Shown here in pieces: positions 1 to 64,000 of a stretch of 64,000 nt of DNA. The position numbers were made by a program, and so were the translations under genes. The stretch is taken from NCBI GenBank assembly GCA_964016885.1, contig OZ024749.1, positions 25,048,001 to 25,112,000 of the forward strand. The letters are read 5' to 3'. Numbering within the stretch: the stretch's first letter is position 1; each line of letters opens with the position of its first letter. The notes beneath the pieces were generated by a model. It was not told where the DNA came from, did not search any database, and worked only from the letters and a program-made list of their open reading frames with translations. The stretch comes from Eledone cirrhosa. Taxonomy: Eukaryota.

Positions 1-50
<50 letters not shown>
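1..50. repeat. (GA)n microsatellite
   Basis: Perfect GA run at the window start. Confidence 0.97.
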
Positions 51-55
<5 letters not shown>

Positions 56-256
56 TCAACAGACCTCGAAAGATTTCACTCGTCTGAAATCAGGATAATC
101 CTGATGATTTCAGATATATACATAATTATAGAGATGGATGGAGAGATACTTGTGCAGCTGCTAGATAGGTTGTAAATAGATACATATATAGTTAGATAGT
201 GAGATAGACATATAAAGAGATTGATACAGAGATATATGGATAGATAGATAGATATA

Positions 257-345
257 TTTCTTTCTTTATTTGCCACAGGGGCATACACAAATAGGACATT
301 ACAAGACGTGACGGCGGGTGTTTTACATAAAAATAACTTTCACAT
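257..345 (-). mobile_element. Extremely 5'-truncated Tx1/L1 copy (3' UTR only)
   Basis: Starts TTTC..TTTATTTGCCACAGGGGCA, matching the 3' termini at 496, 6406 and 7455. GATA runs on both sides. Confidence 0.75.
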
Positions 346-384
346 TAATAGATAGAGAGATAGATAGATAGATAGATACATATA

Positions 385-449
385 TTTCTTTATTAGCCAC
401 AGGACAAATACAAAGGGGGAAGTTTACATACAATAAAAACGTGTAAAAT
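385..449 (-). mobile_element. Extremely 5'-truncated Tx1/L1 copy (3' UTR only)
   Basis: TTTCTTTATTAGCCACAGGACAAATACAAAGGGGGAAGTTTACA matches the 3' end of the longer copies. GATA runs on both sides. Confidence 0.8.
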
Positions 450-485
<36 letters not shown>

Positions 486-703
486 TATAGATAGATTTCT
501 TTATTTACCATAAAGGCATAAAAAAAAGGGACAAATATAAAGGAGGAGTTTACATACAATCGAGTAAAAAGGGTATAAAATGGAAATAATCGAAAATAAC
601 CTCAAAAGGGAGGGGACGTGATGGGGGTTGCACACACCCCCGAAAAAGTGTGCAATCCTTTTCCCGGGGAGCACATGGAGAAGGTGCTCCCCTCTCCTTT
701 ACT

Positions 704-3700
704 TCTTTACCTACAGGATGGTATACAGAGAAGGCCCATTTACACGAGCCATTCTCGCCACTATCACCCACCTTTCATAAAACTGCCTGTGGCCAAGCAC
801 CTCTCTCTCCATTCTTATCCTTCTTCCGAAGTGATATCGGAAGAAGTAGAGCAGACTATGGCCAGAGAGGAAGTTGCCTGACCTCAGACCTTTCAATCGT
901 GTCCACCAAACAACCTCTTTCAGCATGGCTATTACGCACAGAAAAACCGCCTTTGCTTCCTTTGTGAAGAGGGGAGGCGGTTTGATTGTCATCACGGACT
1001 CGGCGCACCCGAGACAGCAGTCGTTCGGCGTAGCCCCACAGATCAGCCACGCCCGGACATTGCACCTATGCGTACGCAACGGTTTCTTCGTGACGCACGC
1101 ATCTAGGGCAAATCTTTTTTGAGGGATCCCTGCCCGGGCGCCCGTGTCTGTAGAGCCTCTCTCGAACGGGTAGAGCCCCCCGGTAGCATTGCCAGGCTAG
1201 TGACTTCTGGAAGTTGTCCATTGGTCCCGGGTCGAAATTCCTACCGAACAGGCTGGCCAGTTCGTCTTCTTCCATGTCCAGCGACTCTCCAAGGGTGTCA
1301 TCGCCCCGGCTAGCTACCAGCCCTCTATAGAATGATGAGGTGGATTCTCCACCGACGGCCTGGCCCGCTTGCCAGAGAGCCTGAGCGTCTGAGTACACTC
1401 AGTGTGCCAGTCTCCCAGTTTTCCGGATCTTTGCTTGACCCAGGACTGCAGCTCGGTGAGCGAGACGAGGCTGGGAAAGGCTCGTTTCACGAACGGAGCC
1501 CACACCGGTTGACCAGTGAGTAATACCTGTAGGTGCCGTAGCCTTAATGCGTGCCTACGCATCATCAACCACGGCATCCCCAGCCCTCCTTTCGAAGGTT
1601 GTTGGCAGCAGATGGATCTTCTCACCATAGGAGGGCGCTTCTTCCAAAGAAATTGGAAGAGCATGCGTTCCATGGTGGTGAGTGTTTCCTTAGGGCAAGG
1701 CACGACAGTCAGGCGGTAGTAAGTGACGGACGCTATGTAAATGTTCGCCACCTCCGCCCGCCCTTTTAGGGACAGCTTACACTTGGCCCATTTCTGGGTT
1801 AGTGCAAAAACCTTGTTCGTAACCTCGTTCCAGTTCTTTTCCACCTGGAGGTCCGGTCCAAACCAGACCCCAAGCAACGTTACCGGGCCCTCCGTCCAGT
1901 GTCCGACGACACCGTCGGGAGGCATCGGTCTGCCTCTCCACGTTCCGAGTTACAGCCCGATGGATTTTTCCCGGTTCAGTTTCGCTCCTGACAACCTTTC
2001 GTAATCATCCAGTAAGGTACCGATCGCCTCTATCTCCGAGTCGGTCGATACCATTACTGTTACGTCATCGGCGTAGGCCGACACCGCTTTGCTCAATCCT
2101 GGTTCCAGGGTGATACTCTGCAACAACTCCAACTTCCTCAGTAAAGGCTCGAGAGTCAATACGTACAGAAGGGAGGAGAGAGGGCACCCCTGTCGAATGG
2201 AACGTGTGATTTCGAACGGCTTCGAAAGGTAGCCGTTCACCTTGATCCTAGAACAGATGTGGTTGCTATGTAAGGCAGTGATCCAGCCTCTGAAAACAGG
2301 ACCGAACCCAGCCGCTAGCATCGCATCCAGGTAACCATGGTCGACCCTATCGAAGGCCTTAGACTGATCCAAGTTGATCAGGGCCCCACCGAAGCCGGGT
2401 TTGTTGCCAACCCTCTCTATGATGTATCGCATGAGGTGGAGGTTATCGTGAATGGACCTGGATGGGATAGCACATGTCTGCGCATCTCCCACCAGGCTAC
2501 CTACGACAGGCGCCAACCTCTTTGCTAACACCTTGGCCAGAATCTTTAACTCTGTGTTTAGCAGGGTTATGGGCCGAAAATTATTTATACTATCCCCCTT
2601 GTTCTCGTCCTTCCTCACCAGCGATACTACGCCCTTGACTACAGAACAAGGAATTCTCCCGTTCTGCTGCCAATTGCAGTAGACCGCTTCGAGGAGTTCG
2701 GAGAAGAAGACCGGCATTGCTAAATAAAGTTCGTAATGTATACCATCGAGACCTGGAGATTTGCGTCTGCTGCATTGGCTCAGCGCATCTCCGATCTCAT
2801 CAGCCGAGATTGGTCCCTCGCAGGACTCTGCCTCTTCGCTCGAGAGACGCGGCAGGCCGTCGAGGTATGGACCGAAATCCACGTCCCCGCCCGGACCCTC
2901 GCCTCCCCAGAATAATCGGGCAAAGTGCCTTTGAAATGCCTCGCACATCTGCTTAGGCTCCCGGATCACTCCTCCATCCTGGTCTTGCAACGACCGGATG
3001 GTGGATCGATTTCCACTATTAGCTTCTTTCACGTGGGCCCAGCCAACGGCTTTGGCCCCCTCATTACCTAGAGCACGTATTTTACTTCGAATGACGCAGC
3101 CTTCGTGCTTTGCATCGAAAAACTGGTTCAAGGCCGTCCTCGATGCCAGCACTCTGGCCACATCTTCGCTCTTGATTGCCTCTTCTAATTTACCTGTTAA
3201 TTCTTTCTCGTTTCTATTCCTATCGGCAACTAACATCTTGCTATAACTTATTGATTCTGTTCTAATCTCTCTTTTGAGAGATGCCCACCATCGGTTGTTG
3301 ACGATTGCACCCGTCAACCTCTCCTTAACTAATCTGCTAATCCGGTTTCTGTAAGTCTCTTTTGCCGGTAAAGACAAATTAAGTTTCCAGTAACCGGGAC
3401 CCTGTTTATGTGTTTTCTCGAGATTGACTACGCAGGTCACTAATTTGTGATCCATATAGCCAACCGTGCGCATTTCTGGACAGCTTAATATGTCCCTATC
3501 CTTACTTCTAACTAAGAATCTATCTAAGTACGATCTAGATTGACCACTGTGGTTTCTCCAAGTCCAGGTAGGCACAGTTGGAAAATCTAGTCGATATCTA
3601 TCGACCAAGTTAAAACGGTCGAGTAACCCCTTGAGGCTGTTACACCCCCTCTATTAGGACATGCTCCTGCATAGTCCCAACGTGCATCTAGGATGCCATT

Positions 3701-4126
3701 CCAATCCCCCGCTAGAAGCAGGGAACGCGACGTTCCCAGAAAAGTCTCCAAAAGCTGGAAGAAGTCGGGCCGTTCAGCTCCGAAAGGGGAGTAGACGGGG
3801 ACCAGTCTCAAGGCCGCACCTTCACTACTGCCAACGTCTAGCACCAACAAACGACCCTCCGGGTCCGAGTGAACAACCTGTACGGCAAGATCTAGGTGTT
3901 TTTGAAGCAGTACGACAACCCCACCCCCACCTCCAGGTTGACAGATAGATTCATGCACCTCAAAGTCATCGAAGGTAGGGGCCAGCTGCCGCCCGACACT
4001 GATCCGAGTCTCACAGATAACCATTACATTTATACCACATGACCTGAGGTCATTTAGAAGCTTTGCTTGCTTCCAAGTTGAGCCCAGGCCACGTGCATTC
4101 AAACATCCTACTCTTAACACATCCAT
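704..4126 (-). pseudogene. Frameshifted ORF2 (AP endonuclease-reverse transcriptase) of element 1
   Basis: Consecutive ORF pieces 3587-4126 (LNARG, CET, GDWN), 1950-3608 (YLDRF, DH, PGLDG, FRPITLLN, KAFDRV, RQGCPLS, AYADD), 1314-1925, 1066-1398 (CPRC) and 711-1079 are collinear with the intact ORF2 at 7685-11116. Confidence 0.93.
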
Positions 4127-4159
4127 GTGGGCGGCAGAGCCAAAGGAGAGTGTAGAGAC

Positions 4160-5936
4160 CTACCTTTCTGCTTCCTGGGGTTCGGGTCGCACGATCCATG
4201 GGGTCGGGGTGTTGGGTGAAGGGGTGTCTTGTGGTGCTGTGGGGTCGTCAGTGTGTGGTGGGGTTGGGGTGTTTGGAGTTGTGTTGGGGAGGGGAAGGGG
4301 AGGGGGAAAGCTTTTTAGTAGGACGCGGTTTATGGGTTTGACGGAGGGTGGTCCTACGTCCTCCTTAAAATCCTTTTTTAGTTTTTGGTAGAGGTTCATT
4401 GGGATCTTTATTAATTTTAAATGTGGGTTGTTTTCTGAAGAAACAAAGTTTACACCTTCGGTTTGTACCGAAGGATTATTGTTTATGAGTTCATTTAATT
4501 TATTATTGTTTCTGTTGATGTAAGTATAGTGTAATGTCTTTTTTTCGGATGGTGTGAGTGTTTCGAAGAGGGGAGGGCCAGGTTTGGTTTTGTTTGTTGC
4601 TGGAGGGGTTTTTTGTGTTTTGTTGGATTGTGTTGACATTTGGGTGGGGGTTGTTTGGCCTTGTGTGTTTTGCACATGTTTTCTTTTTTTCCTTTTAATC
4701 TGTGTGAAGGACTCCGTTTCTTCCTCCGAATTCGTTGGGTTATCTTCAATGTTGGAGGGAAGAGGTATGTTTGCTGGTAATGTTTCCGTGTTGGTTTTCT
4801 TTGTGGGGGAGATGGATGTCACTATGTTAGACTGTGTTGTGTGTTGTGGCTGCGGTGGTTGTGTTGTTTTATTGAGTGAGGGGTTGGGTGGGCCTGTATT
4901 TTGTTTTGGGTAATGTGTTGTGACTGTTTGTGTTGTGGTGTTGGTGTAGTTTTACTGAGGGACGGGTTGGGTGGGACTGAGTTGTGTTGTTTGTTTATCT
5001 GTTGTGGTGGTGGTGGTGGAGCTGGTGTTGGTAGCAGGGTTTTCTTGTTGTTGAGTTGGGGACAAGCCGCCTTCAGGTGCTTTCTGCCTGCACAGATATG
5101 ACAGGACGGTCTTCTCCCCTCCACGCTAATGTTTATATACCCGTGACCCTCTAATAGGATTCTGTCGGGTATTTGGGCGATGCGTTCAGGCTTCATTTGC
5201 ACTACAAGCTCTATACCTGTTCCACTGAACGCATTGCCTGTGGTTTTCCCAATGGAAATCACGTTGTCATTCGCTGGATCGATGAAGCCAGCTATGAGCC
5301 AGCAGTAGCCCACATCTGGCATCATTGCATCCAGCCATATGCGTTGAGTACTTTTACCCATATAAGATGGATAAAAGGTAAAATTTTTCGAACGAATCGG
5401 TGACAAATCACATTTTTTTGCCGCCGATTCGTTCTTCATAATAATCGCTAGGTTTCCATACAGTCTGTCTTTTCTTATGAAAGTGGTTTCATTAAGTACT
5501 TCTGTGAGTACTGTTTTGATTTCTGTTTGAGTTGGCTGTTCAGGTTTTTAGAAGTGTTGTTGATGGTGCGGAAAACGACCGTTCGACTTTCAATGTCTTT
5601 GGTGAGTTCTTGAGGCATTTTTACCGATAAAATACCATTCTCTCTTTCAGTTATATATTGTTTGGCGTCTGCAATTCTTTGTGCCACATCTGAAATATTT
5701 TCAGGTATATATGTCAAAGATTTCTTTGTTGTTTGTGCAAATGAAATCTTATTGGTATTGACTTTGTCGTCTGCTTTGCTTTCTGTTATGATGTTGTTTT
5801 CAAATGTTATTTTTGTGTTTGTTGTGTCTTTGTTTGTGGTATTAATATTGTAATGCAATTTTTCAAATTTTTTTTTTTTCGTTGTTGGAATCCATGTCCA
5901 GATTTGTGTTTTCGTCATTTTTCTCCGCAGATTCAT
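4160..5936 (-). pseudogene. Frameshifted ORF1 (gag-like, CCHC zinc knuckle, Pro/Thr-rich linker) of element 1
   Basis: Pieces 5475-5936, 4822-5439 (CHICAGRKHLKAAC) and 4160-4822. Shares motifs FYPSYMG, ERIAQIPDRI, VEGRRP and KPxNRVLLK with ORF1 of element 2. Confidence 0.85.
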
Positions 5937-6297
5937 CTGTTTTTATTTTATTTTTTCTTTCCTTCTCTATGACGTTAGTTGGGAAGGAAGGGGGGGGGGA
6001 CTAAAGCGTGCGAGCTTACAACTCTTACCGCTGTCCCCCCACCACTATTTTCGTTAGATTCGTTTAACATTTCTGTCAGACCATTGACATTTTTTTATGC
6101 CACAAATTTTTAAAAACAGGTTTTTCACCCCTAGGAGGGATAAAGATGAGCTGACCCACCGCCTGACAGTTCAGACGAGGGGTCAATCTACACAATAGTA
6201 TCAAAATTAAAATTGAACTTACAAAATTTCCGCAATAAATTTGAACAAAACTTCTGCGCGAAGTGAATTACATCTACGCTGTAGAACAGACGACAGC

Positions 6298-6303
6298 TAG
6301 ATT

Positions 6304-6363
<60 letters not shown>

Positions 6364-6372
6364 GATAGATAT

Positions 6373-6403
<31 letters not shown>
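6298..6403. repeat. (GATA)n microsatellite between Tx1 copies
   Basis: Direct inspection. Confidence 0.97.
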
Positions 6404-6405
6404 TG

Positions 6406-7439
6406 TTTCTTTTATTTGCCACTAGGGCATCAAAAGTGGGACAAGTACAAAGGGGGGAGTTTACACAAAAAGGCGTCCTCAATAAGGAGGAGGCAATAAC
6501 AAAATATAAAAATAAAATAAGATATAACAAAAAATAAAATGTTTAACAAAATCCTCAATAGAGAGGAGGCGCCTTGGGGGGTCGCACACACCCCCGAAAA
6601 AAGTGTGCAACCCTTCTCCCCAGGAGCACAGAGAAGGGGTGCTCCCTTGGTCTTTCATCTTCCTCACCTATAGTCTGATGTAGAGTGAAGGCCCATTCAC
6701 ACGGGCCATTCTCGCCACTTTCACCCATCTTTCATAGAAACGGCTGGGGTGCAGCACCTCTCTCTCCATCCTGATCCTTCTTCCGAAATGATATCGGAAG
6801 AAACGGACCAGTTGTTGGCCAGAGAGAAAGGTGCCTGACCTCAGTCCTTTCAGACGCGTCCACCATACAACCTCTTTCGCCATGGCTATTACGCACAGAA
6901 ACACAGCCTCTGCTTCATCTTTGAAGGGGGGAGGCGGCTTGATCATTACAATAGACTCGGTGGTCAACCGGATCGGTCCCACCCTTGACAGCAGTTGTTC
7001 GACATAGCCCCACATCGGCTACGCCCGAGCAGTGTACCAATGCGTGTGCAACGGTTTCCTCGTCGCACACGCATCTGGGACAGATCTTTTTGGCGGGGTC
7101 CCTACCCGGGCGCCCGTGTCTGTAGAGCCTTTCTCGAACGGGTAAAGCCCCTCGGTAGCACTGTCCATAGGTCCCGGGCTGAATGTCCTACCGAACAGGC
7201 TGGCCAGTTCGTCCTCCTCCATGTCTAGGGCTTCTCCGAGGGCGTCGTCGCACCTGCTGCGTACCAGCCCTCTATAGAATGTTGCGGTGGAGTCTCCACT
7301 GATAACCGGATCCGCCTGCCAGAGGGCGGTGAGCGCCTGGGCACACTCAGTGTGCCAGGCGCCCAGTTTTGTCGGTCTTTGCTTGACCCAGGATTGCAGC
7401 TCGGTGAGTGAGACGAGTCTGGGAAAGGTTCGTTTCACA
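6406..7439 (-). mobile_element. 5'-truncated Tx1/L1 copy (~1 kb: ORF2 C-terminus plus 3' UTR)
   Basis: ORFs 6668-7015 and 7019-7495 match the ORF2 C-terminus (KEVVWWTRLKGLRSG, ARVNGPSLY), with small internal deletions. Its 5' end abuts GATAGATAGATA at 7441. Confidence 0.92.
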
Positions 7440-7684
7440 AGATAGATAGATAAATTTCTATTTATTTGCCACGAGGGCACAAAAGAAGGGGACATTTACA
7501 CAGTGGGGGAGTTTACATAAATCGAGTAAAGAAAAAAGGAATAACAATAATAATATAACAATAAAAAGTCCTCAAAAGGGAGGGGGCGTGTTGGGGATTG
7601 CACATACCCCCGAAAAGTGTGCAACTCTTTTCGCGGGGGAAGCCCAGAGAGGAGGCGCTCCCCCTTTCCTCTTCACTTCTTCAC

Positions 7685-10600
7685 CTACAGAACAATGTAG
7701 AGAGAAGGCCCATTTACACGGGCCATTCTCGCTTCTTTCACCCACCTTTCATAAAACTGTCTGGGACCAAGCACTTCTCTCTCCATCCTGATTCTTCTTC
7801 CGAAGTGGTATCGGAAGAAGTAAACCAGGTGATGGCCGGAGAGAAAGTCACCCGACCTCAGACCTTTGAGGCGCGTCCACCACACAACCTCTTTCATCAT
7901 GGCTATTACGCACAGAAAGACCGCCTCTGCTTCATTTCTGAAGGGAGGAGGCGGCTTGATGTTCACCGCAGACTCGGCGGTTAATCGAATCGGCGCCACA
8001 CGCGACAGCAGTCGTTCGACGTAGCCCCACAGATCGGCAACGCCCGGGCAGTGTACCAGTGCATGCGCAACGGTTTCCTCGTCGCGCACGCATCTGGGAC
8101 AGATCTTTTTCGCGGGATCCCTGCCCGGGCGCCCGTGTCTGTAGAGCTTTTCTCGAACGGGCAGAGCCCCCCGGTAACACTGCCAGGCTAGGGACCTCTG
8201 GAAGTTGTCCATGGGTCCCGGGCCGAAAGTTCTACCGAACAGGCTGGCCAGTTCGTCCTCCTCCATGCCTAGCGACTCTCCAAGGGTGTCGTCGCCCCTG
8301 CTAGCCACCAACCCTCTATAGAATGTCGAGGTGGATTCTCCACTGACAGTCGGGTCCGCTTGCCAGATAGCCGTGAGCGCCTGGGCACACTCAGTGTGCC
8401 AGTTGCCCAGTTTTCTCGGTCTTTGCTTCACCCAGGATTGCAGTTCGGTGAGCGAGACGAGCTGTGGGAAGGCTCGCCTCACAAACGGGGCCCACACCGG
8501 CTGACCGTTGAGGAATACCTGTAGATGCCGTAGCCTCAATGCGTGCCTACGCATCAACAGCCACGGCATACCCAGCCCTCCTTTCGAAGGGTGCTGGCAG
8601 CAGATGGATCTCCTCACCATGGGAGGCCGCTTCTTCCAGAGGAACTGGAAGAGCATGCGTTCCATGATGGTGAGCTTTTCCTTGGGGCAAGGCACGACGG
8701 TCAGGCGGTAGTAGATGACGGACGCTATGTAAGCGTTCGTCACCTCCGCCCGACCTTTCAGTGATAGTTTGCACTTGGCCCACTTCTGGGTCAGCGCAAA
8801 CACCCTGCTCGTCACCTCGCCCCAATTCTTCTCCACCTGGAGGTCCGGTCCGAACCAGACCCCGAGCAGCTTCACCGGGCCCTCCGTCCACCGCCCGACG
8901 ACACCGTCTAACGGCATCGGTTTGCCCCTCCACGTTCCGAGTTGCAAACCGACTGACTTGTCCTGGTTCAGCTTAGCCCCCGTCAGCCTTTCGTATTCCT
9001 CCAGTAGGGTGGCGATCGCCCCGATTTCCGAGGCGTCCGCCACCATTACTGTTACGTCGTCGGCATAGGCCGAGACCGCTTTGTGCAATCCCGGTTCCAG
9101 GGGTATGCCCCGCAGCAACTCCAACTTCCGCAGCAGTGGCTCGAGAGTCAATACGTACAGAAGGGAGGAGAGGGGGCACCCCTGTCTGATGGATCGGGTG
9201 ATTTGAAACGGCTCCGAGAGGTAGCCGTTTACTTTAATCCTAGAGTAGATGTTGCCACTGTGCATGGCAGAAATCCAGCCCCTGAAAACGGGTCCGAAGC
9301 CCGCCGCCGCTAGCACCGCATCCAGGTAACCATGGTCGACCCTATCGAACGCCTTAGATTGATCCAAGTTGATCAGGGCCCCACCAAAGCCGGGTTCGTA
9401 GCCAACCCTCTCTATGATGTATCGCATGAGGTGGAGGTTGTCGTGAATGGACCTGGACGGGATAGCGCATGTCTGCGCGTCTCCCACCAAACCACCCACC
9501 ACAAGCGCCAACCTCTTCGCCAACACCTTGGCCAAAATCTGTAACTCTGCATTCAGCAGAGTTATGGGCCTAAAGTTACTTAAGTCGTCCCCCTTGCTCT
9601 CGTCCTTCCTCACTAGCGTGACCACGCCCTTGGTCACAGAACAGGGAATTCTCCCGTTCTGTTGCCAGTTGCAATAGACAGCCTCGAGGAGTTCGGAGAA
9701 CAAGACCGGCATAGCTAAATAAAGTTCGTATGGTAGACCATCGAGACCCGGGGATTTGCGTCTGCTGCATTGGCTGAGCGCTTCCCCGATTTCAGTGGCT
9801 GTGATTGGCCCTTCGCAGCACTCCGCTTCGCCGCTCGAAAGACGCGGTAGACCGTCGAGGTATGGACCGAAGTCCACATCCCCGTCCGGCCCCCCGCCAC
9901 CTCCGAACAGTCGAGCAAAGTGCCTTTGAAAGGTCTCGCACATTCGCTCAGGTTCAAGGATCACCCGTCCATCCTGGTCTCGCAAAGACCGAATGGTGGA
10001 TTTAATCCCACTCTTGGCTTCTGTCACGCGGGCCCAGCTAACAGCTTTGGTCCCCTCGTTTCCTAAAACACGTATTTTACTTCGGACAACGCAGCCTTCG
10101 TGCTTCGCGTCAAAGAACTGGCTCAATGCCGTTCTCGTCGCTAACACTCTGGCTACGTCTCCGCTCCTAATCGCCTCTTCTAGTTTATCTGTTAACTCCC
10201 TTTCCCTCCTATTTCTATTCGCCGCTAGTTCCTTACTGTAACCTATCGAACTTACTCTAATCTCTCTCTTTAGAGATATCCACCACCTACTGTTGACGAT
10301 CGCTCCCGTCAACCGCATCTTAACTAAGCTACTAATCCGGTTTCTGTAATCTTTCTTTGTCGGTAAGGACAAGTTCATCTTCCAGTAACCGGGACCCTGT
10401 CTATGCGTTCTATCAAGGTTGACCACGCAGGTCACTAATTTGTGATCTGAATAGCCAACCATGATCAGTTCTGGACAACTAAATACGTCCCTATCCTTAC
10501 TCCTAACCAAAAACCTATCTAGGTACGATCTAGATTGTCCACTGCGGTTTGCCCAGGTCCAGGTTGGCGCAGTTGGACAATCTAGTCGAAATCTATCGAC

Positions 10601-11116
10601 CAGGTCGAATCGATCGAGTAACCCCTTGAGGCTGCTACACCCCCCTCTATCGGGACATGCCCCTGCATAGTCCCAACGCGCATCTAGGATTCCATTCCAG
10701 TCCCCCACTAAAAGCAGGGAACGCGACGTTCCTAGAAAAGTCTCCAGACGTTGGAAGAAGTCGGCTCTCTCCGCCCCGAAGGGAGCATAAAGACCGACCA
10801 GTCTGAAAGCCCCGCCTTCACCACCTCCGACGTCCAGCACCAGTAATCGACCCCCCGGGTCCGAGTGAACAATCTGTACGTCGAGAGTCAGACGTTTATC
10901 CAGCAGTACGGCAACTCCCCCCCCCCCGCCTCCGGGTTGACAGAGAGATGCGTGCATCTCAAAGTCATCGAAGGCGGGCGCCAGCTGTCTCACGCTGCTG
11001 ATCCGACTCTCGCAAACAACCATCACATCTATACTTTGTGACCTGAGGTCACTTAGAAGCTTTGCTTGCTTCCAAGCTGAGCTCAGGCCACGCGCGTTCA
11101 AACAGCCAACTCTCAA
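7685..11116 (-). CDS. ORF2 polyprotein: AP endonuclease, reverse transcriptase, C-terminal CCHC finger (1143 aa)
   Basis: APE motifs LNARG, GDWN, YLDRF, SDH. RT motifs SPGLDG, FRPITLLN, DQSKAFDRV, RQGCPLS, AYADD, KLLGV. CPRC-x8-H-x4-C near the C-terminus. The GPGYWK linker and GGLG motif are typical of L1/Tx1. No in-frame ATG at the start. Confidence 0.96.
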   Translation of the reverse strand: MRVGCLNARGLSSAWKQAKLLSDLRSQSIDVMVVCESRISSVRQLAPAFDDFEMHASLCQPGGGGGGVAVLLDKRLTLDVQIVHSDPGGRLLVLDVGGGEGGAFRLVGLYAPFGAERADFFQRLETFLGTSRSLLLVGDWNGILDARWDYAGACPDRGGCSSLKGLLDRFDLVDRFRLDCPTAPTWTWANRSGQSRSYLDRFLVRSKDRDVFSCPELIMVGYSDHKLVTCVVNLDRTHRQGPGYWKMNLSLPTKKDYRNRISSLVKMRLTGAIVNSRWWISLKREIRVSSIGYSKELAANRNRRERELTDKLEEAIRSGDVARVLATRTALSQFFDAKHEGCVVRSKIRVLGNEGTKAVSWARVTEAKSGIKSTIRSLRDQDGRVILEPERMCETFQRHFARLFGGGGGPDGDVDFGPYLDGLPRLSSGEAECCEGPITATEIGEALSQCSRRKSPGLDGLPYELYLAMPVLFSELLEAVYCNWQQNGRIPCSVTKGVVTLVRKDESKGDDLSNFRPITLLNAELQILAKVLAKRLALVVGGLVGDAQTCAIPSRSIHDNLHLMRYIIERVGYEPGFGGALINLDQSKAFDRVDHGYLDAVLAAAGFGPVFRGWISAMHSGNIYSRIKVNGYLSEPFQITRSIRQGCPLSSLLYVLTLEPLLRKLELLRGIPLEPGLHKAVSAYADDVTVMVADASEIGAIATLLEEYERLTGAKLNQDKSVGLQLGTWRGKPMPLDGVVGRWTEGPVKLLGVWFGPDLQVEKNWGEVTSRVFALTQKWAKCKLSLKGRAEVTNAYIASVIYYRLTVVPCPKEKLTIMERMLFQFLWKKRPPMVRRSICCQHPSKGGLGMPWLLMRRHALRLRHLQVFLNGQPVWAPFVRRAFPQLVSLTELQSWVKQRPRKLGNWHTECAQALTAIWQADPTVSGESTSTFYRGLVASRGDDTLGESLGMEEDELASLFGRTFGPGPMDNFQRSLAWQCYRGALPVREKLYRHGRPGRDPAKKICPRCVRDEETVAHALVHCPGVADLWGYVERLLSRVAPIRLTAESAVNIKPPPPFRNEAEAVFLCVIAMMKEVVWWTRLKGLRSGDFLSGHHLVYFFRYHFGRRIRMEREVLGPRQFYERWVKEARMARVNGPSLYIVL

Positions 11117-11121
11117 TTGAT

Positions 11122-12985
11122 CTATTTTGGTGTTGAAAGTGAAGAAAGAAAAGCACTTACCTCTCCGGGTTGCGTAATTTCCATGGCATCAGGTGTGTTG
11201 GGTGGAGGGATGTTTTGTGGTGGTGTGGGGGTACACATGTGTGGTGGGGTTGGGGTATTTGGAGTTGTGTCAGGGAGAGGGGCGGTTATGGGGAAATCTT
11301 TCAAGAGGACGCGATTCAACGGTTTTAAACAGGGGGGGCTCACGTCCCGTCTAAATTGTTCTTTTAAGGAACGATAAAGGTCCAGAGGGACCTTTATCAT
11401 TTTTAAATGGGTGAAGTTCTCTGTTGAGATAAAGTTTGGCCCTTCGGTCTGCACCATAGGGTTATTGTTTATTAATTTAACCAGTTTTTTGTTTTCTTTA
11501 TTTATATATGTGTATTGCAACGTCTTTTTTTGTGATGCTGTCAATGTTTCGGAGAGGGGAGGCGCAGATTTATTTTTGTTTGTTGAGGGTGGGGTGTTTT
11601 TGATTGGAGTTGGTGTTTGTGTGTGGGTTATTTGTGGTGTGCTGGGTGTGTGTTTTCTTTTTTTTCTTTTAACTTGTCTGAAGGCTTCTCCTCCTTCTTC
11701 TTCAGAAGTTGGGGGAAACTCTTCAGCGCTAGGTGGGAGGGACGTGTTGTGTGGTTGTTTTTTTTTTTGCGGGAGGGGTAGATTTGTTACTGTTTTTTTT
11801 ATTATTTGTTTGGAATGGGTTTTGTGGTGGTGGTGGTGGTAATGTTTGTGTCGTGCTTGTGGTTGGTGATGGTGGTGGTGATGTTTGTGTTGTGGTTGGT
11901 GGTGGTGATTTTTGTGTCGTGCTTGTGTTTGGTGCTGGTGGTGGTGATGTTTGTGTTGTGTTTGTGGTTGGTGGTGTCTGTATTTTGTTTGCTGTGTGTG
12001 GTATTAGTGTATTTTTGGAGGTGGGTGGTGCTGGTGTACTGTTTGTGGTGGGTGTGGGCAATAGTCCTTTTTGGGGGATACGTTTCGGGCAGTTAGCCTT
12101 AACGTGTCCCCTTTCCATGCATAAATAGCATGCTGGTCTTCTCCCCTCTACAATTATGTCTATTGGGGTAAGGTCATCCAGCCAGATGCGATCCGGGATT
12201 TGTGCTATTCTTTCGGGCCTCATTTGGACTAGTATGTCGAGGCCCATTCCCAGGAACGCATCTCCAGTTGCCTTCCCCATTGACAGCATAGTGTCTTCGC
12301 CCATATCAATGAAGCCAGCAATAGCCCACCAGAAGTCCATTGTGGGCAGCATTGTTTTTACTTTTACTCTCTGTGTTCTTCTACCCATGTAGGAGGGATA
12401 GAAGCTATATGTTGTCGACGAGAGTGGGCTTAGGGAAAGCTTCTCCGCCGTTTCTTTGTCTCTTGTTAGGACCGAAATGCTGCCATAGAGTCGGTCCTTT
12501 CGTATGAAGAGAATATTCTTCATATAGTCTTTTATGACTAACTCTATTTCCATTTGGCTGGGCTGTGCTGGCTTTCTTGTCTGGTTCAGTATAGTTCTGT
12601 ATATAACTGTGTTTTCTGCTCTGGCTTTCTTGAATTCTGGGGGGGAGTTAATGGAAAACATTCCGTTCTCCCCCAAAACAATATGTTTCTTTGCTTCGGC
12701 CAGTTTTTCTCTGGCGGCAGTTAGGTCAATTGGTGTGTATGTAATGGATTGCTTTGTTTTCTGGGCGAAAGTTGCCCTGTCGTTATTTGTATTATTTTCT
12801 GTTTGTTTGTTTTCTGTTTGCTCATTTTCCTTAACATTTGTTTTTTCATTTTGTTTGTTTGTTTCAATGTCTAATTTTGTTGTAATTATTTTTTGTTCTT
12901 CAGACTTGGGGGGCGTGGCAGAGCTAATGGCAGACATGTCTGCCATCTTTTCCGCCATGCTGCCAAGAAAGAAATTTTTCGGCAA
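11122..12985 (-). CDS. ORF1 nucleic-acid-binding protein with one frameshift (11729-12985 plus the frame containing 11122-11544)
   Basis: Zinc knuckle CYLCMERGHVKANC and Pro/Thr-rich repeats. The C-terminal part is homologous to 4160-4822. The frame changes around the homopolymer runs at ~11758-11800. Confidence 0.85.
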
Positions 12986-13159
12986 AAATAGATATTTATT
13001 TTACCCCCTAAAAAGGGGGTAAATGCAAAAATGTTTCCCTAAATAACAGGGGTTAGTGTTCCAAATGTGTTGCACTAAAAAATTTATCCGGTACTTACAA
13101 TAGTAAGGGTAAATCCCGATGGAATAGCGGAGCCGATGCGAAGCGTGTCTTACTCTATC

Positions 13160-13160
<1 letters not shown>

Positions 13161-13224
<64 letters not shown>

Positions 13225-13238
13225 GGATAGATAGATAT

Positions 13239-13269
<31 letters not shown>

Positions 13270-13318
13270 TACAGGATAGATAGACAGATAGATAGATAGA
13301 TAGACAGGATAGATAGAC
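13161..13318. repeat. (GATA)n microsatellite at the 5' flank of element 2
   Basis: Direct inspection. Confidence 0.97.
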
Positions 13319-13605
13319 ATGTATTGATCAAAAGTTCTTACAGTATTTATTGTGGTTATGAGGTATTCTTTCTTCATATAATCTTAATAGAGGGTTCCAT
13401 TATAGTAATGTGACATTCTTCTCCATTTTCATTTTAGCGTAGCGTGTGGTCTAAATATGATGTGTCGAATATTATCTTGCTCTAGCAGCACCAGAGATAT
13501 ATTCGCGTTGGTTATTCTGAAGTACGCACACACACACATGCACAAACAAACAAACACACACACATACAAACACACACACACATGCATATATACATACACA
13601 CACAG

Positions 13606-13666
<61 letters not shown>

Positions 13667-14294
13667 TATACATACATATAAATATATACATACATACATA
13701 TATATATATGTATACACGAATACATATATCTACATATAATATGAATATATATATATATATATATATGTATATTCATGTATATATAAATGTCAACATATAC
13801 ATACATATATTACATGCATAGGTGTTTATTCGTGTGTTCATGGTTAAATATATATATATATATATATATATATGCATATACAAGTCTTCACTCGTATGTA
13901 TATCATCACAAGTTAAGCTAAAATATTTCAATAATGAAATCTCCAGCAGGACTTCTAGGAATACAGGAATGCCTTTCAAAGCAGATTTTCTCCGGAAGAT
14001 GAATAATAATTCGTCTGTAGCTTCGGTTCTACCGAATGGAAGCAGTCAAATATGGACGTGAATTATATTCAGAGCTGACATATCAATGACATTTGGGATT
14101 CTACAATAACATGAAATCTGCATCGAAATACATTTGATTACATATCTTCTGTCAACCTGAATATATATAATCTACTCCAGACATTCACCTACAGTTGCAT
14201 GCAAATATAGGAACAGTTCTTACTTTTGCTAATAGGTAGACATAGACATACGGGTAGTGTTTCGAATATAAGACTTTCCTGTAAACATCAAGAT

Positions 14295-14362
<68 letters not shown>

Positions 14363-14388
14363 ACACACATACATACACACATACACAT

Positions 14389-14438
<50 letters not shown>

Positions 14439-14934
14439 CGAAACATATATATATATATATATATATTTCGTTTCTGAATTTGTTTAAAACAAATAGAACA
14501 AACAACCAACCAGTAACATGTAAATAAACACATAAATAAACAAATAAAAACCCTCAAAAAACCTCTTCCACTCTTGTCATGCCATTGGCTATTGTTACTC
14601 TACGTCATCTTAAGTTCTGGTCACTATTTACCGCCACACGAGTCATCAGCCATTTTCCGTCCATCACACTTCCATGGCGTCATGCTGGGTTCAGTATCTC
14701 ACACGTCTGTTCACACTCCAGAGCAAGCACCCACACATACGAATACACACACACACAGGCAGACACAGACACATGCGTGCATACACACAAGCACACATAC
14801 ATGCGTAGACACACGCACCCCATACACGTATATATGCACACACACTTCTCCCTCACTTCCACAGACACAGGCACACCCACTTCTAGAAGGGTTCAGTATC
14901 TGACACGTCTGTTCACACTCGGCGCATCGAAAAC

Positions 14935-15127
14935 GATAAATGGAAAACATGAAACGAAATTTCATATCTGACTCTTAGTACGGCTGTTACTTTAATATAA
15001 GTATGTATACGTACATACATATATGTATACAGACGTACAGTAGTATGTATATATATACATACATGCACAAGTAACAGCCGTACTAAGAGCGAGAAATGAA
15101 ATTTCGTTTCATTTTTTTTCCATTTAT
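14935..15127. repeat. Inverted repeat with ~55-bp arms
   Basis: ATAAATGGAAAA..GAAACGAAATTTCAT..CTCTTAGTACGGCTGTTACTT is reverse-complemented at 15069-15127. Confidence 0.8.
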
Positions 15128-15882
15128 ATACATATCGGCTCAGTAGTTACCGATGATGTTGATCTTTTCTTCTTTTCGGGTTATAGCTAGTCAGCTCAGA
15201 GAGTGGGATTGGCTATAACCTTTTAAAAATATCTTCACGCACAGGCATTGCACGATAGAATTAATTAATAATTATTGATAATGGTACATCGTGCAACGGC
15301 CATACTCGATAACGAGGGGGCAGCCATCATCAGATATATATGTATATGTATGTGACATGTGTTAACCCATCGGGTATTAAGCTATGAAAATTACATACCA
15401 TTTGCCTTCTTAAGTATACGCTGAACAAGGGTCTTAGCAAACTAATAATCCCCAGTAGCTTGCTTGGGTAATTTATTACTGATTTATTACATGTCTTACA
15501 ATGCTTCGTATTAGCTATATTGCTACATAGATTTGTGTATTTTCATTTGACTGTTGACAAATCATTTGTTTAAACTTTTTCATTAAATGTGTAGGAGTTG
15601 ATTTGAACGAATAACTGATTTCTCAGGAAAATAGGAAAACTCGGTGTATGAAAGCTATTAGAACCACAAAATACCGTCGAAGCGGCGTTGGGTATAATAT
15701 TACCTCCAAGGACAGAGATCAGAGGCTAGATGTGAGTTGACTCGAAGGAAGGAAGGGAAGATATGAAGGAGGAAAAAGAACGGATGAAAGCGAACAAGTC
15801 ACAATCATTTAAATATGCGCTTCAGATCTGAACCAAATGCAGTTTCGACGAATAGCTGAATGTTTATCATAGAATAAATATG

Positions 15883-16068
15883 AATTGTTTCTACGTTAGG
15901 CACAAGGCCAGTTATTAACCAGTGCATTACTGGTACTTTATTTTATCGACCTCGTAAGGATGAAAGGTAAATTTAACCTCGGCGGGATTTGAACTTAGAA
16001 TGCCAAGGGCCGTAACTCTATGCGTCAAAGCATGGCGTCCGACCCTCTAACAATACTGCCAATCCACC
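15883..16068 (-). mobile_element. tRNA-derived SINE, family A
   Basis: Reverse complement of the 22064-22254 repeat, with a B-box-like GTTCAAATCC. Confidence 0.85.
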
Positions 16069-17206
16069 AAATATTAATGATTTCTAATTTAGGCAGAAGG
16101 CCAGCCATTTGTAGGGTGGTAATTCTATCATTTTGACACCGGTACGAGACTGGTACTAAATTTGCTTGACTCCAGATGGATGAAAGGCAACGTTGAATAT
16201 ATGGAGCCAGGACGAATAATTCTAATCATTTACTTAACGCTCAAACAACTCCGTAAGTCCATCGACATGATCCACTATATTTTAAAGTGTAAATTATTTC
16301 TTGAGAACGGAAACTCTTAAGGCCGGTAGTTATACCAAATTCCGTAGTGTTAAGGGATTGAGGGTACAAATTTCCCCAGTACAGGACAGTGTTAAAACCC
16401 CTTTATTCTCAGATAATCCAAATGATACTCTTATTCAGCTGAATATACAGGAGCAATGTGAAAGGAAGTGTTTTGCTTATCAACACAACAAACAACGCAG
16501 TCCAGGAATCGATCCCATCGCATTATGATCGTAAGTCAAACTTAGTTACCTCTAGAAATTGAGAGAGTACGATATATTTTCCTTGGCTTTTAAAACAAAT
16601 TAAAGATGTAGATGAGATTCAAAGTTTTAAATATAGAATTGAGTCTACTTCGTCAACATAGCTCATCACAACCATTAATCTTACTTATGTCTTGCATTTA
16701 GATAAAGACTAAGATGCATTATTACATTAGAAAACATTTACGCACTTCCAAAGTAAAATAGCGCTAGTTTTTGCAAAGTTTAACATATTGCAACGTAATG
16801 CAAATTCATTGAATGTATTATCAAAAAAAGTTCGCCTTTTAATGGAATAGTTCTGTATTTGGTGCCATATTTAAAGTTTATAACATATAAATATGCTTGG
16901 AACATATTTAGCCTTCCAGCAACATTATAATGTGAGCAACCAAACACAACAACCAATTCCTTGTTGGCAAGAATTTTAACGTTTCGTCCGAAATACTGCA
17001 ATGTTGCTGCAAGGCTAAATACTCTAGATTCATATTTAAATCTTTTAAAAGATTAAACATGGTTCACGTGTTTCGGCATACTGAAATCAGAAATATTTAA
17101 TAAGCATGAAGAAGGTGAATATATATTTCACTCTCTCTCCCCATCTCTCGCTCACTCTCTCTCTCTCTATCTCCCTCACTCTCTTTATAGATATATTTAT
17201 AACATA

Positions 17207-17287
<81 letters not shown>

Positions 17288-17773
17288 ACTTAAGCACGTA
17301 CATACACACACAGATACTTAAGTGCGCACGTACGCATTTATAAGTATATACATAGATACATACATGCATACATACATTCATACATACATATATACATACT
17401 TTCATGGATGCACGATCATAGAAGCACAGACACACACACACACACACATACACACATATATATATATAATCACATATTGCTGGCATTTATAATTAGCTTC
17501 AGTACATTTCATGTACACTTTCGATCACTCTCTTTTCCTTCTCACTGTCTTTATTTTTCTGTATCCTTCTTTCTCTCTCACCAGAAAAATATGAGCATAT
17601 GTATATAGAGAGATAGAGAGATAAATAAACACACCGAGCATATAGATACATACATCGGTGTATAGTTAAATACATGAAAGATAATTTGATAGATAGTTAC
17701 AAGGTGAAAGCTATTGATAATTGCTATATGGATGTTTAGACACAGATAAATAGATAGATAGTAACACACACAT

Positions 17774-17825
<52 letters not shown>

Positions 17826-17870
17826 GGGGTAGAACTGATAAATAGGTATATGGATTGAAGAATAGGTGGA

Positions 17871-17871
17871 C

Positions 17872-17926
<55 letters not shown>
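17871..17926. repeat. (GATA)n microsatellite without an inserted element
   Basis: Direct inspection. Confidence 0.95.
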
Positions 17927-18557
17927 GGCACAGTGACGTTTTTTTTCTTCTTTGAATATGTATTTACAATGGGTCATAGTTATAATACAGTAAAAGGAAT
18001 AACAACGATAATTATCATTATTTCTTACATAGAAACAGGGCTTAAAATATTCAGAGTAGGAGCCTGAGTAAATTTAATGACTCTGCTCATAAACTTAGTC
18101 TGTATGCTATTATATCTGAACATGATTTCGATTTAGATAATAGGGTTTATAGTATTAAGTTTCAAGACTATCATTAAAAAGTGTTTGCCAATACATCACG
18201 TTTCTTATAAGTCTCACAGCAATTGTATTTCTTAGCTACCAGGTCAGTTGTACATGAAGTAAACTGGATATAGCACAATTAAGGTTATTCTCGATATATA
18301 ATAGGATTATATATAGGATGTATGTATATAGGATTGGATTAGAAACGAATGGTACGGAATTCACGTCCATCGGATTCGACGATGAGCTTACCAGTTATTT
18401 GAACAGGAAAGTCACTTTCCTTCTTTATATATATATATACATATATATTGATTTTGTGTGTTGTGTATTGTGTATTGTGCGTTTTTCAAAAACACACAAC
18501 ACTCAACACACAACACACAAAAACAAAATGGTGTAGGACAGAACAACATAAGAAGCT

Positions 18558-18603
18558 AGTGACTGAAGAGGTCACAGAATCTGTGATGAAAGAGCTTTGA
18601 CAA
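18558..18603 (+). ncRNA. Minimal type-I hammerhead ribozyme motif (Penelope pLTR remnant)
   Basis: CTGAAGA-G-GTCACAG(AAT)CTGTGAT-GAAA-GAGC-TT-TGAC. Homologous to 59624-59668. Confidence 0.6.
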
Positions 18604-18659
18604 TATCTAAACAACCTTCCGGTTATCGAACCAACCAACCTATATATATATGTATATAG

Positions 18660-19295
18660 TAATAATAATAAATTTGAAGACTAAAATCCAAAGAGGGCTC
18701 GATAAGGATAAATATATATCAAATATATAAGAACCGTAGAGCAAATATTTATTTCTATTACTTCTGTATTGTATTTATTTACTGTATTGTATTTATTTCT
18801 ATTACTTCTGTATTGTATTTATTTACTTTGTTCTTAACTCTGTAGCGGAGATTCATTTGGTCTCCTAGTTAGAATTTTAGTCTACGACTTCTGCTATACC
18901 ATTTACGTGGTTTTGTCTTTGCGTGCTTTGTTCTCCACGCTCCACATATGACGTATTATCTTCGTTTTTTCGTTCATTGCCAGAGAACGTCTCTATGCAC
19001 CACCTAAGAGAACATTAGTCTACGACCTCTTTTATACCATAAACGTGGTTCTGTCTTTGCGCGTAAATGTTTTTCACCGCTCCTATTAATGACGTATTAT
19101 TCGTTTTTTCCCGTTCTTCGCCAGCGAACGTTTCCACGAACCAAAGTATCGTCTTCCTGTCTTCCTCCAGTTGCAACGTTTTTTGTAATATCCAGTTCTG
19201 CGTTTACAGATTGACTTTGTTAGTTTCAGAAGATCCCGTTAAGGGTGAAAGCAGCGATTCTTTGCTTAAACTTTAATCTGTTATTTTAATAAATA
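18660..19295. mobile_element. Unclassified non-autonomous element in (TA)n
   Basis: Left end TTTGAAGACTAAAATCCAAA recurs at ~39808 and ~41096. Right end CTTTGCTTAAACTTTAATCTGTTATTTTAAT recurs at ~35491 (rc), 39890-40035 and ~41150. Confidence 0.6.
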
Positions 19296-20357
19296 TATAT
19301 ATGTATATAAAATATTAAAAAAATATATACATATACATATATATGTATGATTTTGTAAACCCATATACAGTTAGTTGAGCTCTATCAATTGAATCTTCAT
19401 ACGGATTGGACACTATCGTAAACTCTTGGTAGATTTATCTACATATATGTATATATATATATATATACCATTTGATTATTTCATTAACATGTATTTACCG
19501 ATCCAGGGTAGAATTTTATCCGCTATTATCTGACATAATTCATGTTCCTTCTCTCCTTGCTATGATTTATAATTAGCTCGGCCCCACTTCCTGAGAGGTC
19601 CCATGATATTAGGGGGTGTAATGTGAATTTCTAACTCTATATTCTAATTTTACACACACACACGCACACATATGAATGTATATATATATATTATATATAT
19701 ATATATATAGGAAAATGTTTGACCTCGACGGCAGAGCCCAAGCCGTTTCGACAGCTATTTATGGACTCGAAGAATTAGTACGTGTTTGCAGATGTGAAAT
19801 GTATGTGTACCTACCTATCTTATCATATACACATAAAGTTACTCTATCCAACACATACACACAATAAATATCCCTATTAGTCATAAAACATACGCCATAA
19901 CATGTATATACAGATATATATATATAGATGGATGGATGGATGGATGGGTGTGTGTTTGTGTGTCTGTGTTTATGATATGATGTATGTATGTATATATAAA
20001 ACACAAACTATAAACATTGTGGTATATAAATAAACATAAACACAGCGGAATAAAGAAGTCATAGATAATTACAGAAACTAGCAATTTAATTTTTTCTTTG
20101 ATTTGTTGAATATTAATTAAACGATAACCGTTTCCAACTGTATTCAGTGAAAACATGAAATCGAAGATTTAATTCCGACCAACATCAAAGTAATAGCAAA
20201 ACAAACACGTGATTAAGTCTTCCCGAATATCAGAAATATTACTGTCTGTATGGATGGGGGAAATTTTAATTGTCGACAAACTATTAGATGAATAGAAATT
20301 AAATTACAGGCGTTGTTAATGTAGGCGTTTGTTTTTGCTATAGTATCAGCGATAACC

Positions 20358-20958
20358 TACGAGGTTGGGCTGAAATATTCATAGTCTGACTATAAAGGCT
20401 TGATGCTAGAGCTGTGAAAACTAGCATGCATTAATTTCAGCTCTTGTTATTAATAACTGTATTGTTTCTTTTGAAGGAATATGTTGAAAAATGAAACAGT
20501 GATGTTAGGGCTGTGAAATCTTACATACATTAATTTTAACTCTTATTAATAATTGTTTCTTTTTCAAGGACTATGTTGAAAAATAAAACACATTTTCTCA
20601 TTGCATGAGAGTATCTTGGTTACAGTCTCACTATGAAAGATTGATGCTAGAGCTGTGAAATCTGACATACATTAATTTCAAATCTCGTTATTGATAAAAG
20701 CATTGTTTCTCTTCAAGAAATATGTTGAAAAATAAACATCATTTGATCATTCCGTGAGGGTATCTTGGTCATATACTGACTATGAAAGAGTGGTGTTGGA
20801 GCTGTGAAATCTAGTATGCATTAATTTCAACTCTTGTTATCAATAACTGCATTTTCAAGAAATATGTTGAAAAATAAACCTCATTTAGTTATTCCATGAG
20901 AGTAACTTTGTCAGCCTATGAAATGTTCAACCATTGAACTTTTCAGCTGATCGTTGTA
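20358..20958 (+). mobile_element. Mariner-type MITE with four internal tandem copies
   Basis: TA-bounded imperfect TIRs (TACGAGGTTGGGCTGAAA / TTTCAGCTGATCGTTGTA). The internal repeat ends TATGTTGAAAAATAA (YVEK*), as at mariner transposase C-termini. Confidence 0.6.
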
Positions 20959-21293
20959 TTTGCGTATAATTGCTTCGAGGGAAAGATAGAGGAGATAAAA
21001 ATGGGAAAGAGATATAGAGGAAGAATCTGCCCAAGTACTTGACTGGTTTTTTTATTTAAACTAGATGAAATGCATATTTGACCTCGCCCGGATTTAAGCT
21101 CACGGAGTAAGTAGCCGAAAGGAATTACTCAAATCATTCTGTCCGCCTACTTATACATACTTATATACATATATACTTATATACATATATATACATATAT
21201 TCCTATTTGAATAAGTCTAGATACATGTCTATAAGTCTAGATACATCTGTACATGGATACACGTGTAGCAGAATTACTACATTATTAGCTCCC

Positions 21294-21415
21294 TTGCCAT
21301 TCTGTGTTCAAATCCCGCCGAAGTTAACTTTGCCATTTATCCATACGGGGTCGATAAAATAAAGTACCAGTAATGCACTGGGTAATTGCTGGCCTTGTGC
21401 AAAAAGTAGAAACAA
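21294..21415 (+). mobile_element. 5'-truncated SINE family A with a 13-bp target-site duplication
   Basis: Flanked on both sides by ATTATTAGCTCCC. The body matches the 3' two-thirds of family A. Confidence 0.85.
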
Positions 21416-22063
21416 TTATTAGCTCCCGTGCAGATATCCAGATTCATTTTATGGCTATTTATATCTGGAGTTCAATATACATACTTATATACGTATATAC
21501 TTATATCCATATATACTTATATACATAAATATATACATATATTCCTATGTGTATAAGTCTAGATACATGTGTACAGATACATGTGTATAAGTCTGGATAC
21601 ATGTATATAAGTCTAGATACATGTGTACATGGATACACATGTAGTAGAATTACTACATTATTAGCTCCCGTGCAGATCTCCATATTCATGTTATGGCTAT
21701 TTATATCTGGAGTTCAAATTCTGAGTGACTGATGACTGTAGTGTTGACGCCGGAGGCTCATTTGATGTGTCCACTCTACCATGGCTACCAACGTTTTTTT
21801 TCTCAATTCAAAAAGCGTTAAATATAAATTTAAAAGCCGAGTCAAATGAGAGGAGTTCCTACTAGATCACGTCAACCAAATCTCCATACAGTTTATTTTT
21901 TATACATAACATTTTGATATCCAAATAGCTAATTATAGCAGTGCCATGACCTTGATACGCCTTGGTCTCATTAGAATATAAGAAGTTAAGGGCCGAAACA
22001 TTTAATGAAGAAGGGTTAGTGCTCTGAAGAGTTTCTGCTCTGCAGCTCTCTTGAGACTTTATT

Positions 22064-22254
22064 AGGGCGGTGGATTGGCAGTATCGGTAGAGGGTCGGAC
22101 GCCATGCTTTCCAGCATAGTTACGTCCCTTTACGATCTGAGTTCAAATCCCGCCGAGGTTGACTTTGCCTTTCATCCTTACGGGGTCGATAAAATAAAGT
22201 ACCAGTAATGTACTGGGTAATTTCTGGCCTTGTGCCAATAGTAGAAACAATTAT
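22064..22254 (+). mobile_element. tRNA-derived SINE, family A (~190 bp)
   Basis: A-box-like TGGCAGTATCGG and B-box GAGTTCAAATCCC. Central GCCTTTCATCCTTACGGGGTCGATAAAATAAAGTACCAG (resembles the Meta-SINE domain, from memory). Ten or more copies in the window. Confidence 0.88.
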
Positions 22255-23429
22255 AACCTTGAATTCAAATCTTGTTAAATTTAGCTCACACTTTCTTCAT
22301 TATAATATCGATGAAATGAAATGATATTCAAGTACCCTAAATTGTAACTGCTTGTGTCAACGTATGTATCACTGCTGTAAATTATACGTTCTTTATATAA
22401 GTATATCTTATATTTGTGTGTATATCCTTCTGTGGGTTGTACGTATTTATACATTCGTTATATCGTGTGCGTGTTATTATATTAATATTCTTTCATGCAT
22501 TGTTGTAAATGTTGTCTCATGTATGTGGCATATTGTCTAAATTTTATCTCATAGCCCTAGGTTTTACATATATTTGGCAATTTCTTAACTAAAAATGAAT
22601 ATATCACGAATATTTTAAGAAATCACACCACTACGATCTTGATGCTTTTATACAATTTTACATTATTATGGACAAAAATATTTTTAGTTTTTCTTGACTT
22701 CGTTTTACAATGGCAATTTTGGCGAATGAAATAACGGAGAGTAGAATTTAAATCTATAACATCGCCTAAAGGAAGTTCATTCACATTTGCATGATTCTAT
22801 GCTAGACAATATGATACTGATGATAACATTTCTAAGCAACACGAGAAAAAAGATGTGCTTAATGAATTTAACCAATTCCTTATTTTAAATGTATATCTTT
22901 TGAAAGCCACGAGATAAAAAAAAAGTTACTATAATAAAGTCATGTAAAATATGGAGAGAAAAGCATACAAAACAAATAGTATTTTTCTCTCGATGGTGCC
23001 AAACTGTCAAATATTCCAAAGAAAGCATACATCATGTTGGGAAGAAGATATGAAACAAAAAATAAACAATATTTCAAAAAGCTGATATTTGAAACAAATT
23101 TTCAAGGTGTTGAAGATGAGTTCTGGAGCATAAATCTAAAGTTTCAACAATTTGAAATCTAAAATTCAAATTTTTATATTTTATCTTTTAACTTTTAGCT
23201 GGTAAATGCTAATATTTTCGCTCCATGTTGTTATCTGTTTTATAAGACAGCGAAATAGAATTTTCTAAATAGATGTTGGTAGTTTTTGGAGAGATTATCT
23301 TACAAAATATCCTTCTATATTTGGTGACGGCTTCTTACATAACAGGTTCAGATCTGGTGGCGCTTGACAAGGTGATAATTGTTGTGGATTTACGATAATA
23401 ATATTGTGGATTCCATTGCTGGACTGATT

Positions 23430-23602
23430 CGTGTGTTTTGTTCTTGAGTAAAACATTTCATTTCCCACTGCCCGAGTATACTCAGCTGAAACTGAGTACC
23501 AAGAATAGCTGGGGATTTAACTGTGTGGTGGACTGGCGTGCAGTCCATGGGTGATTTATTTACTGTCAATCGATTCGTATAACAGAAACCGGGATAAGTA
23601 CA
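23430..23602 (+). mobile_element. SINE family B fragment
   Basis: Matches the reverse complement of 35980-36238 (TGTTCTTGAG.AAAACA, CAGCTGAAA.TGAGTACC, GAAACCGGGATAAG). Confidence 0.65.
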
Positions 23603-24608
23603 AACCTGATATGGCTCCAGGTTCGAGACAGATTGTAGAAATTAGGTTCAAATCGGTCTGATATTAAATTAAATGTTCATTCTCCAGAATTATAAAATAA
23701 AATAGAATAGTTGATATAACGAATTGGGAGATATGTAATAAACAACTGATAAATCAACTGCAGTAGAAATGTATAAAAGGCCAAAGACGACAAATAAACA
23801 CAACAAAGTAATGTTGTTTTATTATTCAGTATTTTTTAACATAATATTTCAATATAATTGAACATAAAATTGTTACATTACAAGTGTGTGATAAATCTAA
23901 AATATTGTACTGAATTATTATGTTTAGTAAAAATAAAAACATCAACAATACTTTGTTTTGTTTATTTGTCACCATTTGCCTTTGTATATTTCTACCGCAT
24001 TGTACCGATGTTCCGAAATTATCTGTCATTTATTATATAAAATATGTAAAATAAAATAAATCAGGCAACAACAGATATCGATATTGATATCAATAAACCC
24101 CAAAGGATTTGGGAAGTATGACACAAAGCTTGGAAATCCCGCATATATCTGGATAGTTCCGCTTAGTGATCAGAACTTAGACTGCTACGAACATGTTCAT
24201 TTCTGGAGCAGGGTATTAAAAGTCCTTTTCATTAGGATAACTTACATTGAATTTGATACAATATGCGTGCAGGCATTGGTAGGTGGTTGAGGGAAATGTT
24301 AAGCCAGAAGATCGTTCTAAGTTTTGAACTTGGAAAGTTGTTACAAACATAGAAGTATATTGATCAATGCGTTGTAAGAATAATATAAATTCGGTTACAC
24401 AAATACACACGTACGTACATATATAAATATATACATATATATACATATACATACACATGCGCATACACACACACACACACAGACATATATATATATATAT
24501 ATACATCACATATGATATATACATGTGTACGTTCGTGTGGCTGTGTCTGTATATATAATATATACCCTTATTCATACACCCACACTCACATATAAACATA
24601 AATACATA

Positions 24609-24702
<94 letters not shown>

Positions 24703-25406
24703 TGCCTGCTTATTTGTGTGTGTATGTGTGTCTGAGTGTATGTTTGTGTGATATGTGTGTAAGAGTGCTTGCATGGTGTTTATTTCACATTATGTGTGTC
24801 TCATTGTATTGTCTGTTATGGTGTGTATGAACGAATGAGCAGGGTGATAAACGATAAATACCAAACAAATATTATGCAAACAACTACAACAACCACATAA
24901 ACACCAATAAAACTACATAAAAGAAGCCGACAGTCTGCTAAAGAACAACACACTAACATAACAGAGAGCACAACACAACACAGCACAATTCTGATTACTT
25001 AGATCTGAATACGAATCTACAATGAAATATCTATTGTGTAATGTATTTGAAAGCAACACCATGTTACAATTATATTAGCTGCATTGTTCAAATATTAACA
25101 TTATCAGATTTAGAACGGCGAGAACTGGTCTACGATTGATCGCAAAGATACTACCATATTGTTATACACAGTGCACAATTGTTTCACACAGTAACAACTC
25201 TAAATGAATGACCGCCATTTCATGGCTTAATTTATAATGTATCATAGAAGAATCTGAAGCAAAAGTTTCATAGTCCTTTTAGCCTACATTATAGTTTAAT
25301 TGCAACCATACTGCGTACCGCCGTCGATTTTCCATTTATTATAGATAAAAGTTCCGTGATGAAATGTAGGTCTATCAATAGTTTGTATTCTTTTACTGAT
25401 TTAATG

Positions 25407-25481
<75 letters not shown>

Positions 25482-25537
25482 TATATATATATATATATAT
25501 TTATACACACACACAAATATATATTATATATATTTAT

Positions 25538-25609
<72 letters not shown>

Positions 25610-25633
25610 ATGTGTATTAATATATATAGTATG

Positions 25634-25668
<35 letters not shown>

Positions 25669-25759
25669 GTACATACTATATATTAACACACACACACACA
25701 CATATATAAATATATATGAACATATTAGAAATATTTATACACACGACGTATAAATATGT

Positions 25760-25952
25760 AGGGCGATGGATTGGCAGTATCGGTAGAGGGTCGGATGACA
25801 CGCTTTGACATATAGAGTTACGGCCCTTGCCATTCTGAGTTCAAATCCCGCCGAGGTTAACTTTGCCTTTCATCCTTACGGGGTCGATAAAATAAAGTAC
25901 CAGTAATGCTCTGGGTAATTGCTGGCCTTGTGCCTAAAGTAGAAACAATTAT
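25760..25952 (+). mobile_element. tRNA-derived SINE, family A
   Basis: Near-identical to 22064-22254. Confidence 0.9.
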
Positions 25953-25969
25953 ATATATTTATACACACC

Positions 25970-26024
<55 letters not shown>

Positions 26025-26092
26025 GTACATATTATATATATTTATACACACATATATATATATATATATGTAGATATTATATATATAAATAT

Positions 26093-26123
<31 letters not shown>

Positions 26124-26407
26124 AATATATATATATATAAATATATATATATAGATATAGATATATATATAACTGCTCTGTAAACAACCGATGTTATTAC
26201 ATTGAGCTATTTATCTTACTGGTAATAAGATAGTAATTAATGACTATCTTTCACTATTTAGGGTTTGTATAAAAAATATATAACCATAAAAGGTTTTATT
26301 ACATACATAACCATAAATAGTATCCTTAATACTTATATATATATATATATATATATAAAGAATGAATAATAACAGGTAGACATCATATAAATGTAATTTA
26401 TTCTTTG

Positions 26408-26519
26408 TGCTTACAAATGTTTCCACGGTGGTTATACAGCCTAGTTATGCTATGTGCAAATTTATAACTATTTGCAAAACTCAATTTTCAAATGCTGTGA
26501 CCACTGTATTATCAGAGCA
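26408..26519 (-). ncRNA. Degenerate type-I hammerhead with a long stem II
   Basis: rc: TGCT-CTGATAA-T-ACAGTGGT...ACCACCGT-G-GAAA-CATTTG-TA-AGCA. Core change G8->A. Confidence 0.6.
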
Positions 26520-27101
26520 GAATGGTTAAAATGTACAATGTAAATACCCTTAAGTGAGGTTATTGGGGAAGATGAAGTAGAAAAGGAAAACAGAAAAGAA
26601 GGGGAGAGGAAGAGCGAGAGAGAGATATGCAGGGGTAGAAGAAATGGGAGAGATTGGTTTGTAGATATCTTAATCAAAATGTTGTGGTAGGGTTTTTATT
26701 ATACTGGTTACTCTTAAAGCGACCACCTTAAGCGATGCGTTGAGAGTCAAGTTTTGAATTATTTATTGCCCCAGAGGGCAGGTTCATAGATGTGGAGAGG
26801 GAGGGAGGTAGACCTAGGGCGAGAGAGAGAAAGTGGAATGGATAGAGAGGGAGAGATAGAGAGGGGACAGACGAAAGCTATGGGGTGGGTGAACATTGGG
26901 TTCATAGTAGTAATCTGCGAATTGCACTAAGTTACCATTTATAGTGATAAGCAGGGTATTGTCTTGTAGTGTGGGGGAAGAGAAAGTGGTTAGCTAGAAA
27001 GCAATGTTATAGTTACGGGTTCGAATGTTAAGTTATTTTATAGTGAGAGAATTTAGCTTTCAGTTTGTGGTTGCAGTATAATGATCGTTCGATTCTATCA
27101 T

Positions 27102-28200
27102 TTAGTAATTTATTTTGGATTTTAATATGTAAAAGAGTTGAAGGTTACATAACCTACAGTACTTCAATCCACTCCGATATGCACTAGCGCTGGAAAGTAT
27201 ATCCCATTTCAAGGTGAAATGTTGGTTGCGTACACGGAGTTGCCAGGTCTTGTTGGCGAGCGTGGTCACAAAACGGTGATCAGGATGTTTAATTGAGAAT
27301 CGATGGCGGTAACAGCGAGCTTTAAAAGAGGTGGTGGTAGACCCGATGTAATACCATTTCTGGTCGTTCGATTCAACCGTGCATTGGTAAACAATGTTGG
27401 ACTTTAGGCATTTATTATTTAATGGAAATCTTTCTGGTAGGTGGCAGTTACAGTTTTTGTTGTTGGTAGCGGGTATACCATGGATAGGTTGTGATAGCAG
27501 TACAGGTGGGTTGTGTAATACCTGTCTCCCATTTAGTGGTTGGGAGGCCGATATTACGTTATGCTCATCTGTTATTAAAATATTTTGTTTTGTAGTGTTG
27601 TTTAATTGCTTTAAGTTAAGTTTTTTTATGTATGCTTCAAGGTTTGGTGCCGTGGAGTATGATAGTCTAATAGTTTTAGAGGTCAGAATTTTACTGTATT
27701 TATGGGAACTAGGGAAATGGTTATTGATTAACTTAAAGCATGAAAGAGATAGTTTTGTACTAATCGAAGCATTAAAAATAGGATTATACCAGATATACTT
27801 TCTACATCGTGATTTATTTGGTGATGATTTTCTATTATTAGTATGTATGGTGGTACTGCGCTTGTATTTCAGTACCCCGGTTACATATTCCTTGATTTCG
27901 TGTAGAGCTATGTGTGTTATGGAGATTCTTATCAATGTATTCTATTGTATCCCGGTAGTCGGCATTCCTTAATGCATTATTATAGTATTCAGAGTGTTCA
28001 CTAAAAATCTCAGAGTCAGACCATAGGCGAGAGATTCTAAGAGAAATACTACGGGGAACCGATTTGATCATGGAAAGTGGGTGGTTTGAGTTAAAATTGA
28101 TATAGGTAAGGTTCTCATTTATCTTGTGAAAGGGTCGTATCAGTCCGGTATTTAAATTAAGAATTACGTCTAGAAAATTTACTACTTTAAGACTGTATTC
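27102..28200 (-). pseudogene. Penelope-like RT thumb plus GIY-YIG endonuclease, frameshifted
   Basis: IWYNP..., CNC..PL..KCL..NIVYQCTV..YYIGST..FKAR..H, and a C-terminal CRLC. Confidence 0.85.
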
Positions 28201-28256
28201 GTACGTTATTTTTAGATCCAGTTCACTAAAAGATTTTCTAATGTTTTTCCGTAGCC

Positions 28257-28321
<65 letters not shown>

Positions 28322-28709
28322 TATTATATATATAAATACACAGACACACACACATATATATATATATATCTGTAAATAGATAACTCTGCTCAATAACTAT
28401 GCCTCTATAATCCTGTATGCAACAGTCAGAAATATGTCTCCATGATTTTACCACAGAAAAGTTTGTTATGGAACATTTACTATATATATCTGCAGCAAAC
28501 AATATGTAATTTACATAGTACTCTATATGGCACTTTGTTACATACTCTGTCACCCTCCCTCTTTCTTTCTCTCTCTTTCTCCCCGATTCTCTCTCCCTCT
28601 CTCTCTTTCTCTCTTTCTCTCTTTCTCTCTTTCTCTCTTTATCTATCTCTCTCTCTCTCGCCCAGCACTTCTCTCTCTCTCTTTATATATATATATATAT
28701 ATATATATA

Positions 28710-28768
<59 letters not shown>

Positions 28769-28812
28769 TGTTTGTGTGTGTGTATTCAGTGAAAGAGAGA
28801 GAAAGAGAAGTG

Positions 28813-28849
<37 letters not shown>

Positions 28850-29562
28850 GTGATAAGCGGAGCAAGTAAGATTCAAACAATTATTTTAAATAAATTAAAA
28901 AAATATAATTTATATATTTACCTATTCCACTTCCTTTTACCGACGGTTTCACCTTACAAAAAATTGGATGTCCTAGGGGCTTCCAATGGAAATGGTCGGA
29001 TCATCAGAGAGCATTTTCCTTTCCTAGGACAAAAGTCCCAGGAACGGCAAAATATATTGCCACCTGCCAGCTAGCACAGGATCAAATGAGGCCGTACACT
29101 TGACCTGTGCATGAACCAGCCTTTAGTAGAAGCGAAGTAAACATAGACGCATTGTCTATCACGCCACTAAAAATAGCAGCTAAATAAAACAACGGATTTG
29201 TTCTCTACATAACGGAGTATATACAAAAGGAGATTAATATCCCCTCAGGTACTAAGTACCCCTGGAAATATATAGGGTGTCTATGATACTTGCTCCGCTC
29301 ATGTCAGTTTTATAGTTCTGGCATGTCAAATTAATACCATAGAACAACCACTGTATCATAGACATCCTATATATTTCCAGAGGTACTTAGTACCTGTGGG
29401 GATATTAATCTCCTTTTGTATATGTATATATATATATATATACACACACATATAGAGAATGTGAGAGGGTGGGTAATAGAGATAGTTATATAGATCGCTA
29501 GGCGTATCGATATATAAACAAAGAGATATGTGGAGAGACAGACTGATAGATTTATAGATATA

Positions 29563-29913
29563 TTTCTTTATTAGCCACAAGGGCGCACAAGAAAAGGGGA
29601 CAATACAAAGACATGCCGGGGATTTTACATACAGTCGTGTAAAAAATATAAAAACTAACAATTGCAACAATCGAAATCCCCAATAGGGGGGAGGCGCCAC
29701 AAATGGGTTGTTTAATACCCCGTCGATAGAACAACCCTCAACTCCAGGAGCGTGTTGTGCAAGTGCTCCTTTCTTCCTTAGCTCTCTTCCTCAACCTTAT
29801 AAACAGAGAAGGCCCACTCACTCGGGCCATTTTCGCTTCATTCACCCACCTTTCAGTAAATTTACTGGGGTGCAGTGCCTCTCTCTCCACCCTGATTCTT
29901 CTTCTAAAGTGAT
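29563..29913 (-). mobile_element. 5'-truncated Tx1/L1 copy in a GATA tract
   Basis: Encodes HFRRRIRVEREAL..ERWV..ARVSGPSL like the ORF2 C-terminus and has the same 3' terminus. GATA on both sides. Confidence 0.9.
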
Positions 29914-30211
29914 TTATAGATAGATAGATAGATGGATACAGGTCAAGGACAAACGTAAGTAAACGCAATGTTTTCTGTTAAACGTGAATTCGTCCAGGAA
30001 ACTACCTCTGATGCACAAATAATTCCAACATTTAATACATACACACTTACATTCACATTTTTCCACACACATACACACACACTGACTCGTCTATACACTT
30101 ACCCACACTCATATACACACATATGAACATACACACATCTCATTGTCATTTTAAATTATATGTTCTACGGTTGACATAGTTTATTGCTGACAGTCTTGCT
30201 TTTGTTATTTG

Positions 30212-30216
30212 TAGTG

Positions 30217-30254
<38 letters not shown>

Positions 30255-30294
30255 TCAGCATCAACAGTAGTAGTATTATTATTAGTAGTAGTAT

Positions 30295-30327
<33 letters not shown>

Positions 30328-30480
30328 TAGTAGTAGTAGCAGTAGTAGTAGTAGTAGTAGTAATAGTAGTAGTAGTAGCAGCAGTAGTAGTAGTACGAGC
30401 AGTGGTACTAGTACGGGCAGTAGTAGTAGTTGTAGTAGTAGTAGTAGTCGTACGAGCAGCAGTAGCAGCTATAGTAGTAG
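30212..30480. repeat. (AGT)n/(AGC)n trinucleotide repeat
   Basis: Direct inspection. Confidence 0.9.
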
Positions 30481-30842
30481 ATGTTGTTGATAGTGTTTCC
30501 GCGGTCCTTTCACTGTTTGTCATAGAATTAGAAGACACAAAGACAGGAATGAATCTAATAATTTCTAGTGGGATCGATAGTTATTGTTTGGAGCGAAATA
30601 TATCGAAGATTCGGACATTTTATGTGATTGAATCAGAGATTTGAGCTTGAGAAATAGAGAAGTTTTATCTGCTAAAACTGAAAATGAATACCGATAATTG
30701 TATTGGGTAAAATTAACTGGAAAAAATAGGTTTTGTTATTAGAACAATAATAAATATGCTCTCAGCATTTTTTGAGAAAAACAATCTATTGAATTGCAGT
30801 TCTATTGTGTATCTCTACGTGGCAAATTGCATTGCTTTAATG

Positions 30843-31150
30843 AGACACTTGGCCGTGTGGCCTACTGGTAAGTTATGATGATCTTACGATCATAAATTCG
30901 TGGGTTCGATTTCTAGATTGGACCGTGGTATTATTAGAACAACAATAAATATGCTCTGAGCATTTTTCGAGAAAAGCAATCTATTGAATTGCTTTAATTA
31001 GACATATGGGCCGTGGGGCCTAGTGGCAAGTTATGCTGGTCTTACGATCATGAACACTTTAGTTCTATTTTTTGGATTGGGTTGTGTGATGTGTTGTTGA
31101 GAAAAAACAGTTCATTTCACGGTACTCCACAATACTCAGCTGAAAATGCC
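30843..31150 (+). mobile_element. Duplicated tRNA-like SINE heads (family B)
   Basis: GGCCGTG.GGCCTA.TGG.AAG..GTTC.ATT occurs twice within a local ~190-bp duplication. The second copy continues into CTCAGCTGAAAATG. Confidence 0.55.
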
Positions 31151-31712
31151 GAATGCCATTCTCTATCCATACTCTGATCCTCACAATTCTCTCCCTGTAT
31201 TTCTCAATCTCTTCCTCTGGAGCAAATTGGCAGTGTTAAGGCATGGCGAAGGATGTGTACGTGCATTTGATATGCACAATACACTCTGTACTTTAAGAAG
31301 TCCCCCTTACGCAACCTGTATCTTTTAAGAGAACATGATATGTTATGGCATATGAAATGCAGACTAAATCTGCTTCTTTCTTATATTGCGAAGCACAAAT
31401 TGCATAGAAAGAAAACTAACCACTCCTATAGGTAGACAATTGCATTGAGATGCATAAAGTTAAATAGCATTTTTAAAACATTTGTGGCTGTCATGTTTGA
31501 TAAGTTGGACGATTTTAATATTCAAACAGGGATATAAGTTTACAAACACACAATCACTGAGAAATACACATATACATAAGATTATATGCTTGGACATATA
31601 TGTATATATACATCAATATATATATCTACCTAACTATCCATCTCTAGCTCTCACTCGCTCTCCTTACACGCACACACATATACATATATATGTGTGTGTA
31701 TATATCGATATG

Positions 31713-31743
<31 letters not shown>

Positions 31744-31838
31744 TCATAAATATATAAACGTAAATATATATACATATATATAGTCAATTATAAATATGTA
31801 TATATATATATTTATAATATTTGCACAGATTTATCATT

Positions 31839-31906
<68 letters not shown>

Positions 31907-31943
31907 GTGTGTATATGTATATATATATACATATATATATATA

Positions 31944-32922
31944 GTGTCAGGTCACTCTTGAGTGCTACTGGTAACATGTAAACCAGTACAAACTGTCGCA
32001 TGGTCGGGTCGCCGGCGACTAAACCGGCAACCCCACCAAGTTTACTTGGTGAGGAGGGTGATTTTGGACAAACTGCAGGACAAAAAACAAAATCTGACAA
32101 ACGGCGGAAGAACTCATAAGAGTCAACGGCCATCCCCAAAATGTCTAAATATGTATATACACATGTACATACGTATGTGTATGTATATGCGTGTGTATAT
32201 GCCTGGAGTGTCAGGGAGGGGAATTTACCTCTGTAGGGAGGGCTAGCCATGCTCTTTTCAGGACAGCTCGTCCTGCATTGGGTCCCACCTGACACTCTGC
32301 TCTCACCTGTGGCCCCAAGAAGGTGTAGCATTTGACAGCGGCCCCACCACTGTAAACCGCCTTGGTTGGCGGGCCGAAACAGGTTGACGATAGCATGACG
32401 GGCCTGAGACACCCCAGGTAGTTAGATAGGGGATGCCTTCCCCTTCATGCGAAGACTGGACACGGCGGATGAGTGGAGGACAACAACGTCCAAACGGTCA
32501 CAAAGGCGGCTACGGCAAGCGGTGTGGAGCGCATAGGCACGGCAAGGCACTACAGACATCGTGGCCATCCACTGCAGCCAAGGAGGTCCCTGGTCGTGAC
32601 GGTCCTCCGTAACACCGGATTCTGGCTTCTGCGGCCGAGTGAGTGCGACCGTCACTGTGCATTGGCCCACCCACTATAATACTTTCCCGCAGAGGTTTCT
32701 TCTTTAGCGTGCACTCCCAAAGCTCTGCAGCGACGGGCGAGAGGTGGAGGCAACAGGTGGAGGTAACCTCTGGGAGTAGCCAGTGTGACTCCGGTCTCTT
32801 TCCCTGCCCGCACTGTCCTCGGACCTAGAAGTCAAGGATCAGCCTCTACAGCCACTTTCGTGCCCACGGCAGACGGTAACAACATTAAAGAAGATGTCAT
32901 CAGCGATTACGATGGGCAACCA

Positions 32923-32924
<2 letters not shown>
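31944..32924 (+). mobile_element. Internally deleted RTE-clade element (5' UTR plus 3' zinc finger and tail)
   Basis: The 3' part translates [23 protein letters not shown], an RTE C-terminal C2H2 finger. The 5' ~190 bp are shared with 33109. Confidence 0.7.
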
Positions 32925-32965
<41 letters not shown>

Positions 32966-33001
32966 TATATATATGCATGTATGTATTTAAATATATATAT
33001 G

Positions 33002-33863
<862 letters not shown>

Positions 33864-34310
33864 AATACACACACCTGCTGGATTTCACTTCAATTTATTA
33901 CACATGTTTTCAGATAAGAAATCATGCAAAACAGATTCAAAAACACAAACACACACACATATATATATATATATATACATATATAGGGGGGGGGGGTATG
34001 TGTGTCTCTTTGGGGACGGATGAGAGAAGAGGCGTAGAATTGTTGATAGTGTTCCTGTCAAATATACACGAGTAGATGTTTTCCGTAAAGTTATATAAAA
34101 TAAATCCGTTGTAATAACATAAATTGTAGAGAGTTACTCAACATATTAGATATGTCTGAATCGACATGTTTTATATGTCCATAAGTTGTCTCCCGAGATC
34201 ACGTTTATATACACATACATATATACATTCATATGTTCATACATATATTCATACAAATATATAAGCATACATACATACATAAATACATACATACATACAT
34301 ACATATATAC

Positions 34311-34357
<47 letters not shown>

Positions 34358-34457
34358 GTAGGAGGTGAGTTTTATTGTAGTACAATAAAGCAATGCAGAT
34401 ATCGGATAAGAAGCACTCTACAGTTTGTAGGACTGGAGTATACATAATATACATTAT

Positions 34458-34505
<48 letters not shown>

Positions 34506-34551
34506 CACATATATAAATGTATGTATATATATATATAATTGTATATATATA

Positions 34552-35440
34552 CTAGCAGAATGGCTCGGCGTTGCTCGGGCTCCTAAACAAAGATTGGCAA
34601 ACTTATCCCTCCTTTCTGAAATAGTACAGAGAAGTACGGAATACCTCGGCATTGGGATGGTGTCTACATTTTGTGCTTAGGCAAATAATTTTCCATAAGA
34701 TTTTTCAAAAGCATGTAATTGCTTGTGTTTCCTCTCTTTTTTGTTGTTGTTTTTGCTGCTGTTGGTGTGATAGCAGCCGTCGGTCGTACTACTAACCCAG
34801 TCTCGTCCTTCTTCAGCCCACCGTGTATATCTCCTGCCTCGTCTACCTAAACAATGATTGTAGCACCTCCTTGTACACAATGTTCTTTGTTCTTCCGTGT
34901 CGGACATATGCAAAGAGATTTGTATTGCTTCCCACTCATGAGCAGCCAACGTATAGTTGCCCGTGTGAAAAACATGACTCTTCCAAAAGAAGCAACAGCT
35001 AGGGTCTCACCCTCGAATTTGTTGATAGCCATTGCAAAGCTGAAACATTCCGGCGAATGGTTCGTTGGTTGTCTGTTTCAAATGCTCTTCTGGTCTCAGT
35101 ACGTTCAGCATCTTGCGACCGTCGAATAGCAGATTCCACTGATGATTCGTTTGCCCGCCTTTTTCTTTTTATGCCGCTTTCGCAGTATTTCGGCCAATGG
35201 AGTATCTCTTCCTTCGAGGTATGACCTAAAAGCAGAACGATGTACACTAAGACTAACTGGTAGAGTAAGGTGTAAACCCTGCATGTGATTTTCGAACCGT
35301 TGACTCCGTAATTGATGGCCTTGAGCCAAAAGTAGTGGGACTTTTGGGGTGGAATATTGGCAGTAACAATGATGATAAGCCGTCTGTGCTTTCGTGAAAT
35401 AAATAAGTTTGTTTATATTTTGTTCTTGTGTATGCAAATA
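34552..35440 (-). mobile_element. Non-autonomous Helitron remnant
   Basis: rc encodes a PIF1 helicase end, FAMAINKFEGETL / CFSHGQLYVGCS*VG..TKNIVYKEVL. 3' end has GC-rich hairpin CCCGAGCAACGCCGAG then CTAG|T. The 5' boundary is approximate. Confidence 0.85.
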
Positions 35441-35979
35441 TATATGTACACGAATATATAATTATATACATATATATATATATATATATATTAAAATAAC
35501 AGATTAAAGTTTAAGCAAAGAATCGCTGCTGTCAACATTAACGGGATCTTCTGAAACTAAAAATATCAATCTGTGAACGCAGAAGTAAATATTTCGAAAA
35601 ACGTTGCAACCGAAGGAAAACAGGAAGACGATACTTTGTTGAAGATGTAAAGACGTGAAAACGTACCTTGGCAATGAACGGAAAATTGGGAAGATAATAC
35701 GTCAGCAATGAGAATAATTTTTATCATAATGTCGTAATGCAGACAGCCAGACATACAGAAAGATATTATAAGGCCGCGTTATAGCTATGGATCTATCTAA
35801 AAAGAAAGACTAAGAAAGAGAGAGATCGATAACCGGCACCAAACACGCCTATAACAAGACAATTGAAAGATAAAAGCTGCAGTTAATATTTTTAGACTGC
35901 AAGGAATATATAAATGCAAGTTTGAAGTCAATCGGAGTAGAAATATGGATTTGTATAGACTGTTAAGCCAGAAGACTCA

Positions 35980-36238
35980 CTTAGCCGGTGCTTATCCCGG
36001 TTTCATGGCGTGAAGCGACTGAGAGTACAAGACAACACCCCCCACCCACCCCTGGGCAGGACGCCATTCCATCGCAGAGTTAAACCTCCAGCTATTGCTG
36101 GTACTCATTTTCAGCTGCGTATACTGGAGCAACGCGGAAATGAAGTGTTTTGCTCAAGAACACAACACGCAACCCAGGAATCGAGCAAACGACATTGTGA
36201 TAGTAAGTCCAACACCCTTACCACTAGGTCACGTGCCT
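35980..36238 (-). mobile_element. tRNA-derived SINE, family B
   Basis: rc begins AGGCACGTGACCTAGTGGTAAGG (A box) ... GCTCGATTCC (B box), then a conserved central domain also seen at 23430 and 31090. Confidence 0.75.
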
Positions 36239-36556
36239 CTACATATATATATACACACACACACGCACGCACATATATATGCATATATGCATATACATAT
36301 TCATATACATATATATTCATATATATATGCATATACATATTCATATACATATACATATTCATGTACATATACATATACATATACATGCACATGTATATAT
36401 ACATATTTATATGTGTATATGCCCAGCAGGAATACATGGGATAATTGATGGAACCGCTTTGTAAGACGTGATATGCTATTTCTATATACGTGTCCTTCTA
36501 CACGTTAGATGACGATTGAATTTGCCACATATCCGTAGGCCTCATGTCATACAAAG

Positions 36557-36627
<71 letters not shown>

Positions 36628-36674
36628 TATATATATATATATACATTATATACATACATATATATATATATATT

Positions 36675-36760
<86 letters not shown>

Positions 36761-36765
36761 TATAC

Positions 36766-36821
<56 letters not shown>

Positions 36822-36823
<2 letters not shown>

Positions 36824-37416
36824 TGGCTGCCAACTCGTTTTCGAGTACGGCCACTACTTTATATTCATGTAGGAGAAACCCTACCGATGCGCTGACTTTT
36901 TAGTCCTGCCAGCGACTTAAAAACTCTGGTACAAACACTACACTTGTGACAATTATTGACACATAATGCTGGGCCCATGGTACCATGTGACGACAAGTGC
37001 AGAGATCTCCAGATATAAAGCAATGCCTGTGCCGTGAAGCTTTTATAGTGAGCAAAGGCACTGCACAAAGCCAGTCCCACTCTCTTGACCAAGATGATAT
37101 TTACCAAAAAGAAGAACAAATCAACATCATTGGATACCATCAGGGTTGCAGGTGTTATATCAGAGTTTTCCTTCTCCTAGAATTCTGCCTTGACAAAGGC
37201 TTAAGGGGTCACCTCTCCAGGTGATTTTGAATGGCCATTGACTCTTAAGAGGTCATTTGCCCTTTGACCGGTTTTGTTTTTAGTCCCGCAGGATGTCCAA
37301 AGTCACCCTCTTGACCAATAAAACTTGATGTAGTTGCCAGTCTAGTCGCAAACGACCCGACCATGAGACAGGCTGTACTGGGATACATGTTACCAGTAGC
37401 ACCAACTGGTGACCTG

Positions 37417-37418
<2 letters not shown>
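36822..37418 (-). mobile_element. Non-autonomous RTE-derived element
   Basis: Reverse complement of 33109-33716. Confidence 0.85.
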
Positions 37419-37451
<33 letters not shown>

Positions 37452-37561
37452 AGAACAAAAGATGGTTAAAAGAGTTCCATGTATTTTATTATGCGCATTT
37501 CAAAAAAACTCACCTCCTACATTATATATATATATATATATACATATATGTATATATATAT

Positions 37562-37592
<31 letters not shown>

Positions 37593-38069
37593 TTAATTAT
37601 AACGAGCCAGACGTTTAGGCTTCGTCTAGCGTCACCACAATCCACTCATTCAAAGAATTAACAATAATTTCATGCTGTAAATATAAATCTTCAATTCAGA
37701 AGGGATATAATACGTTACATATTATTTTAAAAACTTATGCTCCGAACCGGACAGTTTCAACGTCACTTCATATGCGCAGCAAATAACATGGAGACACCAC
37801 GTGGTATTTCCAAAAAATTAGATCATTCCTCATATTAACACAAAGTGTCAGAGACTAACATGCAGACTTGGAGATAGCGCCAGAGTCATAGCATGACTTA
37901 ACTTTGGTTAGGAAGTGGCGGAGTGTATCTGTATATGTCTACAGAATGTGTCAATGATTTGACAACTATAGAACAAATTCATCAGGACAATCAACAATAT
38001 GTATTTATGTATATTTATATATGTGTATGTATGGATTTATGTGCTGATGTATGTATATGTGTATGTATG

Positions 38070-38218
<149 letters not shown>

Positions 38219-38292
38219 AAAAAGAGATGAAATCGAAAATGCAACTGAAGTCTGATTTTTTTTTTTTTTTAAATATATATATTTATTTGGTT

Positions 38293-38330
38293 CCTTTACC
38301 GGTTTCGCAGTTCTTCTGCTTTTCAAAAGG
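38293..38330 (-). ncRNA. Minimal type-I hammerhead, U3-A8 core variant
   Basis: rc: CCTT-TTGAAAA-GCAG(AAGAA)CTGC-GAAA-CCGG-TA-AAGG. Confidence 0.7.
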
Positions 38331-38855
38331 TGAGTTGAGATGGAGGGTCTGTGGTTTTTCTCACATCTCGTTGGTCTCTGAATGTGACTTGTTTTATATG
38401 GAAAAAGTGGCTCGAAATTCCAGGTTTTTCGAGAAGTAATTTGATTGGTTTGTCAATAATTATAATAAATTTCGCGCCAGTTCGCGTTACAATAGTTCTT
38501 CAAATAAGAGAGGGGGTGGGGGGTTGTCACAGGTTGTTTTTTCATATATGAGTGTTTGAATTTCTTTTTACTTGAAAAAAGGAGGCTCACGAAGGCTTTT
38601 TTTTGGTTGGTTATAAATGAAATTTGGCTGTCACGTGAACAAGTTTTTATTACATTTTTGCGCCCATATTTGGAAAACTATTCTGTAGTCTTTATAGTGA
38701 ATGTTATGACAATGGAGAGATAGTGGTCAAGAGAAAAGGGATTGGGAGAAATGTTCTGGTTCAGTGAATATGGCCAGCTCGCCGGGGTGTCAGAGTTCAG
38801 ATTTTCTATTGAGACTGAATATATGTATGTTTATTTGTGTGCTTGTGTGTGTGTA

Positions 38856-38887
<32 letters not shown>

Positions 38888-39125
38888 TATTGGAAGATGA
38901 TTCTATTAGTAGAGATGGGGGAGGGAGTTGTGTGTGTGTGTATATGGGTGTTATGTGTGTGTGTGCGAGTATGTTAAGATGGAGAGAATATATATTTTGT
39001 GTGTGTGTATATATATATGTGTGTAGGAAAGTGGTTCTATTAGTAGAAATGGGGAGGGAGTTGTAGGTGTGGGGGTTGTTATGTGTGTGTGTGTATGTCA
39101 TATTGTGGTGTTGACATAATGTATA

Positions 39126-39725
39126 TTAAACCTTATTTAATGTTGGTCTATATTTTTGAATGAACATATTTTCCTTATTTATTTGCATTTGTTCTGTTGT
39201 ATTGTTAGCGCAAAGGTAAAATGGGAAGACTTGGAATTTGGGTGTCTTATTACTTGCGCAAATGTCTAGATATGCACTTAGTGGTATCTGTCTCGTGGTT
39301 GGATCTCGTAATTGTTGGCGATGAACTGTCATTCTGTTTCTGAGTGTGAGTTTAGTTTGTCCTATATAGTCTTCATTGCATCCTTTACATTTAATGGCAT
39401 AAAGTAGATTTTTTGATGAGCAAGTGAAGTGATTTTTTACAGTAAAATTTTGTCCTGATTTAAATGTATACGTGTTGCCTTCAATGAGGTGAGTGAAGGT
39501 TCCACAATTAGAGCGACCACATTTTTTGATACTTGGTTGTGGGTTTGTGATAGGTAATTTGGCATTGGTGAGTAATGTTTTCAGTGATTTTGGTTGTCTT
39601 TTGCTTTTGATTATTTTGTGTGTTTCAAGGGCTTTTTTCATTCTTGGGTTTTGTTTTAGTAGTGGGATGTTATTGTCAATAGTGTTGTAAGCTTCCGCAT
39701 TTCTTGGGTTGTGTGTTGAGATGTA

Positions 39726-39728
<3 letters not shown>
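39126..39728 (-). pseudogene. Penelope-like GIY-YIG endonuclease (open frame, 5'-truncated)
   Basis: KRQPKSLK..L, CGRSNC linker, CSSKNLLYAIKCKGC..YIGQT..LRNRMTVH, and KE..FI..P.LN. Confidence 0.88.
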
Positions 39729-39777
<49 letters not shown>

Positions 39778-39889
39778 ATATATATATATATATAGTAATA
39801 ATAATAATTTTGAAGACTAAAATCCAAAGAGGGCTCTATAGGGTTATATATATATATCACATATATAAGAACCGTAGAGCAAATATTTA

Positions 39890-40035
39890 TTAAAATAACA
39901 GATTAAAGTTTAAGAAAAGAATCGCTGCTTTCACCCTTAACGGGATCTACTGAAACGGGATCCAGAGTTTCAGTAGATCCCGTTAACGGTGAAAGCACCG
40001 ATTCTTTGCTTAAACTTTAATCTGTTATTTTAATA
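39890..40035. repeat. Palindrome of the 19215-19295 element end
   Basis: ~65-bp inverted arms around 39957-39967. Confidence 0.85.
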
Positions 40036-40040
40036 AATAA

Positions 40041-40100
<60 letters not shown>

Positions 40101-40103
<3 letters not shown>

Positions 40104-40935
40104 AGACGTAAAATAAGAAAATTATAAAAGTAACTTACTTACTAAAAAATAGTAAGTAAGTGTCTTATTAGCAAACCAATTTCCACTGATTGACCTCGAT
40201 GTATATATATTTACTCCATTCCAGAAACTAATTAGTTGGAAGTGATATTTTAGTAAGTGAGTTAATTTTATAATTTACTTATTTTACGTCTCTTATATTA
40301 TCGTTCTGCAACCCCATGCATTGAACCACAACGTTATTAAGACAAAACCTATATATTTGCTAGCATTGATATGCATCTGTATGCATATATATGTTACTAG
40401 ATATGAATTTTTTATTATTATCTCCAAATTATTTGTCGAGCAATATGGGCCATGACTGCTGCTACGGTTGTAGGCAGGCCGCTGTCTTATTAGCAAACCA
40501 CTTTCCACTGATTGACCTCGATGTCACGTGTTCGATTCTTTTTGAATTTGCCACAGACGTAGAGGCAGTGATTTTCTCAATGGCTTGGAATTCAGTCCAC
40601 GCTTCGCTATTTCCTATCCACTGAATTATTTTTTAATAAGTTTCCAGTGTCCTCGCTTTGCCTGGAAACTTACATGAGAATAGACTTTACTGACGACGGA
40701 ATGCTTCTCTGTATTATTCTTCGGAAAATATATTTACTCCATTCCAGAAACTAATTAGTTGGAAGTGATATTTTAGTAAGTAAGTTAATTTCATAATTTT
40801 CTCATTTTACGTCTCTTATATTATTGTTCTGCAACCCCATGCATTGAACCACACTGATATTAAGACAAAACCTATATATTTGCTAGCATTGATATGCATC
40901 TGTATGTATATATATATGTTACTAGATATAAATTC
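40101..40935 (+). mobile_element. Hammerhead-bearing tandem repeat (period ~523 bp), diverged relative of the 41.2-kb family
   Basis: CATTCCAGAAACTAATTAGTTGGAAG at ~40217 and ~40740. Short inverted copy at 40101-40150. TA tracts on both sides. Confidence 0.75.
40685..40765 (+). ncRNA. Type-I hammerhead motif
   Basis: CTGACGA-C-GGAATG...CATTCC-A-GAAA-CTAATTAG-TT-GGAAG. Stem I is imperfect. Confidence 0.7.
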
Positions 40936-40938
40936 TTT

Positions 40939-40997
<59 letters not shown>

Positions 40998-41175
40998 AAT
41001 AATTGTTTCTATTTTATGCACAAGGACAGCAATTAACCAGTACATTACTAGTACTTTATTTCATCGATACTGCTAATCCAGTAATAATAAAAAAATTGAA
41101 GACTAAAATCCAAACTGGAGGGCTCGTTAAGGGGGAAATCAGCGAGTCTTTGCTTGAACTTTAATCTTTATTTTA

Positions 41176-41210
<35 letters not shown>

Positions 41211-41388
41211 TTAGTATATCTACTAACATATGCGTACAGATGTACGCTAATGTCAGCAATTACACAGGTTATGTCATAGTACCTAGGTGGTTCAATGCAG
41301 GAGGATGCAGAACAATAATATAAAAGACGTAAAATAAGAGAATTTTAAAAAAAATTTAAAAAAATTAACTTACTTACTAAAATTTTCA

Positions 41389-41467
41389 CTCCAACTAATT
41401 AGTTTCTGCATTAGGATAAAGACAGTTACGTAATAAACTGTTGAGAATTCATTGCGTCATCAGGGAG
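41389..41467 (-). ncRNA. Type-I hammerhead ribozyme
   Basis: rc: CTCC-CTGATGA-C-GCAATG...TGC-A-GAAA-CTAATTAG-TT-GGAG. Confidence 0.78.
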
Positions 41468-42234
41468 GTCTATTCTCAGCTAAGTCTCCAGGCAATGCGC
41501 GGACACTGGGGACCCATATAAAAACAATAATAATTCGGTAAATGGAACAGCTAGCGGGGACTGGATTCCATGTACTGAAAATCTCGCCGTCACTGGTCAA
41601 ATGGCAGATTCTAAAGAATCAATCACGTGACACTGAGGCTAGTCGGTAGGAGTGGGATGGTAAGATGACAGAAGCCTACTAACACACCAAACAAATTAGT
41701 AGTGGTTTTGGCAGGTTTGCTCGACAAATAAGTGATTTGGAGATAAATATAGAGAATTTAGTATATCTACTAACATATGCGTACCGATGTACGCTAATGT
41801 CAGCAAATACAATTTTCTTATTTTACGTCTTTTATATTATTGTTCTGCATCCTCCTGCATGGAACCACCTAGGTACTATGACATAACCTGTGTATTTGCT
41901 GACATTAGCGTACATCTGTACGCATATGTTAGTAGATATACTAAATTCTCTATATTTATCTCCAACTCACTTATTTGTCGAGCAAACCTGCCAAAACCTC
42001 TACTAATTTTTTTGGTGTGTTAGTCGGCTTCTGTCATCTTACCATCCTACTCCTACCGACTAGCCTCAGTGTCACGTAATGGATTCTTTAGAATCTGCCA
42101 TTTGACCAGTGACAGAGAGATTTTCAGTACATGGAATCCAGTCCCCGCTAGCTGTTCCATTTACCGAATTATTATTATATTTATATGAGTCCCCAGAGTC
42201 CGCGCATTGCCTGGAGACTTAGCTGAGAATAGAC

Positions 42235-42313
42235 CTCCCTGATGACGCAATGAATTCTCAACAGTTTATTACGTAACTGTCTTTATCCCATTGCAGAAAC
42301 TAATGAGTTGGAG
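42235..42313 (+). ncRNA. Type-I hammerhead ribozyme
   Basis: CTCC-CTGATGA-C-GCAATG...CATTGC-A-GAAA-CTAATGAG-TT-GGAG. Confidence 0.78.
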
Positions 42314-42777
42314 TGAAAATTTTAGTAAGTTAATTAAAAAAATTTTTTTTTTAAATTTTCTTATTTTACGTCTTTTATATTATTGTTGTGCATCCTCCTG
42401 CATTGAACCACCTAGGTACTATGACATAACCTGTGTATTTGCTGACATTAGCAGACATCTGTACGCATATGTTAGGAGATATACTAAATTCTCTATATTT
42501 ACCTCCAAATCACTTATTTGTCGAGCAAACCTGCCAAAACCACTACTATTTTTTGGGGTGTGTTAGTAGGCTTCTGTCATCTTACCATCCCACTCCTACC
42601 GACTAGCCTCAGTGTCACGTGATTGATTCTTTAGAATCTGCCATTTGACCAGTGACAGCGAGATTTTCAGTACAAGGTATCCAGTCCCCGCTAGCTGTTC
42701 CATTTACCGAATTATTATTATTTTTATATGAGTCCCCAGTGTCCGCGCATTTCCTGGAGACTTAGCTGAGAATAGAC

Positions 42778-42856
42778 CTCCCTGATGACGCAATGAATTT
42801 TCAACAGTTTATTACGTAACTGTCTTTATCCCATTGCAGAAACTAATTAGTTGGAG
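42778..42856 (+). ncRNA. Type-I hammerhead ribozyme
   Basis: CTCC-CTGATGA-C-GCAATG...CATTGC-A-GAAA-CTAATTAG-TT-GGAG. Confidence 0.82.
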
Positions 42857-42920
42857 TGAAAATTTTAGTAAGTAAGTTAATTTAAAAAATTTACTTTTTA
42901 AATTCTCTTATTTTACGTCT

Positions 42921-42986
<66 letters not shown>

Positions 42987-43415
42987 TGTATGTATGCATG
43001 TATGTATGTTCTTCTGGTTTTATAATTTCACAATTTTCTTCCAAGAGAGACAGTCGTTTACCAACACAGATACAAAAGTCTCTCATTGGAATTTACACAA
43101 CATCAACTAGGTACATATGTATGCATGTGTGCAGGTATGATGTTATTGTATGTGTGGATGTGTATATTTTGACTTGAATGTGTGCATGTGCATATGCTTT
43201 GTATCTGTACAAGTCTATATGTAGTTATTTTTATTTTTCATATTTTTATTTTTATTTTTCATATTTATACTTTTCTATTAATGGATTGTACTTGTAATTT
43301 CCTAACTAGTCGAATTCTCTATGTAAATATGTATATATGGACATATATATATGTATATATATATATATATATACATATATACATATATATGCTCTCTCAC
43401 GATACGCTAACACTT

Positions 43416-43453
<38 letters not shown>

Positions 43454-43455
<2 letters not shown>

Positions 43456-43588
43456 CGAAGGAGTTGTGGTAAGGAACATGATGGATCATAACGCACCAGA
43501 GTACTCAATACTTAGAATAGAAGAGTGGGTAATGAAATAGCCGTCGAAACGGCTTGAGCTCTGCCGTTGGGGTCATACTTTTTCCCAT
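43454..43588. repeat. Asymmetric inverted-repeat family C copy
   Basis: AACGAAGG..GTGGTAAGGAAC.. joined to the rc arm GCCGTCGAAACGGCTTGAGC. Confidence 0.75.
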
Positions 43589-43618
43589 TATATATATATA
43601 TATTTATATATATGTATA

Positions 43619-43674
<56 letters not shown>

Positions 43675-43712
43675 TATATTTATGTACGTATGTATTCATA
43701 TATGCATGTATG

Positions 43713-43743
<31 letters not shown>

Positions 43744-43784
43744 GTATACATGTATGTATGTATTCATATATGTATATATGTATG

Positions 43785-43835
<51 letters not shown>

Positions 43836-43879
43836 ACATGTTTGTATGTATAGATGTATATATGTATAGGGAGAGATGT

Positions 43880-44290
43880 CCGGGAGAGATGACCCCTTAG
43901 CCTTTGTCAAAGCAGAATTCTAGGAGAAGGAAAACTCTGATATAACACCTGCAACCCTGATGGTATCTAATGATGTTGAATTGTTCTTCTTTTTGGTAAA
44001 TATCATCTTGGTTAAGAGAGTGGGACTGGCTTTGTGCAGTGCCTTTGCTCACTATAAAAGCTTCACAGCACAGGCATTGCTTTGTATCTGGAGATCTCTC
44101 TGCACTTGTCGTCACATGGTACCATGGGCCCAGCACTATGTGTCAATAATTGTCACAGGTGTAGTCTTTGTACCAGAGTTTTCAAGTCGCTGGCTGGAGT
44201 AAAAAATCACACTCGTTCAGCGCATTGGTAGGGGTTCTCCTACATGGATATAAAGTAGTGGCCGTACTCGAAAACGAGTTGGCAGCCACC
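43880..44290 (+). mobile_element. 5'-truncated non-autonomous RTE-derived element
   Basis: Matches 33306-33716. Confidence 0.85.
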
Positions 44291-44699
44291 ATATATGTAT
44301 AGAATGCTGAGTAAAGTTATAATGCCTAATATAGTGAGATATATGTGATGTCTGAACAACTGGATTGATATTATCTGAACATTTATGAGCAGAAGTTTCT
44401 CGAAACCACAGCCTCAGATATATTAATATACAGAGAAACTGAAAAAAGACATATGGAAAAATACAACGCAACCTTATGCAATTAAAACAAATTTGAAAGA
44501 TTCAAAACTGTTTTGAAATGTCGTTTTGTCGTTCGTTCGAAAGCTATAATGAATAAAATATGAATGGAAAGCAAAGAATAGTTTCTAGTCAGAAAGATTT
44601 GAGATGAAGAAACAATTCCCTTTTCCTTTTTACTTGTGTATTTGTTTGTTGTTGTTGCTGTGGCTGATTTTGTTGTTGTTGTTGTTGTTGTTGTTGTAG

Positions 44700-44754
<55 letters not shown>

Positions 44755-45521
44755 CGGCTTTGGTATTCTGTTATTCACTCATGTATTTTTATAAAGAGTT
44801 CTCCTTTTCAATGTTTCTACAATCACATAAAATATGGTGGCTAGAACTGCGTTAAAAGAAAACTGAATAATATTACAAATAACTAAAGCACGGTTGTCTA
44901 TTTTTGCTTAAAATTTTAACTTGTCTTTCTTTATTTACTTATTTCTTTCTTTCTTTCTTTATTTATTTATTTATTTTGTTAATTATTTTCAAACAATGTT
45001 TGTTCAAAGAATTCATGGCAAATCTATCATTCATATCAGCAATCCTTGTCAACCATTCTTTTTTGTTCAAACGCCTATATTTGATCTTATAAAACTACCA
45101 ACGCCTACAAAGAACAATACTTATTTTTCCTCATCACTCACATCTTACGTTGTAAAACATAAAGGTTAAGACTCAAAACTTGACAATTAGCTATTCTTCT
45201 TTATATTGTCTTGTTTTCACTATAATTTAACGCCTTGAAAGAGGCGTTACTGACTCATTTTCATTTACTCTGCTCCAGACGCTAAGACAATTGCAACTTA
45301 ATTTCGAATTCCAGGTGGAGATAATTATGAGTGGAATGCTTTAGCTATTGTTCTTTATTTAATTAACTAAATAGTCCTTTCGATATATTTTTCTTCATTT
45401 TGCTTCTTTATACATCCATTGTATATATATTGCTAGCGTGTATGTATGGTATATTTGAAATTGTATGGCCTTAGAACCCTTATCTGTACAGAAAAAAATT
45501 ATTTTTATTATTATTGTTGTT

Positions 45522-45708
45522 GAATTGGCAGTATCGGTAGAGAGTCAGACGCCATGCCTTTCAGCATAGAGTTACGTCCCTTTACGAACTGAGTTCAAAT
45601 CCCGCCGAGGTCAACTTTGCCTTTCATCCTTACAGGGTCGATAAAATAAAGCACCAGTAATTTACTGGGATAATTGCTGGCCTTGTGCTAAAAGTAGAAA
45701 CAATTATT
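45522..45708 (+). mobile_element. tRNA-derived SINE, family A
   Basis: Matches 22064-22254. Confidence 0.88.
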
Positions 45709-45763
45709 ACGATTTTTTACTATTGCTGTTTTTTTTTTGTTTTTTTGTTTCTTTGTTTTTTTC

Positions 45764-46565
45764 TTACCGCAGGCGTCTGAGGATTACCCTCATTAGCGCT
45801 AAACTGGCGTGCGGGAGACGCACGAGTTCATCCATGCTGGAGCCGAATTGGTGGTGATAATAATCCACCATCAAGGCCGGACATCTCATCCAAAGATGTT
45901 CGGAGGATCCTTCTTCCTCTCCGCACAGACGGCATGTGTTGATTTCCGCTTGGCCGATCATATAGAGCCATCTTCTTAATGACCTGTACTGTCCACTGCG
46001 GAAGCGGACAAGATGGTTCCTATCTGCTTTGGAGAGAGTCTGCTTACTCTCTTCATTTGGGTGGCGGCTAAAGACTGATTGTAGACGTTGATGCTGGATC
46101 GGTGGTGGGCGAAATTCTCGGCGAATGACGGCGCGTCGGATGGCGGCATCGATTGAACTTTCATTTATGTAGATGCTGAGCCTTGTTTCGCCTGGGCGTC
46201 CGCCAGTTCATTCCCCTTGATGTTGCAGTGCCCCGGGACCAAGATAGCTGCTAAGGTTCTCCCCTCTGTGATTTTGTCAGCGATCCCTTGCAGTTCGGTA
46301 ATGAAATGGTCATGGGGGAAGGGGTTGTTGACTGCTTGAACCAGCGACTTGCAGTCACAGATGACATTGGAGGACTCCCAGCTGGTGTCTGCCTGTAATT
46401 ATAGGAGGGCTTGTTTCAATGCAATTCTTTCGGAATGAAAGGAAATGCTACGAGCGCCCGTCGGCGTGTGCCCACCGTGAACTACCTCTTCATTTTGGAT
46501 GATTACGAGACCGGCACGCCATTGTTTGTACCGTCGCATGTTGATCCATCTGTATACACGCAAGT
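45764..46565 (-). pseudogene. 3' part of an Ingi/I-group LINE: RNase H plus C-terminal zinc finger
   Basis: rc: VYTDGS, ICDCKS, VPGHCNIKGNELAD, CRLCGEEEGSSEHLWMRCP, then a stop followed by an A/CAA-rich tail. Confidence 0.85.
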
Positions 46566-46569
46566 GCCC

Positions 46570-48470
46570 CCACTAACAATAATGTAATTTTAGCCCATAA
46601 CACATCGAGCATTACCATCCTCCATGTACATAATACATTTGTCGTAAACTCATCCAACTCCACTCAAGTCCCACAAGTCGCTGCATCCATTAACACCCAC
46701 TGTCCTACTAGTAAACGTCGTCTAACTCACTCCGTAAAACTGCTTATATGCAAAACCTGTCACCGCACATTCCATCTCAAGTGCACACCTGAAACAAGAT
46801 ATGCATTAGAACGGCTACGAATGGACATGCAGCACTTGCGCTCAATGCCATCCTCCAACCACCTTAAATCAGACAGCACCTACGACAGTATGTACACAAA
46901 TGCCAAGACCGACTGTACGTAAGCTCCAATTTTTTTACAATGAATGCAGATTTCCTTCCATCCAAGATAATAGAATTAAAAGAGTTCGTATTGAAACACA
47001 AAATTGACGTTACAACTATCCAAGAAACCAAATTAGGGCATGAAGATCCAACCCCTACAATTGACGGCTATGACACAATTCGTCAGGACCGGCAAGGCAG
47101 TGGTACATTACACCAACGTGGCTGTGGAATGATGATCTACATCTGACAGGGTATACAGTACTCGGTACCACCGCGTATGAACTCAAGCTCCCTGGAACAA
47201 CAACGGATTGTCATCCACCTAACCAGTAGACGTCAGTTTTCCGTCACAAACATCTAACTGTCCCCGCAGAAATCTGGCTATGCCCAACAGCCGTCGAATA
47301 ACAACGTCTGGATCAACAACCTATCAAACGAACGAGGAATTATCTGCGGAGATCTCAATGTTCACCATTCGACGTGGGACCAGTTTGCAAAAACTGATAC
47401 CCGTGGTTCAGATATCATCAACTGCCTTGAAGACAACTCCAAATCCATTCTAAATGATGGAACCCCGACACGACCGGTGTCATACGAACAGGAAGCAGGA
47501 ATAAGTGCACCAGAACTCACAATAGTACATCTAGACTCAGTCAACCAATTCTCATGGTATACTATAAATTATCTCGGCTAAGATCATCTTCCAATCGCTA
47601 TCCACGGGAGTGTCGATCTTCAGGTAGAACGACCACGACAGAATCCACGGAGAAACTATCAAAATGCAGACTGGCCAAAATTCCGGGAATTTGTTAAAGA
47701 AGGAATTAACAAAGTCTCCGATGAAGCCTCCCCTCAAGTAAATTGGCAGCACTTCTCACACTCCTTAAGAAGCCGGTGCAGTTCCCCCGAAGGCCATCCG
47801 TAAGAATGAATGCCCATGGATGACAACGGAGCTAAAAAGTCTGATAAAAAAACGCAATCGTCTCAGGCGAGATCTTAAGAACAATCGCAAAGAGTGGTTG
47901 GAGACCTCACACGAGGTGGTTATAAAAACAGATGAGTGCAAGAGGGAGGCCCAGAGGAAACACCTACAGACGATATCCGAGACGAAAGATAGTAAAAGGG
48001 CCTGGTCAGTAGTTCTATCGTTGTCAGGAAAAGGCTGCGCAAACAACAGCAAGTTTATACTATACAAAGGGGCGACTCATGCTAGGGACAGATCGAAGGC
48101 TGCAGCTTTCATTCAGGAGTATGTCTCAGTTAACGGAAGAAAGCCAGTTAAAAACACTAGGAAATATGTACGGGAGCTACGACTCAACATCCAGGGTGCT
48201 CGAAACTCACCAAGACATAAATTTGAAGCAGCCTTCACTACCGATGAACTACAGAAAGCATTAAACCAAATAAAAGCGGGAAAGCCGCTGGTCCCGACCA
48301 TATAGCACCAGATCTCCTCAAACACCTACCACCAACGGCCTTAAAAACATTGTTAGACCTACTAAATTTCAGCTGGTTGGAGAATTGCTGCCCACAAGAT
48401 TGGCGAATGGCGCTTATCGTTCCATTTCATAAAAAAGGGAAAGATCTGGCGGACGTGGGGAGTTATCGCC
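46570..48470 (+). pseudogene. 5' part of an Ingi/I-group LINE: PHD-like finger, AP endonuclease, start of RT
   Basis: CKTCHRTFHLKC, IQETKL, ICGDLNVHH, LNDGTPT, DHLPI, GPDHI..LLKHLP, WRMALIVPFHKKGK..SYR. Contains stops and frameshifts. Confidence 0.85.
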
Positions 48471-48808
48471 TGTTGCTGTTGTCGTAGTTGTTGTTGATGG
48501 CGTTGGCGTTTTTGTTGTCATATTTGCTAATGCCGTTGTTGACACTACTCATCTTGTTCATTTGTTCATGTTCTTGATGTTGTTGTTGATATCGCTGGTG
48601 GTGTCCTTGTCACTGTTGCTGTCATATTTGTCGAAGTTCTTTATGATTTTCGATGTTTTTGTTTTTTTTGCTATTGATATTGTTGTTGTTTATGTAGTTG
48701 TTGATGCTGTTAATGTTGTTGCTGTTGTTGGTGATGTTATTATTGTTGATGAGGTAGATTTTTATGTTGATCTGATTGTTGCTGCTGATGTTTTTTCTTG
48801 TTGTTCAT

Positions 48809-48998
48809 GCGGTGGTTTGGCAGTATCCGTAGAGCACCAGACACCATTCGTTGCAGCATAGAGTTATGGCCTTTTACGTTCTGACTTCAAATCCGCCTAG
48901 GTTAACTTTGTCTTTCAACCTTACGGGTTCGATAAAATAAAGCACCAGTAATGCACTGGGGGTAATTGGTGGCCTTGTGCCAAAATTAGAAACATTAT
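48809..48998 (+). mobile_element. tRNA-derived SINE, family A (diverged), inside a degenerate (GTT)n region
   Basis: Matches 22064-22254. Confidence 0.8.
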
Positions 48999-49734
48999 CG
49001 TGAATGCCGCTCATACTGTTGTTAGTATTATTATTATTGTTGATGTTGTTATTGTTGTTAATGCTGTTGTTGTTGGTGGTGGTGGTGATGGTGATATTAT
49101 TGTTGATGAGGTAGTTATTAGTGTTATTCTGATTGTTGCTGCAGATCTTTTCTTAATGTTACAGTTAAGTCAGTTGTTTTTATTGTTGATGCTCATGGTG
49201 TTGTTATTTTCGTTGCGGTAGTTCTTCTTATTCCTTAGAAAAGAAGTATTCAGGATGTCAGATGAAAGGAATTAAGATCATGACACAAATTATATAATTA
49301 CGGATAAAGAAATATCACTGTAAAAAATTATATACAGACGATGTTAGCATAAAATACGGTTGAAGGAAAATAAAAGCTTTCGTCTTTAAAAAAATATGAA
49401 AATGTAATCTTTTCAATACAAATATTATTCAAATTATCTCACCAATCAGGGTAGATAACTTCTGTCCGGATTTGGTATTAATACACTTGTCAGTTAAACA
49501 TAGAATTCAGAGATCATGAAATATATATAAAAATATATTACTAATTTTACAATAATATATATTTATTTATATATATATATATAAATACAATATCGGAGAA
49601 AGCTTTTTAGCGATACTCCGGCCAAATTCCAACTCACTCAACAAACATTAGGAAATAGGTGATTATATTCCCAATTATGCGTTCGGGGTGCTAACTAAAA
49701 TATATATATATATATGTGCTAACTATATATATAA

Positions 49735-49947
<213 letters not shown>

Positions 49948-50152
49948 TTAGTTATGTAATAAACAACATAAGATAATTATTTCATTTACCAGTGGTTTCT
50001 GGAAGTCAGATATTTATATCTGTCTTCAGTCGTCAGAATGAATAAATTTGTTATTTATTCATTCAGACGACTGAAGACAAATATAAATATCTACCTTCAA
50101 GAAACTAATGGTAAATGAAATAATTATCTTATGTTATTTATTACATAACTAA
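49948..50152. repeat. ~200-bp palindrome with a hammerhead motif in each arm
   Basis: Arms are reverse-complementary about ~50050. Confidence 0.85.
49983..50040 (-). ncRNA. Type-I hammerhead ribozyme
   Basis: rc: CATT-CTGACGA-CT-GAAG-A-CAGATAT(AA)ATATCTG-A-CTTC-CA-GAAA-CCACTGG-TA-AATG. Confidence 0.75.
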
Positions 50153-50214
50153 TAAGCTCTGTAGCCTTACATAGAGCACTCTCTTTTCCTGTAACTTTCC
50201 TACAGATGTACTTC

Positions 50215-50251
<37 letters not shown>

Positions 50252-50570
50252 CCGCCAAGAATAACCGTGGAGTTTGCACCTATAACTTTACCCACCTAGT
50301 TACAAGCCAGTTTAAGCTGTTTTTTTGGTTGACCAGCAGCCACCCATGACTACAAGTCTTTCCTATTTATGCCCCTAATGTCATCCATGTAAAAAGAAGA
50401 GGGCGATAGAATTAGGCCTCAGCGATGTGGCAAATCGTTTCTGGAGCTGGAGGATCTAAAGCAGCGGAATATAATGTATCTTGCCCGGTCTGGGGATCAA
50501 ACTCATAACTCACGAGAGGGAATTCAACATTCTAACAAGTATCTCTCTCTATCTCCCTCCTTCTTTCTCC

Positions 50571-50757
<187 letters not shown>

Positions 50758-51340
50758 TTAATTTTAATCGTAAATTAATATTGATTTATTTTGAAAAATT
50801 GGTTAAATTTTGCTTGTTCTGCTTATCTTGATATTAAGTTCTTGTATATCAAATTGTTACCATAGAACCACCTTGAATCATAGACAACCTATGTATTTCT
50901 AGGGGTACATTGTACCCTCAGATATATTAACTTTATTCATTAATCTCCGTTATGTAGAGAAAAAAATATGTCGTTCTATCTAGCTGCTAATTTTTTTTGG
51001 TCGCGAATATAGACAACAAGTCTACGATTTCCCGCCTTCACTTTACACCAACGTATTTATGAGTCACTTTCACGACCTTTCAGACCTGTATTAGTAGGAG
51101 TGAGCTCATATATTTTATCGTTCCTGAGATTTTTAACCCTAGGAAAGGAAAATGCTTCTCTCATAATCTTTGTTTTTCCATTAATATCCATGTGATATCT
51201 ATTGTTTTGCAAAGTGAAACTGTACAGTAAGGGCCACTTGAATAGGTAAATATTTATATTATATTTTTAATTTTGATTAATTTTAATTGTAAATCAATTT
51301 TGATTTATTTTGAAAAATTAGTTGAATTTTACTTGTTCTG

Positions 51341-51389
<49 letters not shown>

Positions 51390-51391
<2 letters not shown>

Positions 51392-51589
51392 CGAAGGAAA
51401 TGTGGTAAGGAACCAGGTGGACCATAACGCACCAAAGTACTCAATACTTAGGGTAGTAGAGTGGGTAATAGGAACCAGTAAGAACCCGACGGCTGAGCTC
51501 AAGCCGTTTCGACGGCTAATTCTGGACTCAATTAGTCCAGAATTAGCTGTCGAAACGGCTTGAGCTCAGCCGTCAGGGTCTTACTGGTT

Positions 51590-51591
<2 letters not shown>
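51390..51591. repeat. Asymmetric inverted-repeat family C copy
   Basis: Long arm with a ~80-nt extra tail and a short inverted arm, in (TA)n. Confidence 0.85.
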
Positions 51592-51631
<40 letters not shown>

Positions 51632-52112
51632 TATATGAGTGTGTGTGCGCGCGTGCGTAATTATACATGTATGTGCATATATATACTTTTGAATATGTAT
51701 ATATATATATATGTATATATACACAGTGCAAGAGTAACCAATCTTAAAGAGAGAAATGGAGATAGGAGAGGAGAGATTGGTGAATTAGTTTGAAGCCAAA
51801 GTGTAAAGGCTTGTGCTCAATGTGCAATATGCAGTGGAAGGCAGCTAGGCGGCTGTGTTCATGCAGAGGTTAGGTGCACAGAGCTGGAAATATTCATTAG
51901 TTAAGCAAAACAAGACCACAAATTTCACAACGAAGACATTATTAAAAGATTGTCTACATATTTAGTTTGATGTAAGGAATGTAGAGTGGCCATAGTCTGC
52001 TCCACTCTGGCAGACAATTGATATACCCAGGACACCATAGTGAAATACCAACATATGGAACATTACATTTATGTAACATTCTTTCCTTATTTTAATTTAT
52101 ATTCCTTTTGAA

Positions 52113-52231
52113 GTTCCGATGAGCTGCTCTATTTCTAGCTATGTTAATTAGTTTCAACTGAACCAGATGAATAATGATATATGATCATTTGATCCAGAAA
52201 TATTATATGGAGTAGCGAAACAATTGTAAAC
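52113..52231 (+). ncRNA. Degenerate type-I hammerhead with a long stem II insert
   Basis: GTT-CCGATGA-GCTGCTCTAT...ATGGAGTAGC-GAAA-CAATTG-TA-AAC. Confidence 0.65.
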
Positions 52232-52239
52232 GGACATTT

Positions 52240-52424
52240 AGATTGGCAGTATCAGTAGAGGGTCGGACGCCATGCTTTCCAGCATAGTTACGTCCCTTTA
52301 CGGTCTGAGTTCAAATCCCGCCGAGGTTGACTTTGCCTTTCATCCTTACGGGGTCGATAAAATAAAGTACCAGTAATGCTCTGGGTAATTGCTGGCCTTG
52401 TGCCTAAAGTAGAAACAATTATTA
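52240..52424 (+). mobile_element. tRNA-derived SINE, family A
   Basis: Matches 22064-22254. Confidence 0.9.
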
Positions 52425-52550
52425 CTATTATTAATATTATTTTGATTATTCTCTACATTCCTTACATCAAACTAAATATGCTGACAATCTTTTAATAATG
52501 TCTTCCTTGTGAAATTTATGGTCTTGTTTTGCTTAGCTAATGAATATATG

Positions 52551-52596
<46 letters not shown>

Positions 52597-52668
52597 TGTG
52601 TGTGTGTGTGTGTATATGTATTTATATATATGTATATACATACACATATATATATATATATGTATATA

Positions 52669-52714
<46 letters not shown>

Positions 52715-52738
52715 TATATATATGTATATATATATATT

Positions 52739-52773
<35 letters not shown>

Positions 52774-53333
52774 GTATATATATACATATGTATATATATA
52801 TGTATATATATGTATATATATATATATATATATATCCACATATATATATACACATATGTATGTGTGCGTCTCTGTGTGTTCCTAATTTTGTAAGTGTGCT
52901 GGTACATCTCTCTCTCTTCATGTCTAGGAATGAAGTGTGCAATATGTAAAATACAATCAGTGTGGAAACTGACAAACTGGTAATGCAAAGCTGAGTAAAA
53001 ATATCTACAAATCATTCCATCCCAGACTTCCCGTCTCATGATATCCCCTTTTGTCCCTGTATTTCTAGAAATTATCGATTTCCCAATACTTTCCATGCCG
53101 AACAACAACATCAAGGAGCCCATAAGTCAAGGGATGTATGAAAGTACTTTGAATATTCACTCGAAGTCGCAGACTTTCTAATCATAATAGAAAACTCCAT
53201 TTTTTTTCTTTTCATCCCACCCCCCGGCCGTTTAATCGGATGCTTTTGATATTGTCCATATATTCATACATTCAAATATTTGATATATTAATTTATCTCT
53301 TTCCTATCGGAAAACATAAGTATTTGTAGTCAG

Positions 53334-53638
<305 letters not shown>

Positions 53639-53703
53639 CAAATATATATATATATATATATACAAAAAAAAAATATATATATATATACATATAAATATAT
53701 ATA

Positions 53704-53740
<37 letters not shown>

Positions 53741-53742
<2 letters not shown>

Positions 53743-53970
53743 TTTCTGAATTTGTTTAGCAAGATTCTTTATGTGAAAACGTGTGTTGAAACCGATATTG
53801 TTATACTTTGGTAGGGTCATGTTGCGAATAAGAAACACACGCACCAGTGCTTTCACTTCAATTTATTATAATAAATTCCTAAATTTATAAATTTATTAGA
53901 ATAAATTGAAGTGAAGATCTGATGCGTGTGTTTCTTATTGGCAACATGACCCTCCCAAAGTATAACAATA
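53741..53970. repeat. Palindrome made from the 3' terminus of the Penelope element at 58834-59887
   Basis: Both arms match 59760-59887. Confidence 0.85.
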
Positions 53971-54016
53971 CATATATATATATATATACACACTCATGTA
54001 TATATATATATATATA

Positions 54017-54427
54017 GAAAAGAGTATGACCCCGACGGCAGAGCTCGAGCCGTTGTGACGGGGATTTCTGGACTACGTATCCAGAATTAGCCGTCGAAAC
54101 GGTTTGAGCTGAGCCGTCGGGGTCCTACTCGTTCCTATTACCCACTCTACTACCCTAAGTATTGAGTACTTTGGTGCGTTATGGTCCACCTGGTTCCTTA
54201 CCACATTTCCTTCGTTATATATATATATAACAAAGGAATTGTGGTAAGGAACCAAATGGACCATAACGCACCAGAGTACTCAATACTTAGGGTAGTAGAT
54301 TGGGAAATAGGGAAAAGTATGACCCGGACGGCAGAGCTCAAGCCATTTCGACGGCTATTTCTGGACTACGTAGTCCAGAAATAGCCGTCGAAACGGCTCG
54401 AGCTCTGCCGTCGGGGTCATACTTTTT

Positions 54428-54430
<3 letters not shown>
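54017..54430. repeat. Two adjacent family C asymmetric palindromes (54017-54216, 54229-54430)
   Basis: Same sequence as 51390-51591, in opposite orientations, separated by (TA)n. Confidence 0.85.
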
Positions 54431-54478
<48 letters not shown>

Positions 54479-54494
54479 GTGTGCGTATATATAA

Positions 54495-54550
<56 letters not shown>

Positions 54551-54554
54551 ATAC

Positions 54555-54600
<46 letters not shown>

Positions 54601-54866
54601 ATATAGATATATATATTTATATATAAATATATATATATATATATGGATATATAAATATATATGTATATATATATACAAATATGTGTGTATGTGTAGGTCC
54701 GTATGTGTGTACTTGATTGTGTGAGTGTGTGTGTTTGTGTTGTACTTCTGTGACGTTTAAATTGTTTCATGCAAAACATGTAGCCTTGCAGCGCTACCTA
54801 ACTAAACCGTTTACATTATATGTCAGTTCATTTGAATGCAACGCATAAGTTAATAGATTATTGAGT

Positions 54867-54954
<88 letters not shown>

Positions 54955-55206
54955 TATACATATATACATGTATATAAATACATGTATACCTATGTACATA
55001 TGTAGCTTGTATATGTAGATACACACATACACACACACACAAATATATATATATATATATGCAAAAGTTCTATTTAAAATTGTTGGGATACAACAAGTAA
55101 ATATTGTATAACTGATATAAAGCACTCGACCGACAGCTTCCAAAAATAATGGTCGCATCTAATAGGGTACGTCAAAATTATCTATAAAACTGTTTATATA
55201 TTGTAT

Positions 55207-55262
55207 TTTGTCTGATGAAGGCATACCATATTTTAATTTGGTATCCCTGAAATATGTATAAT
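55207..55262 (+). ncRNA. Hammerhead-like motif
   Basis: CTGATGA-AGGCATACCA...TGGTATCCCT-GAAA-TATG-TA. The stem I register is imperfect. Confidence 0.55.
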
Positions 55263-55689
55263 GAAAGAAATATGGTTTTATAAATATAGTTTCCATTTAT
55301 TTAATATCGTATATATATATATATATATATATATACACAAAGAGAGAGAAAGATAATGACAGAAATAGAGTAAGAACGATTGCGATGAACGTACATAAAA
55401 TATATATATTGATATTCATTTATATATGTATAGATTCATATACATACCCACACACCTGCACAGACACGCGCACAAACACACATATCTATATATATATATA
55501 TGTTTTACGTACACCTCTATGGCTTATTTTTTGGTCTACTTGCAGAAGTAACAACGTATTCTTGAACATATCGTCACATGTAACATATCATTTGGCATTT
55601 GCATTATATAATTGTGTGTTGTTATTGCTGCTCTGCCGCTGCTGCTGTTGTTGTTGTTGTTCTTCTTCTTCTTCTTGTTCTTCTTTTTC

Positions 55690-56510
55690 TTCTTCATTCT
55701 CTTCCTCTTCTTCATACTCGCCCACTTATTCCTGACGGTAGTGATGCAGAGTCCTGTGAGAATAACCGTCTTCACTCGTCTAGCAGGATTCCCAAACCTG
55801 TCCAGCGAATATCGCGCTGGTTGATTTAGCCCGTAAAATATATCCAGCAATTCATTCCAGAGACATTCTAACCACATGCACATATTATCGGAGCTGAGAT
55901 CTCTCGATTGGGAGAAGAAGCAGCCCTAACAAGCGTGACTCCTGATCTACGTGTTCGGCATTCTGTTGATTAACGTTACTCCATAGACCCTTCGGAGGAA
56001 CCCCATTTCGGCCGCTGATGTTTGCGATTGTATTATGTCGGTTATTAACCATAATTCACGATCATAGGCACACATATCGAGTAAAAGGGAGTTTTGCTTT
56101 TTCACTTACCTCCTTTCTTCTGATTACCCAATGGTGAAAATTACTGCACATAACTGCACCAGATCGAGTAATTCTTGCACTTAATTCAGCCTCCTGCCTA
56201 CCATCAATCCTGAAAACGGCCCCAAGATACTTGAAATCTCCAACCTGTTTCAGAAGAACTCCATTCACAAATAATTTGCACTTAGTAGGCTTGCTTCAGA
56301 GGACGAATGCATCAGTTTTCGCAGCACTGATTTTCTTTGCAATCATGCAGCACTCGGCATCAAATCTATCAAGTACAAGTCGGAGATCACCTACTGTCCA
56401 GTTAAGTAACACCATGCCGTCTGCATATTCTAGCCGACTGATTTTACACACGCCAATGGTGATATCACTTCCAGCCCGGCTGCGCATGTCAATCCTTTTC
56501 GTGAAAATAA
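55690..56510 (-). pseudogene. RTE-clade LINE 3' fragment
   Basis: rc: LEYADG.VLL, KISAAKT, QVGDFKYLG, AAEMGFLRRVYGVT, ending in a (GAA)n tail. Confidence 0.82.
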
Positions 56511-56550
56511 TTATTTCTACTTTAGACTCAATGCCTATAAATAGCTCAGT

Positions 56551-57108
56551 ACATTACTGATACTTTATTATATCTCCCCCGTAAGGATGAACAGCACAGT
56601 TAACCTCGGCGGGATTTGAACTCGTACCGTAAAGAGGCGTAATACTATGCTAAAGCATTATGTCCGACCCTCTACCGATAATGCCAATGCACCGCCCTAA
56701 ATAAGTGTTTCTACGTTTGGCACAAAGCCAGCAATAATCTCAGTGTGTGACTGGTACTTTATTTTATCGCTCCAGTAAGGATGATTATCACAAAACCTCG
56801 GCGGGATTTGAACTCAGGCCATAAAGAGCCATAACTCTTGTGCTGCAAAGCATGGCGTCTGACCCTCTACCGATACTGCCAATACACCGTCCTCTACCGA
56901 TAATGCCAATACACTGCCCTAAATAAGTGTTTCAACTTTTGGCACAAGGCCAGCAATTATTCCAGTGCATTACTGGTACTTTATTTTATCGACCCCATAA
57001 GGATGAAAGGCAAAGTTAACCTCGACGGGATTTGAACTCACACCGTAAAGGGCCGTAACTCTTTACTGCAAAGCATGGCGTCCGACCCTCTATAGATACT
57101 GCCAATCC
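56551..57108 (-). mobile_element. Three head-to-tail SINE family A copies
   Basis: rc of family A three times, joined by CCCTAAATAAGTGTTTC. Confidence 0.85.
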
Positions 57109-57483
57109 AGTAGTAGTGATACTAGCATTCATGGCGGAATCCTACTCCCACGTTTCATATTTCGATAACAATATATTTAGATAACAAGTCAACAGAAAAT
57201 AGTCAAAAGATAAAAAAAAACAAAAAACCGTAAAGAAAATAGATTGACAATTTAAATACACAGCATTATATTTAATAATTGTGTTTTTTTTTAAATTGAA
57301 ATTCTGCTTTCATGTTGCTTTTTTATCTCTTGATTATTTCTGCGGTCTTTTTTTCCATTTTTAATCTTTTAGACCTGTCTATAATTATCAATCAAATATT
57401 ATTGTAATTATCTTCTCATTACTCATCATTTAACTGTTCATCATCCGCTATATGGAGCGCTATATATATATATAAATACATAT

Positions 57484-57541
<58 letters not shown>

Positions 57542-57563
57542 ATGTATATATGTATATATGTAA

Positions 57564-57594
<31 letters not shown>

Positions 57595-57806
57595 AATATA
57601 TATACGTATATATATATACGTATATATATATACGTATACATACATATATATATATATTAATATATATATATAAATATATATACGTATAGATATATATATA
57701 TACGTATAAATACATATATATATATTTATATATATATATAAATATATATACGTATAGATATATATATATACGTATATATAATATATGTATATATATAAAT
57801 AAATAA

Positions 57807-57882
<76 letters not shown>

Positions 57883-57944
57883 ACGCATATATATATATAT
57901 ATATATATAATATATATATATGTATACGCATATATCTATACGTG

Positions 57945-57982
<38 letters not shown>

Positions 57983-57996
57983 ATATATACGTATAC

Positions 57997-58740
57997 ACTG
58001 GGGGGAACTAAACGGACGAAAAAACGGTTCAGTACAATACGAACATGCCAGACAACAAGACGACGGTAACATAGACAACAGAGAAATTAGAATAATATGT
58101 AAACATAGAAATGACCCACCAGATAGATAAATCAGAGAGGCCAGTGAAATAGAACTTAGAAGGCCAAGGCTAAACAGAAAAAATGAATGGAATAACAACA
58201 CAAAAACAAACAACACTGACCTAAGAGAAGTATAAATAAATAAATAAATATATAAATAAATAAATACATACACAAGCACAATAACAACACACACATAAAA
58301 CACACACACTAGTAAAGATAGAATACATTAACCAATACACAGTCACAAAAAAACACGAACACACATTAAACAAAATACTATACACACACGCAAACGCATG
58401 TGCAAAGAAGATAAAAAAATAAACAAATAAATAAATATATAAACAGACTAAATAAAGATGGCCGAGACATACAATGCAACGGGAGAAAACAATAGCACCA
58501 CTGAAGATGTTGTAGTGTGCAACGAAAGAACTTTGATAGACTATATATATGTGTTTGCGTCTATATTGTATCTGTATTTTTGACCGTTGGTCAGTCAATG
58601 GCAACATTGAGGACCGAATAAATTAGATTAACCGATATAAAAGACACAGAAGCGAAAAGCATAAACCAACCAAACAGTGAGTGTATTCTGTTATTAATTC
58701 TGGCAATATTACACTAATATCACCCTCCCCAAGTATAACA

Positions 58741-58742
<2 letters not shown>
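57997..58742 (+). mobile_element. Penelope-like 3' fragment (endonuclease C-terminus plus pLTR with hammerhead)
   Basis: YEHAR..IRII..R*IREA..I...PRLNRKNEW, homologous to 59168-59419. Hammerhead CTGAAGA-T-GTTG..CAAC-GAAA at 58497-58537. Ends CCCAAGTATAACAATA. Confidence 0.75.
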
Positions 58743-58772
<30 letters not shown>

Positions 58773-58833
58773 ACATGTGTACATATATAATATATACATA
58801 TATATATATATATATTTACTTATATATATATAT

Positions 58834-59887
58834 ATTGTTATACTTTGGGAGGGTCATGTTGCCAATAACAAACACACGCACCAGTTGTTTCACTTCAATT
58901 TATTATATATTTATAAATTTATAAATTTACAAATCTACAAACTTATAAAGAAGGGCTCTAAATAAACATAAACTCAATATTAAGATAGTAGAAAGACCAG
59001 GTACCTCCGTAAAAAACACTTATTACAAGACATACCCGTTCCAAAGACCCTCATGTATAGATAAGAAATGTATAACCTGTAAATTAAGCCCCCATATTAA
59101 CTGTAAAACTAGAAATGTAGTCTATAGCATAAGATGTACTGAAGGACAATGTAGAAACAAAAATATAGTGTACATAGGTGAGACAGCTCGTAGTATAGGG
59201 GAACGAATAAATGAACACTGGCGAGACCTTCATGTGCTCTACCAACATGCTAAGATAGAACACAGGGGTAGATTAGAGAACATAGAAATAAAAATAGAAT
59301 CCTCACACAGAAAAGATGCAATGTTTAGGCAAATTACAGAGGCAGTAAGCATAAAAGAATTACAACCAAAATTAAATAGAAAATATGAGTGGAACAGCAA
59401 CATCACAACTTACAATTAAGGACAAAATGAAAACACACACACACATAGAACAAACAACCAACCAACAATAAATAAATAAATAAACAAATAGATAAATGAA
59501 CACAAACACACACAGACACCCGGATGTGGCGCATGCGCAAACTGAGCACACATCACACACACAGAAACAAAATGGCGTAGGATAGAATAAAGGAAAGGCA
59601 CAGAAACAAAGAAAGGAATCCCCAGTCACTGAAGAGGTCACAGAGTGTGTGACGAAAGGACTATGACTATATATAAACAACTATCTGGTTGTGGAACCAA
59701 CCAACCAACCAGAAATTTATAAGTTTGTAGATTGGTAAATTTATAAATTTATAAATATATAATAAATTGAAGTGAAAGCAATGGTGCGTGTGTTTCTTAT
59801 TGGCAACATGACCCTCCCAAAGTATAACAATATCGGTTTCAACACACGATTTCAGATAAAGAATCTTGCTAAACAAATTCAGAAACG
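58834..59887 (+). mobile_element. Penelope-like element with inverted 5' pLTR, GIY-YIG fragment and 3' pLTR
   Basis: CKTRNVVYSIRC..C..VYIGETARSIGERINEH..RQITEAVSI..LNRKYEW. 58834-58950 is the rc of 59713-59830. Confidence 0.88.
59624..59668 (+). ncRNA. Minimal type-I hammerhead ribozyme
   Basis: AGTCA-CTGAAGA-G-GTCACA(GAGTG)TGTGAC-GAAA-GGAC-TA-TGACT. Confidence 0.78.
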
Positions 59888-60126
59888 AAATATATATATA
59901 TATATACATATATTATATATATAAATAAAGTGAAGCCTTAGTGTCTAGAGAATTGGATTCGCAATCGAGAGGTTGTGAGGTCGATCCCCGGACCTGGAGT
60001 TGCGACCGATAGAGAGTATTAGCAATTAGAAGGGACACATGGAAACATTGTTTCCTCGGTCCGATTTGAAAGTCGATCGATTGTCGATATACATGTCCGT
60101 GTGTGTGTGTGTGTGTGTGTGTGTGA

Positions 60127-60209
<83 letters not shown>

Positions 60210-60410
60210 TGTGTCTGTGAGTGCGTGTGTGTGTGAGTGTGTTGATATAATCTGTTTTGGAATAATTACATTTATTCGTAACTTCTGACTGGGAATGTTC
60301 ACTTACAATTAATCCAATGCGTGTGCTCCAGATGTATTTGTTGAGTAAAGTATAAACAGTGATCGAAATCCCTGGATCTACACCATAATAATTATTATTA
60401 TTTTTATTAT

Positions 60411-60596
60411 AGGGCGGTGGATTGGCAGTATCGGTAGAGGGTCGGACGCCTTGCTTTCCAGCATAGTTACGTCCCTTTACGATCTGAGTTCAAATCCCGC
60501 CGCGGTTGACTTTGCCTTTCATCCTTACGGGGTCGATAAAATAAAGTACCAGTAATGCACTGGATATTTGATGGCCTTGTCCCTAAAGTAGAAACA

Positions 60597-60630
<34 letters not shown>
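60411..60630 (+). mobile_element. tRNA-derived SINE, family A, with (TTA)n tail
   Basis: Matches 22064-22254. Confidence 0.9.
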
Positions 60631-60631
<1 letters not shown>

Positions 60632-60859
60632 GTATATTACATATATATACATATGTGCGTGTGTGCGTGTGTGGTGTATGTGTGTTTGTGTGTGCGTGTG
60701 TTTGTATGAATAATATGATGGTTCCCAAGCGTTGTTGGGAGGTAACCACATTAAAAAAAATGTATTCAATACGTAGGTGGAATATAGGAATCCTTATTTT
60801 ATATAGGAATGACTTCTCGAGGACTAGAACTGTTTAAATCGCTTCTTTATATATATAAG

Positions 60860-61560
60860 ACATATGAAGAAGAGAGGAGGCTGTGTAGTTCTTGGATAAA
60901 ATATACTTAAAATTAAGGAGAAAGCATGAACGATTGAAAGTTTCCCTTCATCAGTTGTTTGCTGGTGGTCTTGGATACCTCTACGCTTTAAAGTCAAGAT
61001 ATCTCGCCCCAGTGCGTTCAATAACTAAGGTAGGTTATTTGGGAAAAAAAGAGGGAGAGAAAGAAAATATAGGATTACAGAAGGGGAAAGGGAAGAAAAG
61101 AGAAAAGAGAAAAACAGCGAAAAAAAAACGGGAAAAAACAAATCAAAGAGTGTGTGAGCAACTCAAAGTGAGAAAATTATAGCCAACGACAATTACTGAA
61201 CATAAGTTCGAGATTGTGCGGACGAGAAAAAAGACACGGCTGATATCTGCAAGTGTAAGGGAGAGAAGAGAGAGAAACAATGTGGTGGCTAGCAGAGAGA
61301 GGGTTATTGAAATTGAGACGGAGGAAGGGAGGGAAAGAAAGAGCGGGTAGAGTACATAACAAAAAAATAGGTAGGTATAAGGAGAGAGAAGACGGTTCGC
61401 AACGAAACATGATAAAATATATGAAGAAAAGAAGAGTATGTGTAGTTGATGGATAAAGTGTATTTAAAATTAAGAAGAAAGCATGAAAGGGAGAAGGTTT
61501 TCCTTCATCTGCTGGGGGTCTTTATATTTCTACACATTAAAGACAAGATATCTCGCCCCA
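60860..61560. repeat. Diverged ~150-bp direct repeats (60860-61010, 61418-61560)
   Basis: Both end AAGATATCTCGCCCCA. Confidence 0.7.
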
Positions 61561-61770
61561 ATATATATATATATTTATGTATTTATATATATATATATTT
61601 ATGTATTTATGTATATATATATTTATGTATTTATGTATATATATATTTATGTATTTATGTATATATATATTTATGTATTTATGTATATATATATTTATGT
61701 ATTTATGTATATATATATTTATGTATTTATGTATATATATATTTATGTATTTATATATATATATATTTAT
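61561..61770. repeat. 24-bp AT-rich minisatellite
   Basis: (ATTTATGTATTTATGTATATATAT)n. Confidence 0.9.
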
Positions 61771-61975
61771 GTAAGCTATCGCCGTATTTTGACTAAAGAA
61801 ATTATTTAGCCAGATAAGTGGCGTTAAGAACCCTTGGAGAAATGGAAAAAGATGAGTATTGACGTGCATGTACGTCAATACTCATCTTTTTCCATTTCTA
61901 CGAGGGTTCTTAATCCCACTATCAGGCTAAATAATTTCTTTAATTTCTTTAGTCAAAATACGGCGATAGCTTACA
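61770..61975. repeat. ~200-bp palindrome
   Basis: TGTAAGCTATCGCCGTATTTTGACTAAAG ... CTTTAGTCAAAATACGGCGATAGCTTACA, centred at ~61868. Confidence 0.88.
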
Positions 61976-62363
61976 TTTATAATAATTTCAAACCAGCCTG
62001 CTGTTTCGAAAATATTCTTACTTCATATATATATATATATATATGGAAAATGATTAACCCCGACGGCAGAGCTCAAGCCGTTTCAACGACTATTACCCAC
62101 TCTACTACCCTAAGTATTGAGTACACTGGTTCGATATGGTCCATCTACTCCTTCATTAAGTTTATTGGTTGGTAACGCGCGTTTCGCTACAGATCAGCTC
62201 GATTCTGTAATCAATGTCTCGTCGGAACTCTGTGGTAGTAAAGAAAGAGTGAGCATTCGTACTTGTTTTATTATACACACTAACTCTATACCTCGATGCC
62301 GACGTGAACCTAATCATCGAGTGCTCACCCGGGTGAAGCTCCAGTAACTCCGCGTTACAATCC

Positions 62364-62393
<30 letters not shown>

Positions 62394-62394
<1 letters not shown>

Positions 62395-62578
62395 ACGAAG
62401 GAAATGTGGTAAGGAACCAGGTGGACCATAACGCACCAAAGTACTCAACACTTAGGGTAGTAGAGTGGGTAATAGGAACCAGTAAGACCCCGACGGCTGA
62501 GCTCAAGCCGTTTCGACGGCTAATTCTGGACTGAATTAGCCGTCGAAACGGTTTGAACTCAGCCGTCGGGGTCTTACT

Positions 62579-62580
<2 letters not shown>
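62394..62580. repeat. Asymmetric inverted-repeat family C copy
   Basis: Same as 51390-51591. Confidence 0.85.
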
Positions 62581-62612
<32 letters not shown>

Positions 62613-62795
62613 TAATTTAATATATCTACTAACATAAGCGCACAGATGTACGCTAATGGCAGCAAATACACAGGTTATGTCATAGTACCTAGGTGGTTCA
62701 ATGCAGGAGGATGCAGAACAATAATATAAAAGACGTAAAATAAGAACTTTTTTTAAAAAAATGTTAAAGAATTAACTCACTTACTTAAATTTTCA

Positions 62796-62875
62796 CTCCA
62801 ACTAATTAGTTTCTGCAATGGGATAAAGACAGTTACGTAATGAACCGTTGAGAATTTCATTGCGTCATCAGGGAG
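62796..62875 (-). ncRNA. Type-I hammerhead ribozyme
   Basis: rc of the 42778 motif. Confidence 0.8.
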
Positions 62876-63421
62876 GTCTATTCTCAGCCAAGTCTCCAGG
62901 CAATGCGCGGAAACTGGGGACTCATATAAAAATAATAATAATTCGGTAAATGGAACAGCTATCGAGGACTGGATTCCAGGCACTGAAAATGTTCACTGCC
63001 ACTGGTCAAATGGCCGATTCTAAAGAATCAATCACGTGACACAGAGGCTAGTCAGTAGGAATGGGATGGTAAGATGGTTTGCTGGCATTAGCGTACATCT
63101 GTGCGCTTATGTTAGTAGATATATTAAATTATCTATATTTATCTCCATATCACTGATTTGTCGAGCAAACCTGCCAAAACCACTACTAAATTGTTTTGGG
63201 GGGTGTTAGTAGGCGTCTGTCATCTTACCACCCCATTCCTACTGACTAGCCTCTGTGTCACGTGATTGATTCTTTAGAATCGGCCATTTGACCAGTGGCA
63301 GTGAGAATTGTCAGTGCCTGGAATCCAGTCCTCGATAGCTGTTCCATTTACCGAATTATTATTATTTTTATATGAGACCCCAGTGTCCGCGCATTGCACG
63401 GAGACCTGGCTGAGAATAGAC

Positions 63422-63501
63422 CTCCCTGATGACGCAATGAAATTCTCAACAGTTCATTACGTAACTGTCTTTATCTCATTGCAGAAACTAATTAGTTGGA
63501 G
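63422..63501 (+). ncRNA. Type-I hammerhead ribozyme
   Basis: CTCC-CTGATGA-C-GCAATG...CATTGC-A-GAAA-CTAATTAG-TT-GGAG. Confidence 0.82.
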
Positions 63502-64000
63502 TGAAAATTTAAGTAAGTTAATTCTTTAAAATTTTTTTTAAAAATTTTCTTATTTTACGTCTTTTATATTATTGTTCTGCATCCTCCTGCATTGAACCAC
63601 CTAGGTACTATGATATAACCTGTGTATTTGCTGGAATTAGCGTACATCTGTGCGCTTATGTTAGTAGATATATTAAATGATCTATATTTATCTCCAAATC
63701 ACTGATTTGTCGAGCAAACCTGCCAAAACCACTACTAAATTTTTTTGGGGGGTGTTAGTAGGCGTCTGTCATCTTACCATCCCATTCCTACTAACTAGCC
63801 TCTGTGTCACGTGATTGATTCTTTAGAATCGGCCATTTGACCAGTGGCAGTGAGAATTTTCAGTGCCTGGAATCCAGTCCTCGATAGCTGTTCCATTTAC
63901 CGAATTATTATTATTTTTATATGAGTCCCCAGTGTCCGCGCATTGCCTGGAGACTTGGCTGAGAATAGACCTCCCTGATGACGCAATGAAATTCTCAACA

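Follow-up and report, generated by a model that had tools for sequence, protein, structure and literature searches.

Analysis of a 64,000-nucleotide stretch of the Eledone cirrhosa genome (contig OZ024749.1, positions 25,048,001 to 25,112,000; referred to below as the window) identified an array of Tx1-like LINE copies that was probably built by insertions of five subfamilies (fam1 to fam5) into one (TATC)n/(GATA)n microsatellite, with orientation and register likely set by target-primed reverse transcription (TPRT) at a GATA|GATA nick. This reading is based on TATC repeats flanking both ends of the copies, the sense-strand bias of these repeats, target-site duplications (TSDs) of about 19 bp that start with TAT, and a tail-less 3' join. 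The five minus-strand copies, from 65 bp to 5.8 kb long, that had been proposed in a first-pass annotation were recovered with their 3' ends exactly where it had placed them, and GATA arrays both flank and separate all five copies, as it had claimed (Table 1).

Table 1. Features located in the window, with positions counted from its first nucleotide.
Feature	Positions	Strand	Remarks
GATA array, degenerate	176-256		3' flank of copy 1
Copy 1, fam1 (older subfamily), 88-bp 3' end	257-344	-	other copies 94-97% identical to copy 1
GATA spacer	345-384		separates copies 1 and 2
Copy 2, fam2, 65-bp 3' end	385-449	-	lacks a short internal stretch present in other fam2 3' ends
GATA spacer, ~12 units	450-495		
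Copy 3, fam3, full-length, ~5.8 kb	496-6303	-	ORF1 and ORF2 frameshifted; genomic relatives ~96%
GATA array, ~26 units	6304-6405		
Copy 4, fam4, 5'-truncated, 1035 bp	6406-7440	-	99% identical to a full-length copy elsewhere
Short spacer	7441-7454		family dinucleotide and three TATC units (sense)
Copy 5, fam5, full-length, 5706 bp	7455-13160	-	youngest large subfamily
ORF2 of copy 5	7685-11188	-	1167 aa stop to stop; APE endonuclease, RT, zf-RVT
Splice-donor-like motif	11105-11145	-	ORF1/ORF2 junction
Overlap of fam5 ORF1 stop with ORF2 frame	11105-11188	-	
ORF1 of copy 5	11122-12958	-	CCHC knuckle (weak); split into two frames, 409 aa from ATG
66-bp tandem repeat, 2.5 copies	11819-11981		in copy 5 ORF1; encodes a Thr/Pro-rich linker
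GATA array, ~39 units	13161-13317		lies upstream of copy 5; non-element DNA comes next
149-bp tandem repeat, ~3 copies	20491-20913		
Short ATT-ended repeat	21390, 22225, 25923, 45678, 48970, 52393 and two on the minus strand		L282, L284, L289, L292
Sixth lineage member, solo, 5'-truncated	29563-29913	-	outside the array; TATC on both sides; 12-bp duplication by eye

The mutual divergence of the copies was borne out, as the three long ones are only 78.0% (copies 3 and 4), 81.0% (copies 3 and 5) and 78.6% (copies 4 and 5) identical. The accompanying claim of variable 5' truncation held for copy 4, but copies 3 and 5 are full length: each starts at a base at which many other copies in the genome start as well. 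The spacers between copies in the array measure 14-102 bp. Copy 2 was compared by eye with the fam2 ends located upstream of two other loci (L043 and L049). A 70-bp fam4 end and a 76-bp fam2 end gave no matches in the genome in searches that skip common words, and the flank counts below cover the four subfamilies other than fam2.

Copies for a flank test across the 3.0 Gb genome were picked by element 3' sequence alone, using fam5, fam3, fam4 and fam1, for which the 3'-end queries returned 1299, 741, 25 and 725 first-look candidates, respectively, numbers that do not represent copy numbers. The flank sample comprised 40 of 40 fam5, 39 of 40 fam3, 23 of 26 fam4 and 29 of 40 fam1 matches, with window copies and duplicates excluded and 10 fam1 matches having no locus. 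Two copies (L065 and L241) whose called 5' end lay at the locus edge were dropped, and the resulting 129 copies are the best-scoring matches, mostly from two contigs, rather than a census.

An exact 8-nt TATC repeat on the sense strand was found within 25 nt upstream of 100 of these 129 copies, including 68 of 71 full-length copies, 32 of 58 copies called truncated, and 78 of the 104 copies for which no family 3' end was detected upstream. Most copies collected genome-wide thus carry TATC at their 5' junction, as had been predicted for a lineage with this target. A TATC repeat on the opposite strand preceded a single copy (1/129), which is a 5' inversion. An 8-nt TATC repeat occurred in 148 of 79,839 random 25-mers (0.19%) drawn from 20 arbitrary 10-kb stretches, and the enrichment of TATC upstream of the copies is far beyond chance. 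In an independent query with the fam5 5' end, which covered 30 loci taken from the 40 best of 661 candidates, a TATC repeat ending in ATCT preceded all 30 full-length 5' ends. In about 12 of the 29 copies without an exact upstream repeat, the boundary was miscalled or the copy is inverted or chimeric, and several others are genuine insertions at a minimal C|TAT site, indicating that the TATC specificity is a strong preference and not absolute. Contigs of two other organisms (one contig and two contigs; runs X7 and X8) likewise lead from the 3' end into a GATA repeat, a weak indication at these numbers.

The 3' end of the element consists, in this order, of an AATAAA-like motif, GAAA, a dinucleotide typical of the family (TT in fam5, TA or TC in fam3, mostly CA or CT in fam4, and GA in fam1), and then TAT. 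The third base after GAAA starts TAT in 125 of the 129 copies and TATC in 118, and none of the 129 has a poly(A) at the 3' end.

TSDs were searched for with the 3' join as the anchor. Among the 66 copies with an informative 3' flank, i.e. one that leaves the pure repeat early, a unique TSD was called automatically in 31 (fam3, 15/20; fam5, 3/14; fam4, 4/13; fam1, 9/19). Removal of five low-complexity or doubtful calls and addition of two on re-inspection resulted in a hand-picked set of 28 unique-sequence TSDs, which are 10-23 bp long (median 19) and all of which begin with TAT. The base preceding the TSD is C at 23 of the 28 sites, and a further bias is seen upstream, with T at -4 in 22 and C at -5 in 21. 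Some of these sites are ordinary, non-microsatellite DNA with only C|TAT (L197, L205, L218, L234, L255 and L267). The fact that duplications of unique sequence start with TAT indicates that TATC is a pre-existing target and not merely a tail. At two loci (L189 and L196), the 3' join has an extra TATC unit that is missing from the target, which would fit RNA reading into the flank, or alternatively slippage. The view that fam5 lacks long TSDs altogether was rejected, since three fam5 copies (L149, L150 and L173) have TSDs of 18-21 bp; in this family the 5' join is invariant, yet only 3 of the 14 informative copies show a long TSD. Two copies (L265 and L276) carry a 5' segment in inverted orientation, as in twin priming.

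Identity to kin is 94-97% for fam1, about 96% for fam3 and 99-100% for fam4 and fam5. Copy 5 and the other fam5 copies share about 97.6-99.8% identity, and of the best 40 of the 1299 fam5 candidates, 37 reach full length or come within 25 nt of it, so that fam5 is, judging from its sequences, a young family with mostly full-length copies. ORF1 reads 611-612 aa in 11 of 37 fam5 copies, and ORF2 is open from end to end in 12 of 40. The APE catalytic motifs are present in ORF2 and can be aligned to L1-EN, and matches to the element proteins in the ESM Atlas and NCBIfam were to generic RT/endonuclease only. No ATG is located ahead of the first endonuclease motif in the fam5 ORF2, and eight other ORF2s that were compared have one; the fam5 ORF1 stop overlaps the ORF2 frame. 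AUG-independent reinitiation has been reported for mammalian L1 and is a candidate mode of starting fam5 ORF2.

In nine of nine ORF2s compared, from TATC and ATT families (L170, L221, L222, L216, L262, L344, L334, L377 and L347), a G|GTRRGT that resembles a splice donor, with a pyrimidine run after it, precedes the start of the endonuclease by about 35-50 nt. Spliced copies made via this motif were rejected as a possibility, as none of six internal deletions starts there. A ribozyme as the 5' leader was also rejected, since no Rfam match at gathering level was found over the elements, as was a structured leader, because the first 130 nt folded no better than shuffled sequences (z of -0.88 for copy 5 and -0.84 for copy 3).

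Relatives with about 70-74% identity and an (ATT)n end were present in two of the 20 arbitrary 10-kb stretches. In the first of these ATT lineages, ATT follows the 3' end at all 30 loci, in one case as a single unit, and an ATT array precedes each of the 10 full-length 5' ends that 20 stretches yielded; in the second, ATT is present at both ends in 12 of 12. Their ORF2 is 66-68% identical to that of fam5. The TATC subfamilies form one clade (support 98-100), and the ATT lineages form a clade in the EN tree (82) and in the whole-ORF2 tree (62), and a grade in the RT tree (75). Because the sisters occupy (ATT)n with the same habit, the target would have changed at least once within the radiation, and a switch of landing site within one Tx1-like lineage is likely. 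The existence of a TATC-preferring Tx1-like lineage with ATT-preferring sisters is itself well supported.

Multi-kb members of the radiation were present in 3 of the 20 arbitrary stretches (L281, L290 and L291), and, as far as so small a sample indicates, the radiation may account for a few percent of the genome. One short repeat is very common, with eight occurrences in the window and nine in 200 kb; its 3' end resembles that of the ATT-type LINEs and is followed by ATT units, which makes it a candidate partner SINE of these LINEs.

Columns that separate TATC from ATT families number 16 of 230 in the endonuclease and 9 of 350 in the RT. One of the 16 lies at the tip of a hairpin that otherwise differs little between the TATC and ATT families; according to PMC1950540, the corresponding hairpin of L1-EN probes the minor groove. 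We infer that target specificity is probably driven by the endonuclease, but the APE domain may not set it alone, as the element also ends directly in TATC, with no poly(A). The APE domain would nick the GATA strand at A|G (C|TAT on the top strand), the first nick likely being made, by analogy with established TPRT, at GATA|GATA on that other strand. The element RNA likely runs on into flanking UAUC, and this tail would pair with the freed ...ATA-3' primer, allowing copying to start at the exact end of the element; a cut in the second strand would likely be made about 19 bp downstream. With TATC left on both sides by every insertion, the site would stay a target and copies could stack head to tail. 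For fam5, the in-phase 5' joins and the scarcity of long TSDs might result if the end of the cDNA anneals to an ATCT in the overhang of the target.

An L1-EN loop-graft study counts against an explanation by endonuclease nicking, as integration preference did not track the altered nicking profile (PMC1950540). It is conceivable, although rather unlikely, that specificity arises after nicking: a loosely AT-specific endonuclease would nick widely, pairing of a read-through UAUC or AUU tail would select the priming sites, and the target, being inherited via the RNA tail, could switch with little change of the enzyme. The 3' join straight into TAT without poly(A), the minimal sites with only C|TAT in common, the RNA-like additional TATC units in L189 and L196, and the small difference in the endonuclease hairpin between the two kinds of family, with one diagnostic position at its tip, are all consistent with such selection, and RNA-target pairing was raised as an extra constraint in PMC1950540. 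However, the bases upstream of the nick, which TAT priming does not need, are conserved too (C at -1 in 23 of 28 sites), in part through repeat periodicity, and the endonuclease has a higher density of columns separating the two kinds of family than the RT.

Local duplication, or a single event with template jumps between RNAs, is very improbable as the origin of the array in the window. Tandem neighbours are common, being found for 25 of the 129 copies (a rough pattern) and for 15 of 37 full-length fam5 copies, a repeated fam2 and fam5 unit exists elsewhere, and the same minimal spacer occurs at several loci. The window copies, however, are only 78-81% identical and come from subfamilies of different ages, suggesting separate events at this locus; their spacers are arrays of variable length, and solo copies have the same flanks and TSDs. 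In addition, the nearest relatives elsewhere, at 94-100% identity, are different ones for each copy of the window (by eye for copy 2), which argues that the array is not a segmental duplication. Together with the genome-wide flanks and the unique-sequence TSDs, this upholds the original proposal of independent, strand-oriented insertions into TATC. Elsewhere, fam5 often begins 11 nt past a fam2 3' end with an identical spacer (L049, L050, L059, L157 and L159), and co-mobilisation by read-through or a preferred first TATC are candidate explanations for these junctions. A 744-bp unit of truncated fam2 and fam5 is tandemly repeated at one other locus (L049, L050), indicating that some arrays grow by duplication; duplication or co-mobilisation does contribute to some arrays. 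That TATC is merely a 3' tail made by the element, the 5' TATC being the tail of a neighbour or chance, would account for TATC after the 3' end in 118 of 129 copies but is virtually dismissed by the solo copies, which are preceded by TATC far above the 0.19% background, and refuted by TSDs in which TAT and unique sequence stand on both sides.

Insertion by TPRT into a pre-existing TATC repeat being the preferred reading for the array, a wider interpretation is offered tentatively and may well need revision: that these elements are young Tx1-like LINEs without a tail, forming an octopod radiation not described so far, which switched between (ATT)n and (TATC)n, in which specificity is shared between the endonuclease and a read-through RNA tail that renews itself, and whose youngest TATC family is mostly full-length and lacks an ORF2 AUG. 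If so, the TATC/ATT pair, with its two-thirds identity, would offer a natural experiment on reprogramming LINE target specificity. The genome studied here holds closely related, apparently intact elements with two targets, making the old question of endonuclease versus RNA-target pairing testable by swaps. The lineage adds a tetranucleotide target (GATA/TATC) to those of sequence-specific APE LINEs, and GATA and ATT microsatellites in such genomes are insertion hotspots, with consequences for assembly, repeat annotation and marker design.

The elements are APE-type non-LTR retrotransposons with the features of the L1 group, namely ORF1, an ORF2 with N-terminal APE, RT and a C-terminal zinc motif, absence of an LTR, and presence of 5' truncations and TSDs. 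The proposed L1/Tx1 affiliation agrees with phmmer searches in which ORF2 scored 305.7 bits against Xenopus Tx1 and 169.3 bits against human L1 at the same database size. In a FastTree RT tree, whose rows include neither vertebrate L1 nor Repbase references, the lineage forms its own long branch at an open fork beside the vertebrate YTX2 group and is not nested among vertebrate Tx1 proteins; on these sequence comparisons it is called Tx1-like. For the Tx1 clade, PMC4494074 gives target preference in more than 20% of flanks as a criterion, and here 100 of 129 upstream flanks carry the target.

Among named homologs of ORF2, the nearest comes from Argonauta hians (RT region, 68%), which makes an octopod host likely, and on the same ground the 13 recently active L1-Tx1 families annotated in Octopus vulgaris, with 421 insertions (PMC13282606), probably belong to the same radiation; the main text of that paper gives no target for them, containing neither "GATA" nor "target". 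A full-text literature search, whose scope was papers rather than Repbase target notes, found no GATA/TATC-specific LINE, and the TATC family may be undescribed so far, or may already be described in Repbase or in the target figure or supplements of PMC4494074.

Tx1 (Tx1L) of Xenopus laevis, represented by YTX2 (P0286), resembles the lineage in having ORF1 and an APE-RT ORF2 (28.8% identity over 947 aa), but it targets the Tx1D transposon (PMC4494074), and the lineage described here is a separate long branch in the RT tree. Similar in habit are the teleost Tx1-clade elements Kibi and Koshi, specific for (TC)n and (TTC)n, and crocodilian Tx1 families that target (TTCC)n/(TTTC)n (PMC4494074, PMC3812793); microsatellite-specific families of this clade are also described in PMC4640811 and PMC3747384. 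Like these, the present elements are APE-type Tx1-group LINEs specific for a microsatellite. They differ in the repeat, which is TATC here and ATT in the sisters, and in their invertebrate host, and they show no evidence of close kinship among the sequences compared, none of which is named Kibi or Koshi; all 28 TSDs begin with TAT and thus do not fit (TC)n or (TTC)n. Microsatellite targets are also used by Waldo, (ACAY)n, and Mino, (AC)n, of the R1 clade and by Dong, (TAA)n (PMC3812793). These three belong to other clades, although the repeat used by Dong is that of the ATT sisters. Dong is a member of the R4 clade and has a restriction-like endonuclease, so that the TAA target it has in common with the ATT sisters would be convergent.

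Follow-up and report, generated by a model that had tools for sequence, protein, structure and literature searches.

Metazoan non-LTR retrozymes have been described as ORF-less tandem repeats of low GC content with a type I hammerhead in each unit, present as dimers up to large arrays in genomes that also hold Penelope-like elements (PLEs); RNA circles, tandem cDNA and mobilisation by Penelope machinery were proposed for them in 2020 (Cervera and de la Pena, PMC7229834). A Penelope origin has also been argued from homology (Li, Clavereau and Pollet 2026, bioRxiv 10.64898/2026.07.22.740005). The 549-bp repeat analyzed here is alike in all the genomic features listed above and is almost certainly a non-LTR retrozyme, although it showed no significant similarity to the three PLE families with which we compared it. 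Its unit is longer than the 150 to 450 bp given in PMC7229834 and lies inside the range of 51 to 972 given in bioRxiv 10.64898/2026.07.22.740005, and the two-arm footprint reported below is absent from the descriptions in the 2020 main text and the 2026 preprint.

Endonuclease-positive PLEs are the second close relative. Their published footprint, set in (TA)n targets, is an inverted, 5'-truncated copy placed head to head, and only one end bears a tail (Craig et al. 2021, bioRxiv 10.1101/2021.04.23.441226); partial tandems are likewise described. This tail corresponds to the interval that separates two internal start sites of reverse transcription downstream of the hammerhead, and the enzyme acts on both strands, cutting and extending each (Frangieh et al. 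2024, PMC11167929); the hammerheads are described with a palindromic helix III and one additional base following core position 9 (Cervera and de la Pena 2014, PMC4209133; see also Arkhipova et al. 2013, PMC3846280). The 549-bp family is alike in these structural traits, its two start sites being putative, but differs in lacking an ORF, in its tail of 116 nt rather than 30 to 40, and in a hammerhead with a long two-part stem II and an extra A before GAAA. L1 twin priming also yields an inverted 5' part and a direct 3' part from two target-primed cDNAs; in the 549-bp family, unlike L1, both putative priming sites are fixed and internal, the inverted form is the majority (52/89), poly(A) is absent, and the second priming site does not halt the first arm. 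Plant LTR retrozymes carry type III hammerheads in their LTRs and a 4-bp target-site duplication, in contrast to the type I topology, tandem units and (TA)n flanks of the repeat studied here.

The element class and the general model are already in print; what we add is evidence for the mechanism proposed there rather than an element of a new kind. We found no account of two-armed retrozyme insertions or of the 549-bp family in the main texts of the literature searched, and the portion of the octopus repeat annotation considered here (PMC13282606) does not mention ribozymes.

Layout of the locus and its predicted hammerhead

The window, by which we mean the whole 64,000-nt stretch of the Eledone cirrhosa genome that was analyzed (G000:C9:25048001-25112000), contains all but the last 119 bases of a 1.51-kb insertion that runs from 62610 to 64119. 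It consists of 2.75 copies of the 549-bp unit, in two arms that face outward and are embedded in (TA)n (Table 1). The direct arm measures ~1,040 bp and the inverted arm ~467 bp, the three long copies are 95 to 96% identical, and both arms terminate in (TA)n; the target is a TA microsatellite, within which a target-site duplication is unreadable. GC content over 62001-64000 is 0.39, and the whole unit folds better than shuffled sequence (z -4.95). Tandem Repeats Finder, run with a period limit of 500, did not list the unit, and the head-to-head junction was spanned by no piece from four contig runs of unspecified kind.

The initial annotation had taken this locus for a second, independently built copy of a 545-bp repeat found near 41 kb. 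Independent insertion is supported, though not by the evidence cited for it. The two loci are ~90% identical and have different inversion points (63076/63078 here, ~41811 there); the period is 549 bp here and 543 bp at 41 kb. Followed past the window end, the array stops at 64119 in (TA)n; it does not run into a PLE ORF, as it would have had to do to count against the annotation. No ORF was found in or adjoining the array, including the sequence past 64119, and no frame with reverse transcriptase (RT) and GIY-YIG domains, the mark of an autonomous PLE, is contiguous with the repeat; the closest PLE fragments lie ~6.4 kb downstream of the array on the opposite strand.

Table 1. Features of the insertion, its hammerhead and related elements, in window coordinates
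Feature	Position	Strand	Basis
Fragment of a further abundant PLE family	27102-28323	-	
PLE 3' fragment of a young, abundant family (full copies L162-L169)	39126-39727	-	
Independent insertion of sister family S3, 523-bp unit, ~70% identical, A/B layout likewise	40096-40945	.	
Independent insertion of sister subfamily S2, 543-bp period, A/B two-arm layout like that at 62610	41194-42927	.	
Fragment of a third abundant PLE family	58949-59419	+	
Left (TA)n target tract, also flank of another small inverted element	62581-62610	.	sequence
Inverted arm, ~467 bp, unit positions 112 to 549, then 1 to 27; outer end is fixed end A	62610-63076	-	
Predicted hammerhead in inverted arm, core intact	62794-62877	-	
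Single G at head-to-head junction, matching neither arm	63077	.	
Direct arm, 1.9 units from unit position 518 on; runs to 64119 (fixed end B), then (TA)n to 64176	63078-64000	+	
Predicted type I hammerhead of direct arm	63422-63501	+	
Stem I of this hammerhead	63422-25/63498-501	+	
Core CUGAUGA	63426-32	+	
Stem II	63434-39/63477-82	+	
GAAA	63484-87	+	
12-nt palindrome, forming stem III	63486-97	+	
Predicted cut	after 63497	+	
116-nt stretch between end B and end A, here an internal copy; analogue of the Penelope tail	63570-63685	+	
Start of second tandem hammerhead, predicted cut after 64046, palindrome with one substitution	63971-64000	+	

A type I hammerhead is predicted in two consecutive copies on the plus arm, whose predicted cut sites, 63497 and 64046, delimit a monomer of 549 nt. 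Its parts follow the order stem I, CUGAUGA, extra C, a 6-bp stem II with a further hairpin on top, extra A, GAAA and palindrome. The extra A and a GUU cut triplet count against the motif, as does an Rfam scan of the window at gathering scores, which returned no matches. Among 11 hand-picked representatives of sister subfamilies, the stems were paired in 97.2% of 143 cells, with 16 cells changed on both sides; both measures, which according to a warning of the tool relatedness among the representatives may inflate, exceeded all 500 shuffles and all slid controls, and the pair-count measures, two in number, stood out less (25 and 87 of 500 shuffles). The unit bears a type I hammerhead layout with compensatory changes across sister subfamilies, and self-cutting is predicted. 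In Xenopus, 8 of 9 predicted retrozymes failed to cleave (bioRxiv 10.64898/2026.07.22.740005).

Elsewhere in the window, 481-13000 on the minus strand holds two tandem LINE copies that are 81% identical, one of them with an intact 1,167-aa frame encoding AP-endonuclease, RT and zinc-binding domains. A SINE-like repeat of ~190 bp is present in ~10 copies of 80 to 95% identity (15873, 22058, 25759, 45494, 48809, 52241, 56505-57109 and 60403). Further short inverted or palindromic elements occupy TA tracts at 39795-40050, 51355-51725, 53968-54538, 61776-61980 and 62395-62580, and are apparently the ends of more families with a matching insertion style.

Copies, outer ends and haplotypes across the family

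The exact pattern of end plus TA has 238 matches in the genome, and since the exact A end is present in 18 of 56 independently found S1 loci, scaling gives an estimate of ~740 S1 insertions. The 18-nt stem III motif of the hammerhead has 12,847 genome matches against none for the reversed control, so that the family cannot be put down to chance, and all 30 sampled matches proved to be ORF-less relatives with the same ends.

The outer ends lie at unit position ~460 (B) or ~27 (A), 116 nt apart. Of 49 simple inversions in a first sample, all head to head, 48 combined A with B and one combined A with a truncated arm; none was A/A or B/B. When 89 loci were picked by their A end only, 52 were inverted, and their partner arm ended at B in 46 cases, at A in 1 and at another position in 2; in the remaining 3 it was cut off by the edge of the retrieved sequence. 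Family S3 follows suit, with A and B in 15 of 18 inversions, B with a shorter end in the other 3 and neither A/A nor B/B, and tail length is 116 in S1 and 117 in S3. At the junctions (n=47), the arms overlapped by 1 to 5 nt in 22 cases and by more in 9, met flush in 5 and were separated by inserted bases in 11. The B arm often exceeds the A arm in length, also at the 62610 locus, and so does not represent a fold-back of the A arm. That an inverted insertion carries one of each of the two fixed outer ends points to Penelope-type double priming.

Exceptions to the rule of one A and one B are L213 and G000:C4:362414569, where one A/A insertion and one four-armed insertion were seen. At L236, the second arm is an inverted copy of a neighboring Penelope end. 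We rejected a chimera of retrozyme and Penelope arms there, as this arm has variants in common with the adjacent older copy and hence reads as an inverted copy of the flank, which suggests that a TA tract can fold back while integration is under way.

One template per locus had been argued in the initial annotation from variants thought to be locus-specific. The cited motifs do occur in all three long copies here and are replaced by other alleles at 41 kb, but they are majority S1 alleles as opposed to S2 (carriers 93/106, 101/114 and 113/114 at the three sites), and no private or non-consensus variant is common to the three units. Nor do the units cluster by locus here as predicted: they differ from one another by 2.7 to 2.9% and from their nearest neighbors elsewhere by 1.0 to 1.7%, they are not monophyletic, and the smallest clade of the tree that holds all three takes in 142 of the 186 tips. 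Family-wide, clustering holds for 17 of 44 multi-unit insertions (186 units), which are monophyletic, and fails for the rest; the nearest neighbor of a unit was at its own locus in 24 cases, tied in 15 and at another locus in 67 (106 units).

The claim of a single template is borne out for the family by a different route, the concordance of haplotypes. At 10 sites polymorphic in S1, the arms of one insertion were discordant in 3 of 393 comparisons, compared with 30.4% between insertions, and none of 2,000 permutations gave a value as low; in the second sample, picked by the A end only, discordance was 1/208 across arms and 10,970/43,119 between insertions. Over 21 sites and both samples, it was 21/1,284 across arms, 29/1,584 within arms and 131,138/420,693 (31%) between insertions, the 62610 locus itself showing 2/55. 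These counts leave out near-identical neighboring duplicates (C3:232772806 and C2:332030163), a locus sampled twice (L191), the C12 array described below, pieces of fewer than 20 columns and 159 of the 549 columns as low complexity. There were 41 haplotypes among 96 fully typed insertions, and that of the 62610 locus was common to 13 of 101 typed insertions (itself and 12 others); no parent-daughter pair was found among 141 S1 insertions. Each insertion thus carries one haplotype, and the near-complete concordance indicates that both of its arms derive from a single template type, of which there are at least 41.

A 72-kb head-to-tail array of ~130 copies of the 549-bp unit lies at G000:C12:24461532-24533178 (L092-L097, L170, L273). 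It has its own variants and higher-order repeats, terminates at neither A nor B, and is a retrozyme turned macrosatellite. Of its 35 common variants, 22 are missing from the dispersed copies and 12 are found in no more than 3 of them, while the last is also a common polymorphism of the family; with these variants largely missing and its units heterogeneous, we rejected the array as source of the dispersed copies.

The putative RNA template and partner enzyme

The predicted cut is crossed by 57 of 89 A arms and 37 of 46 B arms, and indels at the cut are not in excess (4/2,946 vs 37/21,010), which argues for an unbroken template at that site. These indel counts lend no support to end-to-end jumping on a cut linear monomer if its joints are sloppy, and they do not bear on precise jumping. 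A linear read of an aged multimer should place single-unit variants in one lap per arm, whereas a monomer read repeatedly should place them in all laps. In 41 informative insertions, 11 rare variants (in 10 insertions) occurred in all laps and both arms, against 1 partial case; this favors a monomer read repeatedly, most simply a circle. The rolling-circle copying that the initial annotation had expected is therefore favored, though not proven, and from the pattern of variants we lean toward a circular monomer RNA as the template.

Penelope-type double priming might instead have acted on a linear multimer, uncut or cut only in part, from a tandem locus that was young or had been homogenized locally, with no circle involved, which we consider unlikely but deserving of attention. 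The inner ends of A arms are concentrated in the 60 nt 3' of the predicted cut (30 vs 9, p=0.001) in both laps, where the stop hazard in the first lap is ~4.5 to 7 per kb, compared with 0.4 to 1.3 just past that stretch. Such a cluster is what a cut linear RNA would give, but the stretch is A/U-rich and the B arms have no such edge. Most arms make fewer than two laps (A arms exceed 1,130 nt in 5 of 89), the substrate of the anole Penelope enzyme in vitro was uncleaved RNA (PMC11167929), multimeric RNAs exist in axolotl (PMC7229834), and a young or homogenized source would yield uniform laps just as a circle would. Since units within a locus are ~1.5% apart, however, lap-specific variants would be expected in both arms when a multimer from an aged source is copied, and these are represented by the single partial case; moreover, the C12 array, whose variants the dispersed copies mostly lack, is the sole long array found. 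A later origin at the DNA level, in which one short cDNA was inserted and the tandem units and inverted arm arose through unequal crossover, fold-back repair in TA tracts or gene conversion, is very unlikely. Local duplication can be seen at C5:87934903, at L235 and in the C12 array, so that long arms are partly later products and arm length alone is no proof, and L236 carries an inverted copy of its own flank. These processes would nevertheless leave unexplained the two fixed outer ends, one of each, as well as B arms that are longer than A arms and inner ends at unrelated unit positions, and variants found in only some units stay in one arm in nearly all cases.

The three PLE families compared with the unit were each taken from fragments in the window (Table 1). 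The young family represented by L162-L169, with 18,887 first-look candidates and a 64-nt tail, has frames of 409 and 775 aa that overlap by 88 nt, the first Met of the second being at residue 162, which suggests a frameshift; it carries a minimal hammerhead-like motif with a variant core. An element with intact 775-aa ORFs, bearing RT and GIY-YIG, shows the two-end footprint in TA, with a ribozyme-like motif 79 nt before end B. The two other families have open frames of 784 aa and up to ~1,240 aa elsewhere and two alternative 3' ends in (TA)n. Pfam detected RT and GIY-YIG in the first family, nothing in the second and a weak GIY-YIG in the third. Of the inverted copies inspected, 4 in one PLE family and 2 in another end in A and B, and 1 in the third ends in A/A.

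The footprint of the retrozyme is identical to that of autonomous elements in the same genome, and three of probably many families were compared, which lends some weight to a reading that takes the loci for 5'-truncated copies of a further autonomous PLE and the unit for its terminal repeat (pLTR). We regard this as the least probable of the alternatives: the arms continue into more unit copies and never into an ORF in 72 + 89 mapped insertions, and likewise none of the 30 sampled motif matches of the wider family is contiguous with a Penelope ORF. Our preferred explanation, which we hold to be probable, is that an ORF-less hammerhead repeat entered the TA tract through Penelope-type double priming, with a single monomer RNA, probably a circle, as template. 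That Penelope machinery made the insertions is very likely, the partner enzyme being putative, and priming on both target ends is likely.

Proposed insertion route and its implications

We propose the following model. A tandem locus would be transcribed, and the hammerhead, possibly dimeric by way of its palindrome, would release the 549-nt monomer, which would then be ligated. A PLE enzyme would cleave the target on both strands and start reverse transcription from either side, each nicked TA end presumably pairing with a UAUA-like site (A or B) and being extended around the template. The two truncated cDNAs would be joined head to head, mostly over 1 to 5 nt of overlap, and some loci may later add units through local duplication.

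How animal retrozymes return to DNA, and how Penelope inverted tailed insertions arise, are both called open questions in the literature cited here. With hundreds of young insertions and many haplotypes, both become testable from sequence, through one haplotype per insertion over both arms, rare variants in every lap and the near-strict rule of one A and one B. For in vitro work, the family also supplies a defined RNA, a pair of predicted start sites and candidate enzymes that are intact. In its strongest form, about which we are evenly divided, our model makes each insertion the record of two Penelope reverse transcriptases, one per cut strand and each at its own fixed start, circling one 549-nt RNA circle. 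If true, the insertions would be direct evidence, at the genomic level, that a circular RNA of an animal is reverse transcribed in rolling-circle fashion, and the inversion plus tail of Penelope insertions would reflect obligate double priming and not self-priming on an antisense template.
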